A DNA stretch of 64,000 bases, taken from Lepidodermella squamata. Its lineage: Eukaryota; Animalia; Gastrotricha. The notes under the pieces were generated by a model. The model had not been told where the DNA came from, did not search any database, and saw only the letters and a list, made by a program, of their open reading frames with translations. The stretch is taken from contig JBLDXI010000015.1 in NCBI GenBank assembly GCA_047495785.1, positions 372,001 to 436,000 of the forward strand. Reading direction: 5' to 3'. Made by a program: the position numbers and the translations under genes. Position 1 is the first letter of the stretch. The number at the start of each line of letters is the position of its first letter. Below, one piece after another: positions 1 through 64,000 of this stretch.

Positions 1-399
1 AGCTATCGATTGATATCAGATTGAATTCCGCGCGGAACTTCTGGAATTATGGTTTTTTGCCTCCTAAGCTAGCAAAACTTGAAAAACTTCGCGCTTTTGG
101 CCAAAAAGTTACCCTGACTGTTTCGCGTGGTCCTCGATCGGACTGCAATCGATAGCTCTTTATTACAGCAATTGATTACGGCAGTTGTAGATCCACAGTA
201 ACCCTTCAAGTATCGCCCATTAAAGCAAATAAAAAATATCGCTTATCCGGTGTAGAAAGCTGAAACCTAGAATCGCAGAATCGCCCGATTTAAGGAATTA
301 GTACTTAAATTAAAAAATACCTCATACAAATGCTCCCTATTTAACATACTCGAATTTAGACCGTTAGAATCATCGTTAATCATCGTTCATTTATATTTA

Positions 400-1872
400 A
401 TGATGGACGGCTTGGATGATGAAGTGTACCAAACCTCTCCACCAGATGCTACCAAGTGCAAGGTATGTGGTCTCTCGGTTAGGAAGCGGCACCGTTACCA
501 GCCTCGAATCTGCCACGCTTGCCATAAGTTTTTCCGGCGAAATGCGGAAAATTGGCGATCATTGAAATGCCGGCATAAATACGAGAATTCTGGTGAGCTT
601 CAAACAAACCGCGCTTTACGCCGATCTATGTGCACCAAATGCCGATTTCAGCGATGCCTAGATGCCGGAATGAAAAGTGAGTCCTAATACGTAATGGGTG
701 TGATTTTATTGATGGAAGACCGTAGTTGATGAACTAATATAGCCCTTAATTTAATTAATTTCTCTCCGCTCCCGAAACATTTGATTTCCCAACAATTATT
801 AGACAATATTATTCATTTTAGGCAAATTCCTCGCTGATGAATCCTTGGACATTTCCGCACAGATCGATAACAGTCCTCAAACAAAGGACGGCTCAAACTT
901 CGAAACGACGTTGAAACTAGCTATTGATACACAACTTCAGCTTCATGATCTTGAACACGTGAGTAATACTAGAGAAACCTCTGGGTTCTAGGTTATGTAA
1001 GTCCTTTCTCGTTCAGCTGCCGTTGCGGACGAACTCGGCTTTGGAGGCTGTTCTTCGCGATCGAACTAATTTGACCGATTTAATGTTCGACAACCTGCGT
1101 GCATTGATGCGGAAAGCACTGATGTTTTCAACCTTCATGCAACGTAAGCTCTCTTTCATTCAAGTTTCAGATTTTAGAGATAATGTTCACTTTAATTATT
1201 CCCAAACGATGATGCCCAATGTTATGTTTACATTTTAATTGTGTATGCTCCAGAGTCTTTCCAGTTAGATAAGTCTGAAGCCGCGGAATTGGTGTCTCGA
1301 AACTGGAAATTGATAACAATCGCATTCTCAGCTATGCCTGGGATATCAGGACGGTTTTTCGTGCACCCTGATTGCCTGCCACTGTTTCTCGATATGAATC
1401 CTGAATTTGTGGTAGAAGGCTTTTTAGAAATTCCTATCCAAACCTATTGCAATTCATTTCAGCCGGCTGCCCAAGCCGAGGAAGAGACCTCGAAAGCTTT
1501 TGCATCATGGAGCCCTACACTAATCGAGGCGGCTCTATTCACTTGTAAGCTATTCTTTCGCGGTTTGTGAATTCGCTTCAATAATATTCCATTTTAACCG
1601 AGAAAATCATTTTAGATTACAACGATGCTACAAAATCTTCGAAAGTAACAGAAGCTCAACAATATATTGACACTGCTTTCTCGGTGATGTGCTCAAAGCT
1701 GCATGGTCCTAACTCGGTTGAAGTCATGAAGCTAACGGCTGCTATCGAACAGTTGTGTTCTGTGACGGCATCTGTCACTGACCAATCCGGCGCGGCTGTT
1801 TGTAAGCGGCGAGGTGCTACAGCAACTAGAGAACAGCGAGAGCTCGCTAAATTGACATTCAACATTAAATAG
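400..1872 (+). CDS. Nuclear hormone receptor, paralog 1 (351 aa; exons 400-676, 822-958, 1017-1143, 1254-1411, 1463-1562, 1616-1872)
   Basis: DBD CKVC..CHACHKFFRR..C..CTKCRFQRCLDAGM; LBD-like signatures SFQLDKSEAAELVSRNW and PTLIEAALFTCKLFF; GT-AG introns join to 1056 nt in frame; AATAAA at ~1906. Confidence 0.9.
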
Positions 1873-2798
1873 TGTCGCCTATCAACAAATGAAGACTATA
1901 ATTCAATAAATTTGTGTGTTATGTATTATTTTATTGTCATGATTCCATCTCAAAATTGCTTTCAAAATTGCTTGCCTTTTCCAAGATTTGATTGCTTTCA
2001 ACGTGGCCTGCTGCTACTAGTTAGGACAATCACCTTTGAGTCAAGTTTACGCCAAGATGATGCCAATATGGAACATCGAACATCGAAACGTCGCAGCCGT
2101 TCATAATAATAAACAAGCTTACGAACTTCTTCGCGTTTTTGTTGTTCACAGTGCGCGATGTAGGATCCTGAAACGTACTAGATGAGAAATTTCAATCATC
2201 GGGTTTACTGGCTTTACTTATTATGATCATTTATGATCTTATCCATGCCATTTACCTATTATTTTCTCAGAATTCTCATTGAGAGGCGTTCAAAGCGGAT
2301 GAAAGAAGGTCGATAAATGAATATTGATCGATTTCATTGCCATTACCTAAAGCAATATAAAAGACTATAGAAAGCGACTTATGAATAATATTAAAAGCGA
2401 GTCGTCTCCACCAATTAATCTGCTAAACTAAATTTTCCAGCCCAAATATCCGCACACTCGAGTCTCAAGCTAAAGTGAGCGCAATCCACGAAATCGACGT
2501 CATCAGAATCTGAGAACAATATGAACTCTCATCGGAACGCAAAGCAGACCGCGGCCAAAATTGAAGTTTTTACTTTGTTGTGGTTAAAAATAGAGCAACC
2601 CCCAAAATGTCGATTTTATCGATGACGTAATCGAAGTCAGAGAACAATGTGATCTCTCGACGGAAGAGTATGAATCTCGCGGTCTGAATTCTGGTTTCGA
2701 AGGCAAAAAGTTGGAGAAAATTAGGACATTCAAAAGTAGGTAAATTCGAATGGAAACGAACCATCGAACGAAGTACTAGGTATTAGGTAAAGTGTAAC

Positions 2799-2964
2799 CA
2801 GTGTACCGATTACGGAGGGTAAGGCAAGGGGTAAGGGGGTAAACGAACCCCCCATGCGTTCGAAAATTTCTGAAGAACTTAAGGGTCCCCCTGTTGATTT
2901 GCAAATTTTGGGCTCAAAATGGCTCGATTTACCTCCCTCACCTAGTCACCTAGTCGTGTCACTG
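2799..2964. mobile_element. hAT-type MITE
   Basis: CAGTG...CACTG termini, perfect 8-bp TSD AGTGTAAC (2791-2798, 2965-2972); same family as 54297-54471 in the opposite orientation. Confidence 0.8.
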
Positions 2965-3784
2965 AGTGTAACAGTTGCGTTTGATGCTGTGCAACGCTAC
3001 AACACATAGAATCGTAATATAAAGCTTGTCTGCACCTATGAGAGTGATTGATAAATAAAAATGACATATGTTCGGGCTTTATAGTCTAAGAGGCCTGCGT
3101 GCCTATAAACCTAAGATTCACTAATAAAAATATTAAAAGGAGATGGAGTGTTTGACATTGCGACTAGCTCTGCTTTTTTCTCTCAAATTATTGTCAGTCC
3201 TACTCAGCTAATCCCGAATTGTCGAAAAAATTAGCTGTCACGTAAAACAATTGTAGAATTTTACAACCGGGTAAACCGGGTTTATTTTATAATTTTTCCT
3301 CCCTATTCGCTATTTCTTGTTTTTAATCTTTGTTCTGTATTATATCGGTAAAAGAAGGAAACTATAAAATAAAGATAATGTTATGTTGTTATTTAACACA
3401 TTTGAGCTTATTTCCAATTTATATTCCATTATTCCGGTTAAATTTCGGTAGATCCGTTTTATAGAGAATCTCGGGTGACATTTCACATTCACCATAATGA
3501 TAGGCTTATGCGGTTTTGAGAGCTTATTTCAAGAATCACTGATATTCTTATTGAATAATGTTATATTCACGTATTTTGTATGTTTCCTGAATCGAATGAC
3601 AAATCGAAATTGTTGAAAATGTTAGGGAAAATTACATTTTGGAATTTACTGGAGAAGTTGGAAGTTGGCCGAACTCGGCCGAAGATGCCATCTTCCCTTC
3701 ACTTTTATTCTAGAAATAAAATGAAATATGCGATAATAATTTGATCCAATTCCTTAAAATGGCCTGGCCGAAAAGCTGTTATTC

Positions 3785-3998
3785 GGGGGTTTTCCGCTTT
3801 TTAAGTTCCGCTATTTCGTTTCCGCTACATTTATTCCGCCCGCCAACGACCATGTCCGCTATTGCGTTTTCCGCTATTGGCATTTCCGCTGCAAAATGAG
3901 TTTCGACATACATTTCCGCTATGACACACCGCTATCGAGAGTTCCGCCAACTGACAGTTCCGCTATGCACGTTTTCCGCCTAGGTGATTTTTCAGCCC
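3785..3998. repeat. Array of TTCCGCT-core repeats (~15-bp period), probably one arm of a DNA transposon
   Basis: About a dozen TCCGC(T) cores at near-regular spacing; no partner arm found. Confidence 0.55.
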
Positions 3999-4297
3999 TG
4001 CATTCCAGATCATTTCAACAAACAAGACACTGAAAAAGGCTGCGTGTTGTAAGGTCTTAAGTTTAAAAAACGTGAAATCAAAAGTGTTGTGGAGACATAC
4101 CACGCGCGGCACAGCATCATCGCGAGAGGTGAAAATGTTTAATTATTTTTTTCAATTTTCAAATATTTTTTGTCGACGCCGAAGAAAATGCGAAAAATGA
4201 CGCCGAAACCGATGCAAACGAAGAAGATGAAATCGGAATTAAGTGATAATAGACAAGTTACATTTGAAAAAAAATCGTTTTTTGGCTAAGAGAGGAA

Positions 4298-4410
4298 AAT
4301 AAAGGCCGCACGCGAATAAAGACCGCACTCGATTAATCGCCGCGTTTTTTTACCTTTTCTGAAAAATTAGGAAAATAATCGCCGCGGCCTTTATTCGAGT
4401 AAATACGGTA
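4298..4410. mobile_element. Terminal fragment of a Tc1/mariner-pogo-type MITE
   Basis: Ends ...GCGGCCTTTATTCGAGTAAATACGG-TA with internal CGAATAAAG(G/A)CCGC repeats; only one end seen. Confidence 0.5.
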
Positions 4411-5224
4411 TGTAGCATCTTGATGGGGATCCAGCTTGTTTTTAGGGTTATTCAGATCATACAATTAGAAACGCAATGATTCCCTTTTTAGAATATCTCT
4501 CCCTGCAGTACTCTCATCTCCCCATTCTGTCCTGTTCGCACTTTCACTAATAACATGCGACAGGCTAACATTATTCCATTAGAGTGTTTGCGTGTGTCCC
4601 GATCGATTGTTCGACTCAAATTTAAGAATACGCATCTTGTTCAAAGGAACACATTTTCTATCGTTGACTATTAACGGGAAAATTTGTCATCAATCGACCA
4701 ATGAAAGGTGCCATCGTCAGCTTTCTACTAAGTACATATTTTGCACACACACAAAAACAAATTTGTGGCTCGGCTATGATATTTCTCTCATTGAGATGAC
4801 TCCAGATGTCGAAATCGCTGCTAGCTTTCTCTAACATTTCGAGAGTGAAGCTTTCATGGGGCCTTGCTAAAACAACAGACTAGGGGATCGGGAATACTAA
4901 GCCATAGATCCTGAAATGCCTGAAGGTACCAATCTCGGAGGTTTTCATGTGCTAGAATCTGAAGATAAGATTTGTTGGTTTTCTTATTTAAAAATCAGCG
5001 ATTTTAACACCTTCTTTATCCATTTATTTTCGAAATCTTGCAGTATTGTTTCATGCTTTTCCTGAGTTTTCATGCTTAAGTTGCTCAAGACACCATTTTT
5101 CTCTAATTCAGATTCTAAAGTCTACGATTCTAAAAATCTTTGACAGTCCCGCAAGGCGTCAATTAATTTTATCAGAATGAACCCGTCTTAAATCAAGATT
5201 CTAAACAAATTACTCATCTCTAGA

Positions 5225-7408
5225 ATGTCTTGTCAATACAAGGAAGTTACTTCTTCGTCGAATGCGCCGGATTGTAAGGTATGTGGCCTAGCTGTGGCAA
5301 AGCGGCGACATTATCAGCCAACCGTCTGCCAAGCGTGCCAGAAGTTTTTCCGTCGGAAAGTGGAGAATTGGCACACCTTGGAATGCCGCCATGACTACTC
5401 AGATTTCGGCGAGCGGCCTAACAACATTAAACTCCGCCGCTTCATGTGCTCGAAATGCAGATTCGAGCGCTGCATTATAGCTGGAATGAAAAGTGAGCCC
5501 TGCAAATATATATGGCAGATTTAAATTCGCTTTTTTCGTTACCTATCCATGTACTTACGTCTTATGTACTTACGGCTATTCAGGCAAATATTTGGCAGAT
5601 GGATCCTTGGATTTTCCCACGCGAATCGAACGCAGTCTGCAACTAGTTGACGGTTCTAAAGTTGAGCAGACGTTACGTCTAGCTATAGAAGCACAACTTC
5701 AACTACACGACCTTGACCACGTAATTGTTTTGTCCTTTTTCACATACCAATGAACCCAATATTGTCGTTAGCGACGCGCCAAAACAACCACTTTACTGTT
5801 AATAGATTGTTTTGGAAAGTTATTCGTCCATTAAACGTAAATTCAAATTACGATAAGTAAGATTAGTGCTCAAATAAGCCGAACGTACTTCTTCTTAACG
5901 TTCGGCTCGTCAATGTACCATCGAATGAGTCATCAAAGTGGTTGTTTTGGCGCGTCGATAACGATATATGCCTTCTTGCACAGCTGCCGCTGAGAACTAT
6001 GGCGGATGCTGCTGCCCTGCGTGATCGCAGTTACTTAAACGGTCTCATGTACGGCACCCTAGCCGGTATGATGAGGATGAACGTGATTTTCTCCAGATTC
6101 ATGCAACGTAAGGCTTTTTAGTTTGCTTTCTAATAAATTATTCCTGGTACATATCCCGACGATAAACAGTCATTAGGAATTAGGAATAGACGGAAGTTTT
6201 CAACCTGTCGCTTCTACCAATGTGCAATGTGCATAATTGTCATTTACGCTCTCTCATTGGGTACATATTTCTCGTCATTTGTTTATAACCAGTTTAACAA
6301 GTTGAGTAAATGTGGGTTGTCATTTCCCGAGATAGACAGATACAAGAGCAAATTACCAAAAATTATTATTTTAGAGCGGATATTACTATTTCTGAGCTGA
6401 GGCCATGTCTTTGTTGACTCGGCTTAGAATTAAGGCCAGGGCTGATAGTCGTAAGTGACTGTTTCAAAAAATGGACTTAACTCTGATTAAACATCGTTCC
6501 CGTTTCAGAGTCGTTCGGATTGAATGAATTCGAAGATATTGATTCGATGTCTCAGAACTGGGGGCTGATAATGAACGCATATGCTGCTTTGCCCGGAACG
6601 TCGTCGCGTCTATACGTGCATCCCGACTGCATACATGTTTTCCTTGAAATGAATCCCGATTTCTTGGTGAAATTTCTCACTTATCTGTTATGAATTAATT
6701 GCTTCTCTCGATTTCAGCCAGCTGCTCGAGCGGAAGAAGCGACCTCCAATGCAATGGCAGTGTGGAATCCTACGCTGATCGAAGCCGCTCTGTTCACCTG
6801 CAGGCTCTTTTTCCGAGGTACACAAATATAACGAAGTTCATAGTGAACGTAGTGATCTATAACTCACGTTCTCTACGACGAAGTTAAACTATTAGGAAAT
6901 CTGCGCGACTGATTCCAATTGAAAATCAGATATAAGAAGGAAATGTCACGATTTCCAAAACGCAAGATTTTCTCCTAATTTTTCCCAACGTTTTTCAAAT
7001 TGGAAGCGTCCTGCTCTCTGCTAATACCAACATTTCCCAAGCACCTGGTGCCTGGTTTTTTCCATGTTTTCAGGCTATAGGCTGGCTGATACCAAACCTA
7101 TGAAAACTCGGGGAAATTCATGATTCTTCAATGCCTGTTATTTTCTCCCGTTAGGTTGTACCGATTCAAGAGTGTCGTGGAAAATAATGGAAGCTCAACA
7201 AAGCATTGAGACAGCTTTCTTAATGATGAGCTCAAAGCTTCATGGGGGAAATACGGAAAAAGTCATGCAGCAGCTGGCTGCAGTCGAGAATTCAATATCA
7301 GTCGCAGCCTGCGTCATCAATCGAAGCGGCGGAGCTGTTGCAAGGCGTCTAAGACCTACGGCGACCAGCGAAGAACTGGAAATAGTAAAATTGAGGTTCA
7401 ACCATTAA
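5225..7408 (+). CDS. Nuclear hormone receptor, paralog 2 (6 exons, same intron positions)
   Basis: DBD CKVC..CQACQKFFRR..CSKCRFERC..GM; exons encoding QLQLHDLDH, LPLRTMA, VHPDC, PTLIEAALF, KLHG match paralog 1 and splice in frame. Confidence 0.88.
5765..5964. mobile_element. MITE in intron 2 of NHR paralog 2
   Basis: 30-bp TIR TCGTTAGCGACGCGCCAAAACAACCACTTT with one mismatch; the homologous intron is ~55 bp in the other paralogs. Confidence 0.75.
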
Positions 7409-8928
7409 TTTTACCTTGCGGATCGTTAAGAGACTTGCAGATCACCTAAATGTTAACTGTCTTGAAAAAAATTGTGGATTCCATCCTCAGGTCAACCTAA
7501 TATGTATAAAATTGCTCGCTATCATGATTAATTCCAACTCGGGCACAAACGAAGCAATTATATATGAATGACTGTGCGGAGTAGGATCCTCCAGCTTTCG
7601 GTTTATTTTTCGGCCCCGAATTTTATGGTGGCCTACAAATTTAAGTCCGTATAATAAATATGGACCCGTTCAAAAATTGCGCATACAGAGAATGATGCAA
7701 TGAATCGACAAGAGTTTCGGCTTAAGAGTTTCCGCAAATTCGACCAGGATTCTCAGGGCACTGATCACAAAATCGGGTTACTTACCCTCCGAACCTCAAA
7801 GTGCGCCCTGTCCGGTTATCAATAATTTTGTTGACGATTTTCTAAATCACGCGGCAAGTAAAAACATATCAACAATCGAGGATCCCGCCTCTTACTCTGT
7901 AAAAAATCAAAATTTATTATTTTCTGCATGAGCTGATCGGCTTTTATTATGAAGGTTACAAAGTGTTTGTTTAGTGCTGTTGTTTTCAAAATATCATTTA
8001 TTGATATTTTTTGTTCAAATTTATGTCTTATTTCATTTCTATTCGAGGCTGCTAGAAAGGCCGCGTAACCGTCCTCGGAGCAATTGTGTTATCAATCACA
8101 ATCACAATGCGATTTAAATGCAGTAAAGGCAATGACTCATCAACATGTTTATTGTTGATACTATGAAAGTTCTAGATCCGTCGCTAGTTTTATGGGGACA
8201 TCGAAGTAACGCCTCTTCGTGCTTGCGTGCATGCTACGCAGTCGTCGCTGAACATTATCTCACATGTCAGGCTTAGGCCTAAGACATAAATTATGTCATG
8301 CAAGTACTCATGTCAGCAGTAGTAATAATGATCGAATTTCGCAGCAGTTGCTTTGAGTTTAAAGTTCCCTAACGTCCGAATGTGCCATACATTTGAAGTA
8401 TCAAATCAATAACTTGCTTTAGATTCTCATTTTGGGAAATATTTGTACCTAGTTTACAACGCTTCGAATGTATGCAATGTATACCTCGGTATTACAGCGG
8501 CATGCCCTGCAGCCTGCATATACGGGGCTACATCAAGTTTCATCCAAGTTGTAAGCAAACAAGATTAAGAGAGATTGAGGTGAAAAGCACATTTTCATCT
8601 CTGCGCACGTTTTTGCTGATGACGGCATGAGCATTGGAATCAGATCGTCTCTCTATTAGGCCCTGCCTTTAAATACTTCGAATGCCTTGCAATAGCCCTT
8701 AGCTCTCCTCTCTTTTAAATAGATCCTCCCTTCTTATCAGATCCTCAATTATATTCCGGTATATTGACGGTCGAGGCTAATTATGTTCGTATTTTGAGGG
8801 AAGCGACCCGCCGACCGAAACTAAATAAAGAAAAGCGCATTCAACGGCACTACTATGCGAGAAAACCTCAGTAGCCTTGTTAAATGCATCGCTTCTTTTT
8901 CTCACAACTTTAGACTATCTAGAGGCGA

Positions 8929-11436
8929 ATGGATTTTAAGCACGACAAGGTATTCAAAGCCAATGAAACGAATGGAGCGTCTTCGCGAAATGCACCAACG
9001 TGCAAGGTATGCAGCCTTGCGGTGCCAAGGCGGCGCCATTGCCAACCGCGTGTCTGCCACGCTTGCCAGAAGTTTTTCCGTCGGAATGCGGAACATTGGC
9101 GATCCCTGGAATGCTATCATACACAATCGAATTCTGACGACAAGTTGCCAACAAACTATACCCTCCGCCGCATCGTGTGTCCGAAATGCAGATTCCAGCG
9201 CTGCATCGCCGTGGGAATGAAAAGTAAGCCCCGCAAAACGATTACTCGAAAAATGGAGGTGTTTGAAGTGAAAATCTCATTTGATTAATTTGACAGTCAT
9301 TTGACAGTCTGTCTGAGATTGGTCAAATTTCAAAGTAAACATTTTAGAAATAAATGTAGACAACTCTAGAGAATGGAATTCGGCTTGAAATGGGATGAGC
9401 ATTACCCAAAAATGTCCCCCCCCCTCCATGACGCTCAGGGAATCCTTCTCTGGAGTTGCATCTGTGTCTCCTGCTTCAATTACTTACAGGCAAATTTTAT
9501 TCGGGCAAGCCTTTTGATTGCGGCTCTTCTATCGAGTGCAGTCCACGGCTATTCGATGGTCTGAACCTCGAAAATACATTGAGGCTAGCTATAGACGCGC
9601 AACTTCAGCTTCACGATCTTGAGCATGTACGTTTTATTTGATATACTTGTCTTCATTGAATCGCTTTCTTGAACAGCTGCCGATGAGAACGATGTCAGAA
9701 CCCGAAATCATACGCGATCGCACCTGTTTGAATCACCTCATGTTCGGTCACATTGCCGCTTTAATGACGAAAAATCAGCTTTTCTCGAAATTCATGCAAA
9801 GTAAGCCTAGAAGTAGTAGCAGTCCACATGTGAAGTCCTTTAATCCTTTAATCCTAATCACATTGCAGCAACCACCGCTGCATTCCGGATGTAAAAAAAT
9901 CCCAAAAGCGGAAATTCGCTATTTGGCCAGTGCTTCTCAACCTTTTTCCATTTTGGGCCATTTTTTAACTCATTTTCCATCCCTGCGGGCCGCATGACTT
10001 CGGCCCTCGCCGGCGGGCCGCTACCACTGTATTGTAAGAACACAGCGGGCCGCATGTTCATGATGTGAGCGAAATTAAACAGATATTAATGCTGTTCAGT
10101 CGCTAGTTTCATTGCAATTTAAAACACAAAAAATTTAACAAAAATTGGGCAATCACGAGTAAATTATCAAGTAAGTATCTAGTTTTATGAGCAATTTTTA
10201 TGAGCTAACAATGTCATTTCCGCTCATCGCAAAAAAAAGAAACTAGAAAATCATAACTGGAATTTATTTACGCAAAATATTCAAGAACGGGCCTCGAGGC
10301 TTGAGGGCATTTGAAAAAATGGATTAGAGTGAATGGACGAATAAGGGAAGGAGTGGCTTTAGTGGCATTAGTGGTGTGGTATATAAACTGCGTTAAGTTC
10401 AGTGGCGTAGCCAGGATTTTTGTTTGGGGGTGACAATTTTTCACCCTCGACCTCGAATCAATTCGCGAGCGAAGCGAGCTTTAACTGACGCTTTTTTGGG
10501 CATTTTCAACCCGAAAATGGGCTTAAAATGCATCAAAATAGGGATGATTCATAGGAACCTTGTACTTGGACTTCCGGGCATCGCTTGGACCTTAAAGCTA
10601 TTTAAAAATGACTGATAACAAGGCTTTGCGGGCCGCACCCAATACAAGTTACCTAGTTGAGTGCCGGGCCGAAAAATGAAGGTTGAGAAGCACTGTTTTT
10701 GGCCATAAAAACATGGCGGGTTTCTGTTGTAAAGTTATATGACCATTTATTTGATCATGGCTCAGTAATTGGGCTGGCAAATTCGACATATTAAAACACT
10801 GTTTTCGTTTCAGAGTCTTTCGCATTGGATGATGCCGAGGCTGGAAATTTGCTATCTCGAAACTGGAAGCTGATAACTATTGCATTCTCAGCTATGCCAA
10901 GCAGTTCAGCGCGCCTTCACATTCATCCCGACTGCCTGAATGTTTTCCTTGATATATATCCGGATTTTTCGGTAAATTTTTTCAAGCCAATGCCGTTCTC
11001 GACTAATTTCATCTATGATTTTCAGCCAGCTGCTCAGGCCGAAGAAGAGACTTCAAGAGCGTTGGCAGTTTGGAATCCAACACTGATTGAAGCCGCTCTG
11101 TTTACTTGCAAGCTATTTGTTAGAGGTTAGCGAATTCATGAAGCATCAACCTTTTCCGTTCTATATTCGTTTCTTGCAGGTTTCGCAGAATCTGGGAATT
11201 CCCCAGCATTGAAGAATGCTCACGAAAGCATCAGGACAGCGTTCTTAGCGACGTGCTTGAAGTTGCATGGCGCGAACTCGGCGAAAGTCATGCGGCAAGT
11301 AGCCGCTGTCGAGAATTTGATCTCAATTACAGCGCGCGTCATTGACCAAAGCGGCGCGGCTGTTGCCCGGAAGCGGCTGATAACGGCCAGTGTGGAAGAA
11401 TCCGAACTAGCGAAATTGACATTCAACGTGAAGTGA
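8929..11436 (+). CDS. Nuclear hormone receptor, paralog 3 (6 exons)
   Basis: DBD CKVC..CHACQKFFRR..CPKCRFQRC..GM; LBD exons homologous to paralog 1; ends LAKLTFNVK-TGA. Confidence 0.88.
9928..10695. mobile_element. Non-autonomous hAT (Charlie-like) element in intron 3 of NHR paralog 3
   Basis: TIR CAGTGCTTCTCAACCTT / AAGGTTGAGAAGCACTG; 8-bp TSD TATTTGGC/TTTTTGGC; GCGGGCCGC subterminal motifs; nested CAGTGGCGTAGCCAGG-type fragment at ~10400. Confidence 0.8.
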
Positions 11437-11948
11437 ACAGCAAATTGTGTGCTGTGTGCTTGTTTGAAGCTTTGATTTTCTAGCTCAGATTCACCGTCGT
11501 TAACCTTAAGAATTGATGAAACAAATCCGAATTAAAACCGGAATTGAAAAGGCCTTCAATCTGTGTATTGAAAATTACTATGAGAAATGTATTTATTCAC
11601 TGGGTAGAATTGATGTACTCTGAAATCATATGAATAATTGTACAAGCAAGTAATTGAAAATGTCGCTTGGCAAGTGAGCTGAAAGACTTGATTGATTGAT
11701 GGCAGATAATCTGGTGCAGAATCCGAGGGGGAAACTTTCGAGGATAACTTGCCTCGCTAATGCTTTCGAATCTCTGCGAAAATCGCTTGGAATTCACACC
11801 GTAAGATTTCCCTGAGCTCATCCTTCTCTTCTTTTCGAAGCGTGGAAGAATTCAAGGTAATACATGGTTAGTACTTGGAAGAATTTGGTTAGTATTACAA
11901 GGTAATACTTGGAAGAATTCAAGGAAGAATACGGATCGATAATATATG

Positions 11949-12805
11949 TGTCGTAGTTTAAAGAGCAATCAGTCCAATCGACAATTGAACTAGTTCAATC
12001 GACAATCCGAAGATAAACTGAGAATAAACTAAGTTATTGTCGATAAAACTAGTTTAATCGCAATAAACTAGTTTAAGGAGCAATCAATGTTATTAAACTA
12101 GTTTAATGAGCAATAATATTTTTAAACTGGTTTAAGCAGCAATCAATAGCATTTTCAAACTAGTTCAATCGGCAATTAGGTAAAACTCGGTAAATCTGCG
12201 ATTTAAATATTTTATTTGCCAAACACAATCTTCACGACATGGACAGCTGCCATCGCAGCCACGCTTACATCCACACTTGCTTCTGTATGTTGTTGTGGAC
12301 CGCAGAGCGGCGGTGACCGAGACTTTCTCAGATGGTACCAACCAATCTTCGACCAGCGACATGGCACCTCGAAATACATAAAGTTCATGTAGACCAAAAG
12401 TTGAGTCGATGGTGCCGCAACGCATACCCAATGTTGCTTGTATGTTGTCAATAGCCATGACCTGAGCGATGCAATTCTTTGGGTCGGTATTTGTACGGTC
12501 TTCCTTGCCGATCGGAATGACAACGAAATCGCCAACTTTGGGCTCTTCCCGCACCTTCAACTTCGCTTCCATGGCGAAAGGAGCACGTGCTGGCCTATTT
12601 TTTCTCTTTATTTTATATTAACCTAGATATTGCTAGGTTATTGCTGCTTAACCTAGTTTTTCCTTGTTATTGTCGATTGAACTAGTTTTTTCTGTTAGAA
12701 TAAACTAGTTCAATCGACAATATCAGGAAAAACCAGTTCAATCAGCAATTGTCGATTGAACTAGTTCAATTGTCGATTGGACTGATTGCTCTTTAAACTA
12801 CGACA
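11949..12805 (-). mobile_element. Internally deleted Ginger-like DNA transposon retaining the transposase C-terminus (ORF 12165-12572)
   Basis: ~55-bp TIRs starting TGTCGTAGTTTAAAGAGCAATCAG, TGT..ACA ends, 4-bp TSD TATG on both sides; ORF KVGDFVVIP..DRTNTDPKN..CGCKRGC..CPC resembles KRBA2/SCAND3-type integrase C-termini. Confidence 0.8.
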
Positions 12806-12811
12806 TATGGA

Positions 12812-13357
12812 TTAACAGAAAATTATCTCCGATTCAGGAGAAGTCAAAAGTTGCTTTGCAAGTTGGAAATTCCCAGCATCAATCGCGTGATTCAGAGCGC
12901 TGCGGCCGCTGCTTGATACCATTTTAAGCAATGAAGATCCTAGCTCCAGATTGATCAAACGAGAAACTAGTTCCTTTCTGTCATTTTTGCAAGCGTAATG
13001 TAGAATCGTCATTCCACTGCCGTCCTCCGCTTCCAATACATCAGATTCGAAGGAGACTCATGTATAAATTGTCGTCGAAGCTGTTGATGAAAGCCGTTGT
13101 CAATCTTCCTTTCACTCCGATATTGACAAGGCTGTGCGCGAGGGCCTTGTCATAGTAAAGGGCGACCAACATCATATCTCCTTGTTGACTCCCCATGCAG
13201 AAGTTGTTGCCAATGATTTTTGGTAAAAATGAGCAGTTTTGGATCTCGCGGTAAATATTGTTGGCCATTTTAGGGATGCTTTTTGAAAGTAAGTATACAA
13301 AACAGCTTGTGCGCTATAATCGCTGCGGGAATAAAAAGCCCGGATGTATTCATGCAC
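12812..13357 (-). pseudogene. Ankyrin-repeat gene remnant abutting the Ginger-like insertion
   Basis: Two ankyrin-like repeats (GMTILHYAC..LVSRLI; GRSALNHAIDAGNFQLAKQLL) at 12812-13036; upstream pieces lie in other frames with no obvious introns. Confidence 0.55.
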
Positions 13358-14473
13358 ACGTGCTTACGTATATACGTCAGCATACACAGTCAATACGGAT
13401 CGATAAATTAAATGCTTATTTCTATGCTTGAGAAATCAAATTACGGCAACAACGCTCTGCAAATATAACCGCAATGAAGCAGCGCCGTTCGTCGTTTCTA
13501 CGAAGCCGTTACAGTTACAACGTGACACTGTCTGTGGCCATGCAGGCCATGTGCGCTGTGGCATTGTACGCCGAATAATAGGATAGGGGTCTTCTTATCA
13601 GCGGAGAACCTAATCAACATTAGCGGAACAACATTTTCGAATTTTCTGGTGGCTTGAGATCATTTTTCTGACATGGCTCGAATGTTGCTTTCAAAACATT
13701 CCACCCAATAGGTTTAAATTCTAGATTCTAGAAATTCGTGGAATTCCTATAATAAATAATGAACACGAGAGTTCAGAGGAGTTGTGAAAAATTGGAAAGC
13801 ACGTGCTCGCCATTTTATCAATGGGCGTATGTTATAGTTTCTAGTTATATAGTGTAATTATGTGTTTTTTCCTTGGGATTCATTGTTAAGTCGTTGCCAT
13901 AAACCTAGCTCTCTTCACAGCAGTCTAAGCTAGTTACATTTTTCTTACTTATTCCTGTCTTATATAAATACTATAGCTAAATACTTAATCTAATGAAAAG
14001 CTGAAATGCCTTCGTAACCTATTTCGATTATCAGCATCTTTTACGGAAATACTGCCATTTTCATGATCATTTGCTTTTGGGAACTACATCCATCCTAAAC
14101 GCAAGCCATGCGAAGTGTTTCGGATGTCGCCTACTGCATTGCGCGGGTTTCTATCGATTTACAATAAACGCTTTTACCTGCCATGACGGAGCATAGCCCA
14201 GTGCTGGTTTTGTAAGAACGCTAAGCTATACCTTCATTTCAATTTAAACATGCAAGTACTTCATTCATACGAATGCATAACATATGTATTATTTTTATTA
14301 TGCGTGCGCGCTTTATTGAGAAGCTGCTACATGTTTTTAACTGTGAAAAGTAGAACGCATCCTAGTTTAATTTATATTATAGGTAATTCGGCGTAAAATC
14401 TCCTGTTTGTATGAGTTTGCATTTCCTATCTTAATTTCTCATTGAAATTCAGTAATGAATACATCCTCCACAC

Positions 14474-15113
14474 GGTGTGGCGACAAGTGAGCAAGCGACT
14501 ATTCAACATGCGACAGCTCGGGACGACCATTCGACAAACGTCAACTCAGCATTAAAAATGTAGAGGACCGAAAACGACTATTCGGCAAATGAATATTGAG
14601 CAGAATGTCCAGTTTCGACAATTCGGCAAAACGACAACTCGACATGATGAAAATCACTAATATGGAGAAACGACAACTCGGCAAGAATACATTTCTGCCA
14701 CGTTTAATAAAGATTGATAACACTTGAGAACGGAACAAAATTCAATGTCCTAGATTGAGCAAGAATATCAAGGGAAAGAAGGCTATGCGAGCGGAGCGAG
14801 CATGCCTATTCCAACCCTGGTTTTTCCGACAGGCTTGAAAAGTGTATCTGACGGTTTTTTTATGCGCGATGTGGCTCTCAACACTTCCCAATCTATAGCT
14901 AATGTTGAGTTGTCGTTATAGTATTAGTGAATTGTCGAGTTGTCTTCTGCCCAATTGTCGCTGAAGGGTACGATGAATTTTCACTGCCGAGTAGTCGTTT
15001 GCCGAGTTGTCGTTTTCGATCGTATAAAAAAATATTGCCGAATTGACGTTTGCTGAATTGTCGCTGTCGAATAGTCGTATTCCCAATTTTCGTTGCTCAG
15101 TTGTCATACAACC
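14474..15113. mobile_element. Non-autonomous TIR element (Merlin/Mutator-like)
   Basis: Imperfect TIRs GGTGTGGCGACAAGTGAGCAA / rc GGTTGTATGACAACTGAGCAA; TSD CTCCACAC (14466-14473, 15114-15121); mirrored CGACAA(C/T)TCGGCAA subterminal repeats. Confidence 0.75.
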
Positions 15114-15656
15114 CTCCACACAACATGGGGGTAGATGTAGATCCCAGTTTAATCTAAGCTATTCAAAGTTCATATAAAATAAATGAAGTCGCGGCTAGAG
15201 TAGACTCTGAGCTCTCATATAACGAAGGGCTTAGGGCAAGATTGCAACAAAATTCGCGAAAAATATCTTTAGAAAAGTGAGCTTTCTTATTAGCAAGGCC
15301 GATTTTCTAAATCTACTAGCTTTTGCTGACGATGGGAAACTTTAAGGAATGCTCCGATCAATATGTAGTAGGTGTCCATCTAATTTCTACATTTCTACAT
15401 TTCTGACATAGACATATTAGGGGTAGCTCTGCGCGTCGGTCTCATTGAAGTGAGCCGTAGAAAAACTGCGGTATTTCGGGCACACGTGACTGTGACGTGG
15501 AAGGATTAATTAACAAAACGGTAGATGACGTAAGACGACAGTCTGGAAGAGGCTAAATAGTTGAAACTATTATTACATTCAATTTCTCATCCACATGCTA
15601 ACTCGCTCATTATTAAAATAACTCAAGAAGGTTTAAACATCGTTTATTGATTTCAA

Positions 15657-17077
15657 ATGACGGATGGCTTGGACAATGGAGTGTCCCAAGCTTCTTCAGA
15701 AGATGCTATCAAGTGCAGGGTATGTGGTCTCACGGTTCTGAGGCGGCAGCGTTACCAGCCGCGAGTCTGTCACGCTTGTCAGAAGTTTTTCCGACGGAAT
15801 GCTGGAAATTGGCGATCCTTGAAATGCCGTCATAAAAACGAGAATTCTGGCAAGTCTCAGACAAGCCGTGCTCATCGGCGATCTATGTGCTCTAAATGCC
15901 GATTTCAGCGATGTCTAAATGCTGGAATGAAATGTGAGTCTTACCCTAATGAGTGTGATTTTTCTATAGCCCATAATTAATCCCCTCGATCCAGTTTTCC
16001 TGATAATTATTTGACACAATATTAATCATTTCAGGCAAATTCCTCGCTGATAAATCTTTCGAATATTCCGCACCAATCGATCACATTCCTCAAAAAATAA
16101 ATGGCTCGAACGTAGAAATGACTTTGAAGCTAGCTATTGATACGCAACTTCAGCTTCATGATCTAGAACACGTGAGTTGTTATGTTTAAGAAACCTGCCC
16201 CGAGATTAACTCATTCTTTCCTGGTTCAGCTGCCGTTGCGAACAAACTCGGCTTTGAATGTTCTCCACGATCGCAGCTCTTTAAACGATCTTATGTACGG
16301 TAACATCATTGCATTGATGCGGAAAAAGCAGATATTTTCAACCTTCATGCAACGTAAGCTTTGTTTTATTCAATTTATAGAATAAATGTTCAGTCAGCTT
16401 GCAAATATTCCTAATGCGTAATGCTCAATATTGTTTACATTTTGATTGGTTCCAGGTTCTTTCCAATTAAGTAAATCTGAAGCCAGGGAATTGCTGTCTC
16501 GAAACTGGAAGTTGATAACAGTCGCTTTCTCAGCTATGCCCGGGACACCAGGGCGGCTTTATGTGCACCCTGATTGTATGCCACTGTTTCTTGATATGAA
16601 TCCTGAATTTTTGGTAGAAGCCTTTTTTAATAATTCCTCATCCGAACCTATTACAATTGCTTTCAGCCGGCTATCCAAGCGGAGGACGAGACCTCGAGAG
16701 CCCTTGCATCATGGAGCCCCACTCTAATCGAGGCGGCACTGTTCACGTGTAAGCTATTCTTCCGCGGTATGTATCTACTCTTCAATAACACATCCGATTT
16801 GACCGGGAAAATCATTTTAGGTTACAACGATGCTAAAAAATCTTCGAAAGCAACAGAAGCTCAAAAATGCATAGACACTGCTTTCGCGCTGATGTGCTCA
16901 AAGCTGCATGGTCAGAACTCGGCTGATGTCATGAAGCTAACGACTGCAATCGAACAATTGTTATCTGTGACGGCATCTGCCATTGATCAAGGCGGTGCGG
17001 CTGTTGCTCAGCGGCGAGCTGCTTTGGTAAGCAGGGACGAACAAGAGCTAGCTAAAATGACATTCAATATTAAATAG
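15657..17077 (+). CDS. Nuclear hormone receptor, paralog 4 (6 exons; closest to paralog 1)
   Basis: DBD CRVC..CHACQKFFRR..CSKCRFQRC..GM; exons and even introns resemble 400-1872; AATAAA at ~17096. Confidence 0.9.
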
Positions 17078-17472
17078 AAGTTTAGTTTTTATTTCAATAA
17101 AATTGGAGGTTTGGTATCATGTAACAGTTATGGTTCGATAAGAGACGGCTTATCCGAATAAGCTGGTGACATCAAATTTCTTGCTGCTGCTTTTTCGTTG
17201 CTGCGGGTTCACATTTCTTAGCTGCTGCTCGGCGCTCGGCGGCCATGCCCAGGTAAATGGAGGACAAGTTCAACCGGGTGCGCCTAAGGTTATCATGGTT
17301 CACCGAACGTCGCACGTGAACCGAGCCGAACCTCTAACGATTAATCGGGGTTTAATATCGGCTCCGTAAATAACTTAGCTGAATATTCCATAGAGCCGAT
17401 ATTCCATGAGAGGGTGTAAAAAGAAGATGGAGAAGATGATAGCCAGATTACAATTTCAAGATGCCTTAATAC

Positions 17473-19153
17473 CAAATGACCAAATGACCAACTGAATCAG
17501 TTTTATTTTTCGTCCTCCGTAGGCATGTGATGTTAATATTAGAGAGTAGAAAAAGGCCTTACCCGTGAGGGTTTAGGGGACGGCTGACGACAGGCGATCG
17601 GCTTCAGGGGCCGACAGATCGGTCGCGAACAACCTGCTTTTGCCCAAAAATTCATAATTTTCGATGCTATTACACACTAATTGCCATTCATCCCGATCTC
17701 TGGCATTTATTTCCGCTAATTCTAGATCCGCAATTTTGTGAATTTCAGTGCGTCGCATTAACAGGGTCGACTTACGAGGTCTCCCGCGTCTAACTGGCTC
17801 GTTTGGGTTTTTAATATATTTCACATGAATATCGAACAAACCAATTTTAAGAAGACTCCTTTTCAAGCTATCGGTCCAGCGGGTTGGCGGTTTACCGCGA
17901 GGCAAGTACCAACTCGGGTCGACCGCTTTCCAATGATATATGGCATTCGTGAGACTTTCAGTGTCATACTCGTCTTGGCGAATAATGTGCCCGAAATATT
18001 TCAAACGATGCTTTTCAATCATTTTACTTAATTCCAAAACGTCACAGATCAATCTAATATCGATGTTAGGTATATAATCTGTTCTAAAAAATCCCATAAT
18101 GGTTCTGAGCCAGCGCATGAAGGTGACATTTAACCTTTGTTCCTGCTTAGTAGTTAGGTTCCAGGTTTCACAGGCGTAGGTGACGGTAGGAATTACCACA
18201 CATTTTAAAACTTTCAATTTTGTGGCTAGGCTTATATGTTTTCTGTTACACATCAGCTTGTTAAGAGCACCAAAACAGCTACCAGCCTTCGCTAGGCGAG
18301 CTTTGATTTCCTCGTCCACAAGCCGGTGATCTGATTCCAATATAGGTTCCTCAATGATTTGGCACGAATAAATTTGTTGTTTGTTATCAACAGGCGTTAA
18401 TATGAAATCAATCATAGACTTGTACCTACCGTCACCTGACACCCATGAATACCCACAGTTTGGGAAAAACGTATTTGCAAAGCACAAATTATTACTCGCT
18501 GCAAATTCAACCCAACAGTTTCCCTTCGGGTTTGCAGTTTTGTTTGCATATTCACCGACGATTTTTGAATTTAGTTGGCTTTTCACCTGGCCGTTAAGGT
18601 CTCCCATGATAACAATTTTACCGGACTTATTCAGTAACCTGTTGTATTCTATCTGCAAATCAGCGATGAATTTGTCAAGCAACTTCAAATCATTTGCCGC
18701 TGGTGCGTAAACAACTATGACACTGAAAGTCTCACGATAGATCCTAAGCCTGACCGACATCAACCTATCGCTTATATAATTGACAGTTGTGACTTTAATA
18801 AATTTGCAATTTTTAACATACAGACCTGTACCAGAGCGGGCTATTGTACCGTTCTCTAATCCACAAAAGTAAAGGGTTCCAGAGCCAAGATTTTTTGAAC
18901 CTTTTCCTTTTAAGCGATGCTCTTGCACCGCAACCACGTGAAAATTCGAAAATTCATCGTCCATCTCCCAATTTTTATGTTTTTCCGTTCTTATGTTTAT
19001 TGTAGCAAACAAAACCACCCTAAATAACTCATAGGCTTGATGGGTACTAAGGGGCTTTTTGAAGCGACGTCTTTTTGCAGGCTGTTCACTTATCTTGTCG
19101 TCATCGTCCGATCGCTCGCCGTCAGCTAACAAAAAATTGTCATCAGTTGTCAT
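17473..19153 (-). mobile_element. RTE-like non-LTR retroelement lacking the RT core; ORF 19153-17573 (526 aa) is APE endonuclease fused to the post-RT C-terminal region
   Basis: APE motifs ATINIRT, AVQEHR, VYAPA, MGDLNG, IDFIL, SDH; post-RT motifs EEIKARLAKA, YACETW, RLKYFGHIIR, PRGKPPTRW; 11-bp TSD TGCCTTAATAC (17462-17472, 19154-19164); 3' tail (TTGGTCAT)n. Confidence 0.88.
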
Positions 19154-19213
19154 TGCCTTAATACATTCTTATTTATTAACTTAACCTCAAATTTCGATTT
19201 AATTTCCTAACCA

Positions 19214-19259
19214 ATCCCTGAAGATGGTTATGGGAGTATAACCAAAACGTTGGAATAAA
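19214..19259 (+). ncRNA. Degenerate minimal type I hammerhead ribozyme motif (Penelope-like pLTR type)
   Basis: TCC-CTGAAGA-TGGTTATG(GGAG)TATAACC-AAAAC-GTT-GGA-ATAAA: CUGANGA box, stem II hairpin, palindromic ACGT stem III; the GAAA box reads AAAA. Confidence 0.55.
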
Positions 19260-19635
19260 CGCGTTACGTGTTATTAACAAGATTTATTCGAACTTGTAAT
19301 AGGTACGATTAATCAGGGCTGATGGAAAGCAACATTTTAGGTTTCTTATTGGCTGGTTCCATGCGAAGAAAGTGGATTTTATTGATAGCGTAGCTCATTT
19401 ATCCGTTGAGTCACTGAGTGTTAGCTCAATACATCATTAATCACAATGGATGACAATTCCATATAAACTATCAAGAATCCACTTAAAATTAAGAAACAGT
19501 TCACTCGTAGATCGTCACAGGCGAAGTCTACACAGTAGGCAGGAAATAACTGCGAAAAGATAATCATGTCATTCAACGCCCTCTGATATACTGTTTTATG
19601 AGATTAATTGATAAGCAGATGATTTTCCACTATCT

Positions 19636-22600
19636 TCAGAAAACCAAAAATTCAGAAAATGAGACAGGCATTTCTCCCAATTTTTCGATGCGAACGTACC
19701 GTCCCAGCAGCGGAGGCGTGCAGTACATCATAAGCGCTTGGCCAATCACCAAATTCGGCATCCGATATCCTCGATAAATATCGCAAATAGGATTCTGAAT
19801 GGCATTAGCATCATCGCCGACTCGAGAAATGACTTCGTAACTCGATGCAGCCAATAAATCAACAGATACATACGATACGATTGCAACGACTTTTGACACA
19901 AGTATCGACTGACCAATGTCAATTCGAAACCAAAAACTGTTTTCACTTCCGAGGACAACCGCAACAAATGACCCGTCGCTTAAGCGAGCGTTAAGCGAAT
20001 TTGCGAAATTCGACGATGTGACTTGTTTCAGCAGAGCGTAATTTGCTCCAACTTCACTGCTAACTTCAATTTTGCATATCGACATGTCAGCCCCACGAGC
20101 GTCTGTTACCAAGGTGACATACCGGCCAGAAACAGGCGGGAAAGAAGAAACAGAAATTTTAACATCGTAAGGAACTACCGGGGCGAAGGTCACGCCGTCG
20201 CCAGCATCGTTGAAGTCCTTCAGAGCTGCATCATCTGGTCCGGTTGGCACTGTATCGGAATAAGCCACTCTTAGTCCAAAAATCGCGTATCCAACGTCCG
20301 CGTAGTTGCAGCCCTTGAAACGGAACCTTCCAATGGGCTGTAGCGTGTAATCGTCCACGTACAATCGAACAGCAAATGCAACCAGGGCTGGTTTAAGGTA
20401 GTTGAAAAACGGCGCAGAATCCGGGCCGCTAGATGGTCCGTCGAAAATTCTAATCCTCGATCCATTGTTTGTGGTATAAGCGACCCACTTGCTTTCGCCC
20501 ATCAGCCGAAATGTCAGATGGTACTTTTCAATCCATGCGGCCAGGGTAGCACTGGATTGAACCGCGATAATGTTAACGATTTTCAGCGAAGTGAAAGTGA
20601 TTTGGAAATAAGGCTGCAGATCTGTGGCTAATGGGATCCAGTCCGCATTGCCGATTTCGTTTTTGCTCAAATCTCCAGGATTAGTTGCACTCGAAGCATT
20701 CTCGACTGATTCGCTATCGAACAGCTCTATGTTGCAAAATTGATCTGGAATAACATTTCATTCATCGTTCTGTATAAAGGGGGTAATTTTTCATTTACGA
20801 GCACATCCTCGAACTCGCCATTTCAAACAAATTTGAGTGCTCCACGATTCAGGATGAAATCTGAGATGGCGAGCTATAATGTGAGGTCTTATAAAGCTCC
20901 ACTGAAGCGTGGCTGAATCGTTGTTTGCAACAAAGATCTAGAAAAAATAGTTTCATTTTTTTCAATTGAGAAGTAACATCGAGTTGCCTTAGTTGAGGAT
21001 AGGCCGATGGCTCGATCGTGGAAGGTTTTGTAGGTAACGCCATTAGTGCTGTATGACAGTCGGTAAGTTCGGACGAAGCAATTGTTAACCGAATGCACGA
21101 TTTTCTGCTCCCCAAAGTCTAAGGTCAGAAATTCGGAGTTCGTAAGAGTCGCTGGGGTCCAAGTGCAAGCCATAGAGCCTCGAATGTCGCCCGTTGCAGA
21201 GCAAACGCCGTAGGGCGGTGACGCAGAGGAGTAGTTTGAACTGTAACTCCATGCCGATGTCGACGATATGTCAGACTCGCAAACGTGACCTTCCACTGTC
21301 AGCGCAAAACATGTGGTGATAAATTAGCAGAATTTTTTCAGCTTACACGTATTGGGAGTAGGAATTTGAGTTGCGAGCTCCATGGCTATGAGAGAATCTA
21401 CGGGACTTTGGTAAATTGTCAGCCAAGTCATTAACCCTGTGAAGATCGCGCCGCTGGAGATATCCTGAAAAAACGAATGCGTTTGTTATGATTCGACTCA
21501 TGATTCGGTTAAAATCTCCAAGTAAGTTACACCTTGATTACTTAGTGCAAGTTCCATCTAATATTGGCATCTTGCTAAGGTAGAAGCACATGCAAGCCCC
21601 ATGCAGAAACCATTATTGAGGATCTCATAGACTGGATCTACGAACATCTCTCAGGTGCAGGTTTCTGTACGATGTACGATATATAATTTATATAGGATCC
21701 TAAAATTCATCACAATGTCAAATTTAGATCTTGCCAAGGTCCATATTTCTACTCAAGTACCGACAATATTTGTTGCCTCGCAATACTTCATTATCTCCCG
21801 AACCACGAGGCCTTTTTTAAGCGGGCTTCACCGTGCGATAGATCGATTGTGCGATAAACATTGCTGGAATCCTAGTTAGAATCGTATCCGAGCAGAAAAA
21901 CAGGTGGTGAAAATGCGACATCGCTTTTAGCAAAGACTTCCCGTTTTACTTTCCGTTAGATAGCAAGATGGCAAGAGCTGTTCTTCGCGCTCGCCAGAGG
22001 AGTCAAGTTTCTTTCTGATAGTCCCTGATGGACAGAATCCAACCCCCTAGCTGAAATTGGCAGCTTCACCAAGTTGGCGCAGATATCCCAAAAAATGTCT
22101 AAAAGCCGATTCGTATCGCGTTTGGAGCTTTTCCTAGCCTTCCACATTGAACTTCTGGGTTGACGGCGCGTTATGGCCCTCTATTCCCCGCCAGGAAAAT
22201 GACGAGATGTAACTTTTCCGCAAGCAGGATGCGACGCCAGAGCTTTGTATTTGATTTGATTTGATTCACGGCTTAAATCACGGACCTCAATCAATCAATC
22301 AAAATGAAGCAATGTCCCACTTTCACGGAGCTAAATCACTCAAATCAAATCATTGACACTACGCAAAGCCTGTGGACCATGGTTCGACCATCAACCATGG
22401 GAATAGTTGACTCATAAGCCTTGTGATGATGTCTGATACCAAAAGCTAAATGTCGAAAGGCAACTTGCATAAAAAAAGAGTATGAGTATAAGTATGAGAC
22501 ACTGATAAATCACAATAAACGACACATCAGGGTTTTCACCAATATGGGGGCTTTGAAACTTAAAAAATAGCGCGAGGTTGAAACTACTGTCGCTCTAAAG

Positions 22601-25600
22601 TAAATTTCTATCGGTAAAGGCGGAAAATTTTTAGTTGGGCGGCATCCGAGATTTCAAGTTTTTCGATTGCATACCTCATACGGTAAATCAAAATCAATCA
22701 AATCAAAAGGTCCTCCCGCGTAAATCACTCTAAAGAAAATGAATTCGAAATCACGGAAAATAGGGTCTAAATCAAACCAAATCAAACCAAATCCAAAGCA
22801 CTGTGCGACGCAACCCTGTTTTCCTGTTTTCCCGACTTGATTCAGTAATAAAAATATAAAAACTGTATCCTTTACTCGTTGTGTAATACTGCGTGTTATA
22901 CCGTAGAGCGGTACAATTTTGAACAAGTACAACTTTGAACATTTTTTCAAAAGTACAATTTTGAACGAACGTTTGCATTGAAAATTTCGTTAATGTTCAA
23001 AATTGTACTTCACACTCACGAAAGTACAATTTTGAACACTTTCATTTTTTTCAATGCAAACGTTCGTTCAAAATTGTACTTTTGAAAAAATGTTCAAAGT
23101 TGTACCCTGTTCAAAATTGTACCGCTCTCCGGTACTGTGTTGCGATGTGCAACGAGACCTACCCGCCCTATGTTGAGGTCATCCGTGTCGGCAGGTATGT
23201 GGTTGCTGAAGCTATAAGCTGTGCCGGCCACGCCATCCCGGTAGCCAGTAATGCGATGAGCGCCGGTCGTGAAATCTACATTTAGCAACAGATGTTGCCA
23301 GCGATTAACAGCTGCATTGCCTGGATCTTTAGCCACCTGCCAACCGCCGCAATTCACAGAGTACGCAAGGGTCATATTTGCTGTGTTGCAGAACATATTG
23401 AGAACAAGAGATGTACCCTGGGTGAGCTGTATTATTGGCTGTACGCCAGCTGTGAAATTCGGAAACAGCATTGCATGGATCGCTATCGTGTAAGGTGGCA
23501 GGGGTTCACTAAGGTTGTAGCCAACCTTATAGCTAGGGAGATAAAGACGCTACACTCAATGAATTAGCAGCGGCCGGTGAGAATCGATACACATTCGAGT
23601 CACCAGTCGACCATGGAAACCCAGCTCCCTGAAGGGGCGTACCTTCCGCAGTTAAAACATTACTTCCATCCAGCGTGGTTAGGCCATTGTTGTAGTCGAA
23701 AGGCGTTGACAGGACGCTTTTCATCGTTGAAGTTATCGGGCATCGCCTCGTAGAATAGACAAAACGGCGCGATAACGCTGTTCCATTATACATTTGCAGA
23801 CACGCATAGCTCGCCGGCTGGCTGCCCGGGCCTCCGATTCTGAAATAGGACCTTTCAGTTTTCATTCCCACGCCCCCGCAGCCTTTCATTGATGCGACGT
23901 ATTCGCCCTCTTGAACCAAGTAGACGAGACTTCGGCCCAAGATAAACACGAATCCAACATAGTTCCACTGGCCGAGTAGCAGCTTCAGTGGCGATGTTAG
24001 CGTCGATTGCGTTGTGTTGCCAAAGCAAGTGAAAACAATTTGAAGATAGCCGGTAGATGAAGTGCTGAGACCCACGTCGAAATTCGTTGAGCTTAACGAA
24101 TCCGTCCAGCCCATCAGCAATCCGCCGAAGCTGATCGGCTTGATATGAAACAGGAGAGAGATTGTGTACCTGGCAGAGAGGCGCGCAGACGACGCATTTA
24201 GCCATAGATAATCGGCTGGAGAGTTGAGGGTCCAGGCACTAAAGAAAGCGAATACAGAGAGTAAGCCGGTAATTCACAAGCCGGATGTAATAAAAGAAAC
24301 GAAAATGGTTTTCTGCTTTCTAGAATCGGTAAATGTCGCAATTTTTTGTCAGCGGCGAAGATTTATATGGGAGTGGGAAAGTTGTGATGAGCCTTTGGGT
24401 CTGTTTGTTAACTTTTTAACTTACCGTAAATTCCGAAATACAAGCCCAGCCGGCCACTTTGATGTTCTTTGTAGTGCCGCCTGGGCTTGTATTTCGGAAT
24501 TTACGGTAACTGCTTTTCATAGCAACATTTTAGAGCTTGGTATATATTAGCTAATAGCAATGATCGATTAAAAAGTTGAAAGTGGCCCTTGCCTTGAATT
24601 GGATTCTAATTAGATGAGGCGATTGCGAGGTCACTTTCACCTGACGGACATAGTCTCATTCACGTTTGTGTCTTAATTGTTCGAAATTCTAATGAAAATT
24701 CTAATTGAATTCTAGGAAATTCCCCCATAAAAGGGTCAAGAGGCCTCGACGCCTCGACGCCTCGGCCCTCTTCCTCAACAGAATTAGGCAGTTGTTCCGC
24801 TTATTAAAGAAATTAAGATTCAATTACGTGTTGCTGTAGCTGAGCACTTTGTCACACGCAGGATTTCCAACCGCTGTGAAAGAACTGTTTGGAGTGACGA
24901 GATCAGCAAGGTTGCAAGCAAACGGAAATAACACCGTAGGGGGCGGAGCTGCAAATACAGCGATAAGCAAAAATTAAAAGTTCCTTTTCCCATGAACTCA
25001 CGAGTCCACGGAGACTGGGCTGTTTGGTCAATCTCAGCGTTGTCTAAGGTCCGTTTGTAGATCTGGATGTTCGATAGCTTCCCAGTCCAGGCGCCCCCCA
25101 TCACGAGGTATGCATTCACCTTGACGGCGGTCGCCGGTGAGCAGTCGACGGCGAGGATCCCACGCATGATGCGATCGATAAATAGGCGAGCTATAGTCGA
25201 GCGACAGTCGAACGTCACAGCGACATGAACCCAGCGATTTTTTCCGATGATTACACTACCGCCGGTGACCGGGAAATTGACCGCTGTGTTATATCCCCGA
25301 GATCGTTCAACCAAAATCAGTCCTGTATCGCTAATCGAAATTCGCATACACGGCATCCAACTAGATGAAAAAACATTGAAATTGGCCTTTTTGGCTTTGT
25401 TACTGAACTCACTTCCCTTGGCTTGAGTTGACCAGATTTAGAATTCCACCAGTGTGCCAAACCCATGCTGCGAAGGTCCATCCGTTACTTTTGTCAACAG
25501 CCAAATTATCCATTGGTAGAAACATCAGCCCAGAGCCTGTCCACTCGAGGGCTGACAAAGCTCGCCCGTTGACACCTGAACTGAACGCCAAAGCACTCGA

Positions 25601-27247
25601 GTAGATTCCATTATTGCCATTGCCACTCAGATCGTCAGCCCGATGCATGATATCCAAAGGCCAGTAGCCATCTGGGACAAGCGTGAATGCCGGGTCCAGT
25701 TGCGGGGTAGTAATTTCTACCGAGGTGATTGTTTTAGTCTCGCCTAAATCAACAGTGACATAGGGCCGGTCGAATGCACTCGCAACACCTGATCGCAATT
25801 TCGTGCAGTTCGTAAAACTCCTCTCTCGGATAACGCGGCTGGCGGTCAAAACTGAGGCGTTAGGAAATCCAAGCATAGGATCTGTGATTTCACCATTTGC
25901 TTTCGCGACAGGGGCTTTGAAAGCTGCATTCGGTGTATACCTCGGAATCGTCTTACAGCCGAGTAGCTCGATTTTGTAACAACGTGCCGCGCCAGAGAAT
26001 GAAAGGGGCTCAGCTTTGAAGAATTGAGCGACGATAGGTCTCGGAAATACAACTGTCGCGATATTGGCTGCGTCGAGATTGCCAGATAGGGTGGTATTGC
26101 CATTGTTCTCCTGAAGTTCAATCCAATTATCACTCGCCCTAGCCTTGTAACTCAGTAGAAAATTTGTGACCCAGGAGTTCAGAGGAGCGCAGCCTTGGAA
26201 TTGGGCAGCAGTTACCACCGTTTGCTTTCTCAAGTCAATTGTCAATGGCAAACTGTTAGCATAGGCAGCCAATCCCCAATTTAGCCTCGAGTGATACGGC
26301 TTTGCTACTACTCGATCGGTCGAAATTTGTGAATCTTCAATTTCATTAGTTTCCATGCCCAGAGGTTCGAAGCATTGGGCTGGAGAGCCTTTAACTGCGA
26401 CCTTCGCTTTGCTTGCAATGCCCGTTCTATTCTCAAATGTGCTGGTAAATTTCACGTGCTTAGTGAGAATCGGCCGGAACGGCGTGAACGCCTTAGTCGT
26501 GCCGCCGACAGGATCAAACAGCTTTTGTTCGCCATGACCATTATTGATCGGTTGAAAGTTCAATCCATCGAAACTCGACTCCATTCTCAGCTTCTGCAAA
26601 CAGTTTGTGCAATAAAGCTGAAATTCTGTCATCCAAATAAAACGTTGAAGATCTATTCTAAACCAAGTACCGACAGGAGCATTCATAGTGAACCCGAAAT
26701 AATGCGTATGCTTCTCGTAAAGATGAGCGAGTTGCGGCCTCTCATCACTGTACACAGAGCTCGAAAAATATGCCAAATCAGTTACGTAAGAATTATCAAA
26801 GTCGACAATTTCATCGCTTGAAACTTGTGGCAACAAACAAGGCGCTGTCCATGCGGATTTAAGTATTGCATCCCATATCGCCGTTACGGCGCAAGATCTA
26901 GCTGAACACTGACGTGATTTCTTCATCAGACCCTCCGATGCCACTGAAAATGATGTTGCATCTGCAGTCGTGAATAGCTGGGCGATCTGCGAACCAGGTA
27001 CATCGAAGGTCCACAGGAGGCAACTTTGATTGCTTACAGTAAATTGGCCAGATTTGCATAGATCGTTAGCATTACACCAAGCCATGCAGTTTACGGCTAA
27101 TTTGACGGAGCTCAGATTTCTAACCAGGTGAATCGAGAGGTTGTAGCCGGCTGTTACTGGCCCGACTGCTTTTCCGGGGTAGATGTTATAGTGAAAACCT
27201 CCAGCAACAACGCTGTGGCATATTGCTGCCGCTATAAGCAAAATCAT
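19636..27247 (-). CDS. Secreted mosaic PAN/F5-8C/LamG/F-type-lectin protein, paralog A (8 exons; 1-bp frameshift at ~23543-23545)
   Basis: Signal peptide MILLIAAAICHSVVA; PAN Cys pattern; CFEPLGME..ELLGC discoidin; GYWPLD..DLSGNGNNG..WVHVAVTFD LamG; C-terminal WFRIDIG..NPIC..GRYVRI; exon-for-exon match to 40691-47174. Confidence 0.8.
22901..23132. mobile_element. Palindromic MITE with TA TSD (Tc1/mariner-pogo type) in an intron of paralog A
   Basis: TA-CCGTAGAGCGG...CCGCTCTCCGG-TA; ~80-bp TIRs built from GTACAATTTTGAAC repeats. Confidence 0.85.
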
Positions 27248-28235
27248 TCTCGGGATATGACCGACGTTATGTGGTTTTTCTTTGTTTGCTGATAGTCAGT
27301 TTGCGAAATCGCAAAATTTGTGAACCAGCCTGACTCGACTTTGTTTTTTACACATTCGCAATGCCTATTGCATTGCATGGTAGGTATTGATTGGATAATT
27401 CCTTCAAATTTCGCTGCCACAAATCTGTTTGTAAAAATGTGGAAGCCACAGCGATATTAATTTATTTAATTGAACCATATTTTCTACTGCGTGGGAATGA
27501 ATAATTTAGTGACCGAAAGGTTTGAAACGATTCGTAGGGTGTCAACATTCGACCTGCGCATTTTCTTGCTCGTGCGACATTTTTATTTTTTTTACGCATA
27601 AAAACTTTGTTCTCACAGATTGATCGAGATGACAAAATAGAATCAGCTTAATATATCATGAAATTGATCAAATTCGAGTAACAACGAGATTTCCAATGCG
27701 TTCTCGGGAATAATTAAACGTGGTGATTTTCAGGATATCAATGATCGGCCTGAAATTGGCACAAATTTCAGATGTGAGCTCACATGCTGATAACATGAAG
27801 TATCTGAGATAACTGTAGATTAAGATCAAATTCAGTAAACGTAAAAAAATTGACGAACAATGTCGCTGTCGGGCATCTATGCCGGCAAAACACCAACGCA
27901 CTTGACCCACTTTTTATTGTTGTCGTACGGCAGTGTCACGTGAAACAAGAAACACCTTTTGTTATCAACCTACTTTTCCATCAGGCTTTGAATCGTTCGC
28001 CTGTTCAACTCTCAGGTGTGAAGAGAAATGTTGGGAAGCACTACGACTTGGAATACCAGAGCCTGGCAACGCGGCACGATGCAAATACTTTAAATCCTCC
28101 GGCGCATTAAAGCTGCTAATTATTATTGGAGCTTGCCTTGGAGCGCAAATATGAACCGAGCTTTAGCGCTAAACCTTGGACACTTTATTGATTAGTCCGA
28201 GTGGCTTAAGGGCGCCTTTCACACTTTTAGCATAA

Positions 28236-31200
28236 ATGAAAAGTGTTCAGCTTGCAATGAAGGCAATTAGGTCCGTTTTCTTGCTGGTACTTCTTCCGAC
28301 GCTTGTAACGAGCGGGACTAATTTCAAACGGTATGCTAATAACTCGATCATACCGACGCCATCAAGCGGTCTGGGAAACCTAAATGGTTACATGATAGCT
28401 TTGACTGAGCCCGCCCGTGTTGTGTCGATTTGCGCAGCATATTGCTCTAGAAACTCGCAATGCCAATCGCTTCAGTTTCAGAAAAGCACGAAATCCTGTT
28501 CACTGTTTACTATCTCACCCGATGGCTCGAGTATCGCGAAACTGGACCCAAATCCCGACTACGATTCCCTGGCTATAACAGGCCAGAGTGAGCTAGCAAA
28601 ATCAGGGCAGTGTAAGGGTAATCAGTGCGTAACGAGCTGGTACTTCGAAGCAATCAAGCGTGAAATCACGCGGCCGACCTGTTGGAAGGAGTTTGCCAGT
28701 GATCCTGCCCCGACTTGTCCGGTCGAAATGCTGGACTACGACACGAGTTACGTCAGCGACCTCGGCTATTCCTCGAGCTCAATGACATACTGGACGGTGA
28801 CTGGGTACAATCTCTACCAGGAGCCACCTTACCACGCCAGAATCACCGCTGGCCACGTGAATTGGTTTGTCTGGGCTGCAAATTCGCCTGCTGGCCAGTG
28901 GATCAAGGTCGATTTGCAGCGATTTGTTTGGCTAACGCAATTGCGCCATCTATGCCGCTATTCTTATAATCAATGCGCACAGCAGTTTCGAATCGACTAT
29001 TCGCTGGATGATGTTACCTACACAACAGCAATGTCTGGCCGAGCAAAGCAACAAGTTAGAAACTCGAATTATTCAGTTTGATTGACTCATCATCCTTCTC
29101 TTTTAATCACTTAGCTCCTAAACGGCCCATTTACCGGCGTAGCCTCATATCAATTTTTTCGGCCAGTATTGGCGCGTCAAGTCAAGCTAACAATCAGCGT
29201 TGAAAACGGAACAGCTCAATTTTTTCGATCCGGCAAATTCGGATTTATCGGATGCCCTGTTGTTAACTGCTTCGAGTCGTTTGGGGTTGAGAGTGGCGAA
29301 ATCATTGACAGCCAACTAATACCCGCTACACCAATGCAGCAAAGCTACTACTCCAGAATCAACTGGGGCTTGGCGGCCGGAAATAGCCCGAGCAGCATTA
29401 CGGTCGACCTCAGAAAATCGGCTTTCATCCGAGCAGTTCAAGTTCAAGGCTGTTCGAAGACGAATTCCTGGGTAACAGCCTTCGGTTTTCAGTATAAAGC
29501 CAACACTGTCGATAATTGGGTTAATTTGGTGGATAATTTTGGATCAAAATCGTTTACTGGCAATATAGATGGTACAACTATGGTTTTGATAGTGTTCCCC
29601 AGCGCCGTTCTCGCCAGATTTTTCACATTAATTCCTGTTTCATTTTCGACCTCAATTTGCTACCGCTTTGAGCTGCTTGGCTGCAAAAGTTAGTTGACAT
29701 AAAACGTCTGAATTTTGTAAATAATTCATTGCTCCTTTCAGCCCCTCCTGTTTACCTTCGCAACTTGGCAGTTAATGGAATAGTCAATGCGGCAGGTTTC
29801 CATACGGCTCTTTCCGCCCCGAGTTTGATAACGCAGCCGCGAGCTGTTCGACTACAGCACCAGCAAAACTGCACACGAATCACTGGCAATCCAGCCAGCT
29901 CAAGCAGGCCCTACGTCACAATCGATTTAGGGTCAACACAAACGATCAGCTCGGTCGATATCGTGACGCCTAACTTGCCCGGCGTAGCTACCCTGAACCC
30001 TGATGGGCTGTGGCTGTTTGACTATCAGCGAGGGGGCGATGACTTGTCGAGCAACGGCAATCACGCCATCATTCCGCCCAGCTTGAGCTACGTAGCTGGG
30101 TTCGATGGCCGTCCTCTGGGTGCTTTGCAGTGGCCGGGAGCAGAACGAGCGATTCTTGTTCGAACGACTAACTTCAATCTGTTAGATAGAAACAATGGCT
30201 GGACATTCGCAACGTGGATTTACTACCCAACGGGAACTACAGGAAGCATGTTCTTTATGAAGTGCTCGTCGAAGGGCATGTAAGCTGGCGGTTTTATAAT
30301 TATTTTGCTTGATATCCCTATTACTTTCAACAGGGGGACCACGTATTGGCGATTAAACATGCAAATTTTATCTTCGCGGGTGATCAAGGTTGATTACACG
30401 ACCAGTTCAACAGCCAGTTGGTCATGGCCGACGATGGATGTCTACGCGCCACCTGATCGCTGGTTCTTTTTGGCTGTTACTGTCGATTGCAAAAGCGGGA
30501 TGGGCCGCGTTTACATCGATGGCGCTGATCGCGGTATCAACCATATCAGTTGCAGTGCGGCGGACTTCCTAATGATGACTGAGTACTTCGAAATTCGAGG
30601 TCAATGGAGTGGTCGCATCGCCTGCATGCAATTCTACAAGCGGGGCCTTGATCAGTCCGAGATTGAACAAGCCTCGCGTTGTCCCTGGCAGAGTAAGTTG
30701 ATTAGAGGTTCTTTGGGACATTTTATAGGTTTTTCTGACGCAGCGCCCCCGCCTGTTGCAATATACCCCCTGGCCTGTACCTTTACTGACGTAACCAGTC
30801 AGGGACCAAGCTTCACCCCGAATGGCAGCCCTCAATGCTCAAAGATGTACGGATTCACATCAACGTGAGTAATTAGATTTAAAAAGCTAACCATAGCCAT
30901 AGCGTATGGAAATTTTCTAGAGCTTGAAACTTTGCGACCGCAAATGACTTCATATCAATGCCGATTTCCACAGCGCCTGGTAATATCCTGGACCTTCAAT
31001 ACTCATTCACTGTTGTCATTCACGTGATGCAACCCAATGCAGCTGATGGCATTATTCTCGGCTGGTACAGCTCTGCTACTACCCCAGTTGTTTACCTGTC
31101 AATTTCTGGCGGTAAATTGGCTTTGGGCGCGAAATGCCGTGGGGCATCAGGCGGCAGCTCAAATTTCACGACTTCAAGGCAGCTCATTGCTAATCATTGA

Positions 31201-33990
31201 GCTTATATCGCTCTGATCTATGACCACGCCGCTGGAACTTTGCTCACAGCTCTCGACGGTTCCGAGAGTTCTTTAATCTCGTTCCCGTGTTCAAATGGCT
31301 TGGAAACTAACACAAGCCTATTTCAAGTAGGAGGCTCTACACCGGTCAATGTTGCCTGTCTCCATTTCTACAAAACAGCGTTGAATCGGAGGCAAATCGC
31401 GTCTTTGAAACGATGCCCAATTTCTTCGACTGCAGACATGACTGCGGTGGCGAGTGCTCCATTGGATGGCTCATATGGCAGCAAATCAATTACGAACGCA
31501 ACGGCGGGAGACGTTATCACGGCTTCTCTTTATCCCGCTGGTTGATTGAAATACCTTTTGAAATACCCTTACTGTGAATATTTGTAATACAGGCTCTGGT
31601 TTCCCATGGCGAGGCAATACCGTTGATGTTTGGGGTCTGTCAAGCAGCACTACGTCACACTATTACTACTCAGTGGCCGGGAGGACCGACTTGTTATTTG
31701 GCCAGGGTTCATCCAACCCAACGCCATACACGTTCGGCATGTTTTTCTACAGTAAGGAATCTGGAAATGGCGTTACGATACCATTGCTCAGCCTCAACGA
31801 ACCTTCGCCGGACTATTCTAAGATCAACATATGGCCTGTAACACCCAGCGGAATCACGTATAGAGTCAACATGTACGGTACGTCGGATACTACGTACACG
31901 AGCTATACAACCGCAGTGACAAATGTGAGCTCTTACTTCAACATATGGCGGCATCATATGTTGACCTTTGACATGACCCCTGGGGCCATGCGATATGAAG
32001 GATTCTACGACGGTGCGAAGATCGTAAGTGTACCACTGCCTAATGTTAGGCCGGGGCCAATTGGTCGCTTTGGAATCGCTCATGATATGTACCAGAACAC
32101 TCTCGTAACCCGGGGCGATATCGCGTGCCTCACCGTATTCCAGGGCTACCTTAGCCAATATTTAGCGACGGAAATCGCTACACTGTGCCCCGGACCTGTG
32201 TTGCGTAAGTCTTAGGGTTACAAATTTACTTCAACAATAACGTTGTTCCCCTTCAAAAGTTCAAGGACACATCTGCGAAAGCGATTTGAATGTTCGAGCC
32301 ACTGCAAGCTTCAGCTCTGTATTCACATCGGCGGCTGGGGTAAAATTCGACCGGTTCCATCTGCAAAATCGATGGACCGGGGATGCGAACACGGCTGGCT
32401 CAACTCCGTGTTGTTGGCAACCAGCTGCTTCTGATTCAACCCCGATTCTGACTCTCGACCTTGGCGAGGAGCATACGATAGCTTCAATCGCAACCCAGGG
32501 TGACTACTCAACCGGCTTCTACGTCACAAGTTTCCAGATGTCATACGGGACCCCGGTCAACTACTTTTTGTGGGTCTACGAATTGCCGAGACCTACGGTT
32601 GTAAAAGTTAGTCATAAACTCAGCATTTGCTGGTCATAACCATTCAAATTATTTAGGTTTTCGCTGGGAATGAAAATAGCGATGGAGTTATTTGGAATGC
32701 CATTCGACCTTACTTTTCAGCTAGATACGTCCGAATCCACCCTCAAACATGGGTCGGCGGCGTAGGATTGCGAGTTTTACTCCGCGGTTGCCCAGGTAAC
32801 ACAATGATACTTTCACTAAGATCCTCTAGTAACAGAATTGCTCAGATTTCTTCTGCGAGGCCGAGTTGAATGACGGCAACAGCAGCAGTATCAGTGTTTC
32901 CACCACTCAAACACCAGCTGTTGAACCACAGACGTTCACAATCGGAAGCACTGTCGACTTCCGGCCTCTCTCAACTGACCCTCAGCCCTATTTTCAAATA
33001 ACTTTCCCGTTGACAAAACTGATATCGGCTGTCGCGGTTCAATGCAGTGTTGACTCGACATCGTGGATCACGAAATACCATCTCATGGGCAGTTTGGACG
33101 GCATCACATGGACCGGATACGTTTGGCCTCACAACGGTTCGAGGCTCAGAATTTTCGATGGCCCATCAGCCTCAAGCAATCCTAATCCGTTCATATCCTA
33201 TTTGAGCCCGTATCCGTTTCAAACTGCTTCGTTGCGTCTGGTCATCGATGACTTCAATGTAGCCCCGTATGGCAGATTCAGCTTCAAAGGCTGCTCCGCC
33301 CCGAGTTCAGACAACTCATTTGCATCGATAGTCTCACCGCCTGTCGGCAAGGTTTCAGCACGATTGAGCTCGTCAGCCCCAAGCTCAGCTTCTGATGCAG
33401 ACTCCCAACCGCAATGTTCGCAAATCTCTCGAGTCCCCTATGGTAGACGCGTTCAGTTGCAATGTGAAAACGGACCGATTTCTGGTCGATATCTCAGCCT
33501 TGTTGGAGCTAGTCAGGGTTCTACAATTGAGATTTGCCAATTTGGAACTTATTACGACAATGGCACAGATTTCGCTAGGTACAAACTGGTTACGAGTAAC
33601 ATCTCCTCGATTCCAGCTGCGACTCTAACCGCTCTCACCACGCCTGGTCCAAATAGTGTTGGGGCATCACTGATTGCTGGATGGCTTCAGGTCGATCTCG
33701 GTGGCTCATACTCTGTCGGGAAGGCCATTGTCATTACACAGCAAAGTGGATCTTGGGTCGTTGAAAATCAGCCAGGTAGCAGCCAGTTGACCATTAGAGT
33801 CGGCATGGCCTCTGGGGCAAATCTCAGATCGAACCCTGTCTGCGACTATTGGCAGGATGGCAATCGAATCAATGTCGTCCAAGGCCAGGCAATAACAATG
33901 CACTGCTTGCCTGCTTTGAATGGACGCTACGTTTCCGTCGAAAAATATGGCACTGCAACAATTCAAATCTCGCGAATTATGGTTTTCTGA
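28236..33990 (+). CDS. Secreted mosaic PAN/F5-8C/LamG/F-type-lectin protein, paralog B (divergent; ~10 exons; in-frame TGA at 30925 and 31198)
   Basis: Signal peptide (start at 28236 or 28257); same domain order as paralogs; exons checked join in frame through short GT-AG introns; terminal TGA aligns with paralog stops. Confidence 0.8.
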
Positions 33991-34258
33991 ATCTGTCATG
34001 TGAAAAGACTGATGCCGGTGAAAACCAAATACAATGAACACAATTCTTGCTATTTCTTTGAGCCTGTTAGCCTGAATTTGTTCATAGAAGTGTGGCTTAT
34101 CATCATTTCTTTTAAACCTTGAGTTGATTGAATGATTTTCAATTCGAGGAGCTATCCTTGTATTACTTTTATCTCTAAGCTTTATGCGATCCGAAACTCT
34201 GACAAATTAATTTAAATCCCCATCCTTGTTTGAATAAAATAGTGTTCTCTCACGAGGC

Positions 34259-34506
34259 CAGGGTGCGATCTTGGCTCCCGGAGCTGCCAGGGATGGAAAA
34301 AAAATTCTCTCGCTGTATTTGCCAAAATTACTAGTTATTTTGGCGAATAACCGAGCGAAGCGAGTAAATTTTGATGATTTTCTACTAAAACACGCTCTAA
34401 AACCTTTCAAAATTGAAGAAATAGGGGAATAAATTCTCATTTTGTCGTCTGGCCCGGCCGAGCTGAGGGGGATGATCCCCCCATCCCTCCTGAAAGTCGC
34501 ACACTG
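34259..34506. mobile_element. hAT-type MITE
   Basis: CAGGGTGCGA / TCGCACACTG termini; perfect 8-bp TSD CACGAGGC. Confidence 0.8.
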
Positions 34507-35501
34507 CACGAGGCCATGACGCCAACCGAACGAGAATCACCCGGGAGAACAAAATAACTGTCCTCGAGGACAACATATTATATTTGCGAAAATTTGTTTC
34601 AAGTCGCGTTGCTAAAAATGCAGGCTTTTACATGAAGATTTTTCAAGTCTCGGCATAGGGTATCCAAAATCAACAGTTAATTTTACAAACCGGTAGAAAG
34701 CGCCGGACGTCCGATAGTCAGGATTTATACCGCAAACCATTATTTTATTTGCAGTTTGAATTCAGTCAGCAAATGAAAGAGCGCAGTACGTTATGAAAGG
34801 CTGGGCCGGACAAGACTTCGCTCGTTCTACCCTATACCCCAGTCAAAGAATACGAATGTTTCGAAATTTTCAATCTGCTTTCTTTCTCCGGTGTTCAGCC
34901 TAAATGCTGCTAATCTCCTGAAATCCCTTCAAAATGTTTAACAAGCAATATTACTTCATATAGCAATTTTTCGGGCAATTTTTTGTTAGGTACAGTACAA
35001 AGTAAAACCCTATTTTTAATTTCGGCGTTTTAACCGACTGGGCAATATCGATCTCTGTGGTGTGATGAATGATGAATGCTAAATATTATAAAGACTGACG
35101 ACTGACCACCAATGCCCTCGATGCATGTTGTTGTTTTCTCTTACCCACATGCTAGTTAGTATACCGTTCTTTGAGACGGCCGCGTCGCAAACAAGCCGCG
35201 CTCATTCTTTCTTCCGCTTCACCTCTCACCATTGGTAGGCAGCAGTACACGCCATGCAGGAAGAAGTTGCACCGGCAAAGCACATACACATGCCTTTTGC
35301 CGGCTGTAAACAGGCTGCGAAAAAACAACATGATAAACAAGTTGGGAGAGGTGACACTACACTACACAAAATAATCTTGAGCATTTACCTCATCCCTAAG
35401 CTGATTCACTCCAACTTACCTAAATTAGGATAAATTATATGGAAACTTATTACTGACCCTTCTCTATTGATCTCATTGGTTTAGACTTTGTTATCACTAA
35501 A

Positions 35502-38109
35502 ATGAGTTGTATAGCCTATATTGGAATTTTCAGTATTGCCGTGATTGCAGTGGCCCATGCTCAAGTGTACAGTCAAAACATTTTCCGAGGCAACGCAAAT
35601 CTCGACGGCTATGCTCACATATTCAACGGCAACCAGAACCGGCGGTGTATGAGCGATCTTGAATGCGGCCCGAACATGCACTGCTCGAATCCGATTTGTA
35701 TTTGCAACGATGGTTATAAGAATAACGGCGCTGATGGGTGCATTATGGTCAACTTTGAGACCAACTGTCCGGCTGGTCGGCGGGCGTGTCGCATGAATTC
35801 GGACTGTTTGGGCATTGAGGTCTGCGGCGTCGATCGGTGCTGTGCTACGGCCAAGGTGACTTCGGCTAACGAAACGGCAGGAGGCCACAATCATACACCA
35901 CCACCACTTCCAGGTAAGCAAATAAGATCGCAAATTCAACAATGCCGTGATCAGCTATTAGCTATTGTATATTGCATGTATAGGAGAATTTAGCAGAAAT
36001 GTTATTTGACAGTCTGAGGGTTGAATATTTTTGGATTGAATGCTGAATGATAGTATTGAACGTCATCGTGAAATAACCCCCAGCGTCCGAAATTCCACCC
36101 TCGAGTCCCCTTTAAATTTGAAAGCGGTATTTTAATGCGAATAGCTCGATAGCTCTTCTCGATTTAGTCTCCCTTAATGCTGCTTGACTTTCCAGCTTTC
36201 ATCATTCATCCCCCTGGCCATTCGACAATAGTTTTAATACATAAGAGTCAAGGGGTACATATCGCCGATTCATTTTAGGGAGCTATTTATCTCCCACCAG
36301 ACTGACTGCAATTTGTTTCTGAAACGCCCAACCAAATCACACGAAGGCCCGGAAAATGGTAGAAATTGGGCTTTAAGTGAAATAGGCCGTCGGACTGGGA
36401 GAAATGTGCGATTCCATTGTAATTTTTGGCTGTCTTTCTTGTTGTATTTGTCGACACGCTTACATATCACGCCAACGTTTATTAATCGATTGTTGCTGAT
36501 TTTTATAGTTCATTAGAGTCCATGTTTTGCGTTACAGTTCTAGTCATTGCTCAGGCCTTGCAGGTCAATATCCAAATCCATGATTGTTAGACCTCGACTC
36601 GGCGAGTGGGCTTATTTAGAGAAATTATCGATCAGAACACGATTTCTCTACAAAATGTTCTCTACTCAGGGTCAGCAACCTTGATTGACCCTTATCCTAA
36701 TCATTGATTACCCTGAATCATACATATCTCTCGGAAATATATACTTCGTATTGACAAGGTAAATTTCTACTTTCTGATCGATTCGAGTTACCATTCGGTT
36801 ACTCGGTGAAATTAGCCCGAAATTTATCCCTAAAACATGGTGAAATTAGCTTCTTCCATACATAAATCACTGAATTCCCGATCCTTTCCAAGATTTACTA
36901 ATGCTGATCGTAGCAATTTGTTTAGCTGCAGCTCATGCATTCAGCAATACTGACCCAGATGGAAAACCAATATTTAGATTAAGTGGGTGGAATTTAATTT
37001 TTTAACATTTTTCTTAGGTCATTTGAACTACGGCTGTAAAGATGCGCGAGAATGTGGCGTCAATATGCACTGTTTCGCCGGCAAATGCATCTGCAACTCT
37101 GGCTATCTGCCCAACGGAACATCCACCTGCCAAATCGACCGAACCCAGCTGTGCCAACAACAGGGCGGGCGGCAATGCACTGACAACAGCGACTGCCCGT
37201 TCGGCAGTGCTTGCAACGACGAGCACTGCTGCTATCAACTACAGACCAGCACTTTAACAGTACCCGGCGTGTCAGTTGTTATCAGGATCAAGCAGCGGAA
37301 GTTTTGCTCGTTTGATTCTGAGTGCGGCTCGAATTCTAGGTGCAATCAGCATGAACAGCGCTGCCAGTGCAACTATGGCTACGACCTCACTGATGACGGA
37401 TCCCGATGTGCTCCGATAAATGGTAAGCCTTGAGGGAATTTTTCTTTACACTAGCGGGATAGAATTTGCATGTTGGGCTTTCGACCAGGGGAGTAACCGC
37501 ATCCTCATAAATACTTTCAGTGCGCGAAGTACGGGGGAACGGGGATAAACTGGGTACCACCAGTTCGCTAGGCCGATGTGGAAAACCCCAGTACAATACC
37601 ACAGGGGGACACTTTGGTCATTGAATTCATGCCTGAAAATACCCCTTAGTTCGAGGATCCTACCTCATGCACCGAATACTGTATATACCAAATTATTAGG
37701 CAGGACCGAAATGAAGAGCAGCGTCGTATCGACTATTGTAAAACTGTTTTTGCGGTGATCCAATCTGGAAATGGTCGTAGAAGAATTCGAAAGGCTTATA
37801 ATTCGGTAAATACGGGAATCGATTCGCCCATAAATTGCCTTCCCTAAAATTACCGGAATAGATTCAATAGGATGTATTTATATAACCTTAAACTAACTTC
37901 TGATTATTTCTGTTTCAGCAATAACATGCTCGTATAGCACAAGGCCGTGTCAAAAGGACGGCGATTGCTGGTTCGGTGCAGCCTGTGGCCCAGACAAGTG
38001 CTGTCGCACCATCAACACGATGAGCAACTCATCTCCTTTTACTACTTCATTCGGGCGTGTTGCAATTTCTGTTTTTACTGTTGTATTTTTCTACTTTTCA
38101 ATTGTTTGA
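35502..38109 (+). CDS. Cys-rich EB/EGF-like repeat surface protein, probably GPI-anchored (exons 35502-35913, 37018-37422, 37919-38109)
   Basis: Signal peptide; three copies of a [C5xCGxNxxC..CxCNxGY..C]-[C..RxC..DC..C..CC] double module; C-terminus MSNSSPFTTSFGRVAISVFTVVFFYFSIV-stop. Confidence 0.8.
37518..37672. mobile_element. MITE family with CAGTGCGCGAAGTA(GGATCCTC) ends; related copies at ~2149, ~7571-7890, ~45130-45241, ~50452-50529
   Basis: Shared ACCACAGGGG..CTTTGGTC..GAAAATACCCC..GAGGATCCTACTTCGCGCACTG core among dispersed copies. Confidence 0.6.
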
Positions 38110-38601
38110 TCCGAAAGATTATCAAATAATATAAGAATAAATAAGATTGTTTCTTATCCAATATTTTTTGAATTAGCTATTCATATATATAATAATGCAT
38201 CTCCATTGATTCATCAACCTGCTACTTGCGTCATTTTTTCGAGGTGTTTATCAGAAGGTGAGATTTTCAGAAAAAACGATAAACTATTATGAGTCAGTAG
38301 ACTTTTCGCCGTTTCGCCCTTGAATGGAACAATGGGCATTTCATTCTACAGTTAAACCAACACATACAACGTGATATCTTGGCAGAAGAATTTGTTTAGA
38401 TTTTCTACTTCTCACCTGAATGAATTCGGAAATAACTTTCCACTCGAGTGACCATCGCTTGAGCGTTTTTTGGTTACCAAGCAACTGGAAGTTTTTTTAC
38501 AGATGAAAATATCTCGGCCGAAGGCTGAGTAAAGCGCTTTCTTGAATAAAAACCCTTGATTTTCGCATATATTTTTTAGATTGGCTCTGAACACTTAAAA
38601 G

Positions 38602-39303
38602 ATGTCTCTCTTCTTCCTATTTTGCTACTCCATGCTAGCAGCTTCAACGGAGGCTCAAGTCTACAGCCAGGGCATATTTCGCGGCAATGGAAATCTCGAC
38701 TACTACGCCAGAATTTCAGCCGACGATAACAACTCAAATCGCCGATGCCAAACAGACGCGGAATGTGGACCAAATATGCATTGTTCCTATCCTCTCTGCC
38801 TATGCAACGACGGCTTTCGAAGCAACGGTAGGGACGGCTGTGTATCTTCGAATACCGACGCTAACTGCCCAGCTGGTCGGAGGTCTTGCATTATGAACTC
38901 GGACTGTTATGCTACTGATGTTTGCGGGCTTGATAGGTGTTGTGAGACGCGGAGTGTGTCGACAACTACCTCTAACCCGATGAACCAGTTTTCAACAGCT
39001 AGGCCCATTGTTCAGACGAATTCGATGGTTAAATGTTTTGAAACTGGAAACTGCGGTGCGAATATGCATTGCCGAATGGGGACGTGTCGCTGTAACTCCG
39101 GTTATATACTTTCCGGTTCAATGGACTGTCAGATCGATCGAAGTCAGCTATGTGAGGTGCCCGGAGGGCGGCAATGCCGGGATAACAGTGATTGTCTCTA
39201 TGGTTACGCCTGTGACACAAGCGACCGCTGTTGCAAGAGATGGATGGCTAGATCGTGGACTATTCCAGATATTTTCATAACGAGAGGCCGATCCATTAAA
39301 TAA
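38602..39303 (+). CDS. Secreted Cys-rich EB/EGF-like repeat protein (233 aa, single exon), paralog of 35502-38109
   Basis: Signal peptide, QVYSQGIFRGNGNLDYYA mature N-terminus shared with the neighbour, two double modules, no hydrophobic tail. Confidence 0.82.
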   Translation: MSLFFLFCYSMLAASTEAQVYSQGIFRGNGNLDYYARISADDNNSNRRCQTDAECGPNMHCSYPLCLCNDGFRSNGRDGCVSSNTDANCPAGRRSCIMNSDCYATDVCGLDRCCETRSVSTTTSNPMNQFSTARPIVQTNSMVKCFETGNCGANMHCRMGTCRCNSGYILSGSMDCQIDRSQLCEVPGGRQCRDNSDCLYGYACDTSDRCCKRWMARSWTIPDIFITRGRSIK

Positions 39304-40690
39304 GTAATTGTGAGAGCTAATCGAAACGCCATTGTTATTCTGGATAATTGTGAGAGTTTATCTGAACGACATTCACATTACCTTGGTTACCGGTGTTCGC
39401 AACTTCTAATAATTCCTTAATATTTCACTTATTTGTGCCAATAAAGCCACGTGTTGAGGCGACTCATTTTAGCAACCCATGAGGCGGCTGCTCTCTGGGA
39501 CGTAACAAACATTAAACTATAAACTGACCAATATTTTACAACATGTGACTTTGATTTCATTAATATTCGATTCAGGCCGTTTTATCATGAGTTGATTTAC
39601 GAAAGACTGATTAACAAAAGTGTTGCAATGATTTGATTTGTAAATGATTTAGCCTCGGTGATGCACAGCTGATTTGGGTCTAGAGAATCGCCACTTCTAG
39701 AGAACATAATCACCTCTGGTCTGTGCTGAGTCTGGATTTAGATGGCCGCTATCCTGACTTATCCTGACAACAAGCAACTTCAGAATGTGCAAAAACCCAA
39801 AGGTTTAGCCTCGTACTCAACATTCTTGATGAGATTTTCTATTTCTTTTGATTTATATCGGTTTAGATGTTTTGATGAGATAAACAGAAATACTTGAAGG
39901 TTTCGAATTAATATGATTCATTTAAGAGTTTAACTCTATAAATAAAGTTAAATCAAGTCACTCATTTTGAAGCAAAGTTACAGTTTAACTGGTTCATGCC
40001 TTCAGATCGGTTTGAGGTTAAAAACTTCGAGGAAAAGTTACCAATTCTTCATCTAGATTGGGGAAAATATTGATCAATAAAATCCAATGTCCCATGACTC
40101 ATTCGGGAATTGTAAAGCTTCGCGCTTTATCTCTAACCCATTTTGCTCTCCAAGCTAATTAAGCTCTTAAAAAATTATTACAACAGATATGAATAATTAA
40201 TTGCACGATTTTGCGATCGATGAACCGCATCCAAGTACTCAGGCGGGAATAGGTGTGAGACTGCAGAACGGCCGACTCCATCCCTTGGTTCACCGCGAGA
40301 GAAACACCAGCCACCATGTCTTCTTACTGTTCCACCGGCGCATCGCGCAGCTCGCAAAATATGATTTAGTAATGAACCTTATACTGCATGCCAGGTTCCA
40401 GGTGAACACGAGCACGAAATAGCGGCGATCGAGAAAGGCAGGCGCTATTACTAACACCAGTACCAGCGGATATTCTAAAAAATACGCGGGATTGAACCTA
40501 GATTAATGGGCAGAACGAGTGTTCGTGAAATACAATAATTCGATGGTAACTATCGATTAGGGCGGTGTCTGTCCTAGTTCGCCCGCTCGGTAACTAGCGA
40601 AACATGAATCAATAATTCGCGAGTATATGTAGCAAATTAACTACGTCATAAAACAGTAATAAAACTATAACACTGAACTTGTCACTAAAC

Positions 40691-43600
40691 ATGAAGCAGT
40701 TGTGCATATTCTTCTTGTTCTTTCAATTGGCGTATGCGGGCGGTTACCATTACAACATCTACCCTGGGATGGGTTTTGTGCCAATTACAGCTGGCTACAA
40801 CCTCTCAATACAAATTGTCGGCAATTTGAGTTCAATAAAAAGCGCTACACACTGCATGGCATCCTGCAATACCAACGTTCTATGCAAATCCGGCCAATTT
40901 ACTCCGAGTGCTGAAGCTTGCCTACTCTGGACCTTCGGTGTACCTGGGTCACAAGTCGCCCAATTAGCTAACAATGCCTTGACGACTTCGTTCTCCATCA
41001 CGGCGCAGAGTAATATGGTGAAATCGCGCCAGTGCTCGGCGACGACTTGCGATATCACGTGGATTTGGGATGCAGTTCTGAAATCAGCTTGGACTGCGCC
41101 TCACTTGCTGCCGGGCGTAGCGAGCGATGAAATTGGAGATTACGACAATTCCTATGTCAGCGATAACGCTTATTCCGCGAGTTCTGTCTACCTATTGGAA
41201 TACATCCAGCAGGGTCGGCTCTACGCGCAGCACAATTACTATCATTCGTTTGCACGCAACGCCCCAGTCGGGTCCTGGCTTCGGATCGACCTTGAACGAT
41301 TCGTTTGGATGACCGAGTTTCAAGTACTTTGTAAAGGCTGCTTCCTCAGGGTCAAACTTGAGTACAGCTTTGACGGGGTGGACTTTTACCCACTAGATAA
41401 CGGCCATGGTGAACCAGCATTTCTAGATCCTGTCTCTCTGGTTCTCTCAGCTTTCACTCTATTCCGGCCAACGCTAACTAAGCACATCAGAATGTCAAGT
41501 GCTGTGGAAAACCGAACTGCGACCTACAGCACATATGGAAGATATGCGGTCAAAGGAAGCCCTGCCCAATGTTTCGATCCTCTTGGAATGGAGAGCCTGG
41601 AAATAGATGATACGCAGCTTTCGACCACCATCACCGGCCCGTACTACTCGAGACTGAATTGGGGCATGGCACTTCAGGCCAACACGCAGCCTCTCCAAAT
41701 CGATTTGAGGAAGCAAACAATTGTAACAGGCATTCAGCTGCAAGGATGTGAGCAACTGAACTCATGGGTCACGGTTTTTAGCCTTAGATACAAAGCTAGG
41801 CCGAGGGATGCCTGGACCGATGTTGTCGAAAACAGTGGCCGTAGTGATCTGAAAGGCAACGTTGACAGCACTCGGATCGCGACAGTCGTATTTCCGAAGC
41901 CAATCGTCGGCCAGTTGTTCCTGATCGAGCCGAGTGGCTTCTCGGGGTCGACTCGTTGTTTCAAGGTAGAGCTGCTAGGCTGCAGGACTGTGCCGAGATA
42001 TACTGCGAATCTCGCCTTCAGAGGCAACGTTGTAATAGCTGGTGCGCCTGAGACAGATACGTTGCTGGGTTTTCCGAACGCTTCAGTTATTACTGCAAGC
42101 CGGGTTATTCGGGAGAAGAGCTACATGAACTGCACAAAACTGAAAGCTGCGAATTTATTCTCTCGTCCTTGGTTGACGATCGATCTAGGCGTGAAACGGA
42201 CCATCACCTCAGTCGAGTTGACCACCTCGCAGATGGATCCTCAATTCTCGCTAGTTCCAGATGGTTACTGGCCTCTGGACCTACTTCACAGGGCTGATGA
42301 TTTGAGTGGAAATGGCAACAACGGGATTTATTCGAGCTCACTGAAATTTGGCAATGGTACCGATAATAGGTCTCTTTCCGCGCTCGAGTGGACAGGCTCC
42401 GGAAAGCTGCTGCTGCCGATGGACAACTTGGCAGTGGACAAGAACAATGGCTGGACGTATGCGGCTTGGGTCTGGCATACCAGCGGCGAGATTAATCTTG
42501 TCAACAGCAGCCAAGTGGAGTAAGAATAAAAATGATTCGCTTATTTTCACTTCGGATTTGTTAGGGAACTCTAGTTAGGAACAACCTCCAATTGCATAGC
42601 TTAGGACTTAGGAAGTGGTCGTTTTCTAGGCCATACACAGATAAAGTTAAAATTTAGACATTTGTATTCTGACTACTCTCGCAATTTTCCCTTTCCAAGT
42701 TGGCAACCGTGTTTACGCATTTGGATCGACGATGCGGGAAACGTCCAAGTTAACAAGGCCGAAGGCGTTTCCGGCACCAGGGCTTTTCCGTTTGCTACAA
42801 ATATGGGCCCTTTGAATCGAGTTGTAAAAAATCAATGGGTTCACGTCGCTGTTACGTTCAACTGCCGCTCGAGCGTCGCTCGCGTTTTCATCGACCGCAC
42901 TGAGCGTGGCATCGCCTGGATACCGTGCCAGCCAGCAACGGCCGTCAAAGTCAACGCCTACCTCGTGATTGGCGGCTCGTGGACCGGCAAGCTGGCGAAC
43001 ATTCAGATCTACAGACGGGCATTAGACAACGACGAGATCGAGCAAACGGCGCAGTCACGCTGGACGCGTGAGTTTTGCCGCGGTTGAGCGTAGTCTTCAA
43101 TAATTAATTACTTATAACAGCTCCGGTACCAACTGTCTTGTTCCCGTTGGCATGCTCGCTCGACGATCTGATCACGCCGAACGGCAATTTCTCGATCGCG
43201 GGAAGCCCGTTGTGCGAGAACTTTCTCAGCTACAGCAGAGCGTAATATTGATTTTAATCATTTTATTCGGTTTGTTCATGCTTAAGATTGTTGAACCCAG
43301 CAAACCAGCCTAATCTATAACGCGAGTGTTGATTGAAACTTTCAACCTCGTAAAATCTTGATCAAGTTGATCAGGTTAGCTTTCTACGATGCTGCAGAGG
43401 AAGGATGATCAATTTTCGAATCGAAGAAGTTAGCAATGCTAGAATCAAGGAATAACCATTATAGATACATGTATATGTAAGCGACTCTGAAACGGGGTCA
43501 CTCATAAACGGCCATAGACAAAATAGGCAACCAGGAAAGTACACTATGTATGAACGTGTTGAAACAGGTTGAAACGTGTTGAAGAAATCAAATAAAATCA

Positions 43601-46600
43601 AAGTCACCGGGCCCTCCTAGAAAAAACCCATCTGGTTTCTGGCGGAGTAATACCTTGGGCTATGATTCATGGTGTTTGATAGTACTTGCTAATGACTTAT
43701 ATATCATCAAACGGACAGATTAGAGTGATTGGTAAGCATGTTTTTAGTACAATCGCATATGGCTAGGTAGAGAAGTTCAAGTTGAAAATGATCCAATGGC
43801 AAATTAGGTGTTTACTTTTAGACCATTTGGATATTTGACTTCTCTGGGGTATTGTCTAGATTGTTTCTAAATCTTTTTTACTCGTTATGTTGTTTAGGGC
43901 ATGGAGACTGCCCAGCGAGGCCGATTATCTGTTCGCCACCAGCGCCTCAGTAAGAATGTCGAATCAATGGTCTACCAGCCTGTTAATCCACGTGAGACCT
44001 ACCAGCGCCAGCAGCGGTTGGTTGCTCGGTTGGATAGATACTGTGTCGGCCAGCAATTTCAGTGTTGGATTCAGCATAACTTCGTCCGGCTATCTCAGGT
44101 TGTCGTTATTATGCGCCGGCGGCAACAATCCGTTGAACCTAACATCTCGTGCGAAATTGTTAATCAACGAGTGGAACTACATCGGATACAGCTACTACTA
44201 CAACAACATACTTTACCTGGTTCACGAGGGTGAGTTCGTTGCGAGCACAACAGGAATCGGCGCTTGCTCTGGCGGTGGCTTAGCAACCAATAGAGCCATC
44301 TTCAGAATCGGCGGCCCTGGCTCTGTTCCTGCGAGCTACGCGTGTCTCATCTTCCACCCAGTAGGTTTGACTCGCAAATTCGTCTATTCGTCGAAACGAT
44401 GCCCGATTACTTCTACGAATGAAATGAAAGCTCGACTGGTAACACCATTTGACTTCAATAACGGACTGTCGACACTTGCTGACAACAACGACATATTCTA
44501 TATGAACGGCTCAGCAGACCGGTCGACGAATTTCCCATGGTCAACGGGCGATTCGAATGTCTACCGGTTCAAACCCTCAGCCATGAATTACCTGACGTCG
44601 ATTAGCTATCCGGTGACACACAAAATCGGTTTAAACCGATCAGCCCCTCTGCCCTCGTACACCATGGCTGTTCACGCCTATCTGATGTCTGACATCACAG
44701 CCGGGCGCATGCCGTTGATCCAACACGTCGACTCGAGCTTCAGCCCCACATTCTCGCTGCAGCTTCACAATGGCTCGGCGATTAATTACGAACTGAAGTG
44801 TGGCGGGGTGCAGACCGCTCGGGATCAAGGCGGCGTCACGCTCAACCGTTGGCAGCATCATCTGGTCACCGTCGACTTCACGCCGGGCTCGCATGTCATG
44901 ACTGGCTACCGAGACGGAGTGGCTGGTGCAAGCAAAACATTTTCTGATTGCATTCCTGATGATTCTACAAACTTCGTCATAGGAAGAGTAAGTTGTCAGA
45001 ACTTAATTTTTAAAAAGCTTATGAAAGATTGGATCACTTGTGCTTTTGGCCCTTATAATCCCCTTGGACCTTGACATGTTTGAACGAATTTTCAAAGTTT
45101 TTCAAATCCTTGAGGGGTATCGTACCCCCAGTTCGGCAGGCGAAAGTGGGAAAACCGCCAAAAACCACAGGGGCGATCCTTTGGTCTTAAAATTGGGGCC
45201 CGAAAATTGCCCATTTTTCGAGGATCCTACTTCGCGCACTGATATCAATCCTGAAACTTGAATCTCTATGGCTTATGATTATGAAAACTTGAATCTTCAA
45301 TTCAACCCTCAGAATGGATTGGCAGCTGAATATTTCAATGGCATGATGACTTGGCTGGTCATTTACCAAACTGCTGCAGATTCACTGCTAGCAATGGAGC
45401 TCGCCAATCAAATTCCCACGCCAAACATACGTAAGATACATTTGCTACTTGTAATCGGCGATAGAACTGTTTATAATTATCACAGTTGAGGGCCATGTTT
45501 GTGAATCGGATCTTACTATCACTTCGAGATGGAACTACAGCTCCAACTACTCATTGGCCTCGCCACCGTACGGCGTTTGCTCCGATGCGAATGACATACG
45601 CGGTTCGTTAGGTTGCAGTTGGACACCAGCTAACGCGTCTTCGTCTGAATTCTTAACTCTCGATTTCGGCGAGCAGAAAGTCGTCCATTCAATCGCAACA
45701 GCTGGCGATTCAACCAACAACTGCTTCGTCCGAACCTTTCGACTTTCCTATAGCAATAATGGCGTTACGTTTAAGGAGTTCCACGACCGTGCGAGAGGCT
45801 TATCGTCTACTAAAGTTGGTTTCTTGAATTCTGGTTAAAGCTTTTATATTTGTATCATAATACCTACTTAGATTTTCTCTGGAAATACTGATTCAACTTC
45901 GACGCAGTGGAACTTCATAAGGCCTCAGATTGTTGCCCGATTCCTGAGATTCATCCCTGACTCTTGGAGTGGCCACATCTGCCTTAGATGGCGGGTTCGC
46001 GGCTGTGCACGTAAGTTCTCAACGATTCTTGGCTTTGACCCATTGGACTCATTTGAATATTTTTCAAGATCAATTCTGCAACATTGAGCTTTTCGATAGT
46101 GATGCAGTTGGAAATGCTTCAAGTGCAACTAGTCCCAATAGTTTGAACAATACTGATATCGGCAATGCAGATTGGATCCCGTTGGCAACCGATCCCCAGC
46201 CTTATTTTCAAATCGCTTTCACACAGCTGAAAATCCTGAATATCGTCGCAGTTCAGTCGAGCGCGACTTTGGCCGCTTGGATTGAAAAGTACCATCTGAC
46301 GTCAAGATTGACTGGGTCTAGCTCTAGGTGGGTGGCTTATAACTCTGGGAATAACCCTCCGAGGATTCGCATTTTCGATGGGCCTTCGAGTGGCCCAAAT
46401 TCTGATCCCTTCATCAGCTACCTTAAACCGGCTCTAGTCGCAGCTGCAGTTCGATTGTACGTCGACAAGTTCACCCTGCAGCCGATCGGGAGGTTCAGCT
46501 TCAAGGGCTGTAACTACGTTGAGGTTCCCTACTCGATGTATGGCTTCAAGATCGGTGTATCAGATATAGTCCCTACAACGGCTAATATCGACTCGCTGAC

Positions 46601-47174
46601 GCCGTGCAATATTGGAGGCGGCTCTAATTTCAATCGACATATGCAATTTGATGCGAAAATCTCCGTTCCGTGTTACCCGCCAGTTTCAGCTCGATACATC
46701 TCAATCAGCCAAGACACACGCGGCGCGGATATGCAGTTGTGCAAGGTAGAAGCAACTTTCGAGCCGGGAGCGAATCTGGCATATTTGAAGCCGGTCACAT
46801 CGTCGGCCGCCCTTTCGTATTCCCAGGTTACCGATGGGTCATTTTTATCAGTAGTCAACACTGGGAGCTCGGCTAATTTCTGGGTCCAAATCGACCTCGG
46901 CCAGTCGCTTCTCGTGTCCAAAGTTGTGCCGGTGGCTTCGAGTAACGTAGATTATTCTGTGGCTATTAGCTATGAGCTAGTGGCCCGAGTCGGCGATTTG
47001 ACGAGCGCCACTGCTAATGCGATTTGCGACGTGTATCGAGCAAATGTCGTGCCGGTTTTGACAGCTAGCCAATCGATGCCCATGTACTGCACGCCACCAC
47101 TGAAGGGGCGATACGTCAGGATTGACAAATCTGGCGTGATGCCAGTCAATTTTGTTCAATTTCTTGTATATTAA
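40691..47174 (+). CDS. Secreted mosaic PAN/F5-8C/LamG/F-type-lectin protein, paralog C, intact (1699 aa; exons 40691-42519, 42700-43067, 43121-43241, 43898-44987, 45313-45430, 45486-45814, 45872-46010, 46069-47174)
   Basis: Signal peptide MKQLCIFFLFFQLAYA; exons sum to 5100 nt with compatible phases and no internal stop. Confidence 0.88.
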
Positions 47175-47569
47175 CGTGAATGGACTGTAACAGGTCACAG
47201 AGGTCACAGCAAACAATGCATACAAAGGAAACAAATTATGAATTGATATTAACCCCGTGAATCAGCAACATTTGACGATATATATCATCTTTTGTTTCTG
47301 ACCAATTGATGCAACTGTTTTAGTGTCAGCGTCTCGATTGTTTCTGCGCTGGTCTCCAAACGATTTCTGTGAAATAAATTAGCTGCAGATAAATTTTTTC
47401 AAAAATTTTATAAAAATCGCAATATTGCAGATCCTGAAGCCTCCAGATAAAGTACTGATGATAATTTTTTGCCTTAAATTTTTAATAAAATTAAATTTTT
47501 TTTAATAACTCAGTAACCATGATGAATTTTTGGAGCGGGTTTCACCAGTCGATAGATCTAGTCTGTTGT

Positions 47570-48109
47570 AAACTTTCCTAAAATCCTTGTTGAATTGGGA
47601 TACAATTTGAAAAATTGGTGACGAAAATGCTCCTTGTTATTTTTGGTGGAAAAGCTCATTTTTGAAAAAAGCTATTTTGCTTCCGATGTGACTTGTGGCA
47701 ATCATTTTTCTTGTCTCAGGGTTCAGATTTTGTCTAGAGGTGGTCCACTATTCATCCTAGTCGCCGATTTCCAAAAAAATCATCAATTGCACAACCCGAA
47801 ACATGCAGCTTTGTAAATTTGGTGCATTCCCCCAAAAATGTCAAAACCCATTTGGATCTCATTTCGTTATTCAGAAACGTTTCTGCCCGGTCCAAAGTGA
47901 AAGTCTCGGTTAACGGGGTGGTATTGACATCACTCCCTGCTAAGAATATGGTCCAATTCAGCTTTACTACAGGAAAATGACAAAAAACGCTGAAACCTGG
48001 AAAATAGCATTTTTCAAAAATAAACTTTTCCACCAAAAATAACAAGGAGCATTTTCGTCACCAATTTCTCAAATTTCATCCCAATTCAACGAGGATTTTA
48101 GGAACGTTT
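47570..48109. repeat. ~110-bp inverted repeat pair (47570-47679 / 48001-48109), probably part of a non-autonomous DNA transposon
   Basis: Arms are reverse complements (TTGGTGACGAAAATGCTCCTTGTTATTTTTGGTGGAAAAG); this explains the twin MLFLVEK ORFs on both strands. Confidence 0.7.
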
Positions 48110-49250
48110 GGGGCGTGTGGGAATTCAAAATTTAGAGGATGCAGGTGATCAAGTGAAGGACAGAAATTGGAGGCTGAAAATTTATAGTCTGGGTTGATGA
48201 ATCTGATCCCTCATCGTGGGATTTAACATATGTATTATTTTTCATCGATGGAAAATGATTTCGCCTATTGCTTTGACTAGGATCTTTCCTAGGATCCTAG
48301 AATCCTAGACTGGTCCTCCTCCGACACGCGCAATGCTTAACAAATCACTCCGCAGTGATTTTCTTTCTCAGCACGCCTGTTTTGCTGTTTTCTACTGCTG
48401 TGTTTACTGTTCTTTCAATCCCAAAAGTGCTGACGAATAGAGCCTCTTTGTTGGAGCTTTTACTTCATTCTCCTACATTTTAGGTTGCTGGAAAGGGAAC
48501 GAAACTAAGATATTAGGTTCAGAATCATTCTCAATTTTTGCATCAAATCAGGATCAGAGCGAATAGATTTGAGGGTTGAAATCAGTCATTGATGAAAATT
48601 CTAATTATAATTATCTGAATCATCAAGTCGAGTCGTAAGACTGAATTGTTTCCCCTGGAAACCAAGAATTCCGACTCTTGAGATGAATTATAACTGGGTC
48701 ATGAGACAAACACGAGGACTATAACGCGAACACATGAAATCTTATTTTTAAACATCGCAAAATGCCGTATCAGCGCAAGGTATAATGCGCGTTGCGGCCC
48801 AAAAACCTCAACAAAAGACACCTTACAAAGCCACGTATCGTTATGTGTTTTGTTATTGACAACAGCAACATTAATAGCAAAGCCCAAGGCCGGTTGCGTT
48901 TGAAAAAAATTCTCTACACACAAGCAACCAGCTAGCGCTGGGTTAACAAAGCCGCTACGAGCATGCAATAAAAAACCAACGCCACTTTCGTACTAGCCAA
49001 GCTCGCGGCCGTCAACTGAAACGCGACGAGCGTTGCAGCAGCTGAGTGCTGTCGCTACAGCCAATTTTCTCTTGACAGCGAGGCGAGAATGGCCGCTAAC
49101 AGCTCATTCAATTCATCGCATGTGGTCGTCATCATTTGGTACCAGCAGCAAAAGAAAGCTTTGGGTTTCTCCACAGGCACCTTAGTGCGTTCATCACTGT
49201 AAATTTGCTGTTGAGCAAACGTGCTCCCTCATCGTCACCTATTTAGGATC

Positions 49251-50794
49251 ATGTCTTCGCCTGTGTACAACGATTCGATGGCTAGCACCGACACCCCGCT
49301 GTCACTCATCATTCGGAAAGAGTACGTCGACAGTGTTCGCGATATCGCGCCGCCCAGTGCTCTGAGGCCTTTCGCCAATTTGATCAACCTGCTGACGCAA
49401 CTTGTCCGGCAATGCCTCGAAAACGCCCCGCCCGACCAGGTTCAGCATTTCCTACGGCTTTTTGACGACATTTCGGTGGAACTTAACAATTTAGCGACGA
49501 TTGATGTCCGAACGCCTGAAACGCCGGATTTACCGAGCACGTCGAGCCGGCTGTCTTCGCCTGGGCCTAGTTCGCAGCCGAGGCGTTCGGTTGAGCTGGT
49601 TGGCGGGAGGAAGAAGCTACGGCGGCATTTGGATAAGGATACTGGCGAGCACAGGCCGCACAACTGCGAGCAGTGTGGAGCAGCTTTCAAGAAGAAGGCC
49701 CATCTGAACCATCATTTGATACTGCACGAAGGTGCCAAGCCATTCAGCTGCGAACTCTGTGATCGGAAATTCGCCAGAAAAGCAAAGTAAGATTTATTCA
49801 CCAATAAATTCCGTCCCGTATCTAGTTTTAGCCCGTGACCCAATTTTTTTATTCCACGTTCAACACCTTGCCTTGGTTGGAACTAAGTTATGCCAGATTT
49901 GTTTTAATTTTGACTTTCGATTTTCATTTAGCTTAAGGCTGCTGAATTTCAAGTGAATTTAAAAAAATTCGGGGGAAGAAAGTTTTCTACAACCCTCCGC
50001 AGCATCGAGTGTAGCAAAAGTTTCAGCATGACGAAACGTTTATAGTTACAAGCATGCTTTAAGACTGTTTTCAAGGCTGATTTCGAACTGCCTCAATGCA
50101 TCAGGATAGCTTTGATAAAATACATTAGAAATACCTGAAAAGTCTCCACATAAAGAAAATATGGGCCTTACTCCTTACTCTTAGCGGAACCAAATTCGCC
50201 GAACTACCTAATTTAACCACTTTTCTAAACTGTCAAGGATGTCATGATTGATCAGCAAAATATAAAATAAATCTACATTGAATTCAACGTAAAATTCTGT
50301 ATAAGACGCATTATTCATTCGATAATTCATAAATTGCCTAATTTCGTGTAAATTTTCGAGAAGCGACCTTCGAGAAGAACATGCTGATTTGGCTCCGCTA
50401 CAGTCGAATTTTGTTCCGCTGGATGACATTCCATAAATAGAAGACACTATAAACCACAGGGGGACCCTTTGGTCATAAAATTGGGGCCCGAAAATACCCC
50501 CTCGTTTGAGGATCCTACTTCGCGCACTGCTCCTGAAAAATACTTACGCCTCCTGATCCTGAATCATAATGATCAATGGATTCATTTTCATAATTTTGCG
50601 AACCTTTTTTATTCTTTTGAAGCTTGATTTTTTAACCTTTCCACTTGTTTTTTCGCCATTTTAGTTTGGAACTCCACATGAACGTACACAATGGCACTTA
50701 CCGCTTCAAGTGTCCCTACTGCGACAAGCCGTTCCGCGTTGCGAATGTCATGCGACGACACATGAGTCTTCGACACGGCGTCAAAGCCGAATGA
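49251..50794 (+). CDS. C2H2 zinc-finger transcription factor, 3 fingers (exons 49251-49786, 50665-50794)
   Basis: CEQC..HLILH-EGAKPFS-CELC..; a phase-2 intron completes finger 2 (NLELHMNVH) and adds CPYC..HMSLRH; stop TGA; AATAAA at ~50876. Confidence 0.88.
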
Positions 50795-51534
50795 GTGATT
50801 CCACAAGAATTCGAACTGGAAAGTACCTATACATAACTTATACTACTGCTGTCTTTTGAAATGGGCTGAGATTTGAATAAAACAACCCACCCTTGTTTAC
50901 ATACATTTATGTTTACATCAAATAGCCAAATTTTGGTTCAACTCCGTCGGTTGAATACTCTAGATACAGTGGTGGGATTACTCATTTATAGCTGACGTTT
51001 CGACGCCGATCGATTCCCACACCGAAGAAATATAAGGAAACGGTATGACGTACGACAGAGCGTATAGCAATGCATTTCACGGCTTGCCATCATTTGCTTC
51101 TCTGAATTGCATCGAAAAGAAAAAAGAAAAATAGCTGCATATTATTTTCAGCCGATACATTTGCTCCTTTACCAAACAACAGTTGAATACGGTTTACCAC
51201 GATCACGTTGATACTTGATACGGTAACCAGGGTCACGAAAAAAGCAAATCATGTGACAGCGTACAGTAGTAACGTCACGGCTAGCCTTGATGATATAGAA
51301 AGCATGGAATAATTTCGGCAGGAATCCATCTGCCAATTATTTTTCTGCTCGCAAATTTGCGCCGCTATCGACCAGAAAAGTTCATTTTGCATCGGTTGGA
51401 TCTCGCATGCGTTGGCGTTATCTGAAATTCGTTGCAATCATGTCCATCACTCCCTCATTTATTGATCACTGGTCGCTGTACCCTTTAGCGAGCAGAGAAA
51501 CCGATATATTTCTTTTAAAATATTGCAAAATAAT

Positions 51535-54500
51535 ATGAATCCCTGTTAGCTTTCCTGTGGTTCGCAACTCTGCTGCATAGCGTCGTAGCTGGAGGTTACT
51601 ACAACATCTACCCTGGGAAAGCCATTGGACCTATAGCTGGCTATAATCTCTCGGTCTACCTTGCTGGAAATCCAACTTCGGCAAAACTAGCCGTCAACTG
51701 CATGGCTTCTTGCAATGCGAACGATCTTTGCAAATCTGGCCAGTTCACAGCAAGTACCTGTTCCATGTGGAGCTTCGATCTGGCCGGGTCTCAAATCGCA
51801 CAGTTAGTTGCTGATTCAATCGCCATCTCGTTTTCGGTCTCAGGTGTCGAGGGAATCTTGAAGAAGTCTCGTCAATGCTCAGCTAGCACGTGCGCTGTTA
51901 CTTCAATATGGGACGCGATTCAGAAGTCGGCTTGGACTGCACCTCACCTGTTGCCACAAGTTGCCAGGGAAGAAATAGTTGATTTCGACAATTATTACGT
52001 CAGTGACTTGGCCTACTACGCGATATCTGTTAACTCATATTCAGAAAGTGTCCAACAGTCCCGGTTATATGCCAACAATGCTTACTACTTTGGCTTAGCC
52101 GACAATCCGCCTATTGGGGCTTGGATTCGCGTCGACCTGGAGCGCTTCGTTTGGATGACCGAGTTTCACTTTCTCTGCTTCAACTGTCCGCAGATGCTTA
52201 AAATCGAATACAGTTTCAATGGACTTGACTTCTATGCTATCGATAAAGGCCATGGCGAACCAGTGTTTCTTCATACTGTCGCCGGAGCGGTAACCAAGTT
52301 CACACCATTCCGACCTTGGCTCACGAAACACGTGAAATGTTCGAGCGCATTCGAAAACAGAACTTCAAATTACGGTTTTCAAGGGAAGTTCGCAGTGAAA
52401 GGAATTCGTGCTAACTGCTTCGAGCCTCTCGGTATGGAAAATTTAGAAATCGAGGATTTTCAACTTTCAACGCCAAACAAAATCGCAAGCTCGTTTCACT
52501 CGAGACTGAATTGGGGACTGGCTCCGCTGGCTAATTCGATGCCACTTATTATTGACTTGAGGGAGCAGACTGTGGTCACAGCGATCCAACTGCAAGGCTG
52601 TAGCCAGTTCAGTTCATGGGTCAGCATTTTCCTCCTCCAATACAAGGCCAAAACCACTGATAATTGGATCGACGTGCTGGATAACGGCGGCCAGCGAAAT
52701 TTGAGAGGCAACGTGGATGCAACTGGGATAGCTACTGTTGTATTGCCAAAGCCTATAATTGGCCAATTCTTCTTAATCAAACCTTTGAGCTATACAGGGA
52801 ATGTTCGATGCTACAAAGTGGAACTGCTCGGCTGTAAAAACGTGCCTAGATACACCCGGAATATAGCGTTTGAAGCTGTTGTTGCCAAGGCTTACAGTGA
52901 AGACGCAGATCAACTGCTAGGCTTTCCCAAGGCATCCGTTGTCACTTCTAGCCGCCTGATTCGGGAGAAAAGTTTTTTGAACTGTTCCAAGCTGAAGCGT
53001 GGCACAGCTTCGTTTCTGGACCGTCCTTACGTGACCGTCGACTTGGGCGAGACGAAAACTGTCACATCGGTTGAAATCACTACGCCGCAACTGGACCCTA
53101 AGTTCGCTCTGGTTCCGGATGGTTATTGGCCACTTGGGATTATGCATCGCGCCGATGATCTGAGTGGAAATGGCAATAACGGCGTGTTTTCAAGCGGGTT
53201 GAAATTCAGCTCAGGCGTGAATGGGCGGGCTCTTTCAGCCCTTGAGTGGACAGGCTCAGGGAAACTACTATTACCGATGGATAATTTGGCTGTTGACAAA
53301 AATAACGGCTGGACATTCGCAGCTTGGGTTTATTATACCAGTGGCACTCTTAACCTGGTGAATTCAAATCAACTAAAGTAAGGGAACCTAGTATTTTAGT
53401 TTTTATGCTAAATTAATGATAAATCTAATTCCAGTTCGGTATCTTGTCTGCGAGTTTCAATAGACAATGTAGGAAACTTCCTAGTGGAACGGGCTCGTGA
53501 TTGCTCTACATCTTCTCAGAGCTTTCCCTTTCCAAATGCTTTGGGCTTGAATAATGTCTATGTGTCGAACAATCGATGGTTTCACGTGGCCGTGACGTTT
53601 GACTGTCGCGCGAGAATCGTTCGCTTTTTCATCGACCGCGTCGAACGTGGGATTTTGTACGTCAACTGCGCGCCATCGACCGCCGCCAAAGTCAACGCCT
53701 ACCTTGTGATTGGCGGCTCGTGGACCGGCAAACTGGCGAACATTCACATTTACAAACGCGCATTGGACAACGACGAAATTGAAGCAACGGCGCAGTCGCC
53801 TTGGACGCGTGAGCTTGCATCCTTTGCCGCATGTTTACACGCATGTTTATCGATTCACAGCTCTGCCACCTTGGGTTTTGTTTCCCTTTGCGTGCAGTCT
53901 AGGTGATCTCGTGACAGCAAACAACGCATTCACAGCTGCTGGAAACCCTGTGTGCGATAAAGTTTTAAGCTACAGCAATACGTGAGTACGAATCTTCATT
54001 GATGTGGAAGGGAAAGAAAAGAATAATCAGAATATGGCTCAATTCCTAAAAAAATGGTCGCTTTACTTTCGTTCGGCCTCAAAGATGAATTGGGCGATCA
54101 AGACTTAAGCCGGATTTGTGTAAATTTCACGGCCGCGTGCTGATGTCAAAAGGCTAGTTTTATACGGAAAAAAAGAAACAATTCAGACGATTCTCTATCG
54201 ATTGAATAATGTGTTCTCGCGTGAGAAAATTCATGCGAAAAAGTTATACATGCGTCTAAGTTTTGAGAAGCGAGAGCGCGTGCTCTCATCCGTTTGCAGT
54301 GATCCAACTAGGTCCAGCTCCGATGGGGTAAATTAAGCCATTTTGAACCCCAACATCAACAACAGGGGCAAATCAACAGGGGAGGGGGAGGGCCCTTATG
54401 TTTTTAGGAAATTTTCGAACACCAGGGGGGGGGGGTTGTTTGCCCCCCTTGCCCCCTTACTCAGAGCACTGCCCGTTTGACCTTTATTTTGGCGTAAAGA

Positions 54501-57500
54501 CCGCGTAAAAGTAACCTCTTGGCATTAGCCCGCGACATAGAGCATAGAGCAAGTTTTAGGATATAGAGTTCCTACTCCTGACTAAGCCTGTAAACGCCAT
54601 GAGCACCAGATTGTGATGAGTGTTGGAAAAGTAAACAGATCAGGTGAATTTTTAGTCCCGCATTCTCATTCATGGAAATCTCCTTAAAGAAAAACTAGCT
54701 TGTACCAGATAGCGCTTCTAATGGTGAAGATTGCGATTATTTTTTCAAAATTTTAGAAGAAATGCAAAGTAGTGGAATCGTGATAATCAATTTCGTGATT
54801 TAAGATAAGTCGACATTAACTAATAAATAAATCGATGGTGTGTAATTCGGATCAAGTTCTACATTTTGATGCTTGGGCGATCTTGGAAGATTTTTCCTGA
54901 TTTTCTATAATGGCCCCAAGTGAAAGTTCTATTAGCGATGAGCAAGTGACAGCGCAGTAGAACCCATCTCTCACCAGAAAAACTCTCACCGCGGAAAATC
55001 ACTCGGAAAAACTGTCCAGCTCGGCAAAAAACTAGACTTTTGACAGAATACTGTCCACAGACAAACTCTCGCTAATTTGCATATTTAGTTTTTTTGATTG
55101 AGGCAGTTAAAAGGCCCGAAATTGTCGCTCAGGGTGATTTTATGAATTATTCCACTTGGTTTTTTTACATTGAAAAATGTAGATTGCCCCATGGATTCTA
55201 TCCAGAATCTTCTTTGACAGCACGTGCGCCATGTGCATATGGTGTGGCTGGATTGCGTCGAATGTAGTGAAAATGATTAAATGATAAAAAAAATTCCAGA
55301 AAATCAGAAAACAATATTCCAAGCTCGCTCCAAACATCGAAATCTAGAGCTTAATCAGAATCACCTTTTCGATTTCAGATACAATAATGTAGTTGAAAAA
55401 TTCAACTTCTCATAGCTTAAAATACAGCTAATTGTGACTACGGGCCGGGCCGGGTTCCGAAAATTCGGCCCGTGGACAACTCTGAGATACATTTCAATTT
55501 CCCTGTCTTATTTTGGCCAGTGGCGTATTTTATTAATTAAATATTAAAAATTTTGAAAAAATTATCATTGTCTCAAGAGCTGGATCTGGATCTGGATCTG
55601 CCGCAAATTTTTGATTGTGATTAATCGTTCAAGAATAATGACCGATGGAAAATCACCTGATTTGTTCACTTTTCCAACCACTCCAACCACTGATTCATTA
55701 CAACGTTTGGTGCCCATGGCGTTTACAGGCTTAGTCGGGAGTAGGACCTCTATCGTAAAACTAGCTCTATGGCCCGAGTGCAACTGAAAGTCTTGAAAAT
55801 TTCGACTTGTGCACAAGTCCATTTTTTACCATCTTATCGCACAATTAATGTTGGGGCCAGCAGAAACTAAGGGGGCGTGAAATTGAGCTATAGCATGATA
55901 GACTTTAATTATCAATATCAATTTTCCTGATACTGTAGCGCTTGGAGGCTTCCCTCGGAATCTGATTATCTGTGGGCGAATGCATCAGCTAGAAGAATAA
56001 GCAACGCTTGGACCTGGTCCCAAGCTTTTCATTTCAAACCAAGCAGTTTTGGCGGGCTGCTGATGGGTTGGACAGATACGCTGGCCTCTTCAGATTTCAT
56101 CGCCGGATTCAGCACAGCTCCTGCCGGCTTTCTGCGATTCAATTTCGCCTGTGGCGGCAACTCCACGCAAATCACTGTTACCTCGCCAATCAAGTTGCTG
56201 CTAAACCAATGGAACTACGTAGGATTTGCATTCGATTACTCCCGCGCCACTGTTGATCTGTTCCAAGAAGGCGAAGTCGTTGCATCAGTTGGCGCCGCTT
56301 GTTACGGCGTCGGTATCCAAACAAATCGCGCGTATTTTCGAATCGGAGGGCCGGGCAGTCAGCCGGCCAGTTTCGCTTGCCTTAGCTTCTATTTTGCGGC
56401 ACTTTCTCGAAGATTTCTCCACTCGCTGCGGAGATGTCCGATAACCTCTTCAAGTGATATGACAGCGACCCTGGTAACACCTTTTGACTACAACAATGGC
56501 CTATCTTCAGTTGATAGTCCCAGTAATGCGTTTGTTGTTAATGGTCCCTCTCTCCAGGGACCAAGTTTCCCCTGGGCAACAGGCGATAGCAACGTGTATC
56601 GCTTCGCAACAGCCAGCGCTAATTCGTTGACTTCCGCATCCTACTCGATCGGGTTTAAAGTCGGCTACAACCGAACAGCCCCGTTGCCCCCGTTCACAAT
56701 TGCAGTCCACGCGATGCTCTTTTCAAATTTGACATCCGGATTCCAACCCATTGTCCAGCTGAACATGGGCTCAACCGCTTTGTTCGCGCTTCGAATTCAA
56801 TCAACAAGCAATTCGATCTACTACGCATTGCCTTGTGGAGGGTTGCAGTCAGCTTACGACTACGGCATGGCTGCTGTGAACCAGTGGCAGCATCACTTGA
56901 TCAACAACGTCGATTTCACCGCAGGTTCACATCGTTTAACTGGATATCGCGATGGCGTGGCTGGTGTAAGCCTGAACTTCGCCAACTGTATTCCAGATAA
57001 CACGGATAACATTCTCATAGGAAGGGTAAGCTTTCTTTGATAAATAAAATGGTCCTCCTTTTAGCGGAACCAAATTTCGGAATTTTCCAGTGGCCTGAAA
57101 TAGCTTTTTGGAGATTTCTTGCAGGTCAGTATTAGCCAAAGTAATTCTATAAAAATTACCAGCAAATTCAGCGCGAAATTCTCTGCAAGGCTTAAAATTA
57201 GTAGAATTATTCAAAAAATAACCATTGGCATATTTCGACATTCATTCTGCAAAAAGCAAATTTAAAGCAAATTTGGTTCCGCTCACACTATAAATGTGGT
57301 TCCGCTCACACTATAAATGTGGTTCCGCTAAAAGATATTCCGTAAATAAAATCTTGTTTTCAATGAAAAATTAGGATGGCAATACAAACGTCTACTTCAC
57401 CGGGTTGATAACGTGGCTGGCTATCTACCAAGGTCCTATTGATTCGCTTTTAGCCATGGAACTGGCTACTCAGATCCCAACGCCAAACATAAGTAATAAT

Positions 57501-59234
57501 CAATAGAAATAATCAATAATTTTTCACAATGTTTCTTCATAGTGCAAGGCCACGTTTGCGAAACCGATCTGACTATGACTTCATCATGGACCTATAGTTC
57601 AAACTTCACGTCAGCCTCGCCTCCTTATGGTGTTTGCTCTGATAGCAATGACGTGCGAGGTTCCATGGCATGCAGCTGGTCACCAGCTTCTGCATCTAAC
57701 ACAGAATTTCTTACTTTGGACTTCAGCGAGCAGAAAATTGTTCATTCAATAGCAACAGCAGGCGATTCAGCTAACAACTGCTTCGTCAGAACCTTTCGAC
57801 TATCCTCCAGCAACAACGGAGCTACCTTTATCACATTCTACGATCGAGCGAAAGGTGCTTCGTCTACAAAGGTATGTTTTCGATAGAAATGGTAAGCCTG
57901 AGCTAAATTCGCTTTTCAGATTTTCGTTGCAAACAACGATTCTACTTCGACTCAATGGAGCTTTATGAGGCCCTACATCATAGCTCGTCATCTCAGGTTC
58001 CATCCAGAATCTTGGAGCGTTTTCATCTGCTTGAAATGGCGAGTTCGAGGCTGTGCACGTAAGTTTTGTTTATTACATACCTTAGACACAATCTCGATTC
58101 AAACTTAACGCAGATCCATTCTGCAATATTGAACTCTTCGATAGCGAATCGGTCGAAAACGCTTCTAGTGCAACTAATCCTAGCGATTTAAGTAGCAACG
58201 ATATCGGTAATGCAGACTGGATTCCGCTAGCCACAGATCGGCAGCCTTACTTTCAAATCACATTCGCCAAGTTGAAAATCGTGAATATCGTCGCCGTTCA
58301 ATCTAGTGCGACGTTAGCTGCTTGGATTAAAAAGTACCATCTGACGTCACGGCTGATGGGAGATAGCAAGTGGGTAGCCTACACCTTCGGAAACAACGGG
58401 TCGAGGATTCGAATTTTCGACGGACCTTCAAGCGGGCCGAATTCAGCACCTTCATTCAGCTACTTGAAGCCAGCTCTAATAGGCGCAGCTGTTCGATTGT
58501 ACGTTGACGATTTCACCCTACAGCCGATCGGAAGGTTCAGCTTCAAAGGCTGCAACTATGCCGATGTGGATCCAGCAATTTCCTGGCTGAAAATAGCTGT
58601 TTCAAGCTCAGTGCCTAACGGTTCAGCTTCAACTGTGGACGCGATGCCGGTATGTAACGATGCATCGAGCCTGGTCAATTACGATCCCAATGTGCCCTAC
58701 AACTCAAAGATATCTATCCCTTGTTACCCGCCAATTTCCGGCCGTTATTTAACAGTTGTTTCAGAAGCGCGTGATACGGATATGTTTATCTGCAAAATCG
58801 AGGCTAGTAGTGAGAATGGGGCTAATTTAGCCTTCCTGAAGCAAGTGACCTCCTCCAGTTCAACGGCCTTGCAGAATTCTAGGGCGACTGATGGCTCTTT
58901 CAGCGTGCTTATCAACCAAGCGAGTTTGGCCTCCTTCTGGTTTCAAATCGATCTCGGCCAATCGGTTTTTGTCTCGAAAGTTATGCCTGTTGTGGCGTAT
59001 ATCACATTTGACGCAACGCTTTCTTCGAGCTACGAACTCATCGTTCGAGTTGGCGATTCGGCTAACTGGTCAGAAAATGCAGTTTGCGACGTCTGGAAGG
59101 CGAATTCAATGCCGAACCTGGTGATGGGCCAATCCATGCCGATGTACTGCACGCCGCCTCTGCTCGGCCGATACGTTCGAGTCGAAAAATCGGGCGCTAT
59201 GCCCGTCACATTTTCTGAAATTTTGGTTTATTAA
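51535..59234 (+). CDS. Secreted mosaic PAN/F5-8C/LamG/F-type-lectin protein, paralog D (8 exons; apparent 1-bp deletion just after the ATG)
   Basis: Signal peptide SLLAFLWFATLLHSVVAG is in frame with ORF 51702-53381 but one base out of frame with ATG 51535; remaining exons match paralogs A and C and are open. Confidence 0.8.
54297..54471. mobile_element. hAT-type MITE, family of 2799-2964
   Basis: CAGTG..CACTG ends; TSD TCCGTTTG/CCCGTTTG; internal homology to the reverse complement of 2799-2964. Confidence 0.7.
57058..57334. mobile_element. MITE with CTTTTAGCGGAACC TIRs in an intron of paralog D; related ends at ~50180 and ~59613
   Basis: TIR pair plus a 23-bp tandem duplication GGTTCCGCTCACACTATAAATGT at the right end. 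Confidence 0.65.
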
Positions 59235-60825
59235 CTCTAACTCTACCCTCACCGTCTGCCCTTATTTATTAGCGCATATCTTGCTTGCATATCGCCGTAT
59301 TTTACTATAAAATTTATAATCCAAATATAGAATACATAGAAGGAGAAAAGAGCCAGCGAAAATATACTATAATTGAACTCTTTTCCCATGCTAATACAAC
59401 TTTGCTCAGCTTTGCTCTCAGAAGGAAACATCTGATAGTATTGCTCATAGATAATAGTAAAGATCGGACGCTTACGATCCTTCCCACACATTTTAGGGTG
59501 CAACGCTCGCCATGTGCAAAGCAATATTTTTGTGGTTTTAATTTGAGCCATGCGCGCACAGCTAGATGCATTTGTCGATTATTTCAGGACGAATAGCATA
59601 TTCTGAATATCTCTTAGCGGGACCAAATTTGCTGTATCGGAACTAAATTAGCTTTTTGGGGTACCAAACTCGAAATATGCCATATTTCTAAGAATTTGAG
59701 GCTAAGAATGAATTCTGAATTGAACACTGGCGAATTTCCTAGAATTATTCTAACCGAGTTCAAATCCATCGAAATTATCTGTACTCGTTTTCATCCCCAC
59801 TTCCATGCTTTTTTTTAATTGTCCAACTATATCCTCAGCATAGGCAGAAATTCGTTATCGATCATCCTCAATTTGATGATGTTCTTGTTCCTTCTTCATG
59901 CTTTTCATGTTCATGCAATCATCTCCACGTTTGTGGTACGCTGCAAAAACCACAACTGCACTATATGCTTAGAGGTGTCAACAGTCAGGTATCGATTTGC
60001 TAGCTTTTCGGATTTCGGCTCTTTTAAATGTGATAGAACTGGCCAGTAGCCAGTAAATGGTGCTGTTGTTACGAGTTTCAAGAGTCGATATCTAATCAAC
60101 CTTTACTTGCCTTTATCTTTCACTATCAAAATCAAATTATAATAATGCATAATGCTGTGTCTTGCTGATGCGCTTCAGAACTTCTATTTTTGCTTAGACG
60201 CTCTGAATAAATTATGTAGAAATTATAGTCCAGTTTTTAAGTGGATCCCGACATATGAAATATGGGAATATGTGCTATTCAGCTGAAAGCTGAGCCATGA
60301 GACTAGCATTGGAGGTTGGTTCTCAGCTACTGTCGCATCAAAATGTCTCTTTCTCGGTGTTCGGACTAGCCCCAGCTCCAAGTGGTAGCAGTTTGCATTT
60401 TCCAGTTCAGTTGCCGCAACTACTGCATTTTAAGTTGTGACACGTGACACAACCTGGTACTGCATTGTTTGCTTTGTTGATAAACCCGTATTTGTAGTAG
60501 GCCAGTAAATAGTGCTGTTTTAAGAGTATGACGAGGAACTAGGACTACAGATTGAGCTTGGCTTTACATTTAGCTGTACTGGAAAATGTTATTTCTCGTC
60601 ACTCGGCAAAAGACAAGTTGTTTGCTTGCAGGTGTCACTCTTTATTAGAAAGATGAAAGGTCAAGAAACTAGTGTGTAATCATCAGTGGAAAGCACCCTT
60701 CCCTTGAAAACGAAACGGGTAAGGTGTCAAAAAATGAATCAGATCAGTTGCAGAGCAGGCGCAGACTCGAAGCAGTTGGAAATTGGGAAATCAAAAATAA
60801 GATGGAACTACATAGCCGAAATTGC

Positions 60826-61614
60826 TTATGCAGACTTGGCGGTGGTGGACCTCTTGTTGCAGCGAGCCCTAGCGGAGCCAGTCTGGGGGAGCTGCTGGCG
60901 GGGAGCGGCGCCAGAGCCAGAGCCAGACTGTTGGCGGGCAGCGGCGGCGGCCTTGGCGGTGGTGGACCTCTTGTTGCAACGAGCCCTAGCGGAGCCAGTC
61001 TGAGGGAGCTGCTGGCGGGGAGCGGCGCCAGAGCCAGAGCCAGACTGCTGGCGGGCAGCGGCGGCGGCCTTGGCGGTGGTGGACCTCTTGTTGCAACGAG
61101 CCCTGGCGGAGCCAGTCTGGGGGAGCTGCTGGCGGTGGGCAGCGGGACCGGAGCCAGAGCCAGACTGCTGGCGGGCAGCGGCGGCGGCCTTGGCGGTGGT
61201 GGACCTCTTGTTGCAACGAGCCCTGGCGGAGCCAGTCTGGGGGAGCTGCTGGCGGTGGGCAGCGGCACCGGAGCCAGAGCCAGACTGCTGGCGGGCAGCG
61301 GCGGCCTGGGTGGTGGAGGGGGCGGGCTTCTTGCTGCAACGAGCCTGACCAGAGCTAGCCTGCTGCTGACGGGCTTCGGCGAGCTCATCGGAATCTCCTT
61401 CCTCGGAAGATTCCTCGGATTCGGACTGATCACCGGAGTGCTCACCAGAGTGCTCACCAGAGTGCTCACCAGAGTGCTCGTGGGAGTGAGAACCATGAGG
61501 AGGAGGAGGATGAGCAGGATGATCCTGAGCGTTGCGGCCAGAGGCCGGGGGACCCTGAGAGTCAGCCAAGACGACGGCAACGAGAGCAGCAACCAAAGCG
61601 ATGCGGACGAACAT
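60826..61614 (-). CDS. Secreted low-complexity repeat protein (262 aa): His/acidic N-region followed by four 39-40-aa basic Gln/Ala/Ser repeats
   Basis: Signal peptide MFVRIALVAALVAVVLA, AAAG-ATG context, upstream TATA box, AATAAA at 60646-60641, single exon. Confidence 0.82.
   Translation of the reverse strand: MFVRIALVAALVAVVLADSQGPPASGRNAQDHPAHPPPPHGSHSHEHSGEHSGEHSGEHSGDQSESEESSEEGDSDELAEARQQQASSGQARCSKKPAPSTTQAAAARQQSGSGSGAAAHRQQLPQTGSARARCNKRSTTAKAAAAARQQSGSGSGPAAHRQQLPQTGSARARCNKRSTTAKAAAAARQQSGSGSGAAPRQQLPQTGSARARCNKRSTTAKAAAAARQQSGSGSGAAPRQQLPQTGSARARCNKRSTTAKSA
60838..61345. repeat. GC-rich coding tandem repeat, 117/117/120-bp units plus a degenerate unit
   Basis: GGCGGTGGTGGACCTCTTGTTGC recurs at ~60838, 60955, 61072, 61192. 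Confidence 0.9.
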
Positions 61615-61704
61615 CTTTAGTTTTATAGTTTTTTAAGAAGTAAACTATAGAATAAGATTTAAAGCCGAAGGATAGGTGTGATTTCAGCTCCGAAATTCCC
61701 TTGC

Positions 61705-61711
61705 TTTTATA
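61705..61711 (-). promoter_or_regulatory. TATA box of the secreted repeat-protein gene
   Basis: CTATAAAAG about 32 nt upstream of an Inr-like TCAC and ~95 nt upstream of the ATG. Confidence 0.6.
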
Positions 61712-62892
61712 GCGATATCTGACGTAGGATGAACATTTCAGCTGCCTGCCCACGTACTCGCGCTGTCGCGACGCCAAAAAAAAAGAACCGGGTCCGTTTC
61801 GGTGCAGTTTCATATTTCGCACTTTTTTCAGGCAGCTGATCTAGCTAAACTTCTAAACGCCAATACCGGTAGTAGAGTTCACGTGGACATCCACGTCAGC
61901 GAAGTGAAACGCAGCTGTATCAACTCCAAACTTAATCTTTCCCCTGTACTCAGTCAGCATCACGGAGCGAATTACTTATGTAGGAGGAAAGATCACGGAT
62001 TGCGTAAATGCTAAATGTTAGGTTTGCTTAACGCCCACCAAAGCTCATTTACACTTCGCATTTTCAGAATTTGGACGATGAAACAATTACAAGAGAAGTT
62101 CATCATTCATCATTACCCGGCGCGGAAGTTTGCTAGAATCTGAAAATTTACCTGCAAGCTTTAGAACTAAATTTGATAGTTGACAATAGATACTGAACGG
62201 GCTAAATTGTATATCGGAATTGCGCCCGCTAATACACACTGGTAATCGACGTGTTTTTCTGGCAAAACATATCCACGGCTACAACACGAGCTAATTTAGC
62301 CGAACAAATGAGCGACAATATCAAATTTTATTTTCGAAATTTGTAATGCTGTTGTTCAGACGTAATCCCGGCATTTTTTAGAAAATTTCATATAAATCAA
62401 ACACCCCAGCACCTCTTCGTTGCCACCGCTATCTAGCGTTTTCACAGCAGCCGTTACTTGGTGTTTCAACGCATAAGCTTTCCGGTCCATATTTACACGC
62501 AATCATTCTCCTGGTCAAGCATCTAGTTGCAATCTGAGTGCTGAGTGGAGCGTACTAAGACCCGACGTAGTTGAAGAGATCAACAAAGATATAGGATTCC
62601 CGATGGAATCGAGAAGCATGCGAAGTTCAAGTACGCTCTTTCGCGAAAAACTGTTGTCTAAGATGATATTGTAGCGCCAGCTAGTGATGTACATTTTACT
62701 CAGTAAATCCTCTTGATCAATACCATGCAAGGCAACCTATAACCCAAATCCGTAGTTTGTCTGTAGTTTCTTTCCGTTCGGTATCCTGAAAAGTACTTTT
62801 TCGCGGAATGGGGTATTTTTCCAGTTCCTAGTCGCTTAGCCAAAAAACTGCCGGTCGTCCGAAACAAACGCAAAAGTAAAAGTAGTTTTTAT

Positions 62893-64000
62893 TTACTCAT
62901 GTGAGTTTTTCCTCAGGAAAAAGAAGCTGAACAAACATAGCAAACATGTAAAATGCAAAGAAAGGTTATCAGATGAGCTCGTTAGGCTATCATCACCAAG
63001 CGCGACATACCCCGTATCTTCATCATTTTCCTCGGCACTAAAGCGGACAGCTGATAAAACGTAATTTCTCGAAATTTCTCGATCCCGCGACACTACTATC
63101 AAGCTTCTGTTGAAGTACGCCATAGCAGCTATGTATCCAAGATTGCTAATCTCAGAAATCAGGTTCCCGGTGAATCGATCGAACGCAGAAATCGATTCGT
63201 AACTCGCAAGAAAAACCAAATCCTGGGTGACAATTCCGGAAATCAAAAACGAAACTCTCGTCCCGTTGCCGAAGCCGCGAGAAAATTGCCCGGTCACTGC
63301 GTTGTAGCTGCAAAATGCGAACGGCCGAGCGCATTCCTTTTTGAATATGTAAATTATCGACCCATCATGGCACATCATTTGCGGCGCTGTTGTCAGCTCG
63401 CCCATGTGGCGATTTAACCAAGCCGGCCGTTTTGAGTCGAGATTTGTCGTTGCTAACTGGCAGGGAATGTCGCTTTTAAACGGGCAAACAATGCTGGCAA
63501 TTCGATTCGGCTGCAAGGGCGATACCATAAGATGCGCTTTGTCAAGCCAGTTCTGCCCTGAGGCGACATGGGAGCGCCATAGCGTCGACCAATTCTTCGA
63601 GCTGATCTCATCAACGTGCGAATCAATTAACATGAAAATACGGCCTTCAGGGGTGATGGCAGGAATTTGAGGCCAGGTTATGTTTAGAATTCGATGAATC
63701 AGTTTCCCATGCTTTGCCGAGAAAACTTCATAGCTGTCAGCACAAACAATGTAAATTTGATCCAAATCACCGCGGTAAGTAATAGGGAGTGCAGTTGTAT
63801 AGGAGTCATTATGGCAGACCCTCACAGACCAAATTTCGTTGAAATCGAGTAGAGAAAAAGAAATGAGCCACGATTTTGCCACATTTGAGGTTTTGTTAAC
63901 CAGCATCGTAAATAGCCGAAGTTCATCGTCAGAAATCGCAGGAGGTGAAAAGTCGATTTTATGTGTTAAAAAGCCGAATTGCTCATACAGCAGCGTTCTT
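62893..64000 (-). CDS. Partial CDS (5' end outside the window): beta-rich, possibly beta-propeller extracellular protein with a hydrophobic, GPI-like C-terminus
   Basis: Frame is open to base 64000; propeller-like strands (ISAFDRFTGNLI, SYNAVTGQF, VFSAKHGKLI); several N-x-S/T sites; tail SSSDNLSLHFTCLLCLFSFFFLRK. Confidence 0.65.
   Translation of the reverse strand, partial: RTLLYEQFGFLTHKIDFSPPAISDDELRLFTMLVNKTSNVAKSWLISFSLLDFNEIWSVRVCHNDSYTTALPITYRGDLDQIYIVCADSYEVFSAKHGKLIHRILNITWPQIPAITPEGRIFMLIDSHVDEISSKNWSTLWRSHVASGQNWLDKAHLMVSPLQPNRIASIVCPFKSDIPCQLATTNLDSKRPAWLNRHMGELTTAPQMMCHDGSIIYIFKKECARPFAFCSYNAVTGQFSRGFGNGTRVSFLISGIVTQDLVFLASYESISAFDRFTGNLISEISNLGYIAAMAYFNRSLIVVSRDREISRNYVLSAVRFSAEENDEDTGYVALGDDSLTSSSDNLSLHFTCLLCLFSFFFLRKNSHE

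Follow-up and report, generated by a model that had tools for sequence, protein, structure and literature searches.

The 64,000-nucleotide stretch of Lepidodermella squamata DNA analysed here (hereafter called the window) contains a long gene, named B, in which two in-frame TGA codons interrupt a single exon at positions where related genes code for Trp. The question is whether gene B has been inactivated, whether the assembly is in error, or whether UGA codons can be decoded as sense codons in this animal. We consider that gene B is probably a very young null allele, i.e. a nascent pseudogene, of a large lectin-like family.

Gene B and its family

Gene B consists of 10 exons and 1750 codons (Table 1), with GT/AG splice sites throughout. 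When it is read exon by exon, its sole stop apart from the two TGA codons of exon 6 is the natural terminator. Its domain content and order are those of a tandemly amplified family of at least 60 secreted PAN-discoidin-LamG lectin-like genes in this genome, and the Pfam signatures PAN_1, F5_F8_type_C, Laminin_G_3 and F5_F8_type_C_2 were found on exons of gene B and of its paralogues C, D and A. A sister copy, hereafter called B', is located 270 kb from B (C15:~669.9-675.7 kb) and is 87.4% identical to it at the nucleotide level over 6,081 nt, the two genes being collinear over 6 kb. The start ATG of gene B is kept in the sister copy, and the exonic indels between the two are all multiples of 3, so that there is no frameshift. 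Another ATG, found upstream at position 28236, is absent from the sister copy.

Table 1. Coordinates of gene B and of its features (positions in the window).
Feature	Position	Strand	Description
Gene B	28257-33990	+	10 exons, 1750 codons
Exon 1	28257..29054	+	signal peptide, PAN domain, beginning of first F5/8C (discoidin) domain
Exon 2	29115..29688	+	F5/8C domain; Pfam F5_F8_type_C 2.7e-14; splice sites
Exon 3	29742..30279	+	NedA-like galactose-binding match, weak
Exon 4	30334..30692	+	first LamG (Laminin_G_3); Pfam 8.6e-7; splice sites
Exon 5	30744..30864	+	linker
Exon 6	30921..31540	+	second LamG domain; carries both in-frame TGAs
TGA site 1	30925-30927	+	codon 799 of 1750; next base A; TGG ancestrally
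TGA site 2	31198-31200	+	codon 890; next base G; TGG ancestrally, for the hallmark Trp of the LamG sandwich
Exon 7	31593..32204	+	third LamG-like domain, assigned via homology to paralogue C
Exon 8	32260..32606	+	F5/8C domain, part 1
Exon 9	32657..32795	+	F5/8C domain, part 2
Exon 10	32846..33990	+	F5/8C and NedA-like galactose-binding domain
Terminator	33988-33990	+	natural TGA, followed by A

The donor of exon 1, which matches PAN_1 (1.4e-6) and F5_F8_type_C, was placed by alignment to the sister copy. For exon 5, we placed the acceptor between positions 30743 and 30744, since the upstream AG is excluded by a 1-nt indel in the sister copy. Exon 6, bordered by the acceptor TCTAG/A and the donor G/GTTGAT, is 620 nt long (3x206+2), with entry in phase 2 and exit in phase 1, and its counterpart in the sister copy matches Laminin_G_3 (1.1e-6, residues 23-160). 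The Pfam search gave no match for exon 7 of B or of the sister copy; with an identity of just 81% between the two genes, this exon is the most suitable for distinguishing them. The acceptor and the donor of exon 8 each have an ambiguity of 6 nt, the frame being kept in both options. The locus also serves as a warning for annotation, as gene models here will be either wrong or split.

All searches, as well as the dN/dS counts given below, were performed exon by exon and then summed. In five relatives, namely B' and four outgroup paralogues located elsewhere in the genome, every exon is open, and so are all family matches of exon 3 genome-wide (63/63). A survey of 206 exon matches of the family identified gene B as the only whole gene with exclusively TGA stops, which argues against a systematic use of TGA for Trp. 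The few decayed family fragments present elsewhere in the genome harbour mixed TAA, TAG and TGA stops, indicating that pseudogenes do arise in this lectin-like family. A DNA search returned the locus itself as the sole 100% match, with no second haplotype in the assembly. A word search with the frame of exon 10 yielded no near-identical protein among those of 212-674 residues, a range below the ~1750 residues of full-length relatives, and an exact look-up of the 80-residue frame between the two stops gave no match.

Two derived TGA codons in a constrained gene

The earlier note, made from the nucleotide sequence of the window, had described two TGA codons at conserved Trp positions of an otherwise open gene whose downstream exons and splice sites are intact, and had argued that skipping of exon 6 would shift the frame. 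Our exon-frame reading and paralogue alignments bear out these points. Both TGA codons align with Trp in the window paralogues A, C and D, no other stop or frameshift is present, the downstream splice sites are all GT/AG, and the length of exon 6 leaves two nucleotides beyond 206 codons. The sister copy and the four outgroup paralogues have TGG at both sites. Among the family members checked, TGG is present at site 2 in 29/29, and Trp is found at site 1 in 24 of the 26 that could be aligned, the remaining two having Tyr and Leu. Polarisation against B' and the four outgroups identifies both TGAs as derived G>A changes of the B lineage, located on the same strand and 273 nt apart. The mutated bases, at 30927 and 31200 in the window, correspond to positions 402927 and 403200 of the contig. 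Gene B consequently has neither of the two conserved Trp residues of its second LamG domain; site 1, being codon 2 of the LamG2 exon, falls at a domain boundary.

Selective constraint on gene B appears undiminished. The pairwise dN/dS between B and B' is 0.19, and the comparison of the regions before and after the stops, put forward as a check in the earlier note, revealed no relaxation, with values per exon between 0.13 and 0.25 on either side; the exception is exon 9, which has zero nonsynonymous differences. Polarised changes amount to 55 nonsynonymous (plus the two stops) and 45 synonymous on the B lineage versus 51 and 53, respectively, on the B' lineage (Fisher p 0.40). In the region beyond the first stop, the corresponding numbers are 20 and 21 for B versus 31 and 24 for B'. 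At sites invariant in the four outgroups, B has 22 private changes and B' 25. Gene B is thus as constrained as its sister, and a neutral fraction of the B branch larger than about 20-30% is rejected. This would date the stops to the last part of that branch, and if gene B is a pseudogene, the absence of relaxation would fit only a very young one.

In our preferred scenario, two separate G>A transitions would have hit the third position of two TGG codons of exon 6, generating TGA in both cases. Translation would end at codon 799 of 1750, so that no more than the N-terminal portion (PAN, discoidin and LamG1) would be left, and nonsense-mediated decay would probably eliminate the mRNA. The first nonsense mutation would have lifted selection on gene B, with the second arising in a short neutral phase, and the rest of the gene would look perfect because too little time has elapsed for other damage. 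The null allele may have reached fixation or may segregate, and if the consensus is a haploid mosaic, the two mutations could sit on different haplotypes. Of the usual marks of pseudogenes, gene B harbours premature in-frame stops where its relatives code, and it has no frameshifts, no lost splice sites and an intact start.

The earlier note regarded two such hits in one exon as odd for ordinary decay, an argument that finds no support when mutational opportunities are considered. In a simple mutation model, nonsense mutations represent 4.2% of the substitutions in gene B, and Trp codons, the largest source, contribute ~22% of the nonsense flux. In the same model, two random nonsense mutations would both affect Trp codons in 5% of cases and both be TGG>TGA in 1.2%, and the second would fall in exon 6 with a chance of about 10%. 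The double TGG>TGA is thus mildly unusual, for a pattern singled out after the fact. One extra nonsense mutation is expected for every 24 or so neutral substitutions, equivalent to about 0.5%. With that many substitutions, the polarisable nonsynonymous changes would rise by only ~7, and B actually exceeds B' by 4-6. The data fit a short neutral phase, of about 0.1-0.5% divergence, as sufficient for the second nonsense mutation.

Some observations nevertheless sit uneasily with a null allele. A same-type pair in one exon with neither frameshift nor relaxation has a probability of the order of 1% or less, calculated post hoc. At an indel to substitution ratio of 1:8, ~3 indels would be expected before the second nonsense mutation; gene B has none. 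Old stops tolerated through recoding would match the constraint data equally well.

Alternative explanations for the TGA codons

The main rival to the null allele is a base error: the genome, or one of its haplotypes, would have TGG at one or both sites, and the assembly would contain a consensus or base-calling error or a mosaic of haplotypes. Gene B has no other sign of decay, the assembly provides no other haplotype for comparison, and site 1 borders a homopolymer (TTGGAA read as TTGAAA), a setting in which a pair of run-length errors can look like G>A. However, the G>A change at site 2 affects the central G of GGG and so is not of the run-length kind, and two stop-making substitution errors within 273 nt would be very unlikely at normal consensus accuracy. 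As for the systematic base-calling error suggested in the earlier note, the pattern is confined to gene B among the 206 family exon matches, so no systematic miscall of the motif is seen. Altogether, we deem an artefact unlikely. A single local burst of G>A changes, as in cytidine-deaminase-like hypermutation, was another early suggestion, in line with the identity, common strand and proximity of the two changes. There is no excess of G>A on the B lineage (15 of 102 polarised changes versus 17 of 104 on the sister lineage), the B-lineage changes of exon 6 affect both strands without coordination (four G>A, three C>T and three others), and the complementary-strand contexts of the two sites are unlike (TC and CC), making such a burst extremely improbable. 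It is also very doubtful that the truncated product matters, be it an N-terminal protein of ~798 residues (PAN, discoidin, LamG1) or an isoform devoid of most of LamG2 generated from a cryptic in-frame acceptor within exon 6. The first stop does coincide with a domain boundary, and AGs in frame with an open downstream frame occur after the second TGA, at 31269, 31317, 31392, 31455 and 31482, but their pyrimidine tracts are poor and no paralogue has such an architecture. Moreover, a useful truncated product would leave the constraint past the stops unexplained unless the event were very recent, in which case this explanation collapses into the null allele. The only acceptors that stay in frame are these domain-deleting ones. 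No in-frame splicing event can bypass the first TGA, since only 4 nt separate it from the acceptor, and both a NAGNAG alternative and a strong-looking AG at 30972-30973 shift the frame.

The remaining explanations imply that a full-length protein is made. We find it very unlikely that Trp is inserted at some UGA codons in this animal, whether through efficient near-cognate readthrough or through A-to-I editing, TGG>TGA changes then being nearly neutral in some genes. Trp is among the three residues inserted at UGA in yeast (PMC4150775), and Trp-tRNA is favoured at UGA-A (PMC4748822). Together with the undiminished downstream constraint, this would suit programmed or tolerated readthrough, in which a near-cognate Trp-tRNA reads both UGAs to give some full-length protein, the TGAs being nearly neutral or regulatory. 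Still, the leaky tetranucleotide is UGA-C (PMC4748822), and neither site has C at position +4 or the CUAG context; UGA-G, found at site 2, favours Cys rather than Trp (PMC4748822), and UGA-A, found at site 1, is also the tetranucleotide of the terminator of gene B. No stable structure is predicted when exon 6 and its introns are folded as a whole (z -1.34), stops are found in 0/29 paralogues checked and are hence not conserved, and two serial stops would multiply two low efficiencies. The programmed readthrough envisaged in the earlier note thus meets unfavourable contexts and seems a slim prospect. Editing of UGA to UGI, restoring Trp at both sites of the mRNA, was envisaged as well. The genome does encode an ADAR (C38:~74.3-76.8 kb) with two dsRNA-binding (dsrm) motifs and a deaminase domain (A_deamin, 4e-83), and two tandem UAG codons are edited to UGG in the fungal gene PUK1 (PMC4817773). 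However, each of the two adenosines is preceded by G, a 5' neighbour with which ADAR shows very little activity (PMC8809894), and the precedents in fungi and HDV are UAG rather than UGA. Exon 6 and its flanking introns fold no better than shuffled sequences, 3/20 of which are as good, so that no duplex supports editing, and near-complete conversion would be necessary at two sites. We therefore hold editing to be most improbable. A general code with TGA as sense was rejected, since TGA-A terminates both B and B' and the pattern concerns one gene among the 206 family exon matches; window exons of >600 codons contain zero TGA. Two TGAs within an ADAT-like match are both inside a 53-nt intron. Regarding selenoproteins, no Rfam family, SECIS included, reached the gathering score anywhere in the window.

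Comparison with known systems

Some nuclear codes, those of some ciliates and of Blastocrithidia, read UGA as Trp. Gene B resembles them by its UGA codons at conserved Trp positions, but TGA terminates both B and its sister, long exons are devoid of TGA, and the 29 relatives checked all have TGG at site 2. With PUK1 of Fusarium graminearum (PMC4817773), gene B shares two in-frame stops that interrupt a conserved domain, the gene being otherwise intact, with Trp encoded once edited. The fungal sites are UAG, with A after U, and are edited independently of ADAR, whereas those of gene B are UGA with A after G, in an animal and with no predicted duplex. Programmed UGA readthrough at UGA-C or UGA-CUAG (PMC4748822) likewise involves an in-frame UGA with constrained coding sequence beyond it. 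Unlike in those cases, the +4 nucleotides of gene B are A and G, none of its paralogues has these stops, no structure is predicted for exon 6 folded whole with its introns, and the stops form a serial pair. Should a full-length product be made, gene B would represent a rare animal case of UGA-to-Trp recoding at two sites, and the locus is a clean natural test case for UGA decoding.

Nascent or segregating pseudogenes are familiar in large families with fast turnover, as nonsense alleles in arrays of chemoreceptor, lectin and immune-receptor genes. As in those arrays, one copy has premature stops with its neighbours intact and no frameshifts yet, and older fragments of the lectin-like family with mixed stops are present elsewhere in the genome. 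Read as a null allele, gene B would matter little, as one copy newly lost in a family of at least 60; it would illustrate birth-and-death turnover caught within approximately the last 0.1-0.5% of divergence. Gene B differs from such pseudogenes by its two TGG>TGA changes in one exon and the absence of measurable relaxation, a combination that therefore points to an extremely recent event or to mutations carried by different haplotypes.

Gene B and its two in-frame TGA codons

Gene B, a lectin-like gene with PAN, discoidin and LamG domains, was modelled by alignment with its closest relative in this eukaryotic assembly (121 Mb, 151 contigs), the sister copy B' located 270 kb away on the same contig (C15:~669.9-675.7 kb, minus strand; 87.4% identity across 6,081 nt, introns counted). 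The ten exons are separated by short introns of ~50-60 nt, with GT...AG at every one in B and B' alike, and the coding length of 5,253 nt corresponds to 1750 codons and a stop. An extra in-frame ATG is found at window 28236, 7 codons upstream of the 28257 ATG common to both copies; B' lacks it.

Coordinates of gene B, its predicted domains and related features (window positions unless a contig is named)
Feature	Position	Strand	Basis or remark
Gene B exon 1	28257-29054	+	Alignment to B'
Gene B exon 2	29115-29688	+	Alignment to B'
Gene B exon 3	29742-30279	+	Alignment to B'
Gene B exon 4	30334-30692	+	Alignment to B'
Gene B exon 5	30744-30864	+	Alignment to B'
Gene B exon 6	30921-31540	+	Alignment to B'
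Gene B exon 7	31593-32204	+	Alignment to B'
Gene B exon 8	32260-32606	+	Alignment to B'
Gene B exon 9	32657-32795	+	Alignment to B'
Gene B exon 10	32846-33990	+	Alignment to B'
PAN_1 + F5/8C	Gene B exons 1-2		Pfam
Laminin_G_3	Gene B exon 4		Pfam
Laminin_G_3	Exon 6, residues 23-160		Pfam, detected on intact sister exon of B'
F5/8C	Gene B exons 8-10		Pfam
NedA-like galactose-binding domain	C-terminal end, gene B exon 10		Pfam
Paralogue A	19639-27295	-	More distant from B, fewer introns
Paralogue C	40652-47171		More distant from B, fewer introns
Paralogue D	51534-59231		More distant from B, fewer introns
ADAR-type gene	C38:74314-76843 (L044:1-2529)		Two dsrm motifs upstream of complete A_deamin, 444-codon exon

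The TGA pair is real in the assembly. The two codons lie in exon 6, at 30925-30927 (site 1, codon 799, A-stop-NFATANDFI) and 31198-31200 (site 2, codon 890, LIANH-stop-AYIAL), and the frames read as given in the earlier note. Its description of both as conserved Trp positions is borne out: Trp is present at both sites in paralogues A, C and D, and TGG in five paralogues nearer to B (nt identity 88% and 67-70%). In a set of 29 other family members from this genome, all 29 have TGG at site 2, and 24 of the 26 that could be aligned have it at site 1, the remaining two having Tyr and Leu. Polarisation against four close paralogues from elsewhere in the genome, used as outgroups, makes each change a G>A that arose on the B lineage.

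The rest of the gene is otherwise open, in agreement with the earlier note. Besides the TGA pair and the terminator, no stop was seen in any of the 10 exons, all exonic indels between B and B' are of 3 or 9 nt, and both the terminator and the common start codon are in place; the five close paralogues are open across every exon. Because exon 6 is 620 nt long, its skipping would shift the frame, as had been proposed.

Constraint and the age of the stops

The earlier note had suggested comparing dN/dS before and after the stops. Counting per exon and then summing, we obtained for B versus B' a dS of 0.30, a dN of 0.056 and a dN/dS of 0.19, with per-exon values of 0.13-0.25 upstream and downstream alike (exon 9, with no nonsynonymous difference, excepted); downstream relaxation was not seen. 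Polarised substitutions amount to 57 nonsynonymous (including the 2 stops) and 45 synonymous for B, versus 51 and 53 for B' (Fisher p 0.40, stops left out), and 3' of the first stop to 20 and 21 versus 31 and 24. At the 665 positions with one residue in all four outgroups, B has 22 private changes, two of which are the stops and the others mostly conservative, and B' has 25. In exon 6, apart from the stops, B carries a single nonsynonymous change and B' eight. The data reject a neutral phase taking up more than ~20-30% of the B branch. As constraint in B is undiminished, the stops are either very young or compatible with continued function.

Divergence between the copies is uneven, with dS of 0.13-0.19 in exons 8 and 10 versus 0.40-0.44 in exons 1, 2 and 7, which suggests that the 3' part (window 32260-33990) may have undergone gene conversion between B and B', 270 kb apart and in opposite orientation.

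Two such hits had been called an odd way to decay, a view that the numbers do not sustain. In a nonsense model built from the codons of intact B' and the substitution spectrum seen here, nonsense changes make up 4.2% of substitutions, TGG>TGA and TGG>TAG being the largest classes at 11% each, and exon 6 receives 10% of the nonsense flux. Two hits both fall at Trp in 5% of cases and are both TGG>TGA in 1.2%, which makes the pair mildly unusual, and only when chosen post hoc. One more nonsense hit is expected per ~24 neutral substitutions (~0.5% divergence), which add only ~7 polarisable nonsynonymous changes; the excess actually observed, 4-6, is not far from this. In quantitative terms the pair fits a short neutral phase.

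The gene family and its neighbourhood

Searching the genome with B' exons 3, 6, 7 and 10 yielded 63, 64, 24 and 55 matches, respectively. With at least 64 matches to its LamG2 exon, the PAN-discoidin-LamG family is a large one; nearly all of its copies are open, and most sit in tandem clusters (C19:1.50-1.91 Mb, C19:3.16-3.50 Mb, C15, C4, C33, C64, C3 and others). B's family has at least 60 members, older decayed fragments among them. Of the matches, only B has a whole gene with TGA-only stops; a single TAA occurs in one exon-6 match, and one TAG or a mixture of TGA, TAG and TAA in three exon-10 fragments. The stop-bearing fragments at C18:73900-74238 (TGA+TAG), C19:3392844-3393628 (2 TGA+TAG+TAA) and C74:728088-728501 (one TAA) resemble either remnants of older pseudogenes or introns that went unrecognised. 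The last exon of the paralogue at C19:~254-260 kb is split, residues 1-62 adjoining the gene (C19:254044-254229, one TAG) and residues 46-380 lying ~25 kb off (C19:228203-229207), reflecting either an insertion interrupting one copy or two copies. Word searching with the frame of exon 10 returned only one distant protein (37% identity), full-length relatives of ~1750 aa being outside the length range of exon-sized queries, and no protein matched exactly the 80-aa frame that separates the two TGAs.

Elsewhere in the window, three paralogous exons (5192-5521, 8923-9285, 15651-15977), part of a tandem array of genes within the first 17 kb, encode a Cys-rich motif, CKVCGL...QPxVCxACQKFFRR, that resembles a divergent zinc finger of the nuclear-receptor type. 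Window 60673-61632 is GC-rich (0.52) and of low complexity, with several open frames on both strands, one of which opens like a signal peptide and continues into His/Ser/Gly/Pro-rich repeats.

Origin of the TGA pair

The simplest reading, which fits all numbers, is that B is a very recent double-nonsense allele or nascent pseudogene. Its main rival is a base error or haplotype mosaic; a genome DNA search found no second haplotype of the B locus in the assembly. The systematic base-calling error raised earlier is rejected, the pattern being limited to B among family matches to exons 3, 6, 7 and 10. Local G>A hypermutation, also proposed, fails too: G>A accounts for 15/102 changes on the B lineage versus 17/104 on that of B', and the exon 6 changes in B (4 G>A, 3 C>T, 3 others) point to both strands. 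A variant code with TGA as sense is rejected by the uniqueness of B, by the natural terminator of B and B' (TGA-A, identical to the four bases at site 1) and by the absence of TGA within exons of >600 codons in the window. No in-frame splicing option removes the first TGA; cryptic in-frame acceptors 3' of the second are weak, and their use would remove most of the domain.

Recoding by readthrough or editing is unlikely, every testable feature being against it. UGA can be decoded by Trp, Cys or Arg tRNAs in yeast (PMC4150775), and UGA-C is the leaky context, UGA-A favouring Trp and UGA-G Cys (PMC4748822), whereas gene B has UGA-A at site 1 and UGA-G at site 2. Moreover, no paralogue has the stops, and reading through both in turn would succeed only at the product of two low efficiencies. 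For selenocysteine, no Rfam match occurs anywhere in the window. For editing, the genome does encode an ADAR-type gene; a second, ADAT1-like deaminase gene lies at C13:~164.0-164.7 kb, and the two TGA flagged in an ADAT-like gene fall in a 53-nt intron. However, folding exon 6 together with its flanking introns gives no better a structure than shuffled sequences do (z -1.34), and G precedes both target adenosines, a position at which ADAR activity is very low (PMC8809894). In the known case of stop-to-Trp editing, fungal PUK1, the edited stops are UAG (PMC4817773), unlike the UGA of gene B.

Follow-up and report, generated by a model that had tools for sequence, protein, structure and literature searches.

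Gene Organization and Domain Layout

The window analysed here, a stretch of 64,000 nucleotides from the gastrotrich Lepidodermella squamata, contains four neighbouring genes (paralogs A to D) in each of which the sequence of an F-type lectin domain (FTLD) is interrupted by ~965 residues comprising five other domains. The gene of paralog C (40688-47174, forward strand) was modelled with eight exons (40688-42519, 42700-43067, 43121-43241, 43898-44987, 45313-45430, 45486-45814, 45872-46010, and 46069-47174) predicted to encode about 1700 aa. The model relies on GT-AG sites that preserve the reading frame, with introns mostly of 53-58 nt, and is supported by the blocks conserved between paralog C and paralogs A, B, and D. 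An original prediction made from the same DNA had given 1699 aa, an insert of ~960 aa and a series of motifs for paralog C; the gene model yields 965 aa for the insert, and all the motifs were recovered at their positions. The locus is spanned by a DNA sequencing run without structural joints except at an intronic repeat.

The product of paralog C consists of a putative signal peptide, a PAN-like module, two F5/8C (discoidin) domains, the N-terminal piece of the split domain (N-half), three LamG domains, two further F5/8C domains, the C-terminal piece (C-half) and an unsplit lectin-like domain. The N-terminus is hydrophobic (MKQLCIFFLFFQLAYAGG) and a C-terminal membrane segment is absent. The PAN-like module (PAN_1, weak in Pfam) and the first F5/8C domain are encoded farther upstream in exon 1, and the second F5/8C domain (41570-41983, forward strand; Pfam PF00754, E 2.2e-18, in two stretches) directly adjoins the N-half on its upstream side. 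Paralogs A, B, and D have the same domain layout. Laminin_G_3 and F5_F8_type_C were matched between the pieces in all four paralogs (Pfam), as anticipated by the original prediction. Paralog B is strongly divergent from the others (33-40% identity), and paralog A carries a 1-nt frameshift near 23544.

In paralog C the insert (42233-46511, forward strand) amounts to 965 coding residues in eight exon pieces. Based on Pfam matches and the gene model, these comprise, all on the forward strand, LamG1 (42233-42519 and 42700-43067), LamG2 (43121-43241 and 43898 to about 44440), LamG3 (about 44440-44987 and 45313-45430), F5/8C-3 (45486-45814 and 45872-46010) and F5/8C-4 (46069-46511). The last of these, discoidin-4, has a Cys at its start and another at its end and is under strong purifying selection (pN 0.08-0.13). 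The host domain counts ~160 residues, and the five-domain insert is thus ~6 times as large.

Complementary Homology of the Two Pieces

The N-half of paralog C (42005-42232, forward strand, 76 aa) reads ANLAFRG..NCTKL..RPWLTIDLGVKRTITSVELTTSQ, with a Cys codon at 42131-42133. Corresponding segments occur in paralogs A (25700-25927, reverse strand) and D (52863-53090, forward strand), and that of paralog B (29747-29974, forward strand) reads NCTRI..RPYVTIDLG. The C-half of paralog C (46512-46769, forward strand, 86 aa) reads ..FKIGVSD..C..C.PP.SARY..LCKVE.., contains an inner Cys pair (TPC..VPC) and has a further Cys codon at 46740-46742. Its counterparts are found in paralog B (33295-33564, forward strand), which reads ..C..C..SGRY..EICQF, in paralog D (58554-58820, forward strand) and in paralog A (20047-20307, reverse strand), where F and S occupy the inner Cys positions and the Cys of SICKIEV is kept. 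The C..C motif expected in the C-half of every paralog is therefore present in B, C, and D and lacking in A. No segment is less conserved than the C-half, which shows 37-52% identity between paralogs.

The profiles of the N-half and the C-half were tested singly, each against FTLDs and against the PDB. When compared by hhalign with six canonical FTLDs, the N-halves aligned to template columns 40-69 (probability 78%, E 1.8e-5) and the C-halves to columns 79-142 (probability 92.5%, E 5e-7), so that homology to the whole domain is present as two complementary pieces. The nine FTLD columns between them correspond to the fucose loop (KRKSIGEMW / NRxDxxxxR), which is exactly where the insert had been placed. 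Among 177,635 PDB sequences, the best match of the N-half profile was eel agglutinin (1k12_A residues 10-77, E 0.059), and this HMMER match is the only one in which the first 39 FTLD template columns are aligned; the best match of the C-half profile was striped-bass FBP32 (3cqo_A residues 224-288, E 3.2e-4), and the other FTLD in 3cqo_A was also matched, weakly, over its second half. At the level of single sequences the signal is faint. A plain HMM built from the six canonical FTLDs scored the halves weakly, always against complementary parts. Positions 18-41 of Pfam PF22633 match the N-half of paralog C within its exon at 27.3 bits, individual N-halves reach 17-18 bits, under the cut-off, and isolated C-halves gave no match in Pfam. 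The possibility that the pieces are discoidin fragments was rejected, as the match of the N-half to the discoidin profile is confined to a 20-column W-x-x-DLG strand that is common to FTLDs and the C-half did not match the profile of the family's own discoidin domains (probability 0.4%).

Both junctions are exon-internal and intron-free (N-half/LamG in six sequences, discoidin/C-half in five), and the linkers are short, about 5-10 residues on either side. Both halves evidence purifying selection (pN 0.20-0.36 vs pS 0.66-0.83). Complementary host segments together with the same domain in unsplit form in relatives, which are expected of an A1-B-A2 arrangement, were both found; in the proteins P0040 and P0064, discoidin domains are followed by canonical FTLDs without a split. 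AlphaFold2 predictions for the last exon of paralog C (pLDDT 49.7) and for the discoidin, N-half and LamG1 region of a relative (P0002:1-455; pLDDT 37.4) are too poor to read. Altogether, the hhalign and PDB matches support, at the level of sequence, the proposal that a single F-type-lectin-derived domain is represented by the two pieces as complementary halves.

Cysteines and Ligand Sites

Two disulfides have been mapped in FTLDs, C50-C146 and C108-C124 (PMC5712786). The Cys encoded at 42131 falls on C50 in the alignment with eel agglutinin (1k12_A); for the Cys at 46740, the aligned residue is the Cys of LCEVEV in striped-bass FBP32, which corresponds to C146 of agglutinin. Paralogs B, C, and D have Cys at all four aligned FTLD positions, and the outer pair is also kept in paralog A, in agreement with the original prediction that the long-range pair is conserved in the split domain; a disulfide of the C50-C146 type is accordingly predicted in paralogs A to D. 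The losses that occur are pairwise, affecting the outer pair in the metagenomic relative L001, the inner pair in paralog A and the outer pair in the C-terminal unsplit domains, although this joint loss rests on two or three events since there are only about three independent lineages. As L001 retains the split without either outer Cys, the predicted disulfide is dispensable for the layout.

Fucose is recognized by FTLDs through the motif H-x(24-26)-R-x-D-x4-R/K, with His52, Arg79, and Arg86 in eel agglutinin, and calcium ligands include Asn40, Ser49, Cys146 O, and Glu147 (PMC5712786). In the split domain the R-x-D-x4-R loop is absent and replaced by the insert, and the position of His52 is occupied by K in paralogs A, C, and D, by R in paralog B and L001, and by E in the relative L003. 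The calcium-binding residues are likewise missing: NAIDGN aligns to vvtssr in the 1k12 alignment, which is weak in this stretch, and the residue following the C146-equivalent Cys is K or Q, without E. As neither the fucose triad nor the calcium ligands are conserved, the split domain probably serves as a scaffold instead of being a fucolectin; most likely it acts as a structural hub rather than as a fucose binder, and fucose binding at the canonical site is not expected.

Relatives and the Unsplit C-Terminal Domain

The split layout is retained in L001/L002, a eukaryotic contig of metagenomic origin with about 35% identity, recovered from two separate metagenome assemblies, and at least the N junction is retained in L003. 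With exon 1 as the query, an exhaustive phmmer search of 1.84 billion representatives produced no full-length relative, only the metagenomic fragments P0002 and P0034. Protein homologue searches with the last exon yielded nothing past L001's own ORF, scans of metagenome contigs returned either no hits or only unrelated LamG-repeat proteins (L004, L005), and no database protein spanning both halves was found in the homologue searches.

The unsplit C-terminal F-type-lectin-like domain of paralog C (46770-47171, forward strand, 134 aa) matches positions 2-91 of 91 of Pfam PF22633. The canonical-FTLD HMM scores it at 27 bits, and at 27-32 bits over the four paralogs, and the PDB profile search gave weak, mixed matches to the galactose-binding-domain-like fold. 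Both long-range Cys have been lost from this domain, as had been noted. In L001, a SUEL lectin domain covering the whole of PF02140 (positions 1-80 of 80, 32 bits) interrupts the second FTLD-like domain. The pieces around SUEL, which are joined over a 59-nt GTAAGT..AG intron, match the unsplit domain of the window (BLASTP E 4e-6 and 4e-16), and the break falls between the residues aligned to its positions 59 and 63. The SUEL insert therefore sits at the same loop as the five-domain insert of the window, and the sister domain has unsplit orthologues in the window and a SUEL-split orthologue in L001.

Proposed Architecture and Alternative Readings

Together with the cysteine pattern and the selection on both halves, the layout and the complementary homology make it likely that each paralog encodes a secreted mosaic in which one F-type-lectin-derived beta-sandwich serves as a discontinuous A1-B-A2 host domain. 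The first half (approximately eel agglutinin residues 10-77) directly follows the second discoidin domain and the second half (approximately residues 87-148) comes ~965 residues further on, with the three LamG and two discoidin domains filling the loop that carries N-R-x-D-x4-R in real fucolectins. After translocation, the two halves may assemble as one jelly roll; in paralogs A to D this would be secured by a disulfide equivalent to C50-C146 of agglutinin, tying together the base of the five-domain insert. Discoidin and LamG domains usually have their termini close together. If the termini of each inserted domain adjoin, these domains would form a compact cluster hanging from what was once the sugar-binding face, and a rosette-like arrangement hanging off the loop would for this reason be more likely than the ring that had been suggested. 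Ligand binding, if any, would be left to the LamG, discoidin and PAN modules, and the whole protein is probably multivalent, with an extracellular role in recognition or adhesion.

It may also be argued that the pieces are independent relics of two different ancestral F-type lectin domains, of which each has lost a half, and that they never pair and serve as linkers or are packed on their neighbours (discoidin-2 and LamG1 for the N-half, discoidin-4 and the C-terminal domain for the C-half). The poor conservation of the C-half would agree with this reading, the unreadable AlphaFold models show no pairing, and FTLDs are frequently found in tandem (PMC5712786). Yet the pieces stop and resume at the same loop, with neither overlap nor a missing strand, and the two outer Cys are retained or lost jointly. 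Both pieces are under purifying selection, although half a jelly roll cannot fold by itself, and the SUEL case indicates that the same loop accepts inserts in the same family, which makes the relic reading improbable. A domain swap, in which the N-half of one chain pairs with the C-half of another to give dimers or head-to-tail polymers, is decidedly improbable. Pairing between chains might build polymers of use to a secreted multi-lectin mosaic, the ~965-residue gap removes most of the entropic advantage of in-chain closure, and the sequence evidence does not separate the two modes of pairing; however, the short linkers and the Cys at both ends of the last insert domain fit closure within the chain, and the single-domain SUEL insert of L001 is an ordinary in-chain insertion.

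A gene-model or assembly artefact, with transcripts that skip the insert to give a contiguous lectin domain or that belong to separate genes, is very improbable indeed. The exon structure was predicted from DNA alone, a weak frame-compatible GT (42254) / AG (46551) pair exists, and besides the frameshift of paralog A there are in-frame TGA codons reported in paralog B. Against this, the colinear layout recurs in four paralogs and in the two metagenome assemblies of L001/L002, both junctions lie within long open exons, the sequencing run spans the stretch with a joint only at the intronic repeat, and the insert is strongly constrained, discoidin-4 in particular. The isoform skipping the insert was rejected, given the poor quality of both splice sites (the donor reads GTTCCA).

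Returning to the discontinuous host domain, the SUEL insertion raises the idea that in this lineage the fucose loop of the F-type lectin scaffold is a recurrent docking site displaying other recognition modules, five LamG and discoidin domains in the window and SUEL in the relative. The host in this view is a small beta-sandwich whose second half would arrive only ~965 residues after the first. This extension seems rather unlikely; if true, nature would have supplied a platform for “domain display”, and the folding of secreted discontinuous domains could be examined in an extreme case. What distinguishes the locus is a jelly roll that would host five tandem domains at precisely the loop responsible for fucose binding in its relatives. 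If the halves co-fold, these proteins would allow the folding of long-range discontinuous domains to be studied in a natural example from the secretory pathway, and would be a case of a lectin turned from binder into scaffold. They would also be a warning for annotation pipelines, as all that Pfam detects of the host domain is a fragment below threshold.

Comparison With Known Systems

A close likeness is to the Anguilla anguilla agglutinin (1K12) and MsaFBP32 (3CQO), whose signature extends over both halves, with NLA.., xC-T-x, PW-x-x-DLG and a V-x-V strand in the N-half and F-x-I-x-G, C..C, GRY and LCxVE in the C-half, including Cys at the equivalents of C50, C108, C124, and C146. The window domain differs in being discontinuous, with ~965 residues in place of the N-R-x-D-C-C-x-x-R loop, in having K, R or E for His52 and in the loss of the calcium ligands. 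In the integrin beta subunit, the hybrid and beta-I domains are inserted into the PSI domain, which a long-range disulfide closes. As in the window, autonomous domains split a host domain at one of its surface loops; the disulfide ties the two host parts there, and its window equivalent is predicted. The SUEL-split domain of L001 belongs to the same family and shares the loop and the A1-B-A2 logic; it differs in its single insert of about 95 residues and in that its window orthologue is unsplit.

Mosaic proteins that join FTLDs to pentraxin, discoidin, CCP or CTLD modules include Xenopus PXN-FBPL and the FTLD-FA58C protein of Microbulbifer (PMC5712786), and P0040 and P0064 are further examples. 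Like the paralogs of the window, mosaics of this kind are secreted or membrane proteins in which FTLDs occur alongside jelly rolls of the discoidin and pentraxin/LamG type, but their domains are arranged in tandem, whereas here five domains lie inside the FTLD. The original prediction that no described family has this topology therefore stands for FTLDs, though not for domain insertion itself, which is common: nested insertions are known in RNA polymerase, and a survey counted 48,551 events in which the inserts are usually single domains and smaller than their hosts (family sizes of about 133 vs 241 residues; PMC13114784). An insert ~6 times the size of its host runs contrary to this general rule (PMC13114784). 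The finding is thus not a new kind of system; it is a variant of domain insertion in which a host of about 160 residues accommodates five tandem domains.

Domain order and split layout

The F-type lectin motifs noticed in the original prediction are present at the positions given there in all four paralogs (A, B, C and D), divided between an N-piece and a C-piece by an insert of three LamG and two F5/8C (discoidin) domains. In paralog C the N-piece occupies 42005-42232 and the C-piece 46512-46769 (both + strand), the long-range Cys codons lie at 42131 and 46740 as had been proposed, and 965 coding residues separate the two pieces, in agreement with the anticipated ~960 aa. Exon by exon, Pfam assigned to paralog C a weak PAN domain, two F5_F8_type_C, three Laminin_G_3, two further F5_F8_type_C and a C-terminal PF22633 (F5_F8_type_C_2) domain, and the same families were detected in the matching exons of A, B and D. 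The fourth discoidin domain begins with FCNIELF and finishes with FKGC in the window. Both junctions between pieces and insert are intra-exonic: the N-piece runs into LamG1 in a single open frame in A, B, C, D and in two metagenomic contigs with relatives (L001 and L003), and discoidin-4 runs likewise into the C-piece in the four paralogs and L001. The product of paralog C is probably secreted, since its predicted N-terminus is hydrophobic (MKQLCIFFLFFQLAYAGG) and its C-terminus (..FVQFLVY) is devoid of a membrane segment.

Homology of the two pieces to F-type lectin domains

Each piece was tested separately. Against a profile of six canonical F-type lectin domains taken from three proteins (P0040, P0064 and P0090), the profile of six N-pieces matched columns 40-69 (probability 78%, E 1.8e-5) and that of five C-pieces matched columns 79-142, up to the end of the domain (probability 92.5%, E 5e-7); the nine columns left between these matches are those of the N-R-x-D-x4-R loop of fucolectins. 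Among 177,635 distinct PDB sequences, the top match of the N-piece profile was the eel agglutinin (1k12_A, residues 10-77, E 0.059), with the N-piece Cys aligned to C50 and the alignment ending one residue short of N78-R79, and that of the C-piece profile was striped-bass FBP32 (3cqo_A, residues 224-288, E 3.2e-4), the other domain of 3cqo_A being also matched, weakly, over its second half. A control profile built from the discoidin domains of the family aligned with the N-piece over a 20-column W-x-x-DLG strand only, and gave no match to the C-piece. The N-piece and C-piece are quite probably the halves of one F-type lectin domain with the insert nested in it.

Pfam is nearly blind to this domain: the N-piece matched PF22633 (positions 18-41) with 27.3 bits within its exon and 17-18 bits when isolated, and the C-piece had no Pfam match. 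Language-model look-alikes of both pieces belong to the F5_F8_type_C and F5_F8_type_C_2 families and serve as leads only, and AlphaFold2 models of the flanking exons (alignments of 5-6 sequences; pLDDT 49.7 and 37.4) were too poor to use.

Conservation of cysteines

The agglutinin contains the disulfides C50-C146 and C108-C124, plus a vicinal C82-C83 pair within the fucose loop, and its binding triad is formed by His52, Arg79 and Arg86 (PMC5712786). In the alignments the N-piece Cys takes the place of C50 and the Cys of LCKVE that of C146, with the C..C of the C-piece falling on C108 and C124. The outer pair is kept in the four paralogs and is absent as a pair in L001 (which reads ENAARIP and VVSALRAY); the inner pair is kept in B, C, D and L001 and is absent as a pair in paralog A, replaced by F and S. 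This paired keeping and paired loss, amounting to two or three events only, is as a disulfide would predict, and the condition of L001 indicates that the outer one, if formed, is not required for the split layout. Neither outer Cys is present in the unsplit C-terminal domains, as originally observed.

Relatives and a second interrupted lectin domain

When exon 1 was used in an exhaustive phmmer search, no relative of full length turned up; the search detected two metagenomic protein fragments (P0002 and P0034), from eukaryotic scaffolds of metagenome assemblies, that share the junction between N-piece and LamG with the window. A whole homolog, ~35% identical, is encoded in L001/L002, with PAN, two discoidin domains, N-piece, LamG domains, two discoidin domains and C-piece as in the window; L003 stops short of the C-piece. 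Additional protein and contig searches found no more relatives, and the family is rare in public data.

The C-terminal lectin-like domain, which is unsplit in the paralogs of the window, is broken up in its turn in L001 (5780-6585). The first part there matches residues 2-59 of the domain in the window (E 4e-6) and is followed by a complete SUEL (rhamnose/galactose-binding) lectin domain (PF02140 positions 1-80 of 80, 32 bits, over the cut-off), a 59-nt phase-1 intron (GTAAGT..AG, 6291-6349) and a second part that aligns with residues 63-133 (41% identity, E 4e-16). The SUEL domain occupies the same loop as the five-domain insert, after the ..V-x-V strand 3' of DLG. This natural pair of unsplit and split domains indicates that the loop takes whole domains in this family.

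Genes in the window

The DNA is from an animal and contains numerous tiny introns. Paralog A lies at about 27295-19639 (- strand), and B (about 28300-33990), C (40688-47174) and D (about 51534-59231) on the + strand. Conserved blocks between paralogs and frame-keeping GT-AG sites gave for C a model of eight predicted exons (40688-42519, 42700-43067, 43121-43241, 43898-44987, 45313-45430, 45486-45814, 45872-46010 and 46069-47174, + strand), in which five of the seven introns measure 53-58 nt and the predicted product has about 1700 aa. Relative to C and D, paralog A carries a 1-nt frameshift in the 23480-23600 segment (- strand) of its LamG2/LamG3 exon, near 23544 at a CCC run, and is either a recent pseudogene or affected by an assembly error. 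Paralog B, at 33-40% identity, stands much further apart than the rest. The region of its first exon is split over several ORFs, and the gene may be a pseudogene. In D, the open frame has its first ATG at 51702; a signal-peptide-like stretch, LLAFLWFATLLHSVVAGG (51534-51702), lies 5' of this ATG, and there is no Met between that stretch and the upstream stop. A GC-richer block (0.52) with long overlapping open frames on both strands was observed at 60686-61620.

A search for sequencing runs containing the locus gave no RNA run and a single DNA run, in which the stretch of paralog C was covered and no rearrangement was seen. Single-base differences clustered over 42095-46490 at about 45:55 depth, suggesting that the gene is present as two haplotypes in the sequenced sample. 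Within its intron 4, a purine-rich repeat (45111-45240) had a depth in ~6-fold excess, with loose ends and variants of several lengths; it is probably a simple repeat, either dispersed or variable.

Proposed role and alternative readings

Canonical fucose binding by the split domain is unlikely, as judged from the replacement of His52, the loss of the R-x-D-x4-R loop and the lack of conservation of the calcium ligands. The domain would instead act as a structural hub, its halves assembling and tying the base of the insert together. Discoidin and LamG domains usually have termini near each other; if this holds here, the five consecutive domains need not stretch far, and the arrangement would resemble a rosette, seated on the face that formerly bound sugar, more than an open ring. 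The domain composition by itself suggests that the protein as a whole is multivalent and acts outside the cell in recognition or adhesion.

Other readings of the two pieces were considered. A reading as decaying linkers does not fit the substitution figures: in pairwise comparisons of A, C and D, synonymous sites are saturated (pS 0.66-0.83), and non-synonymous differences amount to 0.20-0.28 for the N-piece and 0.29-0.36 for the C-piece, the values for the first two discoidin domains being 0.21-0.25 and those for the C-terminal domain 0.26-0.30; both pieces are conserved protein. An isoform of paralog C that skips the insert may exist, but the splice sites it needs are poor. The halves may also, less probably, pair between chains.

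Comparison with known systems

Literature searches returned no account of an F-type lectin domain that is split. The mosaic F-type lectins known so far are tandem arrangements (PMC5712786), whereas the window paralogs probably hold five domains inside a lectin-like domain. Domain insertion occurs in ~20% of multidomain proteins, the inserts having close termini and being smaller than their hosts (PMC13114784); in paralog C, by contrast, a host of ~160 aa would accommodate five domains and 965 aa. Altogether, the split layout is a variation on already known domain insertion, unusual for its size ratio, for a host that no longer has its own binding site and for the reuse of the loop by another lectin in a relative.
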